64,000 nucleotides of DNA from Alloascoidea hylecoeti (Eukaryota), in assembly GCA_001600815.1 (NCBI GenBank), contig BCKZ01000005.1:743727-807726 (forward strand), given 5' to 3'. The position numbers were made by a program, and so were the translations under genes. The stretch's first letter is position 1, and every line of letters begins with the position of its first letter. This document shows, piece by piece, positions 1-64,000 of this stretch. The notes under the pieces are model-generated. The model was not told where the DNA came from, made no database searches, and saw only the letters and a program-made list of their open reading frames with translations.

Positions 1-1
1 A

Positions 2-1183
2 TATATAGATTCAAATACCAATAATATATTAATGGAATATTCACATAATAATTTAATCAATTTAATTAATTTTAAAATTAAAAATGATTCATTTATAAAA
101 GAAGATGATATTTTAACAATTTCATTAAATATTTCAATAGCATTATCACAATTACATTATTTAAAACCACCATTAATTCATCGAGATTTAAAAATTGAAA
201 ATGTATTAATTCATCATCATAATAATGAAGATAAAAATCATGAATATAAATTATGTGATTTTGGATCAACTTCAACAATAATCAAATCTCCAAGAAATTC
301 TCAAGATTATAAAATTTTACAAGATAATATTTTAAAAACAACAACAAAAGAATATAGAAGTCCAGAAATGATTGATTTATTTAAAGGTTTTGAAATTAAT
401 GAAAAATGTGATATTTGGGCATTAGGTTGTTTTATTTATAAATTATGTTATTTTAAAACTCCTTTTGAAAATTTAGGTGAATATGGGATATTAAATTCAA
501 TATTTCAATTTCCAAATTTTGACAAAAGTAAAGGAAATGGTAGAAATTATTCAAATAAATTAAAAAATTTAATAGTTAATTTATTAAATAGAAATCCAGA
601 TGAGAGACCTAATATTTATCAAGTTATTAAAGAGATTTGTTCAATGAAAAATATACCTGTTCCAATAAAGAATATTTATTCATCTCAGTTATCAACACAA
701 ATAGAAACAGAAACAGAAATACCAAAACAAACACAAACACAAACACAAACACAAATTACAATTAAAATTCAAGATAATTCTAAATCTTTAACAAATATCT
801 ATAATTATAATAATCAAAATAAACGAACATTTAAAATGAATCATAAAAATCAAAGTACAACAACTTTAACCAATATTGATGATGATTCATCAATATCATA
901 TATGAAAATGAGTTCATATAAATTAAAAAGAATTCAAAATAATATTCAAACTCGTATTGATAAATTAAACATAATTAATAATAATAATAATAATAATCAT
1001 AATAATAATAATAATAATAATCTTACTAATATTAAAGGTTATAAAACATTTAATAAAAATCAATCAGAACCAATTTTATCACTAAATTTAAAAAATGATA
1101 TTGATCATGGCTTGAAAAATAGAGAACCACCACCAAGACCTAAAAAACCAATTCGTTTAAAAACATTTCCAATTATTAGGTAA
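2..1183 (+). CDS. Ark1/Prk1-family (NAK) Ser/Thr kinase, 5' end outside the window
   Basis: The frame is open from position 2 (YIDSNTNNILMEY). Kinase motifs are PPLIHRDLKIENVL, KLCDFGS, TTKEYRSPEMIDL and DIWALGC. A C-terminal PPPRPKKP resembles the Ark1/Prk1 SH3-binding motif. Confidence 0.88.
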   Translation, partial: YIDSNTNNILMEYSHNNLINLINFKIKNDSFIKEDDILTISLNISIALSQLHYLKPPLIHRDLKIENVLIHHHNNEDKNHEYKLCDFGSTSTIIKSPRNSQDYKILQDNILKTTTKEYRSPEMIDLFKGFEINEKCDIWALGCFIYKLCYFKTPFENLGEYGILNSIFQFPNFDKSKGNGRNYSNKLKNLIVNLLNRNPDERPNIYQVIKEICSMKNIPVPIKNIYSSQLSTQIETETEIPKQTQTQTQTQITIKIQDNSKSLTNIYNYNNQNKRTFKMNHKNQSTTTLTNIDDDSSISYMKMSSYKLKRIQNNIQTRIDKLNIINNNNNNNHNNNNNNNLTNIKGYKTFNKNQSEPILSLNLKNDIDHGLKNREPPPRPKKPIRLKTFPIIR

Positions 1184-1302
1184 GAATCACAAAAAGTTTA
1201 ACAATTAAAAATATATAAGGACAATATAATGAGTTTGATATAAAAATGTATATGAGAATAAAAATGTATATATACGAAAAAAAAAAATTAAAAGTATATC
1301 AT

Positions 1303-2001
1303 CTAATGACCACCAAGAGTAACACCATCATGTTCAGTTATATAATCTTCATGATTTTCATCTTCAGGAACATCAACCAAAGTGATTTGCCCATCAGCAA
1401 CGTTATAAACAGCACCATAAACTTTCAAATCACCTCTTCTAATTGCTTCGAGAACAGATTCATGTCTCAGTACATTATGAACTTGACTAACGACATTTAA
1501 TTCAACCAATTTTTTACATTTTAAAGCAGGATCTTCAATTGCATCAATTATTGATTTATTTCGAGCTTTAACATCTTTGATGTTCCTTATCCAATGGTCC
1601 ATAACACCACCGATTCTTCTTGTTGCTAAAGCAGCCCAAACACCACCACAATCAGTGTGTCCACATATAACAATCTTACTAACTTTTAAAACATCAACAG
1701 CAAATTGAACAACAGATAAAGAAGATAAATCACCAAATGGAACTAAATTAGCAATGTTTCGATGAACAAAGACTTCACCAGGGTTTAAGTCTAAACATTG
1801 ATCACCAGCTCTTGAATCTGAACAACCAATCCATAAAGTATGTGGAGACTGACCATGAGAAATAGTTGGAAATAATTGTGGATATTTTTCATTTGTTGCA
1901 TCGGCCCATTCATGATTATGTTGAATTAAATCATTTATTGAACATTTATGATTTAATTTAAAAAGTTGTTTTGAACCAGCACTTTCATTTGTTGAGGACA
2001 T
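1303..2001 (-). CDS. NCE103: Beta-class carbonic anhydrase, 232 aa from the first ATG; frame open upstream to 2250
   Basis: Zinc-ligand motifs LWIGCSDSR and ICGHTDCGG, plus PGEVFVHRNIAN. The first in-frame ATG is at 2001. The ORF-track start at 2229 is a TTG. Confidence 0.95.
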   Translation of the reverse strand: MSSTNESAGSKQLFKLNHKCSINDLIQHNHEWADATNEKYPQLFPTISHGQSPHTLWIGCSDSRAGDQCLDLNPGEVFVHRNIANLVPFGDLSSLSVVQFAVDVLKVSKIVICGHTDCGGVWAALATRRIGGVMDHWIRNIKDVKARNKSIIDAIEDPALKCKKLVELNVVSQVHNVLRHESVLEAIRRGDLKVYGAVYNVADGQITLVDVPEDENHEDYITEHDGVTLGGH

Positions 2002-2319
2002 TTCTATAACTTTTTTTTTTTCTTTGTTTAAGGGTGGAAAAGTTGAGAATTTATAAGTTTGAAATATTTGACTTTGAGAAAAAGATTTTCCTTTTTTATC
2101 ACTTTTTAAATAGTTATTTAAATATAAATAGTTAATTAAATAATGATGATATCTAATAGATTGTTGTAATTGTAAATTAAGATGATTGTGGGGTTTAAAT
2201 AGTAAACCAGATCCAAATTGAAACCTCAACTTGAAGGTAAAATACTCAAATCAATAAATATCCGCGTTATATAAATATTATTGGGAGATAATAAAAAATC
2301 AGGCTGATAACAAAAATGC

Positions 2320-2373
2320 AAATATAAATAGAAATATAAATAGAAATATAAATAGAAATATAAATAGAAATAT
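2320..2373. repeat. 12-bp tandem repeat (AAATATAAATAG) x4.5 upstream of NCE103
   Basis: Read directly from the sequence. Confidence 0.9.
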
Positions 2374-2999
2374 TTAAATAAATAAAATGGTATCAAAAAT
2401 ATCAAAATATTTAAAAGAATATTATTTCAAAAAAGAAATGTATAAAAAGTGATCGATGCTTTATAACGTATACTTTTTGAAGGTAATACGTATAATTTGT
2501 TTTAATTATAATTTAGTGACTATTTGATAGACAAATAAGAATAAATATAATTAATTTAAGAATGATGCTTGTGAGAATTATCAACTATTTGATAAGTAAT
2601 GATAATAGAAAAAATAAGAAAAAGAACACAAAATGGAAGAAGTAAAAAATTGGGTTTTTATACTTATTTTTTTATGTCTGTTTTGTTGGGATAAAAATTA
2701 TTTTTGCTTTGCCTCAAATTTTATTACTCACTTTATTGGAGCGTCTGATTGGCCATCTTTGGCATTGTCAAATGTTTTATTTATTCATCTATTTATTCAT
2801 TTATTCATGTTTATTTATTCATATTTATTTCCATCATTCGCTTCATGATCAATTAAAGCGGCAGTGGATTCCAGCCGAGTAATTTTACTTGTTTTACTTG
2901 TTTGCTGGAAAGTCTTATCCGAGGCTCTTTTTTTATATTTTTTCGTTGATTTTAAGGCTTTCAGAGACAAAAATATTTATAATTAATAATTTTTGGCCG

Positions 3000-3007
3000 G
3001 TCACGTG
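3000..3007 (+). promoter_or_regulatory. Cbf1-type E-box GTCACGTG in the NCE103/COG6 divergent promoter
   Basis: Exact RTCACGTG about 140 bp upstream of the COG6 ATG. A second CACGTG lies about 25 bp downstream. Confidence 0.55.
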
Positions 3008-3146
3008 CCTGTGGTATTTGGCACTGCACGTGGACTCTATTCGCGGAAACGGTGATAAATATTCGTAGGGTCCAGTGGGCGTATGGGTGCACCTTCGTTT
3101 TATTTGAAATGTGTACTTCACGACTTTTATCTCCAATGATGATATA

Positions 3147-6100
3147 ATGGCATCAACGAAAAGTATTCAAACTTTGCCTCCACGTAGTATCAATGATTCT
3201 CCATCAAATCGGACAAACTCAACTCTTCAGTCCTTAATATCTAATAAATTATCAGAGATTTTTATAAATTCTTATTCTGATAAAGATAATAGAATTAAGA
3301 ATTCTTTAGAAGCACTAGATCACAAATTAAATCAATTAAGACAACAAAAATACGAAAAAGATCATCAATATAATCATGATAGAAAACAAAGTGTCGCCGA
3401 TATAAATATAATTTTATCAAATAATTCATCATCATTAGTTGATAATCTTGAAGATTTTAAAATTGATAATAATACTAATAATAACAATGATTATTTAAAA
3501 CAAAACAAAGAAGAAGATTTTGAATTATTAATAAATCCAAGAAAATTAAAATCGGATATTGAATATGATTTAATTAAACAAAATGGTAAAATTTTAAAAA
3601 AATATTCAACAATTATTGAAAAATTAGAACTTGTTGGTATACATGTTAATGAATTAAATTCAAATTATGATTCTTTAAATCAATTTACTTCTTCTTCTAC
3701 AGCTTTAATTAATAATAATAACAGTCAAAATGATTCAATTGATTTTTTAAATGATACTCAAATTATTAAAAAACAATTACAAAGAATTGAATTAGAACAA
3801 GCTTGTTGGAATGCATTTCAACAAAAATTCTTAATACCAGTTGATGAAATTAATATATTATGTGAAACTGATTTAACTCTTGGTATTAAAAATTTAAATA
3901 TTAACAATAATGAAGAAAGTGGAAATGATAATATAAATGAAATTAAAAATGATGATCAATTTTTTAAAACTTTTGAACATGTTAAAAAAATTTATAAAGA
4001 TTCTCAAATTTTATTAAGTTTTGAAAATCAAATTATTGGAATTGAAATAATGAATAATTTAAATTCTTATATTAATATTGGTTATAATAAATTAGTGAAA
4101 TATTTACAATATTTTTTATCAATTCATACAATTCATACAATTCAAACATCAAATCATTCAGGAATTATTGAAAATAATAATGAAATTAAAAATCAAAATG
4201 AAATTGAAATTAACAATGGAAAATTTATATTTATAACTTCATCAATTAAAACAAATAAACAAATTCGAAAATGTTTAATTTATTTATCTGAAAAACCTTC
4301 ATTATTTAATCAAATAATTGATGAATTAGCTGAAAAGAGACAACAATATTTATATAATTCTTATTTAAATGCATTAACAAATGAAATTTATCATATGCCA
4401 ATTTTACCTCCTTCAACTCCTAAAAATAATGAGACTTCTTCATTATTTTCAAATTGGTCTGGATCAAATAAACATCGGAAGAATGTTAGAAATAAATCTG
4501 GTTTTTTAAATACTTCAAATACAACACAAATTGATTTACATTCTTATGATCCTTTAAGATTTATTGGGGATTTATTAGCATGGGTTCATACAACTATTTT
4601 AAATGAAAAGGAAAATTTAACAACTTTATTAGATACTGAGGATCTTTCATTAGGATTTGAAATTGGTTTAAATAATGAACCATGGTTTAAAAATGAGCTT
4701 TCAAATGAATCACAAATAGATAACAATGAAATTAAATCACAATTAGAAGAAAATGAAAATGAAAATGAAAATGAAAATGAAAATGAAAATGAAAATGAAG
4801 AAAAATTAAATCTTGATAAAACAATTGAATCATTAATTAATAAATGTATAAAATCATTTATTAAACCATTACATAATAAAATTGAACAAATTATTTATGC
4901 AATTAATGATTTACCAATGTTATTTAAAATTTACAATTTAATTAATTTTTATAATAATTTTATGATTAATGATAAAAAAAAACAACAAAAACAAAAAAGA
5001 GATGGTTTAAAATTATCAAATAATTCAAATTTAGCATTAAATTTATCATCATTATCATTAATTACTTTAAATCATTTTAATAAGTGTAAAAAAATGAAAT
5101 TTAAATTATTAAATGATGAAGAAAATTATAAATCTATTTTAGATGATTTAATTAATCAATTAAAGTCATCAACAACAACAACAAATTCAAATGTAAATGC
5201 AAGTGCAACCACAAATTCAAATACAACTTACGATATAATTATTCCAGATTTTATAAATGATTATTTAAACATTACAAAACAAATATTATACTCTTATGAA
5301 TCAGAAGTTGAGTTTCCATCATTAACAAATAAACAACATGATGAATTTATTTCAAATTTAATTGATGATTTAATTTTATTAATTAATAAATTATCAACTG
5401 ATATAACAAAAATAAATGATAATAATTTATCAAATAAATTAAAAGAACTTGAAAATCCATCATCATCATCTCGTTTCAATGTTTTTTCATCTTCATCATC
5501 AACAAAAGAAGAATTATTAAATTTAAAGAAAAATTTAAATTCATTACAATATAATTGTGATGGTATAATTTTAAAATTAAATTGTTTTGATTCAATTAAA
5601 TTAAAATTATTAAATTTTTCATTTACAAAAAATAAAATTGATGAATTTGATAATTTAATTAATAATTCATTAAAATTTCAAATAATTAATAAATTAAATG
5701 ATTGGATTTTAAATAATACAAATTTATTATTATATTTGAAAATAATTAATAATTTTAAAAATGAAGATTCAAATTTAAATTTAAATTTAAATTTATTATT
5801 ATTAAAATCAATTGATTTTACTCCCGAAAAATTATCAATATTTTCAGATAATTTAATGCTTACAATTCCAAATATTAGTATTGAATTAACTAATTTTTTA
5901 TATAAATTATCATCACCAAAATTATCAAATCAAATAATTGATCAATGTATTTTAAAATTTATTAATAATTTTAAAATTTTTGAAGATATAATTATTAATT
6001 TTGGTCAATTTTTATATGATCATCAAAATGATAATGATGAAGAATTGAAAAAATGGAAAGATATAAATTATGATATTAGATCAGTATTTCCAAGAACAAC

Positions 6101-6155
6101 TGATGATATAAATTTATTACTTGGTGTTGACCATGATATAGAACCAGAATATTAG
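3147..6155 (+). CDS. COG6: Conserved oligomeric Golgi complex subunit 6
   Basis: Cog6 signature HSYDPLRFIGDLLAWVHTTILNEKE. The first ATG is at 3147 (3111 is GTG). The protein is expanded by Asn-rich and (EN)n inserts. Confidence 0.88.
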   Translation: MASTKSIQTLPPRSINDSPSNRTNSTLQSLISNKLSEIFINSYSDKDNRIKNSLEALDHKLNQLRQQKYEKDHQYNHDRKQSVADINIILSNNSSSLVDNLEDFKIDNNTNNNNDYLKQNKEEDFELLINPRKLKSDIEYDLIKQNGKILKKYSTIIEKLELVGIHVNELNSNYDSLNQFTSSSTALINNNNSQNDSIDFLNDTQIIKKQLQRIELEQACWNAFQQKFLIPVDEINILCETDLTLGIKNLNINNNEESGNDNINEIKNDDQFFKTFEHVKKIYKDSQILLSFENQIIGIEIMNNLNSYINIGYNKLVKYLQYFLSIHTIHTIQTSNHSGIIENNNEIKNQNEIEINNGKFIFITSSIKTNKQIRKCLIYLSEKPSLFNQIIDELAEKRQQYLYNSYLNALTNEIYHMPILPPSTPKNNETSSLFSNWSGSNKHRKNVRNKSGFLNTSNTTQIDLHSYDPLRFIGDLLAWVHTTILNEKENLTTLLDTEDLSLGFEIGLNNEPWFKNELSNESQIDNNEIKSQLEENENENENENENENENEEKLNLDKTIESLINKCIKSFIKPLHNKIEQIIYAINDLPMLFKIYNLINFYNNFMINDKKKQQKQKRDGLKLSNNSNLALNLSSLSLITLNHFNKCKKMKFKLLNDEENYKSILDDLINQLKSSTTTTNSNVNASATTNSNTTYDIIIPDFINDYLNITKQILYSYESEVEFPSLTNKQHDEFISNLIDDLILLINKLSTDITKINDNNLSNKLKELENPSSSSRFNVFSSSSSTKEELLNLKKNLNSLQYNCDGIILKLNCFDSIKLKLLNFSFTKNKIDEFDNLINNSLKFQIINKLNDWILNNTNLLLYLKIINNFKNEDSNLNLNLNLLLLKSIDFTPEKLSIFSDNLMLTIPNISIELTNFLYKLSSPKLSNQIIDQCILKFINNFKIFEDIIINFGQFLYDHQNDNDEELKKWKDINYDIRSVFPRTTDDINLLLGVDHDIEPEY

Positions 6156-6181
6156 TTTTATTATATATCTAAATCTATAAT

Positions 6182-7552
6182 TTATTTAAGATTCTCATGA
6201 TCAGGTTTCTTACCACGACCATATCCATTAACAGCATAATAATCCATCGGATAACAATTCTTATTCCATTTTTCATCTTCTTCCATCATAACCATTGCTT
6301 CATATGGAGTCAATAATGGTTTATTAAATGCATAACCCCAATCAATTGAAAGTCTTGGACATGCAACTTGAACAAACGCATCAATATCATTAAATTGTGC
6401 TAATTTACCTGGGAAAATCTCAGATAGCAAAATCACACTTGTTTTATAATTATGAGCTTGTAAATTTGTTATCAAATTATCAACTGTTATTGTATTTCCT
6501 TGTCTTCCAAGAGTCCCTAATACTATTCCAAAATGTTTTTGCTTTTGATTGGATTTTGCTTCTTGTATTGCATCTCCTCTAACTTGTTCTAATTGATCAA
6601 TATCATATCCTTCAACAGTAAATTTTCGACTATATGGATCATATCTATACGCTGGTATATTAGGATTTTGTATCATTGCACTTTCTAAATGAAATCTACC
6701 ATCTCCCAAGAAAACCATCATATCATATTCGTTTTCATCTAATTTGGCTGAAGTACACCCTAATACTTCACCCTTTGATAATGGCATTGCCTGTGGAGCA
6801 ATTATTGTTAAACGTGATTCTTCCTGTTGTAATTTTAATTTGATATTATGAATACTTGGATTAAATTGAATAGTACTAAACATTGCAATCCTTATATCTT
6901 TCTTTATACTGCTGCTATTATCTTCAAAATTTCTCTTTAGTGTAGCAATAACATGTTCTTCATCAATCCCAATTGTAACAAAAACATATAACACCTTAAT
7001 CGTCGTAACATCAATGGGTACAAGACACGAATGTGCATAATGAATCAATATATCACAATCCAACGCCCTCGCTGTAAAATCATCAATACAACAAGCCCCA
7101 TAGGTAACATCACCCATAACAATCGTTTCAACGTTACAAAATTGTTCCAGTATATCCGATATAATTAAAGAATATATTAAAAGTCCTTCAGGAAATTGTA
7201 AAGCAACTCTTTTTGCATTTGGTAACTTTTTAATATTCCAAACAGTTTTATGAATTTCAAAACTATAGTTTGATGGAAGAAGTTTAATTGCTTCATTTAA
7301 TTCTTTATCATTTATTATTTCATCTGGAATTTGATTTAAAATCCTACTTTTTTTAACCCGTGTTGCTATCATCATAATATTAGTTTTTTGTTATCTATTG
7401 ATTTATTTTTAATTTATAATTTGTTACATACTCTTAACTAATGATTTCTTCGTTTCATCATCAATATTACTACCTTGAGCATCAGACTTTTTACCAACGA
7501 ACCTTCTTCTTGGTCTTGGTGCTTTCTTTTGTGGTTCTGAAATTGTAGGCAT
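6182..7552 (-). CDS. DPH1: Diphthamide biosynthesis protein 1; exons 7552-7432 and 7365-6182 (alternative in-frame ATG at 7573)
   Basis: Motifs LPSNYSFEIHKTV, GDVTYGACCIDD, HYAHSCL and ACPRLSIDWG. Intron 7366-7431 (GTATGT, AACTAAT, TAG) joins exon 1, which carries PRRRFVGKK, in frame. Confidence 0.95.
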
Positions 7553-7573
7553 AATTTTTGATGATCCTACCAT

Positions 7574-7712
7574 GAAAAAAGAGGTTGAAAAATGAAATCC
7601 AGGTCACGTGTGTCATCTTTGAAAAAAAAAAAAAAAAATCTTTTTGATGGAGACAAAAGCACAAACATACAATTGTAACAAATATATTAATAAAACATAA
7701 ATAATTACAAAT
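7574..7712. promoter_or_regulatory. Short bidirectional DPH1/SHQ1 promoter with a Cbf1-type GTCACGTG (7603-7610) and a poly(dA) tract
   Basis: Divergent ATGs are about 140-160 bp apart. The E-box and long A run are read directly. Confidence 0.65.
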
Positions 7713-9383
7713 ATGATAACACCTTTTTTCACATTACGGCAGGATGATATATTTCTATATATTGATATCAAAATTTCTCATATTCGTTTCCAATCAACTA
7801 AAATTGAATCAATAGTTGAAGAGGATGGACAATTATTTATATTTTCATTAGCACCATATTATTTACGATTAAGATTACCTGGTAAAATTGTATCAGATGA
7901 ATTAGATGAAATTAAAGAAGGTGAAGTTGATGAAGCTAGGAATGAAGTTAAATATGATTCTAGTAATGAATCTATTTCTTTTAAATATGTTAAGGTTAAT
8001 AAAGGTGAAGAGTTTAAAGATTTGGATCTTTCTTCGAAATTATTGGCACGACGTGGTGATGATGATTATATCAAAAGTAAAGAAAGGGAAAGTGGGTCGA
8101 ATGGAGCCTTAATTCAAGATTTAAGTGTTAAATCAAATATAATAAATGACAATGACAATGATCAAGCAATGATGGATATTGATGAAGCAGAAGATTTTGA
8201 TTGGGAAATTAAACAGTCAATACCTCAAAATACCGAATCTATTTCAATTGAAAACCCAATTAAAAAATATGGATTTAACAATACCTATTGTGATATAATT
8301 GGCGTATCAATTATAAATGGTAATGATATTAATGAAGTTTCAAAACCTGAAGAAATAAAATCATATGAAGAATTAACAGAAGATCGTTTAACTAATGAAA
8401 ATTTGAAATTTGATTCAGATCATTATATTAATGATTTTCTTGATATTTATCTTGATGGTGGGGAAGATTTTGAACATAGTCCAATTAAAGAAATTATTAA
8501 TTGGGAATCTAACCTAAAAAAACAATTTCATAAATGGCAAAAGCAAAAACTGAAACAAAATGAAACTGAAACTGAAAATAAAAATGAAAATGATAAACAC
8601 TCAAATATTTTCCCATTGGAATTCACGAAAGAAGAACAAACTCAATTACAAACCCTTCCATTAAAAAAATACTTCATATCAAATCCAAAATCAATTTATC
8701 TAAACCTTATATCGTTTATATTTAGTTTTTCTTATGATTATAGAACAACACAAGGTGATTCAACAATTGAATCATCATGGACTATTGGGAAATTATCACC
8801 ACAATTATCATCATTAGATTCTAATTTTTCGACATTAAAAGATGTTTTAATCACATCAACAAAAAGATCATTAATATATCCATTATATCGAAGTTGGGAA
8901 CTATCTTTAAAATGTTGGGAAGATACTTATTATATCATTAGAACTGGAAGACGTGGTATATTAAGATGTTTATTAAAAATTAGAGAATTGTTTCGTTTCC
9001 ATGATATTTATTATGTTTATAATAAAATTTGGATCGATGATTATTGTACTTGGTTACAAATTGATAGTGGAGCAAATGAAAATGTTATTCGTAGTTTAGC
9101 ACATGAATTAAGACAACAGTATACAAATTTAACAAAATCAGATGTTCCATTTGAAAAAACTGATATTCAAATGGATACTTCAGATGGAAATGATGATGTT
9201 CCTGGCTTTGATGTTTTAAGAATAGCTGAAAATAAAATCATGTTGGATGATTTGGAAAAAGCAGCTATTGATTTGGTATCTGGTAAAAATATAAATGATT
9301 CTGAAGAAAAAGTTGATAGTGATGATGAGTCTGATTCTGATTCTGAATCTGAATCTGACAGTGATGATGAAGATAGCGAATAA
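7713..9383 (+). CDS. SHQ1: H/ACA snoRNP assembly chaperone Shq1
   Basis: N-terminal CS domain (MITPFFTLRQDD...FSLAPYYLRLRLP). SHQ1-domain motifs KYGFNNTY, ESSWTIGKLSPQLS and RSLIYPLYRSWEL. Confidence 0.95.
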   Translation: MITPFFTLRQDDIFLYIDIKISHIRFQSTKIESIVEEDGQLFIFSLAPYYLRLRLPGKIVSDELDEIKEGEVDEARNEVKYDSSNESISFKYVKVNKGEEFKDLDLSSKLLARRGDDDYIKSKERESGSNGALIQDLSVKSNIINDNDNDQAMMDIDEAEDFDWEIKQSIPQNTESISIENPIKKYGFNNTYCDIIGVSIINGNDINEVSKPEEIKSYEELTEDRLTNENLKFDSDHYINDFLDIYLDGGEDFEHSPIKEIINWESNLKKQFHKWQKQKLKQNETETENKNENDKHSNIFPLEFTKEEQTQLQTLPLKKYFISNPKSIYLNLISFIFSFSYDYRTTQGDSTIESSWTIGKLSPQLSSLDSNFSTLKDVLITSTKRSLIYPLYRSWELSLKCWEDTYYIIRTGRRGILRCLLKIRELFRFHDIYYVYNKIWIDDYCTWLQIDSGANENVIRSLAHELRQQYTNLTKSDVPFEKTDIQMDTSDGNDDVPGFDVLRIAENKIMLDDLEKAAIDLVSGKNINDSEEKVDSDDESDSDSESESDSDDEDSE

Positions 9384-9668
9384 AAAAATTCTTAGAATTG
9401 AATATAGATATCAATCTATATTTAATATAATATTAATATATAATAACTTTGTTCTAATTTTCAAGCTTAGTGTCATTTTGCTACTACTCTCTACATTCAT
9501 TATAATAAAACTATGAAAGAGCTATCGATATCAGTTATGCGAGAAGGAACAAATCAGATGAATCATATTAGTATATCTTAATGGTTTACCCACGATATAA
9601 CATAACAACTCATAATTACGGATATGCTTATGCTAGCAGGAAAGAAAAAGAAAAAAAAGAAAAATGCA

Positions 9669-11282
9669 TTATATTGGTTTTGGTAATAAAGGAGGTAATT
9701 TTCGTATCATTGAAATGTTTGTGTCCAAGCCAAGGCCACTATACCCAGAAGTTTCATTATTTGAATGTTGATTAATATGGCAGTTAACAGTACTTGATAA
9801 TGGTTCATAATCATTTTGTGATCGGCTATGAAGTTGCAGAGAATTTGTCGATATTAGCGAAGTTGTTGTACTGCAGGTACTCGTATCACTATTAGATTCA
9901 GAAATTGTTACTGCTTTTGGGTCACAACTTTCAGTTTCTGGCTGAAATTGTCTATTTAGTGTTAAACTTGGTAAATTATTCGCATTCATAAATGATGGAT
10001 CTGGACAATTGTCTAATCTTGAACTTTGCTCAAATTTTAAATGACCTTGCATTTGGCGGAAAGGCGTTTCTGATTCTATACCGGTATTTAAATTGGGATC
10101 CGAATTGAAATTGGAATTTCCATTTCCCTTTTTGTTAAGAAAAGAAATAGAAGCTTCTGAACGATATCTTGAATGGCCTAATGGCCTTCTATTAACATTA
10201 CTAGTATTATCGCTTGAGTTTGATACAACCTTTGGAATGGTCCCTGCAGAATTTGAAATCCCTTCTCCATGGCCCGCCGAGGCTGCAAAGTCTGTGGAAT
10301 TGGTTCGTTGTCTCTTTGTTGTTGAAGATCTACGTGTACTAGAAGGCCTAGGCCGATCGGTATTAATATTATTTCCTCGATTCTGCTTTTGCTCGTTTGG
10401 CTTCCAATGGTGGAATTGTAATAATTGCATAGAACTTGACATTGAACTTGGAGAAGGAGGAGTTTTCATGCCTTGATTTAATTGAGTTTTAGGCAAAATT
10501 TGAACTTGCATAGAAAAGCTGCGAATGTGCTTTTTAGATCTTGATGGTGTCGAATTCGAAGATAATGATTTTTTATGAGTTCGAGCTGATGGTGATGGTT
10601 TTTCCTGTGATTCAAAAGTAATATTAGATGGAACATTTAGACTGGAGCTTATGTTATTATTACTGGGTTTCGAGTCAATACTAATTTCACCTAGGCTTGA
10701 ATTCGCAATTGTGTGTGTTTTTATGGGCTCAGATGTGGCGGTGCCCATCGACCGCGACATAATGGTAGATCCGCCTTCATATTTGGTTTCAAGTTCAGGA
10801 ATGTTGGGCTCCACAGCATCAATAGTTATTGTGGGTTTTGGCATTTGGTTATAAGTATAGTAATTTTGAAAGTTTGCAATTGGTGAAGCTCCCCTGAGTA
10901 CCTGCTGCTCTTCATGATCATAAGAACATGTCTCATGTAAATTCGTTACGCTTTTGCTATCCAAGACTTTTTCAGGATCACTAAGGGTACTAAATGAAGA
11001 AAACAATATTGGTATATTATGAGGAGGAATGTTTGAATCAATAGAAAGCTTTAAGATCTCCAGGCATTTTGATCTGTATTCTAATTTATAATACTCTTGC
11101 TTTGACTTTTCTTGTTCAATTCTTAGTCTTAATGTATCTCGTAAGGTTTCCTCAGAATAGGGCCATGTTGAAATGTTTATACCTAATGGACAATCAGTAT
11201 TATAACTTTCAAATTCTTTTTTTAAATTTTCTTTAAATTTGTAATTGGAATTTAAATCTCTGTTTTGATCTGCAGTTGACAT
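9669..11282 (-). CDS. BOP3: Bop3-like protein with a conserved N-terminal segment and a long Ser-rich disordered region
   Basis: GINISTWPYSEETL...RIEQEKSKQEYYKLE resembles the S. cerevisiae Bop3 N-terminus as I recall it. BOP3 is adjacent to COG6 in S. cerevisiae. Confidence 0.7.
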   Translation of the reverse strand: MSTADQNRDLNSNYKFKENLKKEFESYNTDCPLGINISTWPYSEETLRDTLRLRIEQEKSKQEYYKLEYRSKCLEILKLSIDSNIPPHNIPILFSSFSTLSDPEKVLDSKSVTNLHETCSYDHEEQQVLRGASPIANFQNYYTYNQMPKPTITIDAVEPNIPELETKYEGGSTIMSRSMGTATSEPIKTHTIANSSLGEISIDSKPSNNNISSSLNVPSNITFESQEKPSPSARTHKKSLSSNSTPSRSKKHIRSFSMQVQILPKTQLNQGMKTPPSPSSMSSSMQLLQFHHWKPNEQKQNRGNNINTDRPRPSSTRRSSTTKRQRTNSTDFAASAGHGEGISNSAGTIPKVVSNSSDNTSNVNRRPLGHSRYRSEASISFLNKKGNGNSNFNSDPNLNTGIESETPFRQMQGHLKFEQSSRLDNCPDPSFMNANNLPSLTLNRQFQPETESCDPKAVTISESNSDTSTCSTTTSLISTNSLQLHSRSQNDYEPLSSTVNCHINQHSNNETSGYSGLGLDTNISMIRKLPPLLPKPI

Positions 11283-14200
11283 TTTTCTTTCTGATTATAT
11301 TACCAATACAGTTGTTGAAATTAGACCTTTTTAGATATGTGGTAGTATATATATGTGACTTGTATAAATAAAGAAAATTTTGATACCAGAAAAAGTTCAT
11401 ATATGGAATTATTGGAATGAAGTGTCATGAAAGTGTTATATTAATGGATCTTCCTGATCATGCAGTCATCAAATAAAATAATAATTTTATTGTTTGAAAG
11501 GAACATCTCATTTTGTTTCAGGACATCGATACACATATCAATTATAACGTTGATTCGATTTATAAACATATAATATCAAACTTCTATATATATAAATAAA
11601 GAACGCACGCTTAGTGAAAATTTTGGCACAATACATTTATAAATTAAAGGCCGTGAAAAAGAGGAAACATCTTAAAATGATATAAATAGTTCATCGAAAC
11701 TTTTATTCTCTGTTTCGGAATATAACTTACAATATTCATTACTATAGCTAGTACTGTTATATATATTATGTCTCTGTTAAATAATTACTTGTTATAATTA
11801 AGCTATTTTTCTTTGCGTCCTTTTCGGTTAAATACAGAATATAATCATGTTTTGGGCTAAACTGGTTTCCTTTATGGGCTAATTAATAGGCAAATTTGTA
11901 TAATAGAAGCCTCTACGTAGCCACACATAAAGCCATAAAGCCCGATTTTACTTCCCAGCTTTTAATAATTTTAATATTATGTTACTAACTATTTTATAAC
12001 AATTACAAGTTATACTGTCTTTACACCTTTTTATTTCTATTGGGACAACAAATTGTAGCGAAACCTTAGCAAAATATGGTATATCCATAGACTAGAGTTA
12101 CAATTATAATGTAATGCAAACATGGCACACCTATTGCATGTCCCCAAAATAAGCAGGGAGTTCTAACACTTGCGTATGGAATCTAATCATTAAAGTTATA
12201 TTCCATCTACTAACGAAGAAATTTAACGTGTATTTCCACCTTTTATGATTGGATTATTATCATATAATTTATTTCACCCTTACCAATTACTAAATATACT
12301 GAAATTGAAGAATAAAGAAGGTTATTTATTATATCTTCATCTATCTATATCTTTAAATTTACATTGAATACATATTTACACAATTGAATATGCGATGATC
12401 TCTTATTTTGATTAATACTTTTGACAAGTTTATTATATAATATGCATTAATACAATGACAATATTTTCTTAAAGTTCAACATAATTTGTGGAAATACTAG
12501 TATCGTGCTTGATATTCGAATGACTCCACGGGAATATTATGCGTTATATGATATACTTGTAAACGGTTAATGTTGATGTCATGGTTGATAAACTATAGGA
12601 AAGCATAAAGTCGTCTGCTGAGCAAATAAAGCTTTTATTTACTATTCCAATTGCTCTCGCTAATCTTATAAGTCATAGTCAATTGTGTATGTATTATTAT
12701 ATCTTATACATAACTAAAGTCATATGCATTAATATTAATTATGAATGTTGTAGTCAAAAATGGTACAAAACACCAAATTTTTGAAAGATAAAGCTCAAGA
12801 TTATACTTTTAATCGATTGACAACGATAATTTAATTCTCCGTTTGTGTTCACGATATTCTGGATTTGTGCAATGATAAAACTGAACACTATGAGTTCTTT
12901 AAAATGTTGATAACTAGTTTTAATATTGAATCTTTAGTCTTCCAAAAAATTTTATCCGAATATCTAAATCAATGGTATTAATATAATAAAATTCAATCAA
13001 TCAGAAGCGATAAAATAATTAGCTCTCAATAATAATGTGTATTTGATATTATATTAAATAGTATCCAATTTACTATATAATAATTATTACAATTGGAATA
13101 CGTCGAGACTCTTGAATACCTATAAATAGAATCGTAATCAAATGAACAATCTCTTAAGATTGATCAGTACCTTATAAATAGTTATTAAACCCTTTGGTTC
13201 CTAGTTCTATGTAGTTTTCTTCCTATAATACTTTATCATTCTTCTACTCTAGTAATCCTTTTGGTTTAATATTAACAAAATCAGATAATACATGTACATG
13301 TACCTGTTTCCATGTTAGTGAATTTATCTGTAAATCTTTGGAAAAAAAATCTTAACTGTTAATAAATAGCTATATACTTTATAGAGATAAATGTAAGATA
13401 TATGCTAACTATCAATAAATGTTCATTATAGCTTTGAATAAAATATTAATGTGTAAATATATGATCAACAAGTATTTCCTTTATAATTATAGAAGACAGA
13501 AAATTGGTATAAGATGGCCGAGAATTTTTATGGCATGGCCCAATATTAGCTCAAACTGTGGCCGAATATTTATGATAGGCGTGGTGTAATAATTAGTTGA
13601 AGTGGTCAAACTTTTATGCATGACGACCATCTGATTGCCCGAATTATTGATTTAAAATCTGAGCAAATATTTACTCAAATATGGGAATATAGATCAGCAA
13701 GTGATCGATATTAACGCAAAGTATTGTGAATACTAAATACAAAACACTGTATAAACCATAAATTAATAATTTTCGCCCACAGGATTATTGTAGCCGCAGT
13801 TATGGAAGTGGCCGATATTAAGTTAAATGACTGTATCCTTAATCTCTAAGACTGGTGTGGAATTACTATGAATTAATAAGGTAAAATTATTATAAATTTC
13901 TGAAATTATAACTACTTGTAAGGTAAAATCATATGATTGAACATGAATAAAGTAAGATTATATTAAAAAACTGAAACTGTGAAAAACTAAAGAAAGGAAT
14001 CTTTTATCAAAAGGAAAAGATAACAGTTATATACCTTAAACTACAACCTCATTTTAGATTCCCACTGAATATTAAAATTAACTTCCTCAAAATCTTAAAT
14101 CCTACAACCCATACATAATCTTAATTTAAAATATAGAATTTAAATTCGCATTAAAATGATTTTTTTTTTAATTATTTCTGATCAGGCTTCAAAATTGAAG

Positions 14201-14766
14201 TTACGGCTTACATTTTATTTGAAACTTACTTGTAATGTTATTCAAATTATAATTTTTTTAAGACCGTATGAATGTAGGAACAACAAAACTTGACTCACCT
14301 CTCAACGATAACTACAATATGTTCCAAGAAGTTCGGAGAGAGACCACAAGGGGATTACATGATTTCACAATTAAGAGGCTATGGGGATAAATCTTATAAT
14401 TTTTGAACCAATTACATGTATAATAATCTTCATTTATCCGTGGCTTTATAATATTTCAAAATTTTTCATATTTATCGTTATCAATTTCATAATTATTCAA
14501 TTAAACTATGTAAGTATCTACATTTTCTTTCATTTTCGTCCCGTTTAGACTTTAGAACATGTTAATACAATCAGTTGTATGTTAATTTATTTAAGTAACA
14601 TACTAACTTTCTATGTCACGACTAACTAATCCAATACGTTTTATAGAGGGGTTCTTAGGGTTGTTAAAAACTCTAGTCGGGTCAAACCGCTAGTTCTGCT
14701 TTTACATGTAGATACGGCCTTAGAAATCCGGTGTTTTTATTACCTTTTTACGATTCAATATCTGTA

Positions 14767-14969
14767 GATAAGCTAATCTTGAGGTAAAGATATTACTATT
14801 CTTATATTTGATAAGTTGATTTTCAATATCTTTCCAGTTTTTTATCAGTTATTTAAGATTATGATACGTGAGAGATGATCTAATAATGCTGTGTAGATTG
14901 GGAAAAATGAGAAAAAGATAGAATTATATACAGTATAACGTTGACGTTTAACTTATATAATTTGATAAG
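14767..14969 (+). promoter_or_regulatory. Three GATAAG (nitrogen-regulated GATA factor) sites upstream of the DAL5-like pseudogene
   Basis: GATAAG at 14767, 14810 and 14964. DAL5-type permeases are classic GATA-factor targets. Confidence 0.5.
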
Positions 14970-15111
14970 AGTATCCTAAGCTTAAGCTTAAACCTATTTG
15001 TATAAACTCCAGAGCTTGCTATTTATTCAATATATTTTACTTTTAATTTCTTCATTTACAAACTAGTACTTTTTTGTGCTGGACTTCTTTAATATTTATA
15101 TTGGTGTAAAA

Positions 15112-16204
15112 GTGACAGAGAGCTAATTAAACGATATCAAAAGTAATAATGTGGAGAAAGTTGAATCTGAAGTTTTAGATCAAGAAAATGGAGAGGTCAT
15201 AAGAGTCATTACAAGTAATAATGACCATAAAGTTCATCTAGGAGATAAGGATGAGGCATTGAAATATTTTGATGATACAGTTGAACTATGCTGAAACCGA
15301 TCGAAAATTACTCCGAAAAATAGACCTTAATCTCTGTTCATTAATGTGCATATTATATTTATATTGTTGTCAATTTATGGATAAACCAATAATATGCGCC
15401 GATTATGGGGGTAAGAACTGATTTAAAAATGGTGGGTGAGGATTATTCTTGGACAGGAAATGCATTTTATCTTGGATATCTATTTTTCGAATTTCCTGCC
15501 TCAATGTGTTTACAAAGATTCCCAGTTGCCAAAACTCTTAGTGCATTCATCATTATTTAGGGGTGCCATTCTTTGTTTGCACGCTACACCAAATTATGCT
15601 GGATTTGTCGCTTTACAAACTCTTCTAGGCATGTTTGAATCTGCAGTCACATCGGTATTCGTTCTAATTACAGCGCAATGTTATAAAAGAGGAGAGCAAT
15701 TTTTAAGAACTTCTATTTGGCTTGCATTCAATGGATTTGGAACAATAATGATGTGTGTTCTGTTGAGGTCTGGAAAATACCTTATATTGTTGTTGAGCTT
15801 TATACAATTTCACTTGGAATTATTCTGCTTTTTCATCTTCCTGATGTTGCTTCAAAAGCATGGGTTTTAACCGAATCGGAGAGGAAGCAGGTGATAGTTA
15901 GATTTAAATCAAATCAACAAGGAACTGGAAATACACATTTCACATTGCATCAATCTATTGAAGTATTTAAGGGTCCCAGAACATATTTAGTGTTTATAGA
16001 AGCTATTGCTGCAAATATTCCAAATGGAGAATTAACGAACTTTGGGACTATTCTTCTGCTAAGAAGATTTTGGATACGGTAAATTGGATGCATTATTAAT
16101 GGGAATGCCTGCTGAAACAGTCGATTTGATAGATGATCTGTTTACTTTCTACTTTCTCTGCTAATACAGCTGGTCATACTAAAAAAGTAACGGTTAACAC
16201 CATA
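15112..16204 (+). pseudogene. Allantoate permease (DAL5 family, MFS) pseudogene
   Basis: Fragments in shifting frames: DRKLLRKID..CQFMDK, YSWTGNAFYLGYLFFEFP, LLGMFESAVT, KSNQQGTGN, ANIPNGELTNFG and SANTAGHTKKVT. There is GTG at the likely start, in-frame stops, frameshifts and internal deletions. Confidence 0.9.
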
Positions 16205-18732
16205 TAGTAAATGTTATTATAGGCGTTTGAATTGCAATTGATTGCATCTGAAATAAGTTAACATTCATAAATATTGAGAAACGGGCCTTCTATCTTAAGT
16301 TTCATTAGTGATGGTAAATCAATCCGCAAGGAATTTAGTAAAGAGGTAGAGCTGCAGACTGCCTCGATTATGGAGATGGTATATGCATATGGTACATTTA
16401 ATTCGGGTAGTTGTCCCTGCATAAATATAAAGTTTTAATTATCATCCAGATTCAAATATTCCATTTTATGTAATACAAGTGAATAATAATTTTTATTACC
16501 AATATCGGAGTATGGTAACAGTCTATAGCTTATGGGTTTATATCTCAGTAGTCAATTGCCCTCAATAATTGAATTGCATGAAAATGATACTGCAGTCGTG
16601 TACCCTCGTCCCAAATGATACTTATATTATAACTCAGGGGTCCAGCTGTTTCTATTTCTAAATAAGAGGTCTTAGAAAACTTATAATTATGATTCTTACT
16701 TATAGTTGATATAAAAATTGAATAATTTCCCATAATTCAATCTCAGCAGTTTTATCTCTGATTTATTTTGTGTTGTTATATATCTAAGCGTTTAATCTTA
16801 ATTTGTTCCCTTCTGTTTCAAGTAAGTTCAAAGGTTTTATTGTCTATTCCCTCTCTTCCCAGTTCTTATCGGTAGTCAAATAATTATTTGCTTTTTTGTG
16901 GAAAGGAGTTTTGTATCTTTTTGTGGCTTTTGAGTAGCTCTCTACGGTTCGTTAAATCATTAGATAAGATAATATTCCTAACTATCTCGGCATGCATTTG
17001 CATACCCTTTTTTTTGATCCATATACCGTAGTCTAGATCAGTGCAGTAACCGTATTGAATCTACTACTGAGTCTTCTACTGACACAAAATAAATCGAGTG
17101 AGATTATGGTTTGAAGCTTATTCCTAAAGTTATTGCTACTTGACGCAATGTTGAATTCTTTGAAATGCATCCTCGAGAGATGATATGAGAATTTTGATGA
17201 GTATATTGAGTAGTCACACAGTTCTCCTTCAAGCTGATATAAAATGTTGAAGATGGACTTTTCACTCTGCAATCTAATGTTAGTTCTCTTGAGCAAAAAG
17301 TGGAAATTGTAGTTGATGAAATTAGTTAAAGATAGTATCAACTACAGTGGTTATAATTATTGGGTTTACTAGCTTGAAACATCATGGCTTAGAAGATTTA
17401 CATTATTTTTGAGGGGTAGAATAAATTACATATATATAGAGTAGATGATTTCCACTTATAATAAGATAACTGAGAATAGATTAATAATTTCCCTATAACA
17501 CATTAAATCGCTTACACAACAATGAGCTTAGAAATTTACATTAAACAACTAAATGAAACTATGCAAGAATTTGTGAAGCTCAAGGAGGAGAAGGAACAAA
17601 AATAATTGGCATGGCGGAACTTCTTAAATAAAACAAGAAAATATCCAATCTCGCCATTCTTATTATATAAATTATAAATTTATGAAGCACCTAAACTGTC
17701 TATTACATCTACTGCCATACCATTCTTTTTGATTTAACATTATATGGCTTTTATATTTTACTTTAGATTTGAACCATACCTCCAATATTTTTAATTTTTT
17801 ATCTGATGTTTTGAGAACACCATTCAGGAATTTAGGACTTTTAGAGGCTTTTTTCTTTAAGATTAATGTGTGAATTTCGGTCCTAAACCAAGAGCACAGA
17901 TGTAGCTTCTTATTTAAGCAATTACATGAACCCTAATGTCAACTAGGCTTAACTCTAGAACTGTCAATAATTTAATTCGGTCAAGTTATAAGACTTTCCA
18001 ACAGAAATGGACCTACATTCGTTCATAGTGATGATATATCCTTTACTCACGATGAAAGTGAAACTATTATAATTAACATCAGCAGAAGCAAATATAGATA
18101 TAATCACCGGAGCGGTTCAGATATATTTCAGCAGACCTAGAGTAAAGGTACTTTCCAAATATGAAGAAATTTTAGTTTTGATAGTATGTTTTCAATTATA
18201 TTTGTCACTTATAATCTTATAGTAGCTCATTTATTATATTTACATAGTTCAATAGATATCATTGCAGTTTCACTTTCTAGGAGATAGATTTGCGGGTTTC
18301 ATAAACTTTCATTCTTTTTTTCTTTCTTTTATTTTGAAAAGCCTGAAATAAAAAAGTTTATACAGCAATATTAATTAATTGTTTGATGTGGGTGCCTAAC
18401 TGATTAGAGAATATAAACAATTGTTTCTAAATAAAAATTATAAGTTACACCACATATATTATAAATTAACAAATAAACAGATTAAAAAAGAATATTAGTG
18501 AAAGCAAATCGACGATTGAAAAAGAATATTAGTTAAAAATAATTCATTAAATAAGTAACATCAATCAAAACAAATCAACAAAGTATAAGAAGACTAAACG
18601 ACTATAACAAATAAATCCATAACTACAATGAAAATATCAAAGATATTGAATAGTACTTTAAGTATAAAGTCTTTTCCTTATCAAATATAATCATGTTATT
18701 GGCCAATCAGTTGTCCTTGGGATGTATTCATT

Positions 18733-19800
18733 TTATTTTTTTTCCGTCTTTATCATCCTTCCTTTCTTATTTGAAGTCGATTTTGTATTCCTTTTCCAAG
18801 CCCTCCGTTTACGCATATTGATCATAATGCATGAAGCTTTGAACCCAGGTGCTTCAGCTACTTCATTGCCTTTTCTCTTTCGATGGCTTGACTGGATGTG
18901 TTCAACATTCCTTGTATTTATTTTTCGAGATATGCGGCTATCTCTGTAGACAGTTTTGTTTTTTGTCTGTGGTATAGGTGGAGGTGTAGGGGAAGTTTTG
19001 ATATGTGCAACCTCTACTGGTGCTGCAATTGGACTATCCATACCTAAATGTCTATCCTGCATCAAAATATCTAGAGTAACTGGCATAGTTAGCGTGGATG
19101 CAACTGTATGTGTCCTCGTATCCATATTTCTTAAAGGGTAAGGGTCCATGCTAAATTCTCTTTGAGGACCACACTCTCTACTAAAATCAAACTGTGGAAC
19201 ACTATTCCCTTGTGATAAAGGAACCCAATCAATATTCCTTTCCATATTCTGAGCCAAAGGATAGCTGATATTTGTATCCGTTTTCCTTAGAAGTGATACC
19301 CAAGAGTCAAATGGTAAGCTCGGGCAACTTAAATTACTGCTGTTGACTGTTTCCGTGGGATAATTACCGTAAGTATAGTTTTCAGCAAAAATTGGTGTAG
19401 AGGGAGAGTTCTCATCAAACAACTCGTCAAATGATACTGCTGAGTTTTCACTAACCGAATAGTTATCTCCTAAATTATTATTGGATAATTGAAACGATCC
19501 AAGGATAGGTGTTTGCAAATATTGATTTTGCAAATGTGATTTATAATCATTCGTAGTCGAAGCCCATAAATAAGAATTATTTATTTGATCATAATCACCA
19601 AATTCCGCATCTAAATCTTCGCGATAGCGTTCATAGCTGCTATTAAAGACCATAGTTCTACTAAACATGTAGTGGTCGTCATGTTCAACCTGTACCGGAG
19701 GTAAAGAAAGAAGCTCGAAATATATTAAATCAGCACTTGCAATGTTAAGATCTTTATTCTGATATTGTGAGCCATTATTAAATATTCTATTCATGCTCAT
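18733..19800 (-). CDS. Hypothetical protein, 355 aa, with a basic C-terminus
   Basis: A long ATG-started ORF in AT-rich DNA. No family recognised. Confidence 0.6.
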   Translation of the reverse strand: MSMNRIFNNGSQYQNKDLNIASADLIYFELLSLPPVQVEHDDHYMFSRTMVFNSSYERYREDLDAEFGDYDQINNSYLWASTTNDYKSHLQNQYLQTPILGSFQLSNNNLGDNYSVSENSAVSFDELFDENSPSTPIFAENYTYGNYPTETVNSSNLSCPSLPFDSWVSLLRKTDTNISYPLAQNMERNIDWVPLSQGNSVPQFDFSRECGPQREFSMDPYPLRNMDTRTHTVASTLTMPVTLDILMQDRHLGMDSPIAAPVEVAHIKTSPTPPPIPQTKNKTVYRDSRISRKINTRNVEHIQSSHRKRKGNEVAEAPGFKASCIMINMRKRRAWKRNTKSTSNKKGRMIKTEKK

Positions 19801-21665
19801 TAATATAATTGATAGATCTTGAAAATAATTAGAAGATTAATAATTACTTTATAATCTGGTTGTAAAGGAATATTTATATTTATATATTTTATAAAGGTTG
19901 CTGGTGAAGGTTTTATGGTTCAACTAAAGACTCTAACCAGAGTTATAAAAGTGAAATAGGAAAGGTGAACTTCTCTTATGTTTATAATATTTATGAAAAC
20001 TTCTTCAGAAATCTAAGGTTTACTTCAATAATTTCTAATAAACCTTGTCATTAATAGACGCACAACCAAAAACAGCAACGGGATATAACATAGTTATATC
20101 ATTATATGAATTTATTTTGATAAAAATAGTGTAATTGACTGATTAAGAGTTATGCGATAATTGTGACTTATCTGTTTCTTTCCCCCTTGATCAAATCCCA
20201 ATTACAATGCTGATTCCAGTTTATAGCTCAATTTTTGAAATGTAACATTATCATATTTACGATTCTACAGTGTTATTTTTTTATATCCATCCAATAAACC
20301 GCCTAAGCTCATAGGTATCAACTATAGGTTTTATTTTAAGCAATTCAATTTGAGCAACAGTGTACTATGCCTAAAACAGTGCATTTTAAGTTGAAAAGGA
20401 AAAAGCAAATTATCATGAACTTGAAGAAGGTTGTGAATTTCCCAGCTTAGATGTTTGTGCAAGGAATGAAATTATTCACCAAAATATTATTAAAAATTTT
20501 ATTTGTGAGCTAACGTTTATACTTATTTTGGCCTGCTATTAATATGTACCATGTGGCATGAGTCTCTAGCTAATATTATAATGTTTTTATTTTAATTGAC
20601 ATCGTCTTTTTCTATAAATGCAAAACAGATCAGGGTTTTAATGTACGAATTTTTGCGATATACTCATAGAACCCTCCAGATAAGGTTTCAGAAAGACATC
20701 ATGGAGATAAATTCAAAAATAATCTCTTGATATATGTGGTGAACATATTAAATATTTGAATTTGAGTAACATTAAAGTTGTATGCAAGAAAGCTGTTTAA
20801 TTAGCTGCAGCAACAGCAAACTTGGTCCAAATATTTTTGATTGTAATTAACCATATATTTCATTAATTTTCAAGTTTCAAGAAATATGGTACCAGGGGAA
20901 TTAATTATAATTTGAAGCTTCAAATATCTACAGTTACGATATACTAAGTTATCACAAACCGCTTTCACAATATTAATTGACTCCAATTGAACACCATATT
21001 AAGAAACCAAGAAATTTTCATGGTCATTAATATAGGTATAGTGCGAATATTAGTATATAAATTAAAGGCACAATATATCGACATCAGTATATATCCCAAA
21101 TTCCCAATTCATCATGCATATAACTTTATAGCTTATGTTCACTCACATGTATAATGTATAATGTATAATTCTATATCATATATTTATAAATAACAGTTAT
21201 CAACCAAAGCTCCATAATTGTAAAAAGAATATCTTTACTGCTACATAAAATAATACGACTAATTATAAGATCTTTAGGTACCTCATATTTAATCGCGCTT
21301 TCATCGACATAAACAGCATATACTAACAAATATCCTGATCTTATTCGTTAATATAAAGGATTCTCGCTATATATTGACTCTAATCTGTTTAGCTAGTACT
21401 AATATGGATCATGAGGAGTTGTAATATCAATTCGTAAATATGTATATGTTATATATACACTATACAGTCTTCACAAAATAACAGTGTTGTATCTTATAAA
21501 TTTTAATTACTTAACAATTGTAGAGGCTTAAGTTACTGGCACCAGCTATGATCTTGCATATGCTAATATTATAATTAGGAACATTTAGATTAATGAGTAA
21601 CGATCTCTGGAATAACTTTAAGATTTGTCCGGATCATTGAAAGGATTTGGAAATGTTACCTTATA

Positions 21666-21770
21666 TGGTGCGGGACACTTATCAAAATTTAAATGAACAA
21701 CGTTTAGGAACATCGAAAAAGTAAGCATAGTCGCAAAATCACTTCAATTAAATATTAAAGACGACAAAAT
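21666..21770 (+). mobile_element. Solo left end of the Tc1/mariner-type element family seen at 56505
   Basis: TA|TGGTGCGGGACACTTA...GTAAGCA...GCAAAATCACTTCAATTAAATATTAAAGACGA closely matches the left arm at 56505. No right TIR was seen nearby. Confidence 0.8.
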
Positions 21771-22909
21771 GTAAATAAATAGAACACCATATATAATCAT
21801 AACCTTCAATACTGAAAACAATTGTAGCATATATTTACGGCAATTATATTGATAATACATGAAGTGGTTAGCCGATTTGGTGGAAGAATATCCGAGATCT
21901 GATGAGAAGATTATAATTATTCATCTGTTTGGGTTCTATCGGCACTACCTAATACTAATAGGTGCCAGAACCACACAAAGCACTTAATTGACTGGAAAAC
22001 TTGAGTGGGGCATCTTATAGAGTTAATTCATGCTTAAGGGTGACTTCCAAGATTGCGGCTATTTTTAACATTGATGAAATCATGGAAATGGTTAATGGTG
22101 ATCTGGGCTGCATGCCTCCATCTTTTTCCACGTATTCCACCTACTGAATAACCAAAGACTTCTAAAATTTATAACAAGCTAAACCCCATGGGCAGATTCT
22201 CCGGTGTCTTGCCAAAATGAATACATTTTATGTTGGGGATGTCCACTTCTAAATGCAATCGACCAGAGGCCATATGGCTTTTTGGTGCAGTTGGGAATCA
22301 CAACATTTTATATAAACAATAAACAATTTTGTTAAATTTTAAAAAAAATGGTTTAATTCTTGTGTTTAACTCACACTATATGAGCTTAACACAAGCCTAA
22401 ACTGTTTATTTTTAAACAGGCGATTAAGCTCAGCGATATTGTATGAACCTACTTTTTGATTGCAATTTATCTCATTAGGCCTCCCTGTACTCAACAAGAA
22501 CTGATTTATATGTTTCTATTATAGGGAAAGAATAATAAAGGTTTATAAAACTTGGATATAGGTTTATTTATGTAATGAACTACGTCGGATCAATTATTGG
22601 GGCTGTTATCTAGGGAAGGTACCCTAAAAGTCAGGGTGAATCAAATGTCAAACCTGTGCTGTCCGGGTCCAGCCCTTGTTGGAAAAGAGCAGTTGCTGTA
22701 ACGAGGTTTCCATACTACTTACCATTACGGTGTAGAGACACTCGAGTAGAGCATGTTGGATGCCATGGATTTCTACACGACTGCATGGCAAACTATACAC
22801 CGGATAAACTTTGTATTTATATGTTGTGAGGAGTATGTGATTGTCGGTGCCAAATATGCCCCCGTGTTGGGCGAAAACTTTCTCTCATTAGACCGATCTA
22901 TTATAAATG

Positions 22910-22952
22910 ATCACGTGATTGATTGTTTTTTTTCGTGTTTACATCAACGCGT
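22910..22952 (+). promoter_or_regulatory. ASF1 promoter motifs: E-box ATCACGTGAT, SCB-like TTTTCGTG and MCB ACGCGT
   Basis: Motifs at 22910, 22930 and 22947, 65-107 bp upstream of the ATG. This is consistent with G1/S expression. Confidence 0.6.
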
Positions 22953-23016
22953 CGTTTATTTAATTAACTTTTCACATATCTTTTTTGAGTTTTAACTTCA
23001 TTGGCAATTCCAAAAC

Positions 23017-23988
23017 ATGTCTATTGTATCGTTACTGGGGATAAATGTTCTGAACAATCCTGCTAAGTTCACAGATCCATATGAATTTGAGATTACTTTT
23101 GAGTGTTTGGAACCTTTGAAGGATGGTAAGCTTTTACAAGTTAATAAATCGATGAAATATTCAGAAAAAAACAGGGATTTCTTACTAATACCTTTATGAT
23201 AGATTTAGAATGGAAATTGACCTATGTTGGATCATCAAGGTCGTAAGTATTAAAGAAATTACAATTACCTATTATTTTTGAATTATTATGTTAACTTTTA
23301 TGATATTTTAGCCAGGACCATGATCAGGAATTAGAATCGTTCCTTGTGGGTCCCGTCCCCGTTGGAGTTAATAAATTTCTTTTCACAGCAGATGCACCTT
23401 CAGCTGAATTAATTCCTGCTGCTGAATTGGTTAGTGTTACTGTTATTCTACTCTCGTGTTCATATAGTGATCAAGAATTTGTCCGGGTGGGATATTATGT
23501 GAATAATGAATACGATACCGAAGAATTACGAGAAAATCCCCCAAATAAAGTACAAATAGATCATGTTGCTAGAAATATACTAGCCGAAAAGCCACGTGTT
23601 ACACGGTTTAATATTGTTTGGAATAATGACGGAACCGGTGCTGATATTTTTCCCCCTGAACAGCCCGATGCTGATTTATGTATGTATTTAAAGTCTATGG
23701 AACTTCATTAGATTGTAGCTACATAATATTAACTTTGCATTTTTCTTAGTGGATGATGATGAAGACATTTACGGAGTAGACGATGATGATGAGGGTGAGG
23801 AAGAAGATATAAATGGAAGGCAGAAATTGACGAATGAAAATGACAATGATGCCGATGAAGATGACGAAGATGTTGAAGAAGATGATGAAGACGATGAAGA
23901 GGAAGACGATGAGGCCGCTGAAGAAGTAGAAGTAGAAGAAGCCGAGGAAGAAGATGTGGATGAGGATGTAGAAATGGAAAACAATTGA
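23017..23988 (+). CDS. ASF1: Histone H3-H4 chaperone Asf1; exons 23017-23125, 23203-23242, 23312-23679 and 23750-23988
   Basis: The spliced product reads [18 protein letters not shown]...[14 protein letters not shown]...VGPVPVG...EFVRVGYYV...[11 protein letters not shown] plus an acidic tail. All three GT-AG introns keep the frame. Confidence 0.96.
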
Positions 23989-24718
23989 TGTCAGTTTTGT
24001 CAATATTTTAAGCATCTCTTGTTTTTATTTTACTTTCTTTAATTCTCAGATCCAGAAAGAATCCGACATTTTTACACACACATAAATATATATTAATGCT
24101 CAAGAAGATTTCTAGGCGTGTAATTTTACCATATTAGACTTCATTTAAAATCAAATAAACTATATTTGATAAACATTAGAATTGTAATTAAATATTTTAA
24201 AAAACTTGCAATTGTTCCAGGTTCAAACAAAAAAGAATATTGCTTGAGCTATTCCTTTCTGGCATACTCTCTCAACTATTTTCAATTATTACAATTTCTG
24301 GACAATACCTATATTGATTCAATTTTCGTTGAACCTTTTTTTTAATTGGAATTCAACTCTTGATGTAGAACGGGCCATACCGTAATTTTGCCAATGACCC
24401 AGCACTTACACCAATAAACATTTTTAAAACTAAGTTAGAGATAAAGTATTCGCTTTGAATGTATCTGATTAATCAAGAATATTACACAACCCCAAGGCTG
24501 TTTAAAATAGAATATCAATATAAGAAAAGTCGAAAAAATCTACAATGTAAACAGGGAAACAGTGGAAGGTCTAGAAGTGAAATACGAATCTTCATGGGTA
24601 ATATGAACCTATACCAAAACTATTTGTGAAGGTCTCTATAATTACTTGTTGGATTTATTTATCAATTAAAATTCATATTAATATAAATATAGATGTAGAA
24701 ATATATTGTATGCAATCA

Positions 24719-26656
24719 TTATCCTCTAACTTGCTCCCAAACTTGATTGACAAGTTGGAAAGCTTTCGTTACATATTTAATTATCAGTCTGATATCTTTA
24801 TCCTCTTCTGATGGAGTTTCAGAATCTTCTGTATTCTTAACTCTTTGGATTACCTCGCGACTTAATCCTAGCTTTTGGAATGCTTTATCGGGGTGCCATT
24901 TGACTCTTTCTTTTTTCAAAATTGATGTTGGTAAGAAACTTTTAACAGAATTTAAAGTCATAGTTTCGGGATTCCCATACGGCGTTGGCCATGGAACATT
25001 ACTTGAAGATGTTATAGGGTTTGGTGATTGATTTTCAATGATTTCAATCCATTTTTTATCATAATTTTCAAATGTCTGTATGATTTTAGGAGTCTGTATA
25101 GGGGTTGGAATATTTGGTTCGTATCGTGGTTTGTTTCGAGGTTCATATTGTGGCTCAGGTCGTGACTCATACTGCGGTTCAGGTTTAGGCTCAAATTGCG
25201 GTGCTGACCTTGGTCTGTGATTAGATGGAGTAGAATCAGCTCTAAATCTTTTCCTATCCCCAAAGAATCCTTCAAAATGAGAGGCAGGACTTCCAGGGAA
25301 CCCTTTACGTCTTTGTTGAAAAGTGTTTTCCCGTTCTTGATACCTTTGTTCCCAATTTTCTTCCCCTTGCTGTCTCTTTAGCCTTTCCTTCTGCTCTTTT
25401 TGTAAATACTCACGTTGTTGGCGTTGCCTTTCTTCCACATTTGAACGATCTCGAACGTTCTGAGTATCAAATTCTGGATTTCTGGTACGTGATGAAACTT
25501 GTTCTCTAACATTTTGCGGTATTGGAGGTCTAGGAAAAGGGTTTCTTGTAATACCTGGAAATCGAGGAAACGCTTGCCTACCCGTAGTAACCCGTGGCCC
25601 TGAAGTATTATTTATGATAGGTTCTCCCCTAGATAGTGGCACCTTATTAATGTTAGGAAACATGCGAGGAATAGCAGACCGTGGAAATGGTGTTTGACGA
25701 TTTATGGGAATGAGTCTAGGTGGTGGTCGTGATTGGGGTTGTGAAGGAAATTTTGCATCAATTTTTATTCGACTTGAAGAAGGATCCGCTGGATATTTAC
25801 CATTAGAATATGCTCCTGTATTAGAAGGTTCGCGTAAGTCGGGGATACTGGAGCGTCTAAAGTTTGATTCCGCTTGTGCATTCCTTCCAAATACTTCTTT
25901 ACGTACTCGATCAGCTGTAACATTTCTGCTTCTCTGAAATGTCCCTGCACCCAATCCTCCAAAACCGTTTCCCTCTGTATTTTTTCTAAAAGCATTCGTA
26001 GCATGAATATTTATACGCGAGGTTCGAAAGCGATTGCCCGATCCAATGGGCCTGATTTTCATTCCATTAGAATCCACGGAGTTAGTATTTACAGAAGGGA
26101 TGTCACACTTCTTCACACGCGGTTTGTTTGAACCTCCTACAATCTCAACCTCTGAATCGGAGGATTCTATATCAGAATCCCTTTCAAATTCCATTGTGTA
26201 CTTATTGCCAAAATTCATAAGGTTTGAATATACTCTAGCGGACCCTTGCTCACTAGTAGATTGTTGTCTATTCGAATTGCTGGATTTTCCTGAAAATGTA
26301 GGCCTTCGACGATTATCAATGTTGAGACACTGATCAAATCTTTTGTGGTCATTTTCCATAGAATAACTATTAATATCATTTCTAACCCCTTGTTTAGCAT
26401 AGTCCACGTCTGATTCATTTAACCCCAATTTCTTACTTACAGCATCAAAAATAGGATCGTTTTCTATACTTGTTTCATTGGTTTCGCTCCTACTATTATT
26501 ACTGTCATTATCTATCCCATTGTTTGCCTTGTGCATTTCCTTCTGTTTTTTAATTCTTTTAATCTCAGAAGCTAATGAGCCCCCAAACGCATTAATATTT
26601 TCTATATTAGCATTTTCATGTTCTTGTTGAGTTGATAAATTAAAATTGAGATCCAT
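24719..26656 (-). CDS. Hypothetical 645-aa protein, mostly disordered, with a C-terminal WHPDK domain (NFKBIL1 C-terminus or J-domain-like)
   Basis: C-terminal VPWP...LKKERVKWHPDK...VTKAFQLVN. The rest is Arg/Pro/Gln-rich with short PEPQYE repeats. Confidence 0.75.
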   Translation of the reverse strand: MDLNFNLSTQQEHENANIENINAFGGSLASEIKRIKKQKEMHKANNGIDNDSNNSRSETNETSIENDPIFDAVSKKLGLNESDVDYAKQGVRNDINSYSMENDHKRFDQCLNIDNRRRPTFSGKSSNSNRQQSTSEQGSARVYSNLMNFGNKYTMEFERDSDIESSDSEVEIVGGSNKPRVKKCDIPSVNTNSVDSNGMKIRPIGSGNRFRTSRINIHATNAFRKNTEGNGFGGLGAGTFQRSRNVTADRVRKEVFGRNAQAESNFRRSSIPDLREPSNTGAYSNGKYPADPSSSRIKIDAKFPSQPQSRPPPRLIPINRQTPFPRSAIPRMFPNINKVPLSRGEPIINNTSGPRVTTGRQAFPRFPGITRNPFPRPPIPQNVREQVSSRTRNPEFDTQNVRDRSNVEERQRQQREYLQKEQKERLKRQQGEENWEQRYQERENTFQQRRKGFPGSPASHFEGFFGDRKRFRADSTPSNHRPRSAPQFEPKPEPQYESRPEPQYEPRNKPRYEPNIPTPIQTPKIIQTFENYDKKWIEIIENQSPNPITSSSNVPWPTPYGNPETMTLNSVKSFLPTSILKKERVKWHPDKAFQKLGLSREVIQRVKNTEDSETPSEEDKDIRLIIKYVTKAFQLVNQVWEQVRG

Positions 26657-27061
26657 CTTCTTGCTTTTGAAATTTGTTCTTCTGTTTACCTACCGATATG
26701 ATAACTGTAAATACGCTTCACGTATTCTCTTCATACCTTATATAATACTAGCAGTTATTTTCGGCGTCTTCTAAAGTATACCTTCCCGAAAATGATATTG
26801 AGCAGGCCAGAAGTGCCAAAAAAGATAGTATTTTTTTTTTGAATATTCGAGACTGAGATTTAGGATTAAAAAGCATGACATCCATACACCACTGTATCTT
26901 CAAGACACATGGTATTAGTCATACTATACATACACAATTACTAATAATTAAATTTTAACAATATCGAAATAACGATCGCAACAAGAAACAATTAACTAGA
27001 AGAACTTTATATAAATATAAATGGAAGAAAAAAATATACAATGAAATTTCACCATAAACTC

Positions 27062-29179
27062 TTACAAATTTTCATTATCACGTAATGCAACAACCGATCC
27101 TCGATAGTTCTTTATGAATCCATCATTATTAATATCAGTAGGATCATCTTTACCTTTTGATCCCTGTGATACACCAAGAATCATTGGATTAGAAGTTTTA
27201 ACAAGACCAAATTCTCCAACTCCTTCTGTTTCTGATAATGGTACCGCACTTACCGTTCCCTGTCTTCTTGTTGCAACTTCTCTTAGGCAATTATATAAAA
27301 CATTAGTTTTAACATCATTATTTAATGAAAATATGAATGGTAATATTAAGAGTATTAGATAAATTCCAACAAGTACCGCAGTTAAAATGATTGCTAATGT
27401 AATATCTGTATTCGCTTTTACATCTGTTTGATATTTTCCAGCTGCATCATATGTACTATTTTGCAAGAACCAAGGGTACCTAGTTAGAAGTGTATTAATC
27501 CATTCTTGCATTGATAAATCTACCGACGACACAGTTATGAAAATCGTTTGTGGATCAAGATCTGAAATGAAACCATTATGGTTAGCATATTTCATTATGC
27601 TTGAGGAATTAGTCTTTAACTCTTCTGGTATAACTGAAGTTTGAGTTGTATTTGTTTTAATTTCATACCAATAAAAATGATTTATTATAACAATTGGTGT
27701 TGGTGTAAATCTTTCTGTTGAAACATTCGCAAACGTTACTGAAGTTAAACTATAATTACTTTGATTGAGAAATATACTAACCGTATTATTATCACTTGAA
27801 CTATTAAAAAATGTATCATGAGCGTTTCGATATTTTGTATTATTTGCATAGTCTAATATCTGTTCGTAAACCGAATAACCAGTCGATGAACTAGTGGAGG
27901 AGAAAAAGGCATATTGGTCTGACCAATTATTCGGTTCTAATACTTCAGTTGATGAATTAAATAAATATGAACAATTTTCCATTGTGAATAAACCTTTAAG
28001 ACTATATTCTAATCCAAAACCAAATACTGAATTTACTGAGCTATAAGCTGAACTAACAGCAAAAGGGGTTGCATATCCATGTGTATTGTTATTAGCTGCA
28101 ATTCTTAATGAGTATAAAACCGAGGCTGCTGGTAATAATTCAATCCTTTGTGCCGTTTGATTTCTTAAATTACTATAAACGGAATTAGATGTATCAGCGC
28201 TAAGATTTGTAGTTATCATTGTCAAAGTAAAATTCATATCTTCAAAATAATAGTTATAATTCATCAGATCATTTAATAAAATAGGATCCTTTGGATCATT
28301 ATCACCATACTTATCATATAAATTAATTAATTCATAAGTTAAATTTAACTGACCTAGAGTTGATGGTGGTGTATAAACTTCCGGTATTTCTGAGATATCT
28401 TTTGTATAAAACGCCGATGTTAAAATTCTTGAACCACAATGGAAATCGTTACATGAATCCGCGAATCTTTCATCATAAATTGTTTTTAAAGATTCATATT
28501 GTGGAATATTAATAATCTTCGTCCATTTACCAACAACTATATTTAGAACTGCTTGTGAACCAATAAATAATAACGCAAGTATTGCAATAAATAATGCTGT
28601 TGTTGGAATTAATACAAGTCCATTTTTATCAATCTTCTTTTTTTCAAAGCTTGAACTGGTTTGTACTAAATGTTCCTTCTGTTCCAAATCATTTGAATTG
28701 GTGTTAGAGCGATCATCAATCATATTTTCAAATTGTGAGTTGGATTGTTCTCTAGAGTGTACTTTCACATCTCCCATATTACGAGAAATACCAAAATCGA
28801 TACTAGTATTACTGGAAACATTCCCCTTAATCACAGATAAAACATCTTTTATATTTGTTGGATCAATGTTGCAACTTGGATTTGATTGAAACTTTAAATC
28901 TGATACTGTTGAATGGGAAACTTTACCAAGGCCTTCTTGAGAATTTAATAACAATTTTTTGTTATTATTAGACATTGATTTGAATTTTATTTCATTTCTT
29001 ATTGTAAAAAATATTTCAGTAACTGAACCCATTAAAAAGAATAGATTTTTCTCGACTCGAAATCGTTTCGGGAATATACTACATAACTCTTGAATAATTG
29101 CAACAAATAGTGCACTAACGACAAAAGCTAAAATTGATGGAACAATAAAGGAATTCGTTTCAATGAGTATTGCTTTCAT
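27062..29179 (-). CDS. Hypothetical membrane glycoprotein, 705 aa
   Basis: Hydrophobic stretches near aa 10-35, 187-217 and 595-620. The large loop between the last two has many N-x-S/T sequons. Confidence 0.75.
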   Translation of the reverse strand: MKAILIETNSFIVPSILAFVVSALFVAIIQELCSIFPKRFRVEKNLFFLMGSVTEIFFTIRNEIKFKSMSNNNKKLLLNSQEGLGKVSHSTVSDLKFQSNPSCNIDPTNIKDVLSVIKGNVSSNTSIDFGISRNMGDVKVHSREQSNSQFENMIDDRSNTNSNDLEQKEHLVQTSSSFEKKKIDKNGLVLIPTTALFIAILALLFIGSQAVLNIVVGKWTKIINIPQYESLKTIYDERFADSCNDFHCGSRILTSAFYTKDISEIPEVYTPPSTLGQLNLTYELINLYDKYGDNDPKDPILLNDLMNYNYYFEDMNFTLTMITTNLSADTSNSVYSNLRNQTAQRIELLPAASVLYSLRIAANNNTHGYATPFAVSSAYSSVNSVFGFGLEYSLKGLFTMENCSYLFNSSTEVLEPNNWSDQYAFFSSTSSSTGYSVYEQILDYANNTKYRNAHDTFFNSSSDNNTVSIFLNQSNYSLTSVTFANVSTERFTPTPIVIINHFYWYEIKTNTTQTSVIPEELKTNSSSIMKYANHNGFISDLDPQTIFITVSSVDLSMQEWINTLLTRYPWFLQNSTYDAAGKYQTDVKANTDITLAIILTAVLVGIYLILLILPFIFSLNNDVKTNVLYNCLREVATRRQGTVSAVPLSETEGVGEFGLVKTSNPMILGVSQGSKGKDDPTDINNDGFIKNYRGSVVALRDNENL

Positions 29180-30413
29180 TTTTAAACTATTGAAAATGTC
29201 AAAAAAGCTAATGGTTATTTAAGAAATTATAAGAAAATATAAAATGGCAGAACTGGAGATTTATATAGAATATTTAATTTGCAGGATTATGTGTGATTTC
29301 GGTCAAATATATATATATATTGTCATTTTTTATATTTAAGTGAGTTGATTAGGAAGATATATTTTAATATTTTTGAGCAGGCCTACTACACGTAGTTCAC
29401 AAGATAATAATTGAAGATATGCATGAATAATTTTATAGGTATTTTTCCATATATGTATAGGCTCATTATTAATTCTAAACCTTTAAATCTGGAGAACCTA
29501 AGCAAATTCTAATGAAGGAATTTCTCAATTTAGACAAATGAATTTCTTTGAAAATCATTAAATGTTATGATGCATTAATCCGCTTATTTATGCGCAACAA
29601 CCCTGATATACCCTGAAAATAACACTTTTTAATTTTATTATTTGATTCTTTTTATATTCGTCAGAAGATTAAATGGAAATATTTTGAATAAAAATAATGA
29701 TAATTTGCTAAGGTCCAGAATCTTGTGCTCATATCACTTCCAAATATATTTGTTTAGGGTCCTAGATCTAAAAAGCCCTAAGCTTATACCAGTATATGGT
29801 AGTGTTGTAAGTTCCAGCTACAACGTAAATTTGGTGTATTGAGATAAGAAGCAGAAGGCGTTACGGATGATCTGACCTGACTAAAGAGAATTATAATAAT
29901 CATTAATGTCATGTTTAGTTAATTAGATATCAGGGATTATAACTTATCTGAACGTCTAGGATATTTGAATAGATACGTGCTTGTCGTGTAGAATTGCTAT
30001 ATAGCTAGATAAGTCCATATCGGTTCCATAACCAGTTATAAATATAGACTTCTGGGCTCATTATTAATAACCTCATGAAATCCAAGCCAATTCAAGTCTG
30101 ATTAAGGATATGTACCGCACAGTATTACAGATTTTCCACTCTTATTTCGCCATATTCGAGTGCAAATTTTGTCACTTATGTATCTGTAATTTCGGCATTT
30201 TGAAATTTAGTAATTCAGTGAAATAATAATAATTATAATCGTATACTTGGTAACTATATATTAAACGACATTGTCATGATACAATCTTCAGCCAATATAA
30301 TATGACCACTATTTTAATTTTACCCGGCCTTTCCCACCAAACCTTTTCATTTTCACTTTCATTTTCATCACAAATTAAATGAAATAAAAATATAAATTTA
30401 CAATATAACAAAA

Positions 30414-31175
30414 ATGGCAGCTGAACAACGAAGATTACTGGAACAGTTAATGGGTCCAACGACGAATTCACGGTCCTCCCTAGGGAAATCACACAATTCT
30501 ACACAATTACCGTATGATTTAAATTCTCCTGAGATATGTAAATCATATTTAGTAGGAGTATGTCCACATGATTTATTTCAATCGACAAAGATGGATTTAG
30601 GGCTGTGTCCATTAAAACATATGGAATCTATTCGAATATATATACAATCTGAACAACAAAAGGGGAAAAAATTCCCAGAATTGGAGAAGAAATATATCAA
30701 CAATTTATTAAATTATATTAATGATTGTAATAAAAGGATTGAAATTGGGATTAAAAAATTAGAAGTTTCAAATATAAATGAAAATACGTTGAGCGATAAA
30801 GAAAATTTTGAAAAGATTCTGATGTTGAATGATGAACTAAGCAATATTGAAATAAATATCAAATTAAATTTAAAAGAAATTGAAATATTAGGGATTGAAA
30901 AAGATATGATTCAAAAATCAATTCAATCTTTTACACAAATAATACCATTATACCGGTTAAGAGAAACTAAAAAGAAAGAATTAAACAAATTAGTTGAAAA
31001 CAGTGGCCCTTCGGGACACCAGCAACTCCAGGTTTGCACCACCTGTGGAGCATATTTAAGCCGTTTGGATAACAACCAAAGATTAGCAGAACATTTTAGT
31101 GGGAAGATCCATTTGGGATATGTGAAAATGCGACTTGAACTGGAAAGGCTGAAAGTAAAGCCTTATGAACGATGA
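30414..31175 (+). CDS. LUC7: U1 snRNP protein Luc7
   Basis: MAAEQRRLLEQLMG start. Zinc fingers CKSYLVGVCPHDLF..DLGLCPLKH and QVCTTCGAYLSRLD..RLAEHFSGKIH. Confidence 0.95.
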   Translation: MAAEQRRLLEQLMGPTTNSRSSLGKSHNSTQLPYDLNSPEICKSYLVGVCPHDLFQSTKMDLGLCPLKHMESIRIYIQSEQQKGKKFPELEKKYINNLLNYINDCNKRIEIGIKKLEVSNINENTLSDKENFEKILMLNDELSNIEINIKLNLKEIEILGIEKDMIQKSIQSFTQIIPLYRLRETKKKELNKLVENSGPSGHQQLQVCTTCGAYLSRLDNNQRLAEHFSGKIHLGYVKMRLELERLKVKPYER

Positions 31176-31357
31176 TTACGTAATGCGAGTGCACCTGGGT
31201 GGAAGGATGTTTTTCCGCCGGATCTTTTTTTAACTTTGATATTCCTATAATTTCAATCTTCAACACCAAACGAAAAAAATTAAAAAAAAATATATATATA
31301 TATAAATATATAAAAAAGTGGCAGTAACATCACTACATAGAGATATTATAGTTACCA

Positions 31358-33187
31358 ATGGAAATAGAAATGGAAATCGATAGTCCAGACAGTGTTGAAA
31401 CCTCCAATTCGGACCAAACCACAGAAGCAACCCAAGCTTCGGAAGGGGTACCAACGGCAATGTCCACAGGATCAACCAAAGGCAATAATGGTTCCGGTTC
31501 AAAATCGAAGGATTCTCCAGAGACAGTGAATGGAAGGAAGAGAGGCCGCCCTAGACTAATTAAAAGCAACCACACACCAACCGATAAAAGAAGAGATCAG
31601 ATACGAAGAGCTCAAAGAGCATATCGATTAAAGAAAGAATCTAATGCTGAATATAATAAAAGGAGAGTTACATTCTTAGAATCGATTTTTTCAAACATTG
31701 AGAATGAATTTTTAAATTTTTATGAGGATGGAGTACAACTAGGTTTAAAACTGGATAATAATGAACTAATGCAATTATTTGCCTTTGCTGGGGTCAAAAT
31801 AGGAAATTTGTTTAAAATGATTCATGAAAGTGATAACAGTGATAATGATCAAGGTGAAAAATCGATCTCAAAAAATGCCGATGATAATAATAATAAGAAC
31901 CAACAACCTAGATTTGATTTCTTACGACCTTTATCAACATTAAATTCTTTAAATCAAAAACTTCCCCCACATCAATGTTCAAATTTAAGATCAACAGTTA
32001 TTAATAGTGAAACTACACCTCCACCAGTTAGCGTTAATCCTATGATTAATAAGCCAACAATTTTATCTACTGCGGACAAATGTATTAAAAATTCATCATC
32101 AGATATAACAAGTCCGGGATTAAATAATAGCTTTCCAAAATTATCAATTTCAAATAATTCAGCAATAAATCAGCAATTTTCAATTGCCGGCACAACAACA
32201 TTTGATGAATTTTTCGCTGGGCAAAATCAAAATCAAAATCAAAATCAAAATCGAAATCAAAATCAAAATCTAATTCCTACCACTAATAATCATAGCAATG
32301 ATAATCAATCCAGTTTATTAGGTAATAACGATAGAGATAAACAATTATCAGCATCTGAAATTATATCATCAAAATTTTCAAATGATTCATTATTCAACCA
32401 TTCAAATTTTAATGTTATTCAATCAAGTCAATTAACAGAATTTTTACGTGCAAAACAAGAACAAGATCGATTGTGGCAAAAAAAGAATAATATTGTTAAA
32501 TTAAAACAAAAACATGCACAACAAGAATATATTAGAATAAAACAAGAACAATTACAACAACAACAACAATTTAGAGCATCACCATTTTTAATTCAAGATC
32601 ATGCATCTACAAACCCAACTTCTGTACCATCAACACCTTCTATTTCATCATCTACATCAGCATCAGTATCACAAGTTAATATTAATTCAGTACCTGATAA
32701 TCCATCAGGTAAATTACATACACCAGAAGAACTTCATCGAACAACATCTGAATTATTATTATCTGTTCAATCATCATCAACTTCATCATCAATTGAATCA
32801 TCCTCATTTTCCGAAAAATTGTTTAGAAGGTCAATAATTTATGGATTAGAAAGATATCAAGCATATGATTATTTAATTTTATCAAGGCAATATCCAGATG
32901 GATTTAATGAATTAATTGCAATTCCAAAATTACAATTTGTTTTAAAATATAATTTATCAATAAATGGTTCAAAATGGAAAGGTAAAACAATGGATGATTC
33001 TTTATTTCCTGGTTATATTAATGCTTTAAATGTTGAAAAATTATTAGAAAAAAATGGTGGAGTAAATAAATTTGATGAAACAGTAATGATCCCAATATTA
33101 TTAGAAAAAGCAGTTTGTTTAGGTATGATGCCTAGATTTGAAAAGGAGAGTGTTAATTTAGCAATGCTATTAAGTAAAAAAGAATAA
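31358..33187 (+). CDS. bZIP transcription factor with an N-terminal AT-hook-like motif
   Basis: RKRGRPR is followed by the basic region KRRDQIRRAQRAYRLKKE and a short zipper. The middle is Q/N-rich with a (QN)n run. Confidence 0.8.
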   Translation: MEIEMEIDSPDSVETSNSDQTTEATQASEGVPTAMSTGSTKGNNGSGSKSKDSPETVNGRKRGRPRLIKSNHTPTDKRRDQIRRAQRAYRLKKESNAEYNKRRVTFLESIFSNIENEFLNFYEDGVQLGLKLDNNELMQLFAFAGVKIGNLFKMIHESDNSDNDQGEKSISKNADDNNNKNQQPRFDFLRPLSTLNSLNQKLPPHQCSNLRSTVINSETTPPPVSVNPMINKPTILSTADKCIKNSSSDITSPGLNNSFPKLSISNNSAINQQFSIAGTTTFDEFFAGQNQNQNQNQNRNQNQNLIPTTNNHSNDNQSSLLGNNDRDKQLSASEIISSKFSNDSLFNHSNFNVIQSSQLTEFLRAKQEQDRLWQKKNNIVKLKQKHAQQEYIRIKQEQLQQQQQFRASPFLIQDHASTNPTSVPSTPSISSSTSASVSQVNINSVPDNPSGKLHTPEELHRTTSELLLSVQSSSTSSSIESSSFSEKLFRRSIIYGLERYQAYDYLILSRQYPDGFNELIAIPKLQFVLKYNLSINGSKWKGKTMDDSLFPGYINALNVEKLLEKNGGVNKFDETVMIPILLEKAVCLGMMPRFEKESVNLAMLLSKKE

Positions 33188-33439
33188 TATTGATAACTAT
33201 AAATCATATACACGATACACACACAAATATAAAATAAATAAGAAGAGGAGATTAAAATTTTATTTTTTTGGGACTCTGGGTTGTTGCATTCATACAGTAA
33301 ATAAAGATTTGAATTGGGATTGAATTTAATTATAAATGAAATTATAAGCCTATATATAAGTAGAACAAACGGTTTGATTTTTGTTCCTTCATTTGTGTTA
33401 ATTGTAGTATTTCTTTAAACTCACATTATTTGATTACTA

Positions 33440-34400
33440 TATTATTGTAGAAATACCGTCCGTGAACAGATTAATGAGTAAATCTTCTCCTATATCCATG
33501 TTCACCTCCTCCATAGGTTGGGTCCTAGTCGCCTCAGCTTTTTCCACCGATAATATTCTCTCTGATTAACTGCGAGTTTTTTTTTTCGTGGGTAAATTTA
33601 TTGAGTGCGCTAATTCACTTCCTTTTATTCTCATCCAGAATCCTTCCTTATCCCGTAGCTTTCTAAGGAAGACCGACGGCTGTAGTGTGTGGGTAATAAC
33701 ACTGGATATATCTAAAACGAGATGTGATGTTTTACTTACCGGTAAGACTAATTTCTTGCCCTTCTATACCAAAATAATCATCCTTTTGTGATCTATCTGA
33801 TTTCGACTTTCTTGAGTAAGATTGATTCGTGAGTTACTTCATACAAATATACCTTCAATGGAGAACGAGAAGAAACATCAAAAGCTTAAGATATCGCTAT
33901 CTGTTGCAGATATCTATTATATTTCATTTGAATTATAACTGGTACAAGGCTTAAGAAGTGCTTGTATATATGCCAGTATATTTGTCACAAAATCACTTCA
34001 TTCATTTGAACCAATTTTGCATGTCATTTTTGTCCTTTCCAAAGTATATGTAAGAATCGAGAACATCAGGAAGCTTGCAAACAATCTTCTCAAATATATC
34101 TAAAACCACTGCGACTCGTTGATCGCTTGTGTAATCTTCATTCGTTGTTATTAATATAAGGTGCGTAAAACTGAATTAACTTGTGTACCGGTGTTCATCA
34201 ATAATATTAAATAAGAGTGGGCTATCAACAGCCCGTTTGGCCACTTCTAGAGTGTGTTCTCTCTTATCTTCCTGATGAACTGAAAGTTTTTGTTTTCTTC
34301 TATTAAACTTCTCGATTGGAGGATTTTATTTGGCTTCGACTATCCTTATGGGAGATCTAGGATCGGCGAAGTCTTTTCCAATATTGTTACGAGATATTTT
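33440..34400 (-). pseudogene. Decayed coding element, copy A (unidentified; homologous to 38960-40410)
   Basis: Stop-interrupted frames contain EHTLEVAKRAVDSPLLFNIIDEH, FGKDKNDMQNWFK*MK*FCDKY, KLRDKE and SVEKAEAT..EEVNM, all colinear with copy B. Confidence 0.65.
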
Positions 34401-35051
34401 ACGGTTCAGCTACGCGTAAAAAGTGAGTCAATGTAATCTCAAATATCGATTGTTATTTTCCCGCTTGGAATTGAGGCATTTTTTTAGCTGGATGGTGAGT
34501 ACTAAGTACCAAGTAGCGGTTGATTAAAAAGAAAGTAAAATTTACGGGCGCGTTTTTGATTTTCGATATTTGGTTCGTTAAGGATCCCTCGCGAGAGCCA
34601 CAAATGCCATGTAAAATGGATTTTTTTAATTTCTAAAAGATTATTAAGTTTTGAACTTTAATAAGAATAAGTATACAAAAAATGAAAATGCAACCTTTAT
34701 CAAGAATGTCTAAAGGATCAAAAACACAATAATCACTAACTTAACCAAAAATGAAGAACTCTCTCGAATGTCTACAATCAAGAGTTTTCTTTGTTTTCAG
34801 CTCCAATGGTAACTTGTTGTAGATTTAAGATTTCACTTGTAATTTATAGAGCAAAAACATAATAAGACTTAAACTGAATTCTCTACTTAGGAAAACAACA
34901 ACTTCTTCCAAATCAAGATATATGAACTGTATTATCCAGAAGTTTTCTATGTCTTCACCCGGGCTTTGAGTCTTCATGCAACACCTAACATCAATATCAA
35001 ATATTATAGATCAATCAATCTTAAAATTAATAGTAACATGTATTATATATA

Positions 35052-36026
35052 TTAATCAAGCTTTGTAGGGTTATTATTAGTTTCACCGCCTGATTCCTTA
35101 ATAAGTTCTGTATCAATATCATTGATTGTTTCCTCAATAACATTTGCAATCTTCTTTTCTACTTCAGCACCACCATCGACTTTAGAATTATCAATTGGAA
35201 TTGCTTCATTTTCATTTTTAGTTGATTTAGCTGTACTCTTTGCCTTTTTAATAGCAATTTTAATCATTTTCGAAAACCAATATAAATTTAATGAATTAAG
35301 TCCAATATTCAACAAAACAATAACAATTGAAATCTTAACTGGGAATCTTTCTGCGTTTTCTTCATAATATAAAACAAAATCCCTAACGACTCTATAAATA
35401 CTCCACCAACCCCAAATAACCCTAACAATGAAAAATATAACCATTAATAACAACCCATTAATAATAATGATTAAATTAGGTATTGCATCTGCCGGTAAAT
35501 GACTTGCAAACCAATTTAAATTAACAAAAGGAGTTGATAATTCAAATAACAAAAAATGAGGTAAATAATGTAATAAAAAAGGTTGTAATGCTTGGAAAAA
35601 TACAAATAATGCAGCAAAACCATGGAATAAAAAACCAAAACCAAACATTCTATAATATTTTATACATATATAGCAATCCCATATAAAATAACCAGCTGTT
35701 AGAGATGCAACCATTCCTGCATATGGTGTATAAGCAAATAATCTATCTGATTCATTTGCAAAATGATCATCCTTAAATATTGGTAATGATAAAATTAAAA
35801 CAGCTAAGCTTTGAATTGTTGATACTATATGAATATCGAAATTAATTTTTGTTCGTGGTGATAATTTTGAATAAATATTTATAAATCTTGGTGAAAATAA
35901 TGTTGATAAATGATATAAAGATTCATAAAAGATAAATGAAATTGCAATTTCATGCCAGTGAGCCTCATAATATGATTTTGGAATCTCTGGGAAAGGACGA
36001 TATTTTAAAATCGGATCGTTATACAT
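35052..36026 (-). CDS. TLC-domain membrane protein (Tda4/TMEM56-like)
   Basis: Motifs NFDIHIVSTIQS, AGYFIWD, GFLFHG, FLLFELSTPFVNLNWF and LNLYWFSKMIK. Confidence 0.9.
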   Translation of the reverse strand: MYNDPILKYRPFPEIPKSYYEAHWHEIAISFIFYESLYHLSTLFSPRFINIYSKLSPRTKINFDIHIVSTIQSLAVLILSLPIFKDDHFANESDRLFAYTPYAGMVASLTAGYFIWDCYICIKYYRMFGFGFLFHGFAALFVFFQALQPFLLHYLPHFLLFELSTPFVNLNWFASHLPADAIPNLIIIINGLLLMVIFFIVRVIWGWWSIYRVVRDFVLYYEENAERFPVKISIVIVLLNIGLNSLNLYWFSKMIKIAIKKAKSTAKSTKNENEAIPIDNSKVDGGAEVEKKIANVIEETINDIDTELIKESGGETNNNPTKLD

Positions 36027-36384
36027 TCTTTTAGTTTCGTAATAAAAAAAAAAAGTACCCGAGGATGATGGAGACGAAAATTAAAAGAATATGAGTGGAT
36101 GGTATCAATTACATTCTTCTATTATAAAGTCATGGATAAGAGCAATGATGAAATTTACTTTAGCAGTCGGAAAATTACTTACAAAATATTATTAAGAAAA
36201 TACCCAACATTTATTAATTATTAACATAAATAGTAATATAATAGTATATATGAATAATTCATAGAAATAAAATAGAAGAAAATATGAAAAGAAGTTTAAT
36301 AAAATACAAGATTGAAAACAATCAAAAATAATTTATAATATGTGTTAATATACAGTGAGTGAATAATAAATAAAATCAGCTAAA

Positions 36385-36426
36385 ATGATATGATATGATA
36401 TGATATATGATATGATATATGATATG
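36385..36426. repeat. (TGATA)n-type microsatellite just downstream of the SUN stop codon
   Basis: Read directly from the sequence. Confidence 0.85.
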
Positions 36427-36428
36427 TT

Positions 36429-37382
36429 TTAGTAAATAACAAATTTTGCTTTACCAGAAGTAACAGAAACAGTACAACCATCAGCACCGCCATTAAACAG
36501 ACCATTTTCATATTTGCACTCACCCAAAATAGTAGATCCAGGATTAGCTTCAATTCTGACATTAAAGTTGGCACCTTGACGATTGTTTGGATTTGGAATA
36601 AGGGATAAATATGAAATGCCACTGGAATAACCGGCACCAAATTCAATTGGTGCCCAGTTACCAACTGTCCCACTTTCAGTACCCCAAATACAACCGTCAC
36701 TGGGTGAAATACCAGCATTGTTGACATAATATTGAGCAGATGTTTTTAAACCTTCCCATTGGTAGTATGAATCTTCATTGACAACAGTAAGGAGTTGTGA
36801 AGCACCGCCATTAACAACTGTTGGAATAACCATATTTTCACTTCCTGGATAGTCTGTCCTGCATATACTGACAGAATCTGAAATGGTTGAGACGACTTCT
36901 GCACTATCAACCCCCCATTCACATAGATAATCTGCATCAGTATTTGTACGATAAAGATACCCATTTTTACATAGGAGACCCCCAATACTGGAACCTGATA
37001 CTGGTTGATACGATGGATACTGTGTCTTGGACATACCCGGCTGACAGGCATATGAACAAAAATGACCTTCTTCACAAGAAGAGGCAGGTACGGCACTTCC
37101 ATCTGTGATAGTGGTCCAGCTATCAAAACCTAACCAATCGACTGGAATAACACCTTGTCCAGTTGGGAATGCAGAGCATTTAATGGTGCCGTCTTCAAAC
37201 TTTGAATCTGGGGTAGCATAGGCTTTCAAGTCTCCTAAAATGCTCGTATCCCTTTTAACTTCGTGGGGGTGGTGAATATGTTCAACTCTGGTTCTGTTTG
37301 ATTCATTGGCAAATAATGGAGCTGATAAAGTTGTAGATGATGCCATCAAGGCCAATAGGATATTTGTTGATAATTGAAACAT
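36429..37382 (-). CDS. Secreted SUN-family beta-glucosidase-like protein (Uth1/Nca3/Sim1/Sun4 type)
   Basis: Signal peptide and a KR site. SUN domain [45 protein letters not shown] and GNWAP. There is no long Ser/Thr linker. Confidence 0.95.
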
Positions 37383-38959
37383 TTTAATAAAAATTAATAA
37401 TTAGAAAGAAAAATCTGAAAATTGAATGAAAGTGAAAAGGTAGAATAAATTTAAAAGAGTGAAAGTACTTTTCAATATATGTTAATGAAAAGTAGTGTAA
37501 AGATTTAATGAGGAAAATAATACTCCGGATTTCCTTCATTTTATATTCCAACCCTCAATGGTCCAAGCATAGTGAAAAAACGGCCCTAAAAGTCAAAAGG
37601 TATAGTATAGGTCTTACTTTCATTGTCCTGGGCCACAAAGTATAAAATACATTTTTTATGTGTTAAGCGGTCTCGGCCCATCCTACCCGCCATGGTTTAC
37701 AGGTATTTCACTTTACTTGAACAAGTCAAGTAATTGGATACATTCAAATTAAGGCCGAATCTCAATGCATATGTCCAAACACGTTTGCATGCATATTTTT
37801 TTTAAACTACGAGAAATCTTCTTAATTTTACCAGTAACACAGTGCCAACAAGGTTTGAGTTTTTCAAAATTTCGACCCAATGGAAAATATATAACTAGTG
37901 AAATGGCCTAGACTTATGTTGATTGATTCATAATTCGGTGGTATTCAATCATGACTTTTAAGTTACAACAGTTTTTTTTCATCTTTCCTCAAAATTACAG
38001 GCACAATTAATTACAACAATACTGCCTTTAATCATATAACATATCATTAATCATTAAACATACCATTATTCATATAACATAGCTACAGCTAAAGATGTTG
38101 GAAAGATTGAGTCCCCTTACATACGTCAAAAACTAATCATCTTGTTGATCTTCCTAGTATTTATATGCTTGTTTCAAACGCACGATCTGTTTGGTAATCA
38201 AGGTTTTTATATTCTTATTCTTAAGTATCTCTAAGGTTAAGTATGTCTGGGCATAACCAATTTATATAATGAAACCTTGAATGGCCATGAAATCGATATC
38301 AGTTATACTAGATACCTGGATAGATGTAGCATATTAGTAACAAATATTACATACACGAACGTTAACAACTTGTTTTTAAAACTAAGAGTCAATTAGTAAT
38401 TTCCATAGTATGATATTACATTCATTTGCGAGAAAAACAAACCTGCTGCTATATATGGCTATATAAAGTTGACATCAACAAGATTTATCGTTATAGGTTG
38501 TAATCTGAAAAAACAAGAAAATTGCAAGAAATTCAATTGTATTAGTTGTATAATTTCAATTGATATAATAATCAAAATTTATATCCGGTTATATGTATCT
38601 TAAAATGTTGTTCTGATTACAAATAATCATGCTTATAAACCTCTATAAATTTGATTAATTAGCGCTTCGCCAGGCCTAGGAGCAATGGGAGTTAATTTCA
38701 TGTATTGTTAATTAGTTACAAATAGCACAAGTAGTGTAAGATCTTATGTATGTTCCTTTCGCCAAAGGAAAATACACTCTCCTTTAAAAAATACAATGTG
38801 TAAAACTTACTTTCTTTTAAATCAACTACCACTTTGCCATGCCAACAAAAACTCAAAAAAAAAAGAGGTAAAGGGACAATTGACGTTTGAGATTAGATAA
38901 TGCCACTATTTACATCCAACTGAACACTAACGTAGCCAGTTACAATATTCCAAAAGATT

Positions 38960-40410
38960 TAGTTGTTCCCAGGTCTCAATAATAGGTAAAAATATTCCTT
39001 CAACCACGGAGTTTCACAAAACAAAACCAAAATATTCAAGATAGTAGAGCACGGTCTAGAAACGATCAAAGGTGGTTCTGTTGATAGATCACTATTATTT
39101 ATGATTGTTGATGAATATATCCAGGCACAGATTAATTCAACTCTACCAGGTCTAAACAGGTATGTGACCAATGGGTCACGACCACTTTGGATAGATCAGA
39201 TAAGATTTTTTTCAAGACGCCCCAGGTTACCGCTTCGTATACATGTTTTCCAAAGGACCGAGATAGCAAGCAATCCTGTTGTAAGTGATTAAAATGGTTA
39301 TGTAACAAATATAAATATAGTCCATGAAATATTTACTATGTAGATGAGACTGATTTTATTCATGGGATTATGTTGGAAACCCCATGAAGGAGTTGGTTCT
39401 AGTGGACCGTCCGTTTATTTGCTAGTTGATCCCCTCTAAAGGGGGACCACTTGTATTGGATGGGTTAATGTCAAAGTTTATTTTCTTTCCCCTATCCTTA
39501 TGGTTATTGTTAAATCAAAAAAAAAAACCCCCAGAGTTCATGGCTAAAAGTATCAGAGGGTAGTAAATGGTTTGTGACGTGTTAAAATAATCGATTTTTA
39601 TAATTCATCCTGCTTAATGAGCATGTTGATAAATAACTCCTTATAAAAATGGAGAAGACACTTCTTAATATTCTTATCCTTGGCGGGTATTCCAATCATG
39701 TAGAAATTGAAAGAAAAGTATGGTTGGCTTTTTGGTTCTCCCGGAACAGACATCGGAGGCGTCACTGTGGTAAAGATTAAAAAGACCCTATTAGTGACGA
39801 CTCACAAGTTGTAGATTTTTCTTTTTCTACTTGAAATAATAATTTCATGAAGGAACTCCAAAATTTCACTTAACAGTCCTAATCTCACCTATTACAAAAA
39901 GACTATTCTATTTAAATATATACAGTTGAAGGGTAAGAATATTAAGATAATCAAAAGAAAAACATATGGTTTCAAACCAACCTAATCATGAATCCATCCA
40001 TATATAATATATGATCCCAACAAGATAAGAGATAAGGAAAACGCCGCGTTTAAGAGTTAAAAGGGCCCAGATGGTGAAATAATACTTGATAAGGCGACAC
40101 ATAAAAAAACTTACAGTTAATCAGAGTGTGTGATATCAGTGGAAAAAGATAAGGCAACTACGTAAGATCGACTTATTGAGGAGGTGAATATGCGTACGAG
40201 GAATTTTACCAGATGAAACCCTGACCGGTTATTCACCTGAAAATATTATAAAGCTTTTTGCAAGGTGCTTAATTGGCGTAAAGGCAGTCATTGCAACTGG
40301 TCGTTGTATTACGGAAGATCTAGTACTAAGAGAAATGATTAAAGAAATACAATCATTTTCAAGGCAAAAGAAAAGCACATCAGTGTATCGGCGAAAAGAA
40401 TTCCCATAGT
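38960..40410 (+). pseudogene. Decayed coding element, copy B (unidentified; homologous to 33440-34400)
   Basis: Contains EHGLETIKGGSVDRSLLFMIVDEY, FPKDRDSKQSCCK*LKWLCNKY, KIRDKE and SVEKDKAT..EEVNM. Confidence 0.65.
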
Positions 40411-40656
40411 AGGGCTCCTGAAGAAGAGATTAACTGGTTTTCCACATAACGATCTATAAAAATACATAAGTCTATATTTTCTTAATTTAATTTTTTCCAA
40501 ATTTTGAAATTTGAAATTTGAGTTTTGAGTTTTCGGTTTTGATTTTCCCGTGCCAAGAAACATTATAGTGTAAGCCATCTGCTTTTTCAATTAAGTGAAA
40601 AGAAATGACGTATATGAATCGGTATAGAAAGTCATGAAAAGTTTTGTGCTTTAGTA

Positions 40657-40861
40657 CACGCCACTAAAAATGTACAACTTTTTCTAGGCCGAAATTTTGG
40701 TCTCTAAAAAATATGCATGCAACTGTACATAATACGCCATGAGGAAATAATGCAGACTTTATATGCATGCATTTATCTATATAAAGTAGATTATATGAAT
40801 GGTATGCACATGATTATGATTACATATTCATGATTAAAAGTTGTTCATTTTAAGTGGCGTG
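40657..40861. mobile_element. MITE, 205 bp, with 26-bp TIRs
   Basis: Left TIR CACGCCACTAAAAATGTACAACTTTT. The right TIR reverse-complements to CACGCCACTTAAAATGAACAACTTTT (2 mismatches). Flanks are TA and CA, the latter a probable mutated TA duplication. Confidence 0.75.
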
Positions 40862-42269
40862 CACCAATACTAATTGCTACAATTAAACTACGAGCTGCAG
40901 AATTGCACCACCATTTAATATGTATAGTGTATTGGTGCATATTCCCCAATAAGCTTACTAGTGATAGTTACATATGCAAACCTTGTAAGGTAATTAGTTA
41001 TTTCGTCTTATGATGGTTTAAATTTACCCAAGATTCATCAATGTAACAATGGACATAAAAAGAATTACGTACCAAATGCTCTATGTTTAGGGTGCCGATT
41101 ATTTCTCACCTTAGTTCCGAAATTTAAAGCTGATCATAACAATGTTAGGTCCAGATCCAAATATATCCTTTTACCGATAATTTGCCTAAATTAATCAGAA
41201 ACACTATACTTGTTAATCTAACAGATTCCCATGAAATTTAGAGTAACACTTAGGTGCTTGATTCATTTATTTAACTGATCGGCACTGAGGATCTCTCTCT
41301 CTTGTGTATGGCATACTAAAATTAAAGATTAATATATTATTTAACGTTAACTATAATCAATCATGTTGAAATTTTAGTTGAACAGAATAGAACGGAGCAT
41401 ACAAATAAATTATTTAAAGTGTTAGAGTGATGATTAGTAAGCTATGATATTTGGTTGTGTAAGATTTCGTTTTATTTACCTTTACATGTAATATTTTTGG
41501 TACCTTCGGTTTATAATTCATTATTGTTTACAGGGAGTTTATCTTGACCCAGGAGCCCATTAATATTAAGCTGAGTGGAACATGCTCCTGAGAGTCTAAC
41601 CCATTCATTTAGTAATTCGTCTTGAAATATAGTATATTTCTAGTTGCGGGAGCGAGAATTATGAATTGATTTACATAATCAATAATTTTCTAACTACGAA
41701 TCGATTTTAAATCTAATCTGAACTTTAATTAATAATTAATCAATCTAATTGGTAGCTTTTATAGGAAATTAATAACCTAATTAATATTGGTAGCTATTTT
41801 ATCGGACATTTAAACAGTTTTCTTTGCATCACCCTCTAAAAATAAGTTAACCAATGAGGTACTTCACGACTTTACTTAAAATAATTAGTGATTCCTTAGA
41901 ATATTCTCTCATTATCAAAGTGAATTTATTTATTTGACTAAAAGCTCTTTGGCGACTTGAAAGTCACTTGTGACGTATTTGAATAGTAGTAAACAATTTA
42001 GAAATTAAGTTAAGAATTTGTAACAATTAGTGAGCCGTATTTTTGATGCACAGCATGAGAAATGATTCTAGTCTTTCCATTCTTAGAATTTCTAAAAAAA
42101 CAACGCATCGCGTCAGGGAGTGTAGATGTTCTTTAAGCTATTGAACGCTCAACACCAGGCTATTCAGACGATTGAAATCCGTAGAAGAAATCCAATTAAC
42201 ACACCTCTGTCTATAAAGCATTTAGCATGCATTATGATGAGTGATCATCATGAATAAACACTGACAAGT

Positions 42270-43030
42270 ATCGCGAAAGAATCTCCGTAAAATAGTGTAG
42301 AGACACATACCATACTGCTATGGGCTCAGTCGATTTAAAGAGACACCGTGAAGTCAATAAGATTCCCCTGGAGGAGTAGCATAGTCACCGAAATAAATGG
42401 GTAAACCTACCCTGCATCATGAGTAGAGGAGGAATTTAAAATCATAATTTCTTCTGATGGAACCAGCAATTCCAAAAGTGTCAAATGAGTGACTCGTAGC
42501 CTGTAGAAAAATAGTTTCCGGCTCGTAAGTATAAAAGGAAAATCTAGAGGTCTGTGACTGATGCTTTGGAGATTCGTAGAAGATAACAGCCGACCCGAAT
42601 TTCACGTTTTTGATAACAATGTAAGAAATATATTTGGATGTACTTAAAGAGGCTTTAAGACCTCATCTGATTAAATATTTAGGAGTGGACTTCAGAAATA
42701 AGGTTATCCACATGTAAGCTAACACACAATTCATAAAACTAGCGATGTGATGGCGTAGTAAAGAGAAGAGGAGATTGAAGTGGTGGAGTGGCCGGCATAC
42801 AGACCTCAACCCAATAGAGAAGGTCTAGGCTAGGTGGAAGCGTCTGATCACGTATGAAAGGCCAGCCTCGGTGAAATTGCTCGAAACCAAGATGAAAAAA
42901 TGGATCAACTTCAGGTATACATTGAAAAGTCTTGTGGAAAAATCGATTAACAATTTTATTTAAAAGTTATCTGCTGAACGCCAAAGGTCGTGGAAGAAAC
43001 TTCTAAAAAATGGTGGTGGTCATGTGGCTA
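42270..43030 (+). mobile_element. Tc1/mariner (IS630-like DDE) transposase relic
   Basis: In order: FKIIISSDGT (first D, near 42456), a decayed second-D region, EVVEWPAY then a frameshift to DLNPIEKV*ARWKR (WPxxSPDLNPIE motif, 42789-42840), and terminal KNGGGH. Confidence 0.85.
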
Positions 43031-46000
43031 GAACTACTCAATTTATAATTCTATAAATAGCATGATTAGAAAGAGGAGATAAAGAACTTTTATTTCTCTT
43101 ATACAAAGCGTTTTTCTAATATTATTTTGTGTTATTTGTGGTTTAATAAAGATTTAAGTTATGGTGTTACACACAAATTTTTAGTGAATGAAGTGATGTA
43201 AAACATTATTATCGAATTGGTATACCATTGTATCCGCTACTTGCATGTAAATATATCGACCCGATTTATACCAATCACAACATAACATATTAAGTAGCTT
43301 ATATAATTGACTTTGTGGATTTTCTTAGATAGGTATATATATTTAAAGGTCAATCGAAAAGATGGTATTAACTGTTTTATTTCATACCCCTTTATTAATC
43401 AAGCGCTCTAAGATATATCCCCGCAACATGATGTGTTTGTCTGAATCAAATCACAACAATTGTATTATTCAATTCTTAATATCAGCCAATTAAAACACTA
43501 TTGGGTTTATTTTAAGTTAATTAGAGCATAAAATTTGTTATCTTCACTTTTTTTTTTTGAATGACATCCTTTTTCTCATTCTTTCACATCAGCCTAAAAA
43601 GTAGAAAACATAACGTAAGTGCAACATTTCAGAGCATAAAAATATGAAATTTCTCAACTGATTATATACATTTATATGATATTAAAAATGATAGTATTAT
43701 TTATATTACTCCACAATCCTTTGGTAAAATATATCCCGCAAAATATCTATAGGTACACAAGGTGTACAATTTGTACATATAACTCAATCCCTTTAAAATC
43801 AAATTACTGTTTACTTTTGCTTTCCCTCACTCGTCCCCCCATCACAAACCCTGGACTCTGCAGTGCTGATGGAGTTCTTCGCTGCATAAAAATTCATTTC
43901 TTAACCATTAAATCATTTTTAGGCTAATGTAGTGCTCACCACGGAATATGAAACCGTAAACATAAGATATAAGGGTTCTATTGACTAGCTTGAACTTTAC
44001 AACTCAGCATAGAATATATAGTACCGAACTATGCTGTTAAATGTTTGAATCTCATTTTCATTATTTTTTTGGGGGAATGGGTGATACAGCCGTATTCAAT
44101 GTGCATGTGTCTTCACTCACTTGAACGTGCAGGTTCGGCTATATTAAGCTTATATTTTACCGATCTTCCCAACGGTAAAACATTGCCGAATATTCTATAT
44201 TAAAGCATTCTAATTAAACTCGGACCTTACTGGTTCACGAATTTTCAGTCGTCTTATAATTACAGTTGGCCGAATAATATTCATTAAAATCGCTAAATAA
44301 CTTGCAGAAGTATTATAATTGTCTTATGAATCGCTACCAATATTAACTACAGGACTAATTTTTATAAAAATTACTATGGTTATAAAAAACTCTTAAACAA
44401 TTTTTTGATTAACAAAAAATTCGCCAATTAATTTACAAGCTCTCCACTGGTTTAGTAGGTAGTTATATATATGTGTATGCATATGTATAGCAAATAGAGA
44501 ATAAAATAAGCGGGATCCGGATCTAACATTGAATTGATACTTCACAATTGATATTAATATTAATCTTTGTCACCACAGATATCTAGCTAGGCATATCACA
44601 ATTTAACAGCAGTATTATTGTGCACAATCTAAACCGGCCTTATAAATTGTTAAATATAATAAACTACTTAGTACTTAGTAATGAATGTTTTCAGGTATGT
44701 AAAAGCTATATACCGGTATTGCTCTGTGAAAATTGACCCTTCTTTTAATTCCATGTATAATTTTAGTGGCTACTACAAATACCGATCAATGGTAAGCTAA
44801 GTAATAATATTAATTTTTTTACATGCATTATATTGTATTCTCTAATTCGTATAAGTATAAATTCAGGAGAAAATTTCTTCTTTAGAAAAAGCCCTACAAT
44901 TTACAAGTTTCGTAAAAGGTTGAATAAGCGGCAGACAGGTTTTTAAAAGTCTGGGATGATGTTAAATTGTTAATTCACGATCAAGCTTATATTTTTATGC
45001 TACATGTACCATTTATAATAAAAATTATATTCGATCAAATTAAATTGTAACTTAAAGGATTTCCCCAGCCTATATCTGCAATGACCCGTAACTACAAAAT
45101 ACCTTCTTAGCTCATATAAGCAAATAACCCATAATTTTCTCTGAATGGTTATCATGATTCATGATCACCTCATAATTGTATATTAATGCAGATCGCCAAA
45201 TTTCAATCAAAGGAATAAATGTCTATATATGGCGGATCAATTATAATTTTAACTACGCATGAACATTAATTATAAAGCTAGCTAGCAGATGATCAACCAT
45301 TAATTGTAAATGCAACTATAGAATTTGATTCGATTTGTACTCTTGGAGGATTAATAGCCAAATTATAAGCTTAAGTAAATGTTGTACGTACCAAGTAGGT
45401 AATATATTAATTAACATTATGAATCTCCTGATTAATAAAAAAAATAAGAGTAAAAATGTAATACTATACTATTATTATCTTTTTTAGTAAGTTGATTATG
45501 AAAATAAAGAAAGAAAGAGAGTTCACTGTAGTTATTTATGTTTATGCACGTCTACATATCATGCATATCAATTTTTTTGTTTTACTCACTATAATAGTGT
45601 AGTTAATATTTATGGAATTATGCCTGCTAATTATATTACTTGTATATTTTTCTCTAATAATTGATATTATTTGAAAAGCATGGCCTCCAGCTATTATTAA
45701 TGTTATGAATATATACCAGTGTATAAGACCTTATAGATTTAGCCCTATATCGATCTACAAAAAATATTCAAAACTTAAAGTTTCAATTAGGAAGTAAAAC
45801 CTACATAAAATTGCAATAATATAATTTATAATTATAAGCTATAGAAAAGAAATACTCTAAGAAAGATGATATACAGTATTATACACAAACTATTACACAT
45901 ATATATTTAAATATATTGTGTTTTTTATTTCCACTATCGAATGATGGAGAGAAAAGGCTTTAAATTAATTATAACTGAATTGAGTTTCTTCTCATTTATG

Positions 46001-46053
46001 ATTTGTTTCGTCTTAAAGCTATAACAGCTTATATAACAAAGCATGGATTTTAA

Positions 46054-46093
46054 CTTCCATAAGGCTTCCATAAGGCTTCCATAAGGCTTCCAT
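46054..46093. repeat. 11-bp tandem repeat (CTTCCATAAGG) x3.6
   Basis: Read directly from the sequence. Confidence 0.9.
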
Positions 46094-47061
46094 GAGATAC
46101 GAACCAGGTTTTCCTTCCATGGGGGTATAAAAAAACCCATATAATATAAACTTAGGACTTTATGCATTCTTGCGTATTGTATGCAGAGTGAGCAATACCA
46201 AATAAGGAAACACGGCTGTCTGTTAACTTTTTATTTACTTGAAAATTGTCGTAAGGTACAAACCGTACAATTATATGTAACTAATAACTGTAAATAACGG
46301 AGATATTTAGTTGATTTGAAATTGACAAAAAAATACTAATATATACAGAAATCTGTAATTTGAGAGATATATATTTATGATAAACTTGCAATTGTCACTT
46401 TGGTGATCACGATCATTATACTAATTAATTATAGCATATGTATATATATCCCTCAATCGAAATCATTCAACTTCCGTAGACCTCCATGGCCCATTAAGGG
46501 TTCTTTTCGAGTTTCTTTAAATTCCATTGCAATTAGTTATAGTTACTAAACATTGTAGTTAAGATCACTAGAGCTAATATAACTGATATTGCCAAGCCTA
46601 ATAATGACCACGCTACTTCACAAGTTCGAACCTGTGATATTGATAATTATAAGAAAGCAGTGTAGAGTTCGAAAAGCTTTTATATTTGTTAAATACGTGC
46701 AATTACAGGTTTTCATCGAGTAGTATTATAATTATAATTATTAAGTATACTGTCTAATTAATCAATATGACACTTATTAAATAATAAGATAACAATTATG
46801 ATGAAAATAATAAGCGGAAGCTCAACTAATATAAGTATAACTTAATAATTCAAATAAAAAACTTAACATAAATTTTTAAGGTGATTCAGGTTTAAAAAAA
46901 CCTGTTTATCAATTATAAATTTAAAGCCTTAAGTTAGTTTTGTAAGGAAAAAAAAAGAGAAAATTTTATTCATTATCACTATCTAAATATACCTAGATTA
47001 AATAAAAATCAAGCCAAAATTTTGTGTAGTACTTTTCAACGTAATTTTCTTTGTTCTTTAA

Positions 47062-50000
47062 TTAAATACCCAAAGATCGAAGAGGTGGTAGTTTTATCCG
47101 ATGATTCGGTTTGGAATTATTACTTGTAGAGGAAGAGGAGGACGATCTTCCAGTTGATAAGTCTGGCGGTGTTGATATAGAAGGCCTAGGAGTTATAATT
47201 GATGGAGAATTAATTATACCATTAATATTATTGACATTTGATGAAAATGGAAGTGAACCCTGTGTATTTTGAAAATTTTGTTCTTGGAGTTTCTGCCCTA
47301 AGAGATATTCATCGTTTGAACCTCTCATAATAATATGGTTGTTTATACCATAACTAGAAGTCTGTTGTTCTTGTTGTTGTTTAAAATGTCTAACCATTTC
47401 TCCAGAAGGTACAATGCTCTGTACTTGCATTGGTTGCTGTGGTATCTGTAAAGATTGAAATTGCTGTGTGAATAAAGAATTATTCTGTTGTTGTATAACC
47501 CCAGATTCATATGTAGGATTTGGAACTGATTGTCGTTGTTGGTGTTGTTGTATCAATGGTTGGTGTTGTGGGTAGATCAAACTTACACTTCTTGATTTGA
47601 GTCTATCTAAGTTTTCACTCTCAGCAAAACCATCATTTGACCTTTTAAGATTATTTTGATGAAACTGTTGTGAAATACCAAGATACATTGGATGATATAG
47701 TTGAGGTTGTGGAATATAAGTCATATTCTGAATGGGGATCATGGTTGTATCTGGACGGTATAACCTTGTTTCCTGCGTAGGTAAATAACCTGGAGGTTTC
47801 CGTAAAGAACGATTACGCGCTTGTTTAGAACTATAAAAGAGCGGTCAATATTAATAATTCAAATTGAAAGATTAAGAGGGAAAATCTAGTTCCGTACTTT
47901 TTAGAAGTGTCTTTTCGTAATCGTAGTCGTACACCTTGCTCACAAACTAATTTAGTTAAGTTTGTTGAAGGTAGTGAACCAGTATATCTTTTTGGAGTGA
48001 AAACTATATGGGTTAACAATGTTAGTAAATTTTCTTGCGCCTAGGCTAATGTGGAACAATAAAGGCATGTCACTTGGTATTTAGAGATCTAGAATCATCC
48101 CAGTATATTGAAAGATGATCTTGAAACCCAGTAAATTTAACCATGAATATGATGACCTCTTGTTTCAAAAGCCTTCAAACAAGCACCATTGTATAAATAG
48201 AATCTAAAAAATAGAACTAATGTGACTTACCAGTAAAATAACTAGATATGTTAGACACTTTAAATGTGAATCCAATATCCCTATATTTCAACATGTTTAG
48301 TGAGTTTTCGATCATGATAATTTTAGCTTTGAATTCAAAGTTTATATTATGCTTACTCTTGTTCATATAGAGAAAACTTTAATCGATATTCTCCAATGCT
48401 CATCATTGATAGATCACCAAAAACAAAGTAAAATCCTGTTTGTTCTTTATATTGCACTTTATGGCCCGAAGAAACTCTTACACCAAGTAATGGATAAGAT
48501 GAGTTAAATCTTTTATCGATATTATTCAAAGATTGTGAATCATCTTCATTATCCCCACTATCCTCATTTTTGTCAATTTCACTGATATCAGCTTCCTCGT
48601 TAACATCAATATTGTCTTTATCCGTTATACTTGTATTCTTCTTTTCTTTTCCTTTTCCTTTTCCTTTTTCAATCTCTTTTTGTTCTTTCTCCCTCTTTAT
48701 TTCTGTTTGTTTTTTATCACCGGAGGTCCTCTTTTTCTTTTCAGCTTGATCGTCAGGTTCCTTCAAGATCTCACACATAAGTAAAAAAGTCTTTTCAAAT
48801 AACCAAGGAGGAGTGTATTCTAAGAAAAAAGAAAAAAGTTTGAATATTTTCTGTTAATTTAAGCCTATAAGTCAATATAAATTAATGAATAAACAAACTA
48901 ACCCTTTGAAATCTCGTCATCTTGTAGCTCCACCGAAAAATCACTGTCTGTAACCGGAATGCGATTCCTCATCACCGATAATCTCAATATTGGAGGGGGA
49001 TCAATTGACCTTCTATCAGATAGACCCCCTTTGTCAAAGCATGATGAAACCTTACAATGTATGGGCTCTTGCATGACTCGTAAACAATATTGTGGTTTAC
49101 TACGTCAGAATTTTGTTAGTACATTTGTATCCTTTCATACAGCATTATGAAAAAAGAAGTAACGAATCTAAGAATTAATCATAAGATCTACTAATGGTAG
49201 AATAGTTCTATCATTATTTTGAGAACATACCTTTTATCTTCATCATCTGACAAGGCAACTCTACCACGGTGTGCAGTTGAATTAAAGGACTCCATAGGCC
49301 ATGGTGTATTATTGTGGCCGTATACATCACCAAAATTTCTTTGTGATTGTTTATCACCATCACCATTATTAATACGATTACGAATGTGCATATCTTTAAT
49401 TGACGAGAATGGTACAAATTGATTATTCTGAAAATTGTATGCCGATGGCATTTGAGTATTATTCTGATTTGAAAACATTACTTGAGGCTGAGGCTGTCCA
49501 ACAATGTTTGAAGAAGCTGGCTGAAATTGTGAATAGTTAACATTCTTATTACTATATTGAGCTGAAGCTGATGGTGCCATAGGTAATGAATTTGATGTCA
49601 TGGAATTATCTGGGAATATATTCGGTAATATTGGAAGTTGTGGATGAAGAGTATGCTCTTGCTGGTGCTGTTGAAAAAAATTGTTCTGTTGTCTGTCAGA
49701 GTTTGGAGGAGACTTATTTATATATATGCCCTCCTTACGAACGACACTTTGATTTGTATTTTTATTCATATGATAATTATACGAGTGTTGATCATAGCTC
49801 AACTGAGGTTGGAACTGGGGTGGATTTGATTGGATCTTACTATTCCTGTTGTTTTCTTGTGTAAGATTTGGGTCTAATCGTGGGTGGTCATATACTATGG
49901 AAGGAATTTGCAGCTGATTAGGGGTATTATTATTGCTTTGTAATACATTGGAAACTAAAACCTGCGATTGAACATTTGAATTGGCATGAATTGTTCCGGT

Positions 50001-50078
50001 ATGATTCAAAATATCCCTTTTCCCAATTTTATCATTTATGGTAAATTTGGATGCTCCGAAGATATTTTGTTCAGTCAT
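47062..50078 (-). CDS. Velvet-domain transcription regulator (VosA/VelC-like), about 810 aa; exons 50078-49231, 49099-48903, 48819-48357, 48280-48231, 48003-47898 and 47830-47062
   Basis: Five GT-AG introns join six exons into one 2433-nt frame. Velvet motifs are YCLRVMQEP, DRRSIDPPPILRL, LLGVRVSS, GFYFVFGDLS..IGEYRLKFSLYE and FTVFTPKRYTGSLPSTNLTKLVCEQGVRLRLRK. Confidence 0.9.
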
Positions 50079-53000
50079 TTAAAATCTATAAATACCGTGC
50101 TTAGATGTAGTATTGTATGCTTAATGTTGTAAAAGGTTATGTTAACCAGAATTTTTTCACCTTCCTTCTTCTTAAGATTTATTAGTTGGTCTCTTTAAAG
50201 CTAGGAACAAGAAAACAAAAAATTCAGAAAATAATATAATTGTAATCGTAAATGATAATTGATGATTTATGATTTAATTTAAGAGTAATTGAATGCTTTT
50301 GTGTGTTTCAATATAATTGTATTTTTGCTTGTGACTAAAGTAACGATCTGATTTTATCAAATAAGAGTGAGACAACAGTCAATAAAGGGATATATAATAA
50401 ATATATATATATATATATAAAAAAACAGTATTGGTATATATAATAGAGGTGATTTTTGTAAAGTGACTTAAAAGAAGATACGAACAACCAAAGAATTTTT
50501 ATAATTATATTATAATGTTAACGGTGTGAAATATATGCATACTTTAGGATAGAAATGTAAATTAATTAATGTGATATAAGTTCCAGAAGACATAAAAAGT
50601 AGGAAAAAGATAAACTCGAAGACGGTTGAAAATGAGTATACTCTTTTTGTTTTATGTCTTTTTTGTTGTAACCTGGGAGAGGTAAAAAAAAAAATCAGAA
50701 AAGGATGAAGTTGCAATTGGAAACTTAAACAAAAAAAGCCAAAAAATTAAATAATAATAGTACGGAAATAAAAAATTAATTTTATTTCTTGATCAATTTA
50801 AAACTTCAAAAGGATTTCTGAAAGGTTAATAATAAAATAAATTTAAAGATAAAAATTTAAATCTATTCTGTTGCAAGAAGAAGAATTATATAATATATTC
50901 AAACACGATCGATGAGCAGACAATGTGGTGCGTATGCGCAATAATGTGTAACACGGTGCGGGTCGATGTATAAGTGCTGTACTGACAGAAAACGATGGAG
51001 CTATTCGAGGCGAATTCACACATAAGTAATGCTTTTCAAATCTAAAATAACGACGGGAAAATTCGCACTTTCCAAAGGGCGTATCACACAGAATTTCAAA
51101 GTAGAAATTTAGAGGCGAAACGGATTTATTAATTAGCTAAATCCTTATTTTCTTTTCACGAGCACATTTCCCGAAGCCGCACGGAAGGCTGCAATCAACT
51201 AAATAGTCTGCGGCTACCGCTTTATCGTAATCCTAATGTAAGAGATGCATATGCATGAATACTTCAGGATGTAATCAACCAAATTCTTATTACAGGTTTA
51301 AAACTTATATATGTTATTTATATCATCTGATTGGTACATGAACCAACAAAAGCATAGATATCAAGCCTATCTAATAGTATCTATTAATTAAAATCATTCC
51401 CGATCCATTATAATGAATCAAAGGTAAGAAATTAATTATGTACTTCTTCATGATTTGCAAATAATTGATTGTAATTGCGAGTAAATTATAATATTGATTT
51501 AATATTTAATATTTAAATATTTTTTGAACATATCTGTACTCACCTTACTTATATTATACGCGGAATCAAATCATTTTAGGATATAAGCAGATAGTGACAC
51601 AGGTCATGGTGTCAAAAACGTGTATCAGCCCTCCTTATAACAAATTCTCTACCTGATATCCTAGGTGACACATGAATATGACACTCGTTGACACATTTAA
51701 GACGTAAAGAGGGTGGAAACATAAATAGTGAGTATCTTCATGAACAGAAATGTTTCTTAGGTATAAATGATGCAGAATTTGTCAAGAAAGGTGAATAAAA
51801 AAGAAAAGAATAGATTCAGATTCACATACATGCTAGGCCAATAATTAATGGTCATTAAGTATGGCGGAGTATGTTTTGGTATCAGTATTAGTATATTCTA
51901 AGACTGCCTTATAAGTTTGTCCAGTCTTATTGTTATAATAATTCCTATATATATTTTTTACAACATATATCCCGATTTTAATTTTATAATTGGCTGTAAT
52001 TATAATGATTCGCTGATCATTTAATTTCCTTTTGCATTCATAAGTAAAATCAATTTATTGGTAATTAAATAACTTAATGGGATTGGAATATAATAATATT
52101 TCCATATTGTCTAAGACATGAATTCAAGGTAGAAAATATAAAAAATACTGCCATATATGCACTACCTACATACTATTACATTGCATCCTATAAAAATTTC
52201 TGTCAAATGGTATTAAAATTACTTTTAACCATGATATATCTGTATTATAAGTTTAAATTGTATGTTTATTCAAAGTTCAACATTAACCGATCGTGAGAGA
52301 CACAACACTAATGAAATTGCACGCATAAGATCGTGTTGCTAAATGTAATACGAATTTGCAAAATTCTAGAACCTATTTATAGATACACCAATGTATATAA
52401 TATGAGAATGGTTCGTTAAGAAATGTGTGACAATTGATGAAAAGACTTGATCGTGACTCGTGAGACATATTTGTACTGTATCAAAGTATTATGGCTAGAT
52501 CGAACAAAATGCAAAATTGTATTTATGGTTTATAATTATATCCGATGCTTTCATATTTTTCATATTAATTAGCAAGTACTAGTGGTAGTGAAAGTGTTGT
52601 TGAGTATATAAATATGTTGACGGAAATGTTAAATGCACAGAAAAAGACACTTTAATGATTAATTAATGGGTCGATGAATGCACTGAATACTCTCCCTAAA
52701 TACATTAATATGGTAATATGCCCAGATCCATATTTGTTAGTAATATTAGTAAATATAGGTTTGCCAATATCAATCAAGCAACGGAAGGGAGATTCCGAAA
52801 TTGGCTTTTCAATTGACTTATAAGAAAGTTATAACTAATAACTAATAACAAAATGCTCCTATAGGAAAGAATTGACACGGAAAAGAATAATTAGTTAATA
52901 ATAATATAATAAAATTATTCATGTAATTGTAGAACTGTGGATAAATAAATAAACAAACTAATTACAACTATATTAATTAATATCCTTAGTAACACCTCTC

Positions 53001-56000
53001 TTTTTTCCTTTTTGTAAATCCTAGGCCTATTGTAGATCTAATTGAATTATACTTGAGATATTCACTGATATAGTGAGACAATTATCAAAAACTACTCAGA
53101 CCCCAAGGCAACTCCAATAGCAGAAAAGAATGAGAATATATTATAGACTCACTCAGTGAAGTCAGGTCGATCTTATTGAAACCCGTATATTAGAATTTGA
53201 TACCGTATCCACAGTTTAAATTTAATGGGCCAGCAATCAGAGTCTTTGAGACATCACGTTCGTTGATTATTAACATTCCTGGGCTCTTTCATAGTTGGAA
53301 GAAATAACTGAGTTTCCCGACAGTAACTTCTTAATAATTAAAGGGGTTGAGCTAATTATATCATATAGAATTTGCATGTATTAAATTTGATACCTATAGC
53401 ACATATTTATATTCTGCCATTTTAATAGTTTAACATTTTACCTCCTTTATTTCACTGATTGCTCATTCAATTTCTAGCATGTTGACATGGTAGATTTTGA
53501 GCTTCGGCTTTCCATAGCTGAAACTGTCACCCTATACCGGTATAGCTGACAGTTTACTTTTTTCACTGAAGCTTTGAAAATATGCATAGAAAATAACAGC
53601 AAACCAATAAACAAAGGAACGGTTACTTTCACCTTAAGTTTGCTACAGTATTAAGTCACTTATAGCTTTAAATTTTATATAAATAGCATTCATAAGCTGC
53701 ACATTTTCTGATCATTTGATGGTGAACAGGATATGTTCGAATTAATTTTTTATCTCGATCATCAACTAAATTTCGATACTAAAATTGTTAAAATTAGTGA
53801 CGAATATTAATTATAAATTTAGAAGCATATATATGCAATGTTAAAATTAGTTAATGAGGAATACATTTGCTGATCAATGGGAAACTGATTTTATGGATAT
53901 ATATCAACAAGAACAGGAACAAAACTAAAGATCAATCACACTGATCAATACCACTATTTACAAGTAAAAAGTTGATATATATATTTAAAGAATTGCAAAT
54001 AATAATATGGAATTGAGGTCGCGTTTAATTTAGACGAATCAGATAGCTTCCAGCACTCGATCGGTATCACACATGCAGGTCTAGGGCGATATAAATTTCT
54101 ACTTATAGCTGGTTCGGGCATACTATATATGCATTCATACAGCATTAATATTTATATAGAGCGAGATAAGGCTTTTTTCTATCACTATTTCCTTCTTTTT
54201 GGGATATATAAGTTATATGTAATGCTATTCAATTCGCAAATAAAAGCATAATAAATTAAGTTTAATAACTATAATTAACACTAGTATCAAGCTTTAGCTT
54301 AAGATGGTTTATATTTTTAAATATTAGCTTGATATTAAGTAGTCGGTAAGATGTTAATATTCTCAATAGAAAATGTTGTTGTCGTCTGCAATAATACTGT
54401 AATGGGCACCATCGGTTAGTGGTACCGCAACGGTTAATTTTAAATTCTACCTGTGTATGCGTCCCATAGGTAATATTTATATGGATATAATTATGCCTAT
54501 ATCTCTACCTTTACCTAAACCCGGCTTTGTGCATATGCATCATAAAAGTAATAATAACGATAATATAGAACTTGATATACCTATTTGAAAACCATATGAA
54601 TATGACTATTACTGAAGATATATATTTATATGAAATGTATATCGCTATAGATTTAGAACCAGTAAAAAGCATAAATACATTAAACCGTTGATATATATAT
54701 ATTTATCTTTCTTAAAATTTAACCACTAATGCATTGCAATTGTATGTGTATAAATATTAGCCAGAAAAGGAAGATATTTCTTTTCCTCTCAAATACAAAA
54801 AATTCATAGTTATTCACTAGAAATAAAATAGAATTTATGGCTAATGTATAGAAAGTTATAAACGGCTAATTTTAATTTATTTTACCGCCTAAACTGACTA
54901 TATAGTACTTCTAGAATTATATCAAATCTAAAAATCTTACATTTGAGAAACTTTCCTAATAGATAATGCAACAAAATTAATATTTATATCTACCCTAGTT
55001 ATTGATTTTGTATAGTTTAACATTTATGTATTCATAGTGGTAGGAACAATTAGACTAGTATAATATAAGGTTTATAAACTTCAAGAAGCGCTTAAGTTAA
55101 AGATGGACATACATCAAACAATATATCAATATCAGGATCACTGACTAGTCTATGTGAATATGAAAAAGTCAATTTCAATTACATTATTCTAGCTAATTGA
55201 ATTTTGAAGTATTCAATTTTGTGGGAAGGCTACTCAAATGCAATTGTAGAGGAATTAGCTATATAAAAGAAGATCAATATTAATATCAGACCACTATATG
55301 TTAAACCCCAATAAGCATACCTTAATATAATATATATATATGTTATATATGTATGTATTAATCGGGTTTATCAATATTATACATTTAATCACAAAGCATA
55401 AGTTTAGAAATAAAAATTACAAATTAGTATATACTTGAACCTGAAACTTGATTATTTATCTAGAATATATAAAGAATCTTAATTATATCAATATTATCTT
55501 TAATTAATAATATATAACTTCTAATGAATCGTAAAATATTAAAAATCAACTACTAGTCGACAGCGGAGTAGTCAAGGTATGAATTATCAAAAAGAGCTTG
55601 AGGTTATTCGAAACAGGAATATTAGTAAAAATTAGGAAAGTGCAGCACTACTACTAGTGTATAATCACGTCTGTATTTAAGTCATTGTAATTAATATATA
55701 TTGAATTCATCTTTCTAGAAATCATCCACAGCCCCCTAGACCCCATATTACACGATTTTATTTCGATATCAAGTTTGATGTTTGCAATTGAAAGATTGAT
55801 GTGTAATATATTATAATCATAAAAAATTGCAATTATTTATATACTAATTATAATCATTTCTAAACCTAAAAGAGGAAATATTTCCCAACTACCTCTCCAC
55901 TCATGATCAGAGACATTTTAATTTAGTAACTAATTAATATAACTCAAATACAAAAAATATATTCAGTATGAACACAAAATTCCTGAGGTTTCAGCGATGG

Positions 56001-56504
56001 ACATTTATGAAATATCACAATTAAATGATTTCAAACAGTTGGAAGTTAAGACTTGTGATTCTAACTTAAATTAATACTTCAAGCTTAGATCAAGTCGGGA
56101 TGGAATGTCCAGTGTTAGGTCAGTGGAGTATTTAAATATATTTCATCAATAATTAAGTGGATGATGCAAAATTTATGGAATGTATGTCAGCATACAACAT
56201 ATTTTGAATAACTTCATAGCTAAAAATACAGACTAGAATATGTTTATTCACATCTTTGAATATCATATTTCGATGAGATTTTAACTTTTCTATAGAATGC
56301 AACCAGTACCAGGATTACGTTATATCTATATAATACTTTCCTTGAATTAAATTCAATAAGCTGTGGCTGGGTATAGGGTGTAAAAGTGTGGCATTTTCTT
56401 ATTCTTTTAGATTACGCGCACCAATAAAAGCACACTAGCACATTTATGGAATCAGTTACATGAAACAAAACAGTTTCAAAGAGTCCTATTTAGATTTATT
56501 TCTA

Positions 56505-56722
56505 TGGTGCGGGACACTTAAAATGAAAAACATTTAGAAACATTAAAGAAGTAAGCAGAATACTGCAAAATCACTTCAATTAAATATGAAAGACGAAAAG
56601 ATTCAGGTTTTCCATTTAACTACCTTTCATTGTCTCTAATTATTTAATTGAAGTGATTTTGCAGTATTCTGCTTACTTCTTCAATGTTTCTAAATGTTTT
56701 TCATTTTAAGTTTCCCGCACTA
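56505..56722. mobile_element. Tc1/mariner-type MITE, 218 bp, with roughly 80-bp TIRs and a TA target duplication
   Basis: TA|TGGTGCGGGACACTTAAAATG...CAATTAAATA is mirrored by TATTTAATTG...CATTTTAAGTTTCCCGCACTA|TA with only a few mismatches. Confidence 0.9.
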
Positions 56723-59700
56723 TATAAGAAACCAAACTACATACAAGTATAAGGTATACTGCAATTGGTACTACGTTTCTTTGTTAATCATGGCAGCATC
56801 CACATGTCTGGGTGACTGCATTCTACTTTGAGACTTCAATAAAAGAAGGTGTAACATTTTTGGAGCTTAAGATGTATGTTTATCAGACTTGAATTTAACT
56901 ACCAACCTTTAAGATCAATATTTCAAGAGAATAATTAGTTATCTAGTATATATAAATCAGTATATCAGTATCATTATGGCGAAACTCACCCAAGAACATG
57001 GCCATGATATAATTAAGTATACTAGTTGCCGTATAAAATGGAATTCCATTAGAAATCTAGATATATATCTAGAATATTTTGTATTGAGGCATATTTCTGT
57101 TTAATTAATGTGTATGTAGTAATACTAATACCGGGAAGTGATATTTTTTTCTTATTTGATCAATATCGATAAAAATTTATTTATGTGATTTCAACATCGA
57201 ATTCAAGTTGCCTATAATTACATAGTATGGGTTTTTTTTTCAAAAAAATATTATATACTTAATATTTAATTATCATATTGGGTAAGTATTGATTGCGGTA
57301 ACACTTACAAATATTAACATTAATACGACTTTCTTTTGAAATGTGACCGCTAATATACAATGTACAATTGAATTAAGCGAAGTTCATTTCGGTATACTTC
57401 TTCAAATTTGACGTATCTTCATTGATTCATTAGATTATAATAGGGATCGAGGCCAACTATCCGGGTTGATTCAAAAATTAAATGTATCTCTGATTGAAAA
57501 TGATGATCACGACGCATTATATATATAATGGTATATATTAAGTTTTGAATTCACAAACATTAATAGCGATCGGTCCACCTTTAAGCTAAAATAAAAGTGA
57601 CTGTAAAACAGCTGTGTTATTTTTCTTAAACATGTAGAATATTTCTCATTGCAATTGTGACCAGTTTTGAGCTTATTCCTCTTCCCATGCATTTGTCTGT
57701 TCCCCCTTTAAGGCCTATTCTCATCAGTTAGCTAATATAACAATTCCACTCTTTCGGATTATTTTTATAAGCTTATTTTTATAATTGGTTCAATAGTAAT
57801 GTAATTATCTTTTAAATCTATTGTAACTTTACATGCTATGAAGATCATTCAAAGAGTAGTAAAATGAAAGTATATGGCGCAGCTTCCGATATGGGAAACT
57901 TACCTTGAACTAAATGTCAGTTACATACATATGTATTCTTAAAAACTTTAATTTAAGCTTCGAATCCCGTTTATTTTCCAATGTGTTTAGAAAATAAACA
58001 TCAGTTGCCTATATGTGTACTACCGGGTGCGAGGCGCGATATTAATTATAAGAGAAGCTTTGTACATAAAATACATCGTTTAAAAAATTGAAACGATTTA
58101 GATTTGTCTTCTTACCAAATATTTATAGATGTGCTATTGTAAGGACAAAAGCGGCTAAATATAGTTGGGAAATGAAACACCAATCAAATGTAACTATTTC
58201 ACAATAATATATATATATATATATGTATATAGCCCATATATCTATGGTATTCGTACTTCCTCAATTATTAATTTGGATACAAATTTAACATAGGTAGAGG
58301 CAAATTAAAATTTTAAAAATGAGAATATCAATGCATTTTGATTAAGGTACAATTTGTTGTAATTATTGTTTATAAACAAAGATATATGTTTTAGTGATAC
58401 CCATACATAATATACGATATAAAATAATAAATTCAACAGTTTTTAAAGAAAAGAGAGAACAAAGGAAAAGAGAAAACAAAATAAAATAAAAGAAAAGAAT
58501 CTTTTGGTGCTGAAATCACTACTATTGGCATCATTTACAGCAATATTTTCCTTAAGCTTCGTATAAGCCTTTGATATATTAGAATTCCATAGACCTGAAT
58601 ATATAAATATAACTTACACTTACAGCCTAATAGATCCTAATCTATAATCTGTACGAAGAAGCAAGGAATAAGAAAGTTTTAAGAGGACATAGAGTATTTT
58701 AATGTCTCTTTTTCTATTTAAAATTTATTAAATATATATCTACTGTCTTAATAATGTTTCAATATTACATATGCCTAGTCATATAGAAATATATAGATAA
58801 ATCATATAAGTAGGATCCTAGATGTAGCTTCTAGTATTCGAAGTTGAAAGTGATAATGTCCTTTCATACCTTGGTTTGTTGCTTTATATCGTTCATCTCA
58901 CTGCATATTTTAGACTAACATATAGACCTATATAATTATAAGATTATATTAGGTTGCTGTTTATAAATAGCTAATATATATGACCGTTAATAATAGCTAG
59001 TTATATATTATTTTTAAAATTAAGCACCCTAGTATATGCCATCATGGTTCTAGGTTCCGAGTATATATTCAAGCACTATATGAACGTAAATGCTAGTAAA
59101 CCTGAGCTTTCGCAACGCCACAAATACCACATAGCATATATCGTGCTAGCATGAACGCTCAAATTATTTTCTGAAAAATAGAACAGAAATGTGTACAAGT
59201 ATTATGTATTACAATTATGGGGACTCTTTAAAAGCTTTGTAAATGCTAACGATATCGCGATACAGTCGATGAAGACTACTCTTAAATTGTAATTAAGTTA
59301 TGAAATTTGAAATGCAAACTTAAGTGATCTTCAACCTCCTCCTATTAGAGACAGATATAGAGAATCGGATTATATACGGTGTAAAGTAATTTATATAAAA
59401 ATTAAAAGATTTAGCTAATACTTTTTCTTTAAATGACCCTTTTTTTCTTCGAAAATTTTGTGATTAATTACTAGATTTTATAATTATAATGTTTAGATTT
59501 GTGCTGCTAATGTTGTGACTCAATTGTGACCCAATTACGATTGTAGACTTTTGTTAATTGTTATTTATATTCATGACAAAGTTCTTTGAATATTGAAAAT
59601 TTTAGTAAGTGGACATTGTGTACTCATAAAATATTAATAATCACAATAGCCAAGCAAGAGACATATTCTCAACAAAACTATCTTTCAATAATCTCCGAAA

Positions 59701-61898
59701 CTTATTTTCTAATTAGTAGACTATGTATAAAACTAAAGTTATCCAATTATAATTATATAAATTCTAGGGCTGGGAGTTTCAAGAAATTGAATCTTCATAT
59801 ACGTTGTGTTCTTCCAAGTTTGTTTAATCATCATCAATAAAAAAAGCTGGAAATATTTCCCTTTCAGAATAGAAACTTTTCATCAAAATCAAAAAGAGCA
59901 GCAGGCACCCAAAACAAATTTGAAGTGAGCCAAAGTATACCTGTGACCTAACGTTTACATATTTTAGATCCTTAATAACCATTAGGACCGTATATTAAAT
60001 TGTTGGGAAGCTGTTCCTCAAGGCTTTCGAATTCGTGATCATAATCAGGCGAAGAATCTGTGGCAAACTCTCTACCCCGTTTAAACTTAATAACAAGTTG
60101 ATAAATACCCTTCTCTTATTTCTTTAAAAACTAACGTATGCTCAACTCTAGTTAATCATTATCATGTTTCTTCTAAGATAGAGGCTGTGTCTAGGACCAA
60201 AAACTCAAAAAAAACAACCCCCTTCTTACACTGATACAAAACATTATTTATGACACAGTTACGAAAATACTTTCCTACAATGAAAGTCTTATATTATTAT
60301 TACACCCAAGTTTAAAATTGGCATTGATGTTTTAATCTCAAGTTGTTCTCTAGATCCAGATCTGTTTAACTATGGAGAATCCTATAGCTATAAAAGCATC
60401 AAAACCTTGAGCAAAGTGGCTACAACAATGGAATTCTTTTCTTTATATTACCAATAAGTTTTAAACCTTAAGCTGTCTATAGCCTGTTTGATATTTAAAA
60501 TATCAAAAATAGATCAAATACATTAAACTTTATACAACAATGACACCCATTTCTTTCCATGTTTAACAGTTCTCGCCCAATAAAATGGACTTACCTCATG
60601 CATCCAGCTTTCAAGTATTCTACTATCTATTTAAATGATATTGTTTGAGGACTACTGGTCTATTATAGGAGTATTACCCTCATATTGTCACAGAACCGAA
60701 TACTAAATTACCATGACCAAGAGCTAATTATAACTATACACAGACCAACTAGATCTACAATTTCAAGGTAGCATTGTGATGGCTTAGAAGTTTTAAACTT
60801 TAATGATATCATTGATGGTTTGAGCATAGTATCAATCAGATTAAGAAGTTGAAAAGAAAACATACTTGTTTAGATTGATGATTTCATATTTAAAATTCAC
60901 CAATTACATATACCTCTACTTCTTAAAATGGAAAGCTGAATATTACTCTATGTACGCAAGGGGAGTAAGGATATTTCACCTTTGAATTTCAAGATAGCTA
61001 AAGGCCGCAGGGAAAAAGACACAATGAATAATAAAAAATGTCTTGATTAACGTTCTTTTATCGCATATATCATGGGAAAAAACACATCAAAGGAAACCTA
61101 AGCTGCTAACGCCATTAAAATATTATTTGATATTTGGGATCATTAAAAGCCTTTGAAGTTAATATTCATGTTAAGAATTCTAGTCTACACATATCTAGAT
61201 ACCGTTAACATCGCGGTCACATTTATAGTATTATTGTGTTGATGTATGTGATTCAATTTCATTCTTCAGAGTGCCTTAGAATTTTTATTTTCTATTAACA
61301 TTGGAATATAAATATAATCAAGAATTCTCACAGCGGCTGTTGTTTTCAGCAGTTAATTATCTATCTATAGACTTATTTTAATAAGTTAAATACATTTGGA
61401 ATGTGAAGTAGTAGTAGCGGATTTCTCCACTTTCGCTTTAGCTGTAGCCCAACTGCAATCCAAATTAAAATAGTTTGCAGCGTGGGTAACGTTTAGCCGG
61501 ACAATGCGTAACTTACATCATTAGAAGTAGCTGATTAGAATTATATACATAATAAATTTAAGAGTGTTAATTGAAATTATATCTAGTTACGGAGAGTTCC
61601 AGCTATAATTAGGTTTGTTTATCCCTCAATTGGTGACACTTTTAATTTGCAATTGCAACTCACTACTACACTGTAATTGTATGGTATTTTATTTCCCAAT
61701 TATGATGTATGCATATCAACATTGATTGCAAACCATCAGAGCGTTACGCATAATACAACTAATGTAAGATTAAAACGTATGTGTTATCGTGAAAATCATT
61801 CTTGAAATTGGTGATTATCACAATAAAGATTAATAAATGAAGCAAAATGCATTGGTCGGTAATTGAGTTTTAGATTTGTCCGTTACAAGTTATACAAA

Positions 61899-61965
61899 AC
61901 ATCCGTACAACTTTACATGCCACATTTTACGCATGTACCTATATATGCTGCGGCATTTGTGACTG
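61899..61965 (+). promoter_or_regulatory. RPP1 promoter: Rap1-type box ACATCCGTACA (61899) and Homol-D TGTGACTG (61958)
   Basis: Matches two known ribosomal-protein promoter elements. The same arrangement lies upstream of RPS16. Confidence 0.7.
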
Positions 61966-62139
61966 TTAAGTCCCATTAAGGAAATAGTTTTAATATTTCC
62001 CAAGTGTCATTTCTAATCCTCGAAATTATTCAGCGTCAACACCATTAACTTGATTTAAGGACTAGTCTGCTTCAACATAAGCTTAAACGTGATTATTCCA
62101 ATCAAACATCTGAATCTTCAAGAAAAAATAATCTAAAAA

Positions 62140-62639
62140 ATGTCCGCCGAAAATATCGAATCTTCTTTGTCCTATGCTGCTCTCATCTTAACTGATGCTG
62201 AAGTTGAGGTTACTTCTGAAAAGTTACAAGCTTTAGTCAAGGCTGCTAATATCCATATTGACAGTGTATGCATAACTATATCTCTCAAATTGAAATGTTG
62301 AAATTGAATATTACTTTGGTTATGGTATATCAGTTGCTTCATGCTGATTATCATTCTAATAGTATTATCTAATTTAATAAACTTCGAACACACAACGCAC
62401 CTTTTAGTATAAATTACTGACATCTATTTTAGATCTGGGCTGATATTTTTGCCAAGGCTTTAGAGGGAAAGAATCTAAAGGAACTCCTTTTCAACATTTC
62501 CGCTGGTCCTGCTGTTGCTTCTGCTGGTGGTGCTTCTTCCGGAGGTGCTGCTGCCGCCGCTGAAGAAGCTGAGGAAGAAAAGGCTGAATCAGAAGCTGAA
62601 GAATCGGATGATGATATGGGATTTGGTTTGTTTGATTAA
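62140..62639 (+). CDS. RPP1: 60S acidic ribosomal protein P1; exons 62140-62265 and 62433-62639
   Basis: [17 protein letters not shown]...[13 protein letters not shown]...[13 protein letters not shown]. The intron has GTATGC, TACTGAC and TAG. The ORF track misses this gene. Confidence 0.96.
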
Positions 62640-63040
62640 AATGTCTGATTTTATGTAATATATGAACATTTGAGATTTATTGTTAATGTCTATGGGGCAA
62701 TATTATTGTGATGGATTATATAACTACATTGTTAATCTAACCATTTAAATCAATTACAAATGATACTAAAAGTGAAATTGTAGATTACCTATTAGTTTAA
62801 TTTGTAATGTTATCCATATGTATATAAAATATCATGCTCATGAAGGGTTTTATTTTCTATAGTACTGATGATTATATTATGCAACTTTACAACTCATGAT
62901 TATCATAGTGTATTGCACTTGTGTACATGTATAACTTATATTCTTTTCACCTATTCATAACATTATTTTCGAATAGAAGGAATTGCTATCTTCTTTTACA
63001 TTTATTACAGAGCTTTTCACAGAATTGTTTTGATAGAAAT

Positions 63041-63121
63041 AAACCCATACATCTAGAATTTCCTAATTAGGTGGAAATGTCAGAAAGCATTCTACGATCA
63101 AAGTTATATGTTTTGTGACTG
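63041..63121 (+). promoter_or_regulatory. RPS16 promoter: Rap1-type box AAACCCATACAT (63041) and Homol-D TGTGACTG (63114)
   Basis: Same order and similar spacing as upstream of RPP1. Confidence 0.7.
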
Positions 63122-63269
63122 CCAAATACCATAAATGGCAACTACGTATGTGTTATATCCAGACTGTCAGCGTAAATATCAGAACCTCTGATGCTCAAAC
63201 ATCAAGGACCATACCGAAACTGAAAGCCAAAGGAAATAATTCAATTTATCAAATAATTAAAAGGTCAAA

Positions 63270-64000
63270 ATGGCTGCCCAAACATCCAGTGTTCCAAGTG
63301 TTCAGGTATGCTCAATTTAAAATAATTATGTCGTATGATTATCGTCTGTAGTTTGCTGGTTAAATGTGAATTCATGAGATTTGGATAATATTTAATGAAA
63401 TTTGGACTTAGAATGAACGAATAAAGAAGATATATAAACCAATTCATTCAACATATCAATATATTATTATTACAACAAGAGATATTCAAATTTTAGAATC
63501 AGTCTAGTATCTAGTAAATTTGTTCGATATTTACAAACCATGGTTCAACAACAACAGACTTTAAATCACACGCATATGCTAAACAGATGATGAATAATTT
63601 CGCTAACTATATTATGATAGACGTTCGGTAAGAAGAAGACAGCTACCGCCGTTGCCCATGTCAAACAGGGTTCCGGTCTCATCAAGGTCAACGGCTCACC
63701 AATCACTCTTGTTGAACCTGAAATCCTTCGATTCAAAGTCTATGAACCTCTTTTAATCGTAGGTTTAGACAAATTTGCCAATATTGATATCAGAGTTAGA
63801 GTTACTGGTGGTGGTCACGTCTCTCAAGTTTATGCTATCCGTCAAGCTATTGCGAAAGGTGTTGTCGCTTATCATCAAAAATATGTCGATGAACAATCCA
63901 AGAATGAATTAAAGAAAGCTTTTGTCAGTTATGATAGAACATTATTGATTGCTGATTCAAGAAGATCAGAACCAAAGAAATTCGGTGGTCCAGGTGCCCG
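63270..64000 (+). CDS. RPS16: 40S ribosomal protein S16 (uS9); exons 63270-63305 and 63621 to beyond the window
   Basis: [24 protein letters not shown]...[19 protein letters not shown]...[10 protein letters not shown]. The intron has GTATGC, CGCTAAC and TAG. Confidence 0.97.

Follow-up and report, generated by a model that had tools for sequence, protein, structure and literature searches.

A probable VosA-like velvet factor with a charged insert, encoded by a six-exon gene of the budding yeast Alloascoidea hylecoeti

We report that a 64,000-nucleotide stretch of Alloascoidea hylecoeti DNA (the window) carries a spliced minus-strand gene whose product we take, with moderate confidence, to be an intact and fast-evolving VosA-like velvet transcription factor. 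Most budding yeasts have lost velvet proteins, and one that has kept a VosA-like factor makes it possible to test velvet roles where conidiophores and secondary-metabolite clusters are absent, in a family whose function has barely been studied beyond moulds (PMC7539958). The novelty that the first-pass annotation attached to a velvet gene in a budding yeast does not stand, since Saccharomycotina velvets have already been catalogued in all four classes (PMC10845976) and the occurrence of a velvet protein in such a yeast is therefore already known. The features discussed here are the following.

50078-49231, minus strand: exon 1, with the predicted start ATG at 50078 and a 282-aa arm rich in N, Q, S and P that matches no Pfam family above cut-off
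49100..49230, minus strand: intron 1, 131 nt, GTATGT..TACTAAC..TAG
49099-48903, minus strand: exon 2, carrying velvet motif 1 with the DNA-binding loop and K299, R312 and R313, plus the greater part of an insert of about 18 aa, identified by Pfam (33.6 bits) and PDB alignments
48820..48902, minus strand: intron 2, 83 nt, GTTAGT..TAG, its acceptor agreeing with the orthologue and its donor the least certain site
48819-48357, minus strand: exon 3, beta-strand 3, charged insert and velvet motif 2, identified by Pfam (39.2 bits) and the orthologue P0002
48494..48772, minus strand: loop from strand 3 to motif 2 (aa 365-457), exceeding its VosA counterpart by 76 aa, with a basic and then an acidic half, at the site of the VelB disordered domain
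48281..48356, minus strand: intron 3, 76 nt, GTAAGC..TAG, its donor position agreeing with the orthologue
48280-48231, minus strand: exon 4, 50 nt, a linker of VosA length and the last strand (F509, equivalent to VosA F145)
48004..48230, minus strand: intron 4, 227 nt, GTAAGT..TACTAAC..TAG
48003-47898, minus strand: exon 5, velvet motif 3, terminating in QGVRLRLRK, identified by Pfam (27.6 bits)
47831..47897, minus strand: intron 5, 67 nt, GTACGG..TAG
47830-47062, minus strand: exon 6, a basic stretch, a Q/S-rich arm and the stop codon
47071..47091, minus strand: LPPLRSL, aa 802-808, resembling LPPIRSL of the Mig1 481-504 repression domain
50079..63260, no strand assigned: ORF-poor upstream region of about 13 kb, shared divergently with RPS16, a candidate extended regulatory region

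Family membership was assessed by running the Pfam Velvet model PF11754 (237 positions, 25-bit cut-off) separately on the six exon-containing frames. Three of the six, those of exons 2, 3 and 5, scored above the cut-off, and their matches cover model positions 1-38, 52-177 and 205-236 in model order, so that motifs 1, 2 and 3 follow one another within one spliced frame. The velvet identity proposed in the first-pass annotation is thereby borne out, and the Q/N-rich arms it described on either side are present in the translation as arms rich in Q, N, S and P. Its complete velvet domain is indeed complete, but two inserts, of about 18 and 76 aa, interrupt it; the domain occupies aa 287-552 of 810 (about 266 aa) and is followed by a further 258 aa. 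Residues K299, R312 and R313 align with R71, R80 and R81 of VelB, three positions reported as essential there, and all three are basic, a lysine at the R71 position being found in just 4% of velvets (PMC13389560). The phenylalanine cluster F72, F136 and F145 of VosA (PMC3876986) is matched by L361, Y500 and F509, hydrophobic residues at the dimer-core positions. A shallow, two-sequence model of exon 3 (pLDDT 47.6), too weak to bear on the seven-stranded beta-sandwich of velvet domains, places four strands around an unstructured stretch and found no Foldseek match, and the ESM Atlas confirmed the family and added nothing beyond it. When the 64-kb window was searched by tblastn with five velvets, the locus was the sole match, and the velvet circuit that the first-pass annotation envisaged for the lineage remains a hypothesis.

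The six exons join into an open frame of 2433 nt, encoding 810 aa plus a stop, with no internal stop codon. Coordinates and frame agree with the six-exon, five-intron gene first proposed. Each intron begins with GT and ends in TAG, none of the five has a length that is a multiple of three, and TACTAAC lies 22-24 nt upstream of the 3' end in introns 1 and 4. It follows from these lengths that retention of any of introns 1-4 would truncate the protein before or inside the domain (predicted products of 295, 349, 503 and 523 aa, respectively), and retention of intron 5 would yield 576 aa, with the entire domain and no C-terminal arm. Automated calling does fragment the gene, as had been anticipated: exons 1 and 3 are stored as separate pieces of 295 and 141 aa in the protein collection.

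To evaluate the junctions, all frame-keeping GT/GC-AG pairs lying within 70 nt were scored by homology. The junction originally chosen obtained the top score for introns 1, 3, 4 and 5 (17, 8, 12 and 11 open pairs, respectively), introns 3 and 4 winning clearly and the donor of intron 1 and the acceptor of intron 5 leading by less than 1 bit. The chosen junction of intron 2 was outscored by five alternatives and tied with one, so that its donor relies on the GTTAGT consensus. Spliced products and 200 domain shuffles were also scored against an HMM built from three VosA-clade proteins. The full product reached 108.4 bits and the product of exon-4 skipping 57.3, compared with 2.4 for the best shuffle. 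Exon 4 has no Pfam match by itself, and once spliced it can be laid against a VosA-clade protein in a gapless alignment. Three metatranscriptomes from the same study, searched with positions 44100-64000, returned scraps of 18-39 nt and no splice joint, a result with no bearing on expression.

Relatives were sought by a full HMMER search of exon 3 against 1.84 billion representatives (E ≤ 0.001). It returned five matches: the gene's own piece, the orthologue P0002 (E = 1e-16), two chytrid velvets and one protein, P0003, that bears Sushi repeats and was dropped as a chance match. The near-identical annotated orthologues across many yeasts that, according to the first-pass annotation, would remove the novelty did not turn up, one of the five matches being a close orthologue. 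Searching a word index with exon 3 brought up 543 candidates and with exon 2 seven, none of them a relative; two metagenome scans (48 and 89 pattern matches) confirmed none, and a profile search started from a poorly aligned input alignment yielded five proteins out of 7,994 candidates scored. The chytrid proteins P0004, P0005 and P0006 contain repeated velvet-domain segments, in a family described as having one velvet domain per protein (PMC10845976); P0005 and P0006 have long identical stretches in common, so these may be gene-model or assembly artefacts.

P0002 is 39% identical to exon 3, with GVRVSSGHKVQ (11 residues) and GFYFVF invariant. It begins with EY at the exon start and ends after YEQQ, where exon 3 of the window ends after YEQE, which implies, judging from the P0002 protein, that introns 2 and 3 occupy the same place and phase in its gene. 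Invariant blocks and matching exon ends at 39% identity indicate, at the level of sequence comparison, a gene that is conserved, spliced and under purifying selection. These observations bear directly on whether the locus could be a decaying or unexpressed relic devoid of DNA binding. Such a relic would account for an identity to VosA-clade domains of only 35-38% (aligned columns) and for the altered DNA-binding loop; it would sit poorly with 811 codons free of stops and frameshifts, with five canonical introns and with a distant orthologue that keeps the motif blocks and exon ends, and we consider it highly improbable. On the same sequence evidence we hold with high confidence that the gene encodes a functional velvet factor.

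The next question is the subfamily to which such a factor would belong. Scored motif by motif against the three velvets of solved structure, motif 1 favors VeA (19.8 bits, with VelB at 14.7 and VosA at 10.4) and motif 2 favors VosA (28.7, with VeA at 19.2 and VelB at 13.6), the latter order being retained with a two-sequence profile (27.1, 17.5 and 15.8 bits for VosA, VeA and VelB). Motif 3 places VelB (19.1 bits, over a stretch that extends five codons into intron 5) above VosA (15.5), VeA being unlisted because the VeA construct ends early. Summing the best stretches gives a modest lead to VosA, with 54.6 bits, 47.4 for VelB and at least 39.0 for VeA. This mixture, with a different subfamily on top for each motif, agrees with the first-pass view that the protein does not fit one subfamily cleanly.

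The linker that follows motif 2, encoded by exon 4, is in sequence the clearest subfamily character and is VosA-like. It aligns without gaps to P0007, a protein of the VosA clade (260 bits against VosA, 60 against VelB and 54 against VeA), and 16 and 24 extra residues are required to match VelB and VeA, respectively. A hand count over motifs 2 and 3, a split picked after looking at the data, gives 12 identities exclusive to VosA and three exclusive to VelB (p = 0.035), and 13 against seven in the comparison with VeA; over all three motifs the counts are 15 versus nine for VelB (p = 0.31) and 18 versus 13 for VeA. The VosA-like GVRLRLRK terminus noted previously is also found, motif 3 ending in QGVRLRLRK exactly as in all three ascomycete velvets fetched, a match that is partly circular because words from the velvet gene itself had served to recruit the three VosA-clade proteins.

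Two VosA features fail. The domain is neither N-terminal nor uninterrupted. VosA loses DNA binding when K37 and K39 are both mutated (PMC3876986); here the positions aligned with these lysines are occupied by G and S, neither of them basic, in a loop that is four residues longer and holds one lysine in a shifted position. For these reasons we use the term VosA-like and stop short of filing the protein as VosA. Given a functional velvet factor, descent from the VosA lineage appears quite likely from the sequence characters above.

The best score of motif 1, the second place of VeA in motif 2 and a loop within one residue of the length of VeA's would suit a highly diverged yeast VeA (Sac-VeA), which would have lost the VeA linker, gained an N-terminal arm and served as scaffold of a VelB-VeA-(LaeA) complex. 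Sac-VeA, with 31 members, is one of two clades that dominate in yeasts (PMC10845976), and VeA and VosA are sister clades (PMC6231087), so their signatures may blur. We nevertheless regard a VeA identity as quite unlikely: the 24-aa VeA linker is missing, VSSxH and FGDLS agree with VosA and not with VeA, and the position of the domain is not N-terminal.

A highly diverged VelB, in which the disordered segment would be an inherited intrinsically disordered domain, has to be weighed in the light of the charged insert itself. From the strand-3 cysteine to the motif-2 glycine there are 97 aa in the window protein, 70 in P0002 and 19-21 in all three VosA-clade proteins, and the VelB disordered domain of 99 aa occupies this same interval (PMC12614781). 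The inserts of 76 aa here and 49 aa in P0002 fall inside the range reported for VelB, and P0002 aligns to VelB without gaps up to the start of the insert, with a lysine in register and then a serine-rich run, in an alignment that scores 0.0 bits. VelB also outscores VosA at motifs 1 and 3, and Sac-Tap-VelB is a dominant yeast clade (PMC10845976). In both orthologues, however, the insert boundary has K or R in register and lacks the VelB histidine, and the 16-aa VelB linker, QDLS and KIPIRK are likewise absent. Taken with the 12 to three identity count in favor of VosA, and with the description of VelB as the shortest and most conserved velvet, unlike this divergent protein of 810 aa, these differences make a VelB identity very unlikely.

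If the protein is VosA-like, as we favor, there remains the meaning of its extra segments. The loop contains 48 charged residues out of 93 and is predicted to be unfolded, in keeping with the exon-3 model, a weak one resting on two sequences, which leaves the insert unstructured between strands. A paper of 2025 holds such a disordered insert to be exclusive to velB genes and to select the VosA partner (PMC12614781), and the insert described here provides a natural experiment on both parts of that claim. A selected role for it is possible rather than probable. The alternative shares our reading of the identity, a functional VosA-like factor, and differs in treating the insert and the tail motif as low-complexity sequence that an AT-rich genome has accumulated neutrally in an otherwise ordinary divergent member. 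The two inserts differ in length and composition and are unlike each other, the stretch separating motif 1 from motif 2 is described as variable in sequence and length (PMC10845976), the chytrid velvet P0004 likewise has a long insert at the site, and other genes in the window contain N- or E-rich runs. Set against this are the presence of an insert, with a basic cluster, at the site in both orthologues and its absence from all three ascomycete VosA-clade proteins. We give neutrality close to an even chance, in which event the gene would be one further divergent member of the family.

The C-terminal LPPLRSL agrees with the Mig1 motif at six of seven residues. The pattern LP[PS][ILV]xx[LIVM], defined after the motif had been seen, occurs once in the 7,057 residues of 15 window ORFs, at the velvet C-terminus, and in none of the six full-length velvets fetched. 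The corepressor of Mig1 is Cyc8-Tup1. Mig1 is listed as binding a single corepressor (PMC10163088), and RcoA/Tup1 has been tied to SclB and not to VosA (PMC6078315). That the tail might recruit Cyc8-Tup1 is suggested by this resemblance, and we put its chances just short of even. The DUF2722 protein of the window (9669-9700, minus strand) likewise ends in an LPP peptide, KLPPLLPKPI, which falls outside the pattern.

Upstream of the gene (13.2 kb, 50100-63260) and downstream of it (9.6 kb, 37400-47050), ORFs are no longer than in shuffled DNA, and these stretches yielded no Pfam match at cut-off among their 14 longest frames, no Rfam family and no tRNA. The first 11 kb of the window are tightly packed, with spacers of 27-1146 nt between the first six genes. 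Yeast developmental regulators typically have long upstream regions, and small spliced genes in the upstream stretch are possible. No more than 520 nt ahead of the velvet ATG are two short candidate upstream ORFs on the minus strand, of 27 codons (50593) and 11 codons (50540); RPS16 lies at 63621-63998. Short repeats in the velvet flanks were put down to chance. A MITE-like element at 56500-56727 has 87-nt terminal inverted repeats (95% complementary), a 54-nt spacer and TA flanks, possibly of the Tc1/mariner type; a 32-nt remnant resembling its end is found at 40835-40866, and an 11-nt unit forms a short tandem array at 46054-46096.

Pfam-supported neighbors within positions 1-37400 are a protein kinase, a carbonic anhydrase, COG6 (a frame of 1015 aa with N/E-rich runs), a DPH1-type protein, SHQ1, the DUF2722 protein, ASF1, LUC7, a TLC-domain protein and a SUN family protein. 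Two overlapping MFS permease-like frames at 15427-16082, split by a frameshift or an intron, may be a pseudogene, and four long ORFs lack a Pfam match (18733-19836, 24719-26689, 27062-29218 and 31352-33187); by eye, 24719-26689 has a J-domain-like HPD end and 31352-33187 a bZIP-like basic region. ASF1 (about 23015-23990) shows three apparent introns by eye, an unusual density for a budding yeast. The budding-yeast host proposed from the letters is supported by the ASF1 protein, which scores 213 bits against the 279-aa yeast Asf1 chains, the next fungal chains reaching 153 and 123. The window has 30% GC (GC3 0.06-0.31). CTG accounts for 14 of 578 Leu-box codons, and the velvet gene has a single CTG, outside its domain. 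The yeast Luc7 residues facing the five CTGs of LUC7 are V, K, Q, Y and L, with no Ser or Ala among them; on codon comparison the standard genetic code is weakly favored.

A working mechanism can be outlined in conditional terms. As a homo- or heterodimer, the factor would use its motif-1 loop to bind promoters. With this loop both longer and less basic than its VosA counterpart, the DNA specificity may have shifted. The charged insert would loop out of the fold and, like the VelB insert, might tune stability, partner choice or nuclear entry. The terminal LPPLRSL could recruit Cyc8-Tup1 and so repress targets, and the Q-rich arms may activate as well. By analogy with VosA, its targets might lie in spore maturation, in trehalose and in the scheduling of hyphal or sporulation programs. 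The full proposal, a VosA-clan yeast velvet with an independently acquired, kept and working insert at the VelB site together with a Mig1-type Cyc8-Tup1 tail, is unlikely as a whole. Were it true, a VosA core and the partner-selecting feature of VelB would reside in one polypeptide, possibly without a VelB partner, velvet control would be plugged into a yeast corepressor, and the stated VelB exclusivity of the insert would be broken. Independently of it, the case shows that a velvet survey relying on annotated proteins can overlook yeast genes that are rich in introns and unannotated.

Among known systems, the closest parallels are Aspergillus nidulans VosA (PDB 4n6q; PMC3876986) and the VosA/VelD-clade proteins P0007, P0008 and P0009, which have in common with the window protein VSSxH, FxFGDLS, the short linker, QGVRLRLRK, the hydrophobic dimer-core positions and a long low-complexity C-terminal arm. 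Unlike VosA, whose domain is N-terminal and uninterrupted, the window protein has a 282-aa N-terminal arm that places the domain in mid-protein, inserts of 18 and 76 aa, no basic residue in register with K37/K39 and the LPPLRSL tail; its domain of about 266 aa compares with a mean of 166 for Pez-VosA (PMC10845976). A. nidulans VelB (PDB 4n6r chain B; PMC12614781) likewise carries a disordered insert after strand 3 and ahead of motif 2, and R80/R81 and the preceding Asp are kept, but here the boundary His and the VelB linker are missing, motifs 2 and 3 are of VosA type and the insert is rich in K, E and D, not in serine. VeA (PDB 9i2s) provides the best match to motif 1 and a long DNA-binding loop with one lysine, and differs in its long linker, its motif-2 signature and its N-terminal domain. 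In VelC the domain is C-terminal after a long N-terminal arm (10.1101/627414); an arm of this kind is present here, but 258 aa extend past the domain. With S. cerevisiae Mig1 481-504 (PMC10163088), from a DNA-binding protein whose DNA-binding domain is unrelated, the similarity is LPP(I/L)RSL close to the C-terminus. In the open-access literature, a scope outside which most subscription papers lie, we found no report of an insert at the VelB site, or of an LPPLRSL tail, in a velvet of VosA type. Compared by description, the nearest published group is Sac-Tap-VosA (Saccharomycotina/Taphrinomycotina), a VosA-type clade in budding yeasts that is minor and outside the 21 major clades (PMC10845976); the gene described here probably belongs to it, and its members may already include long, insert-bearing proteins.
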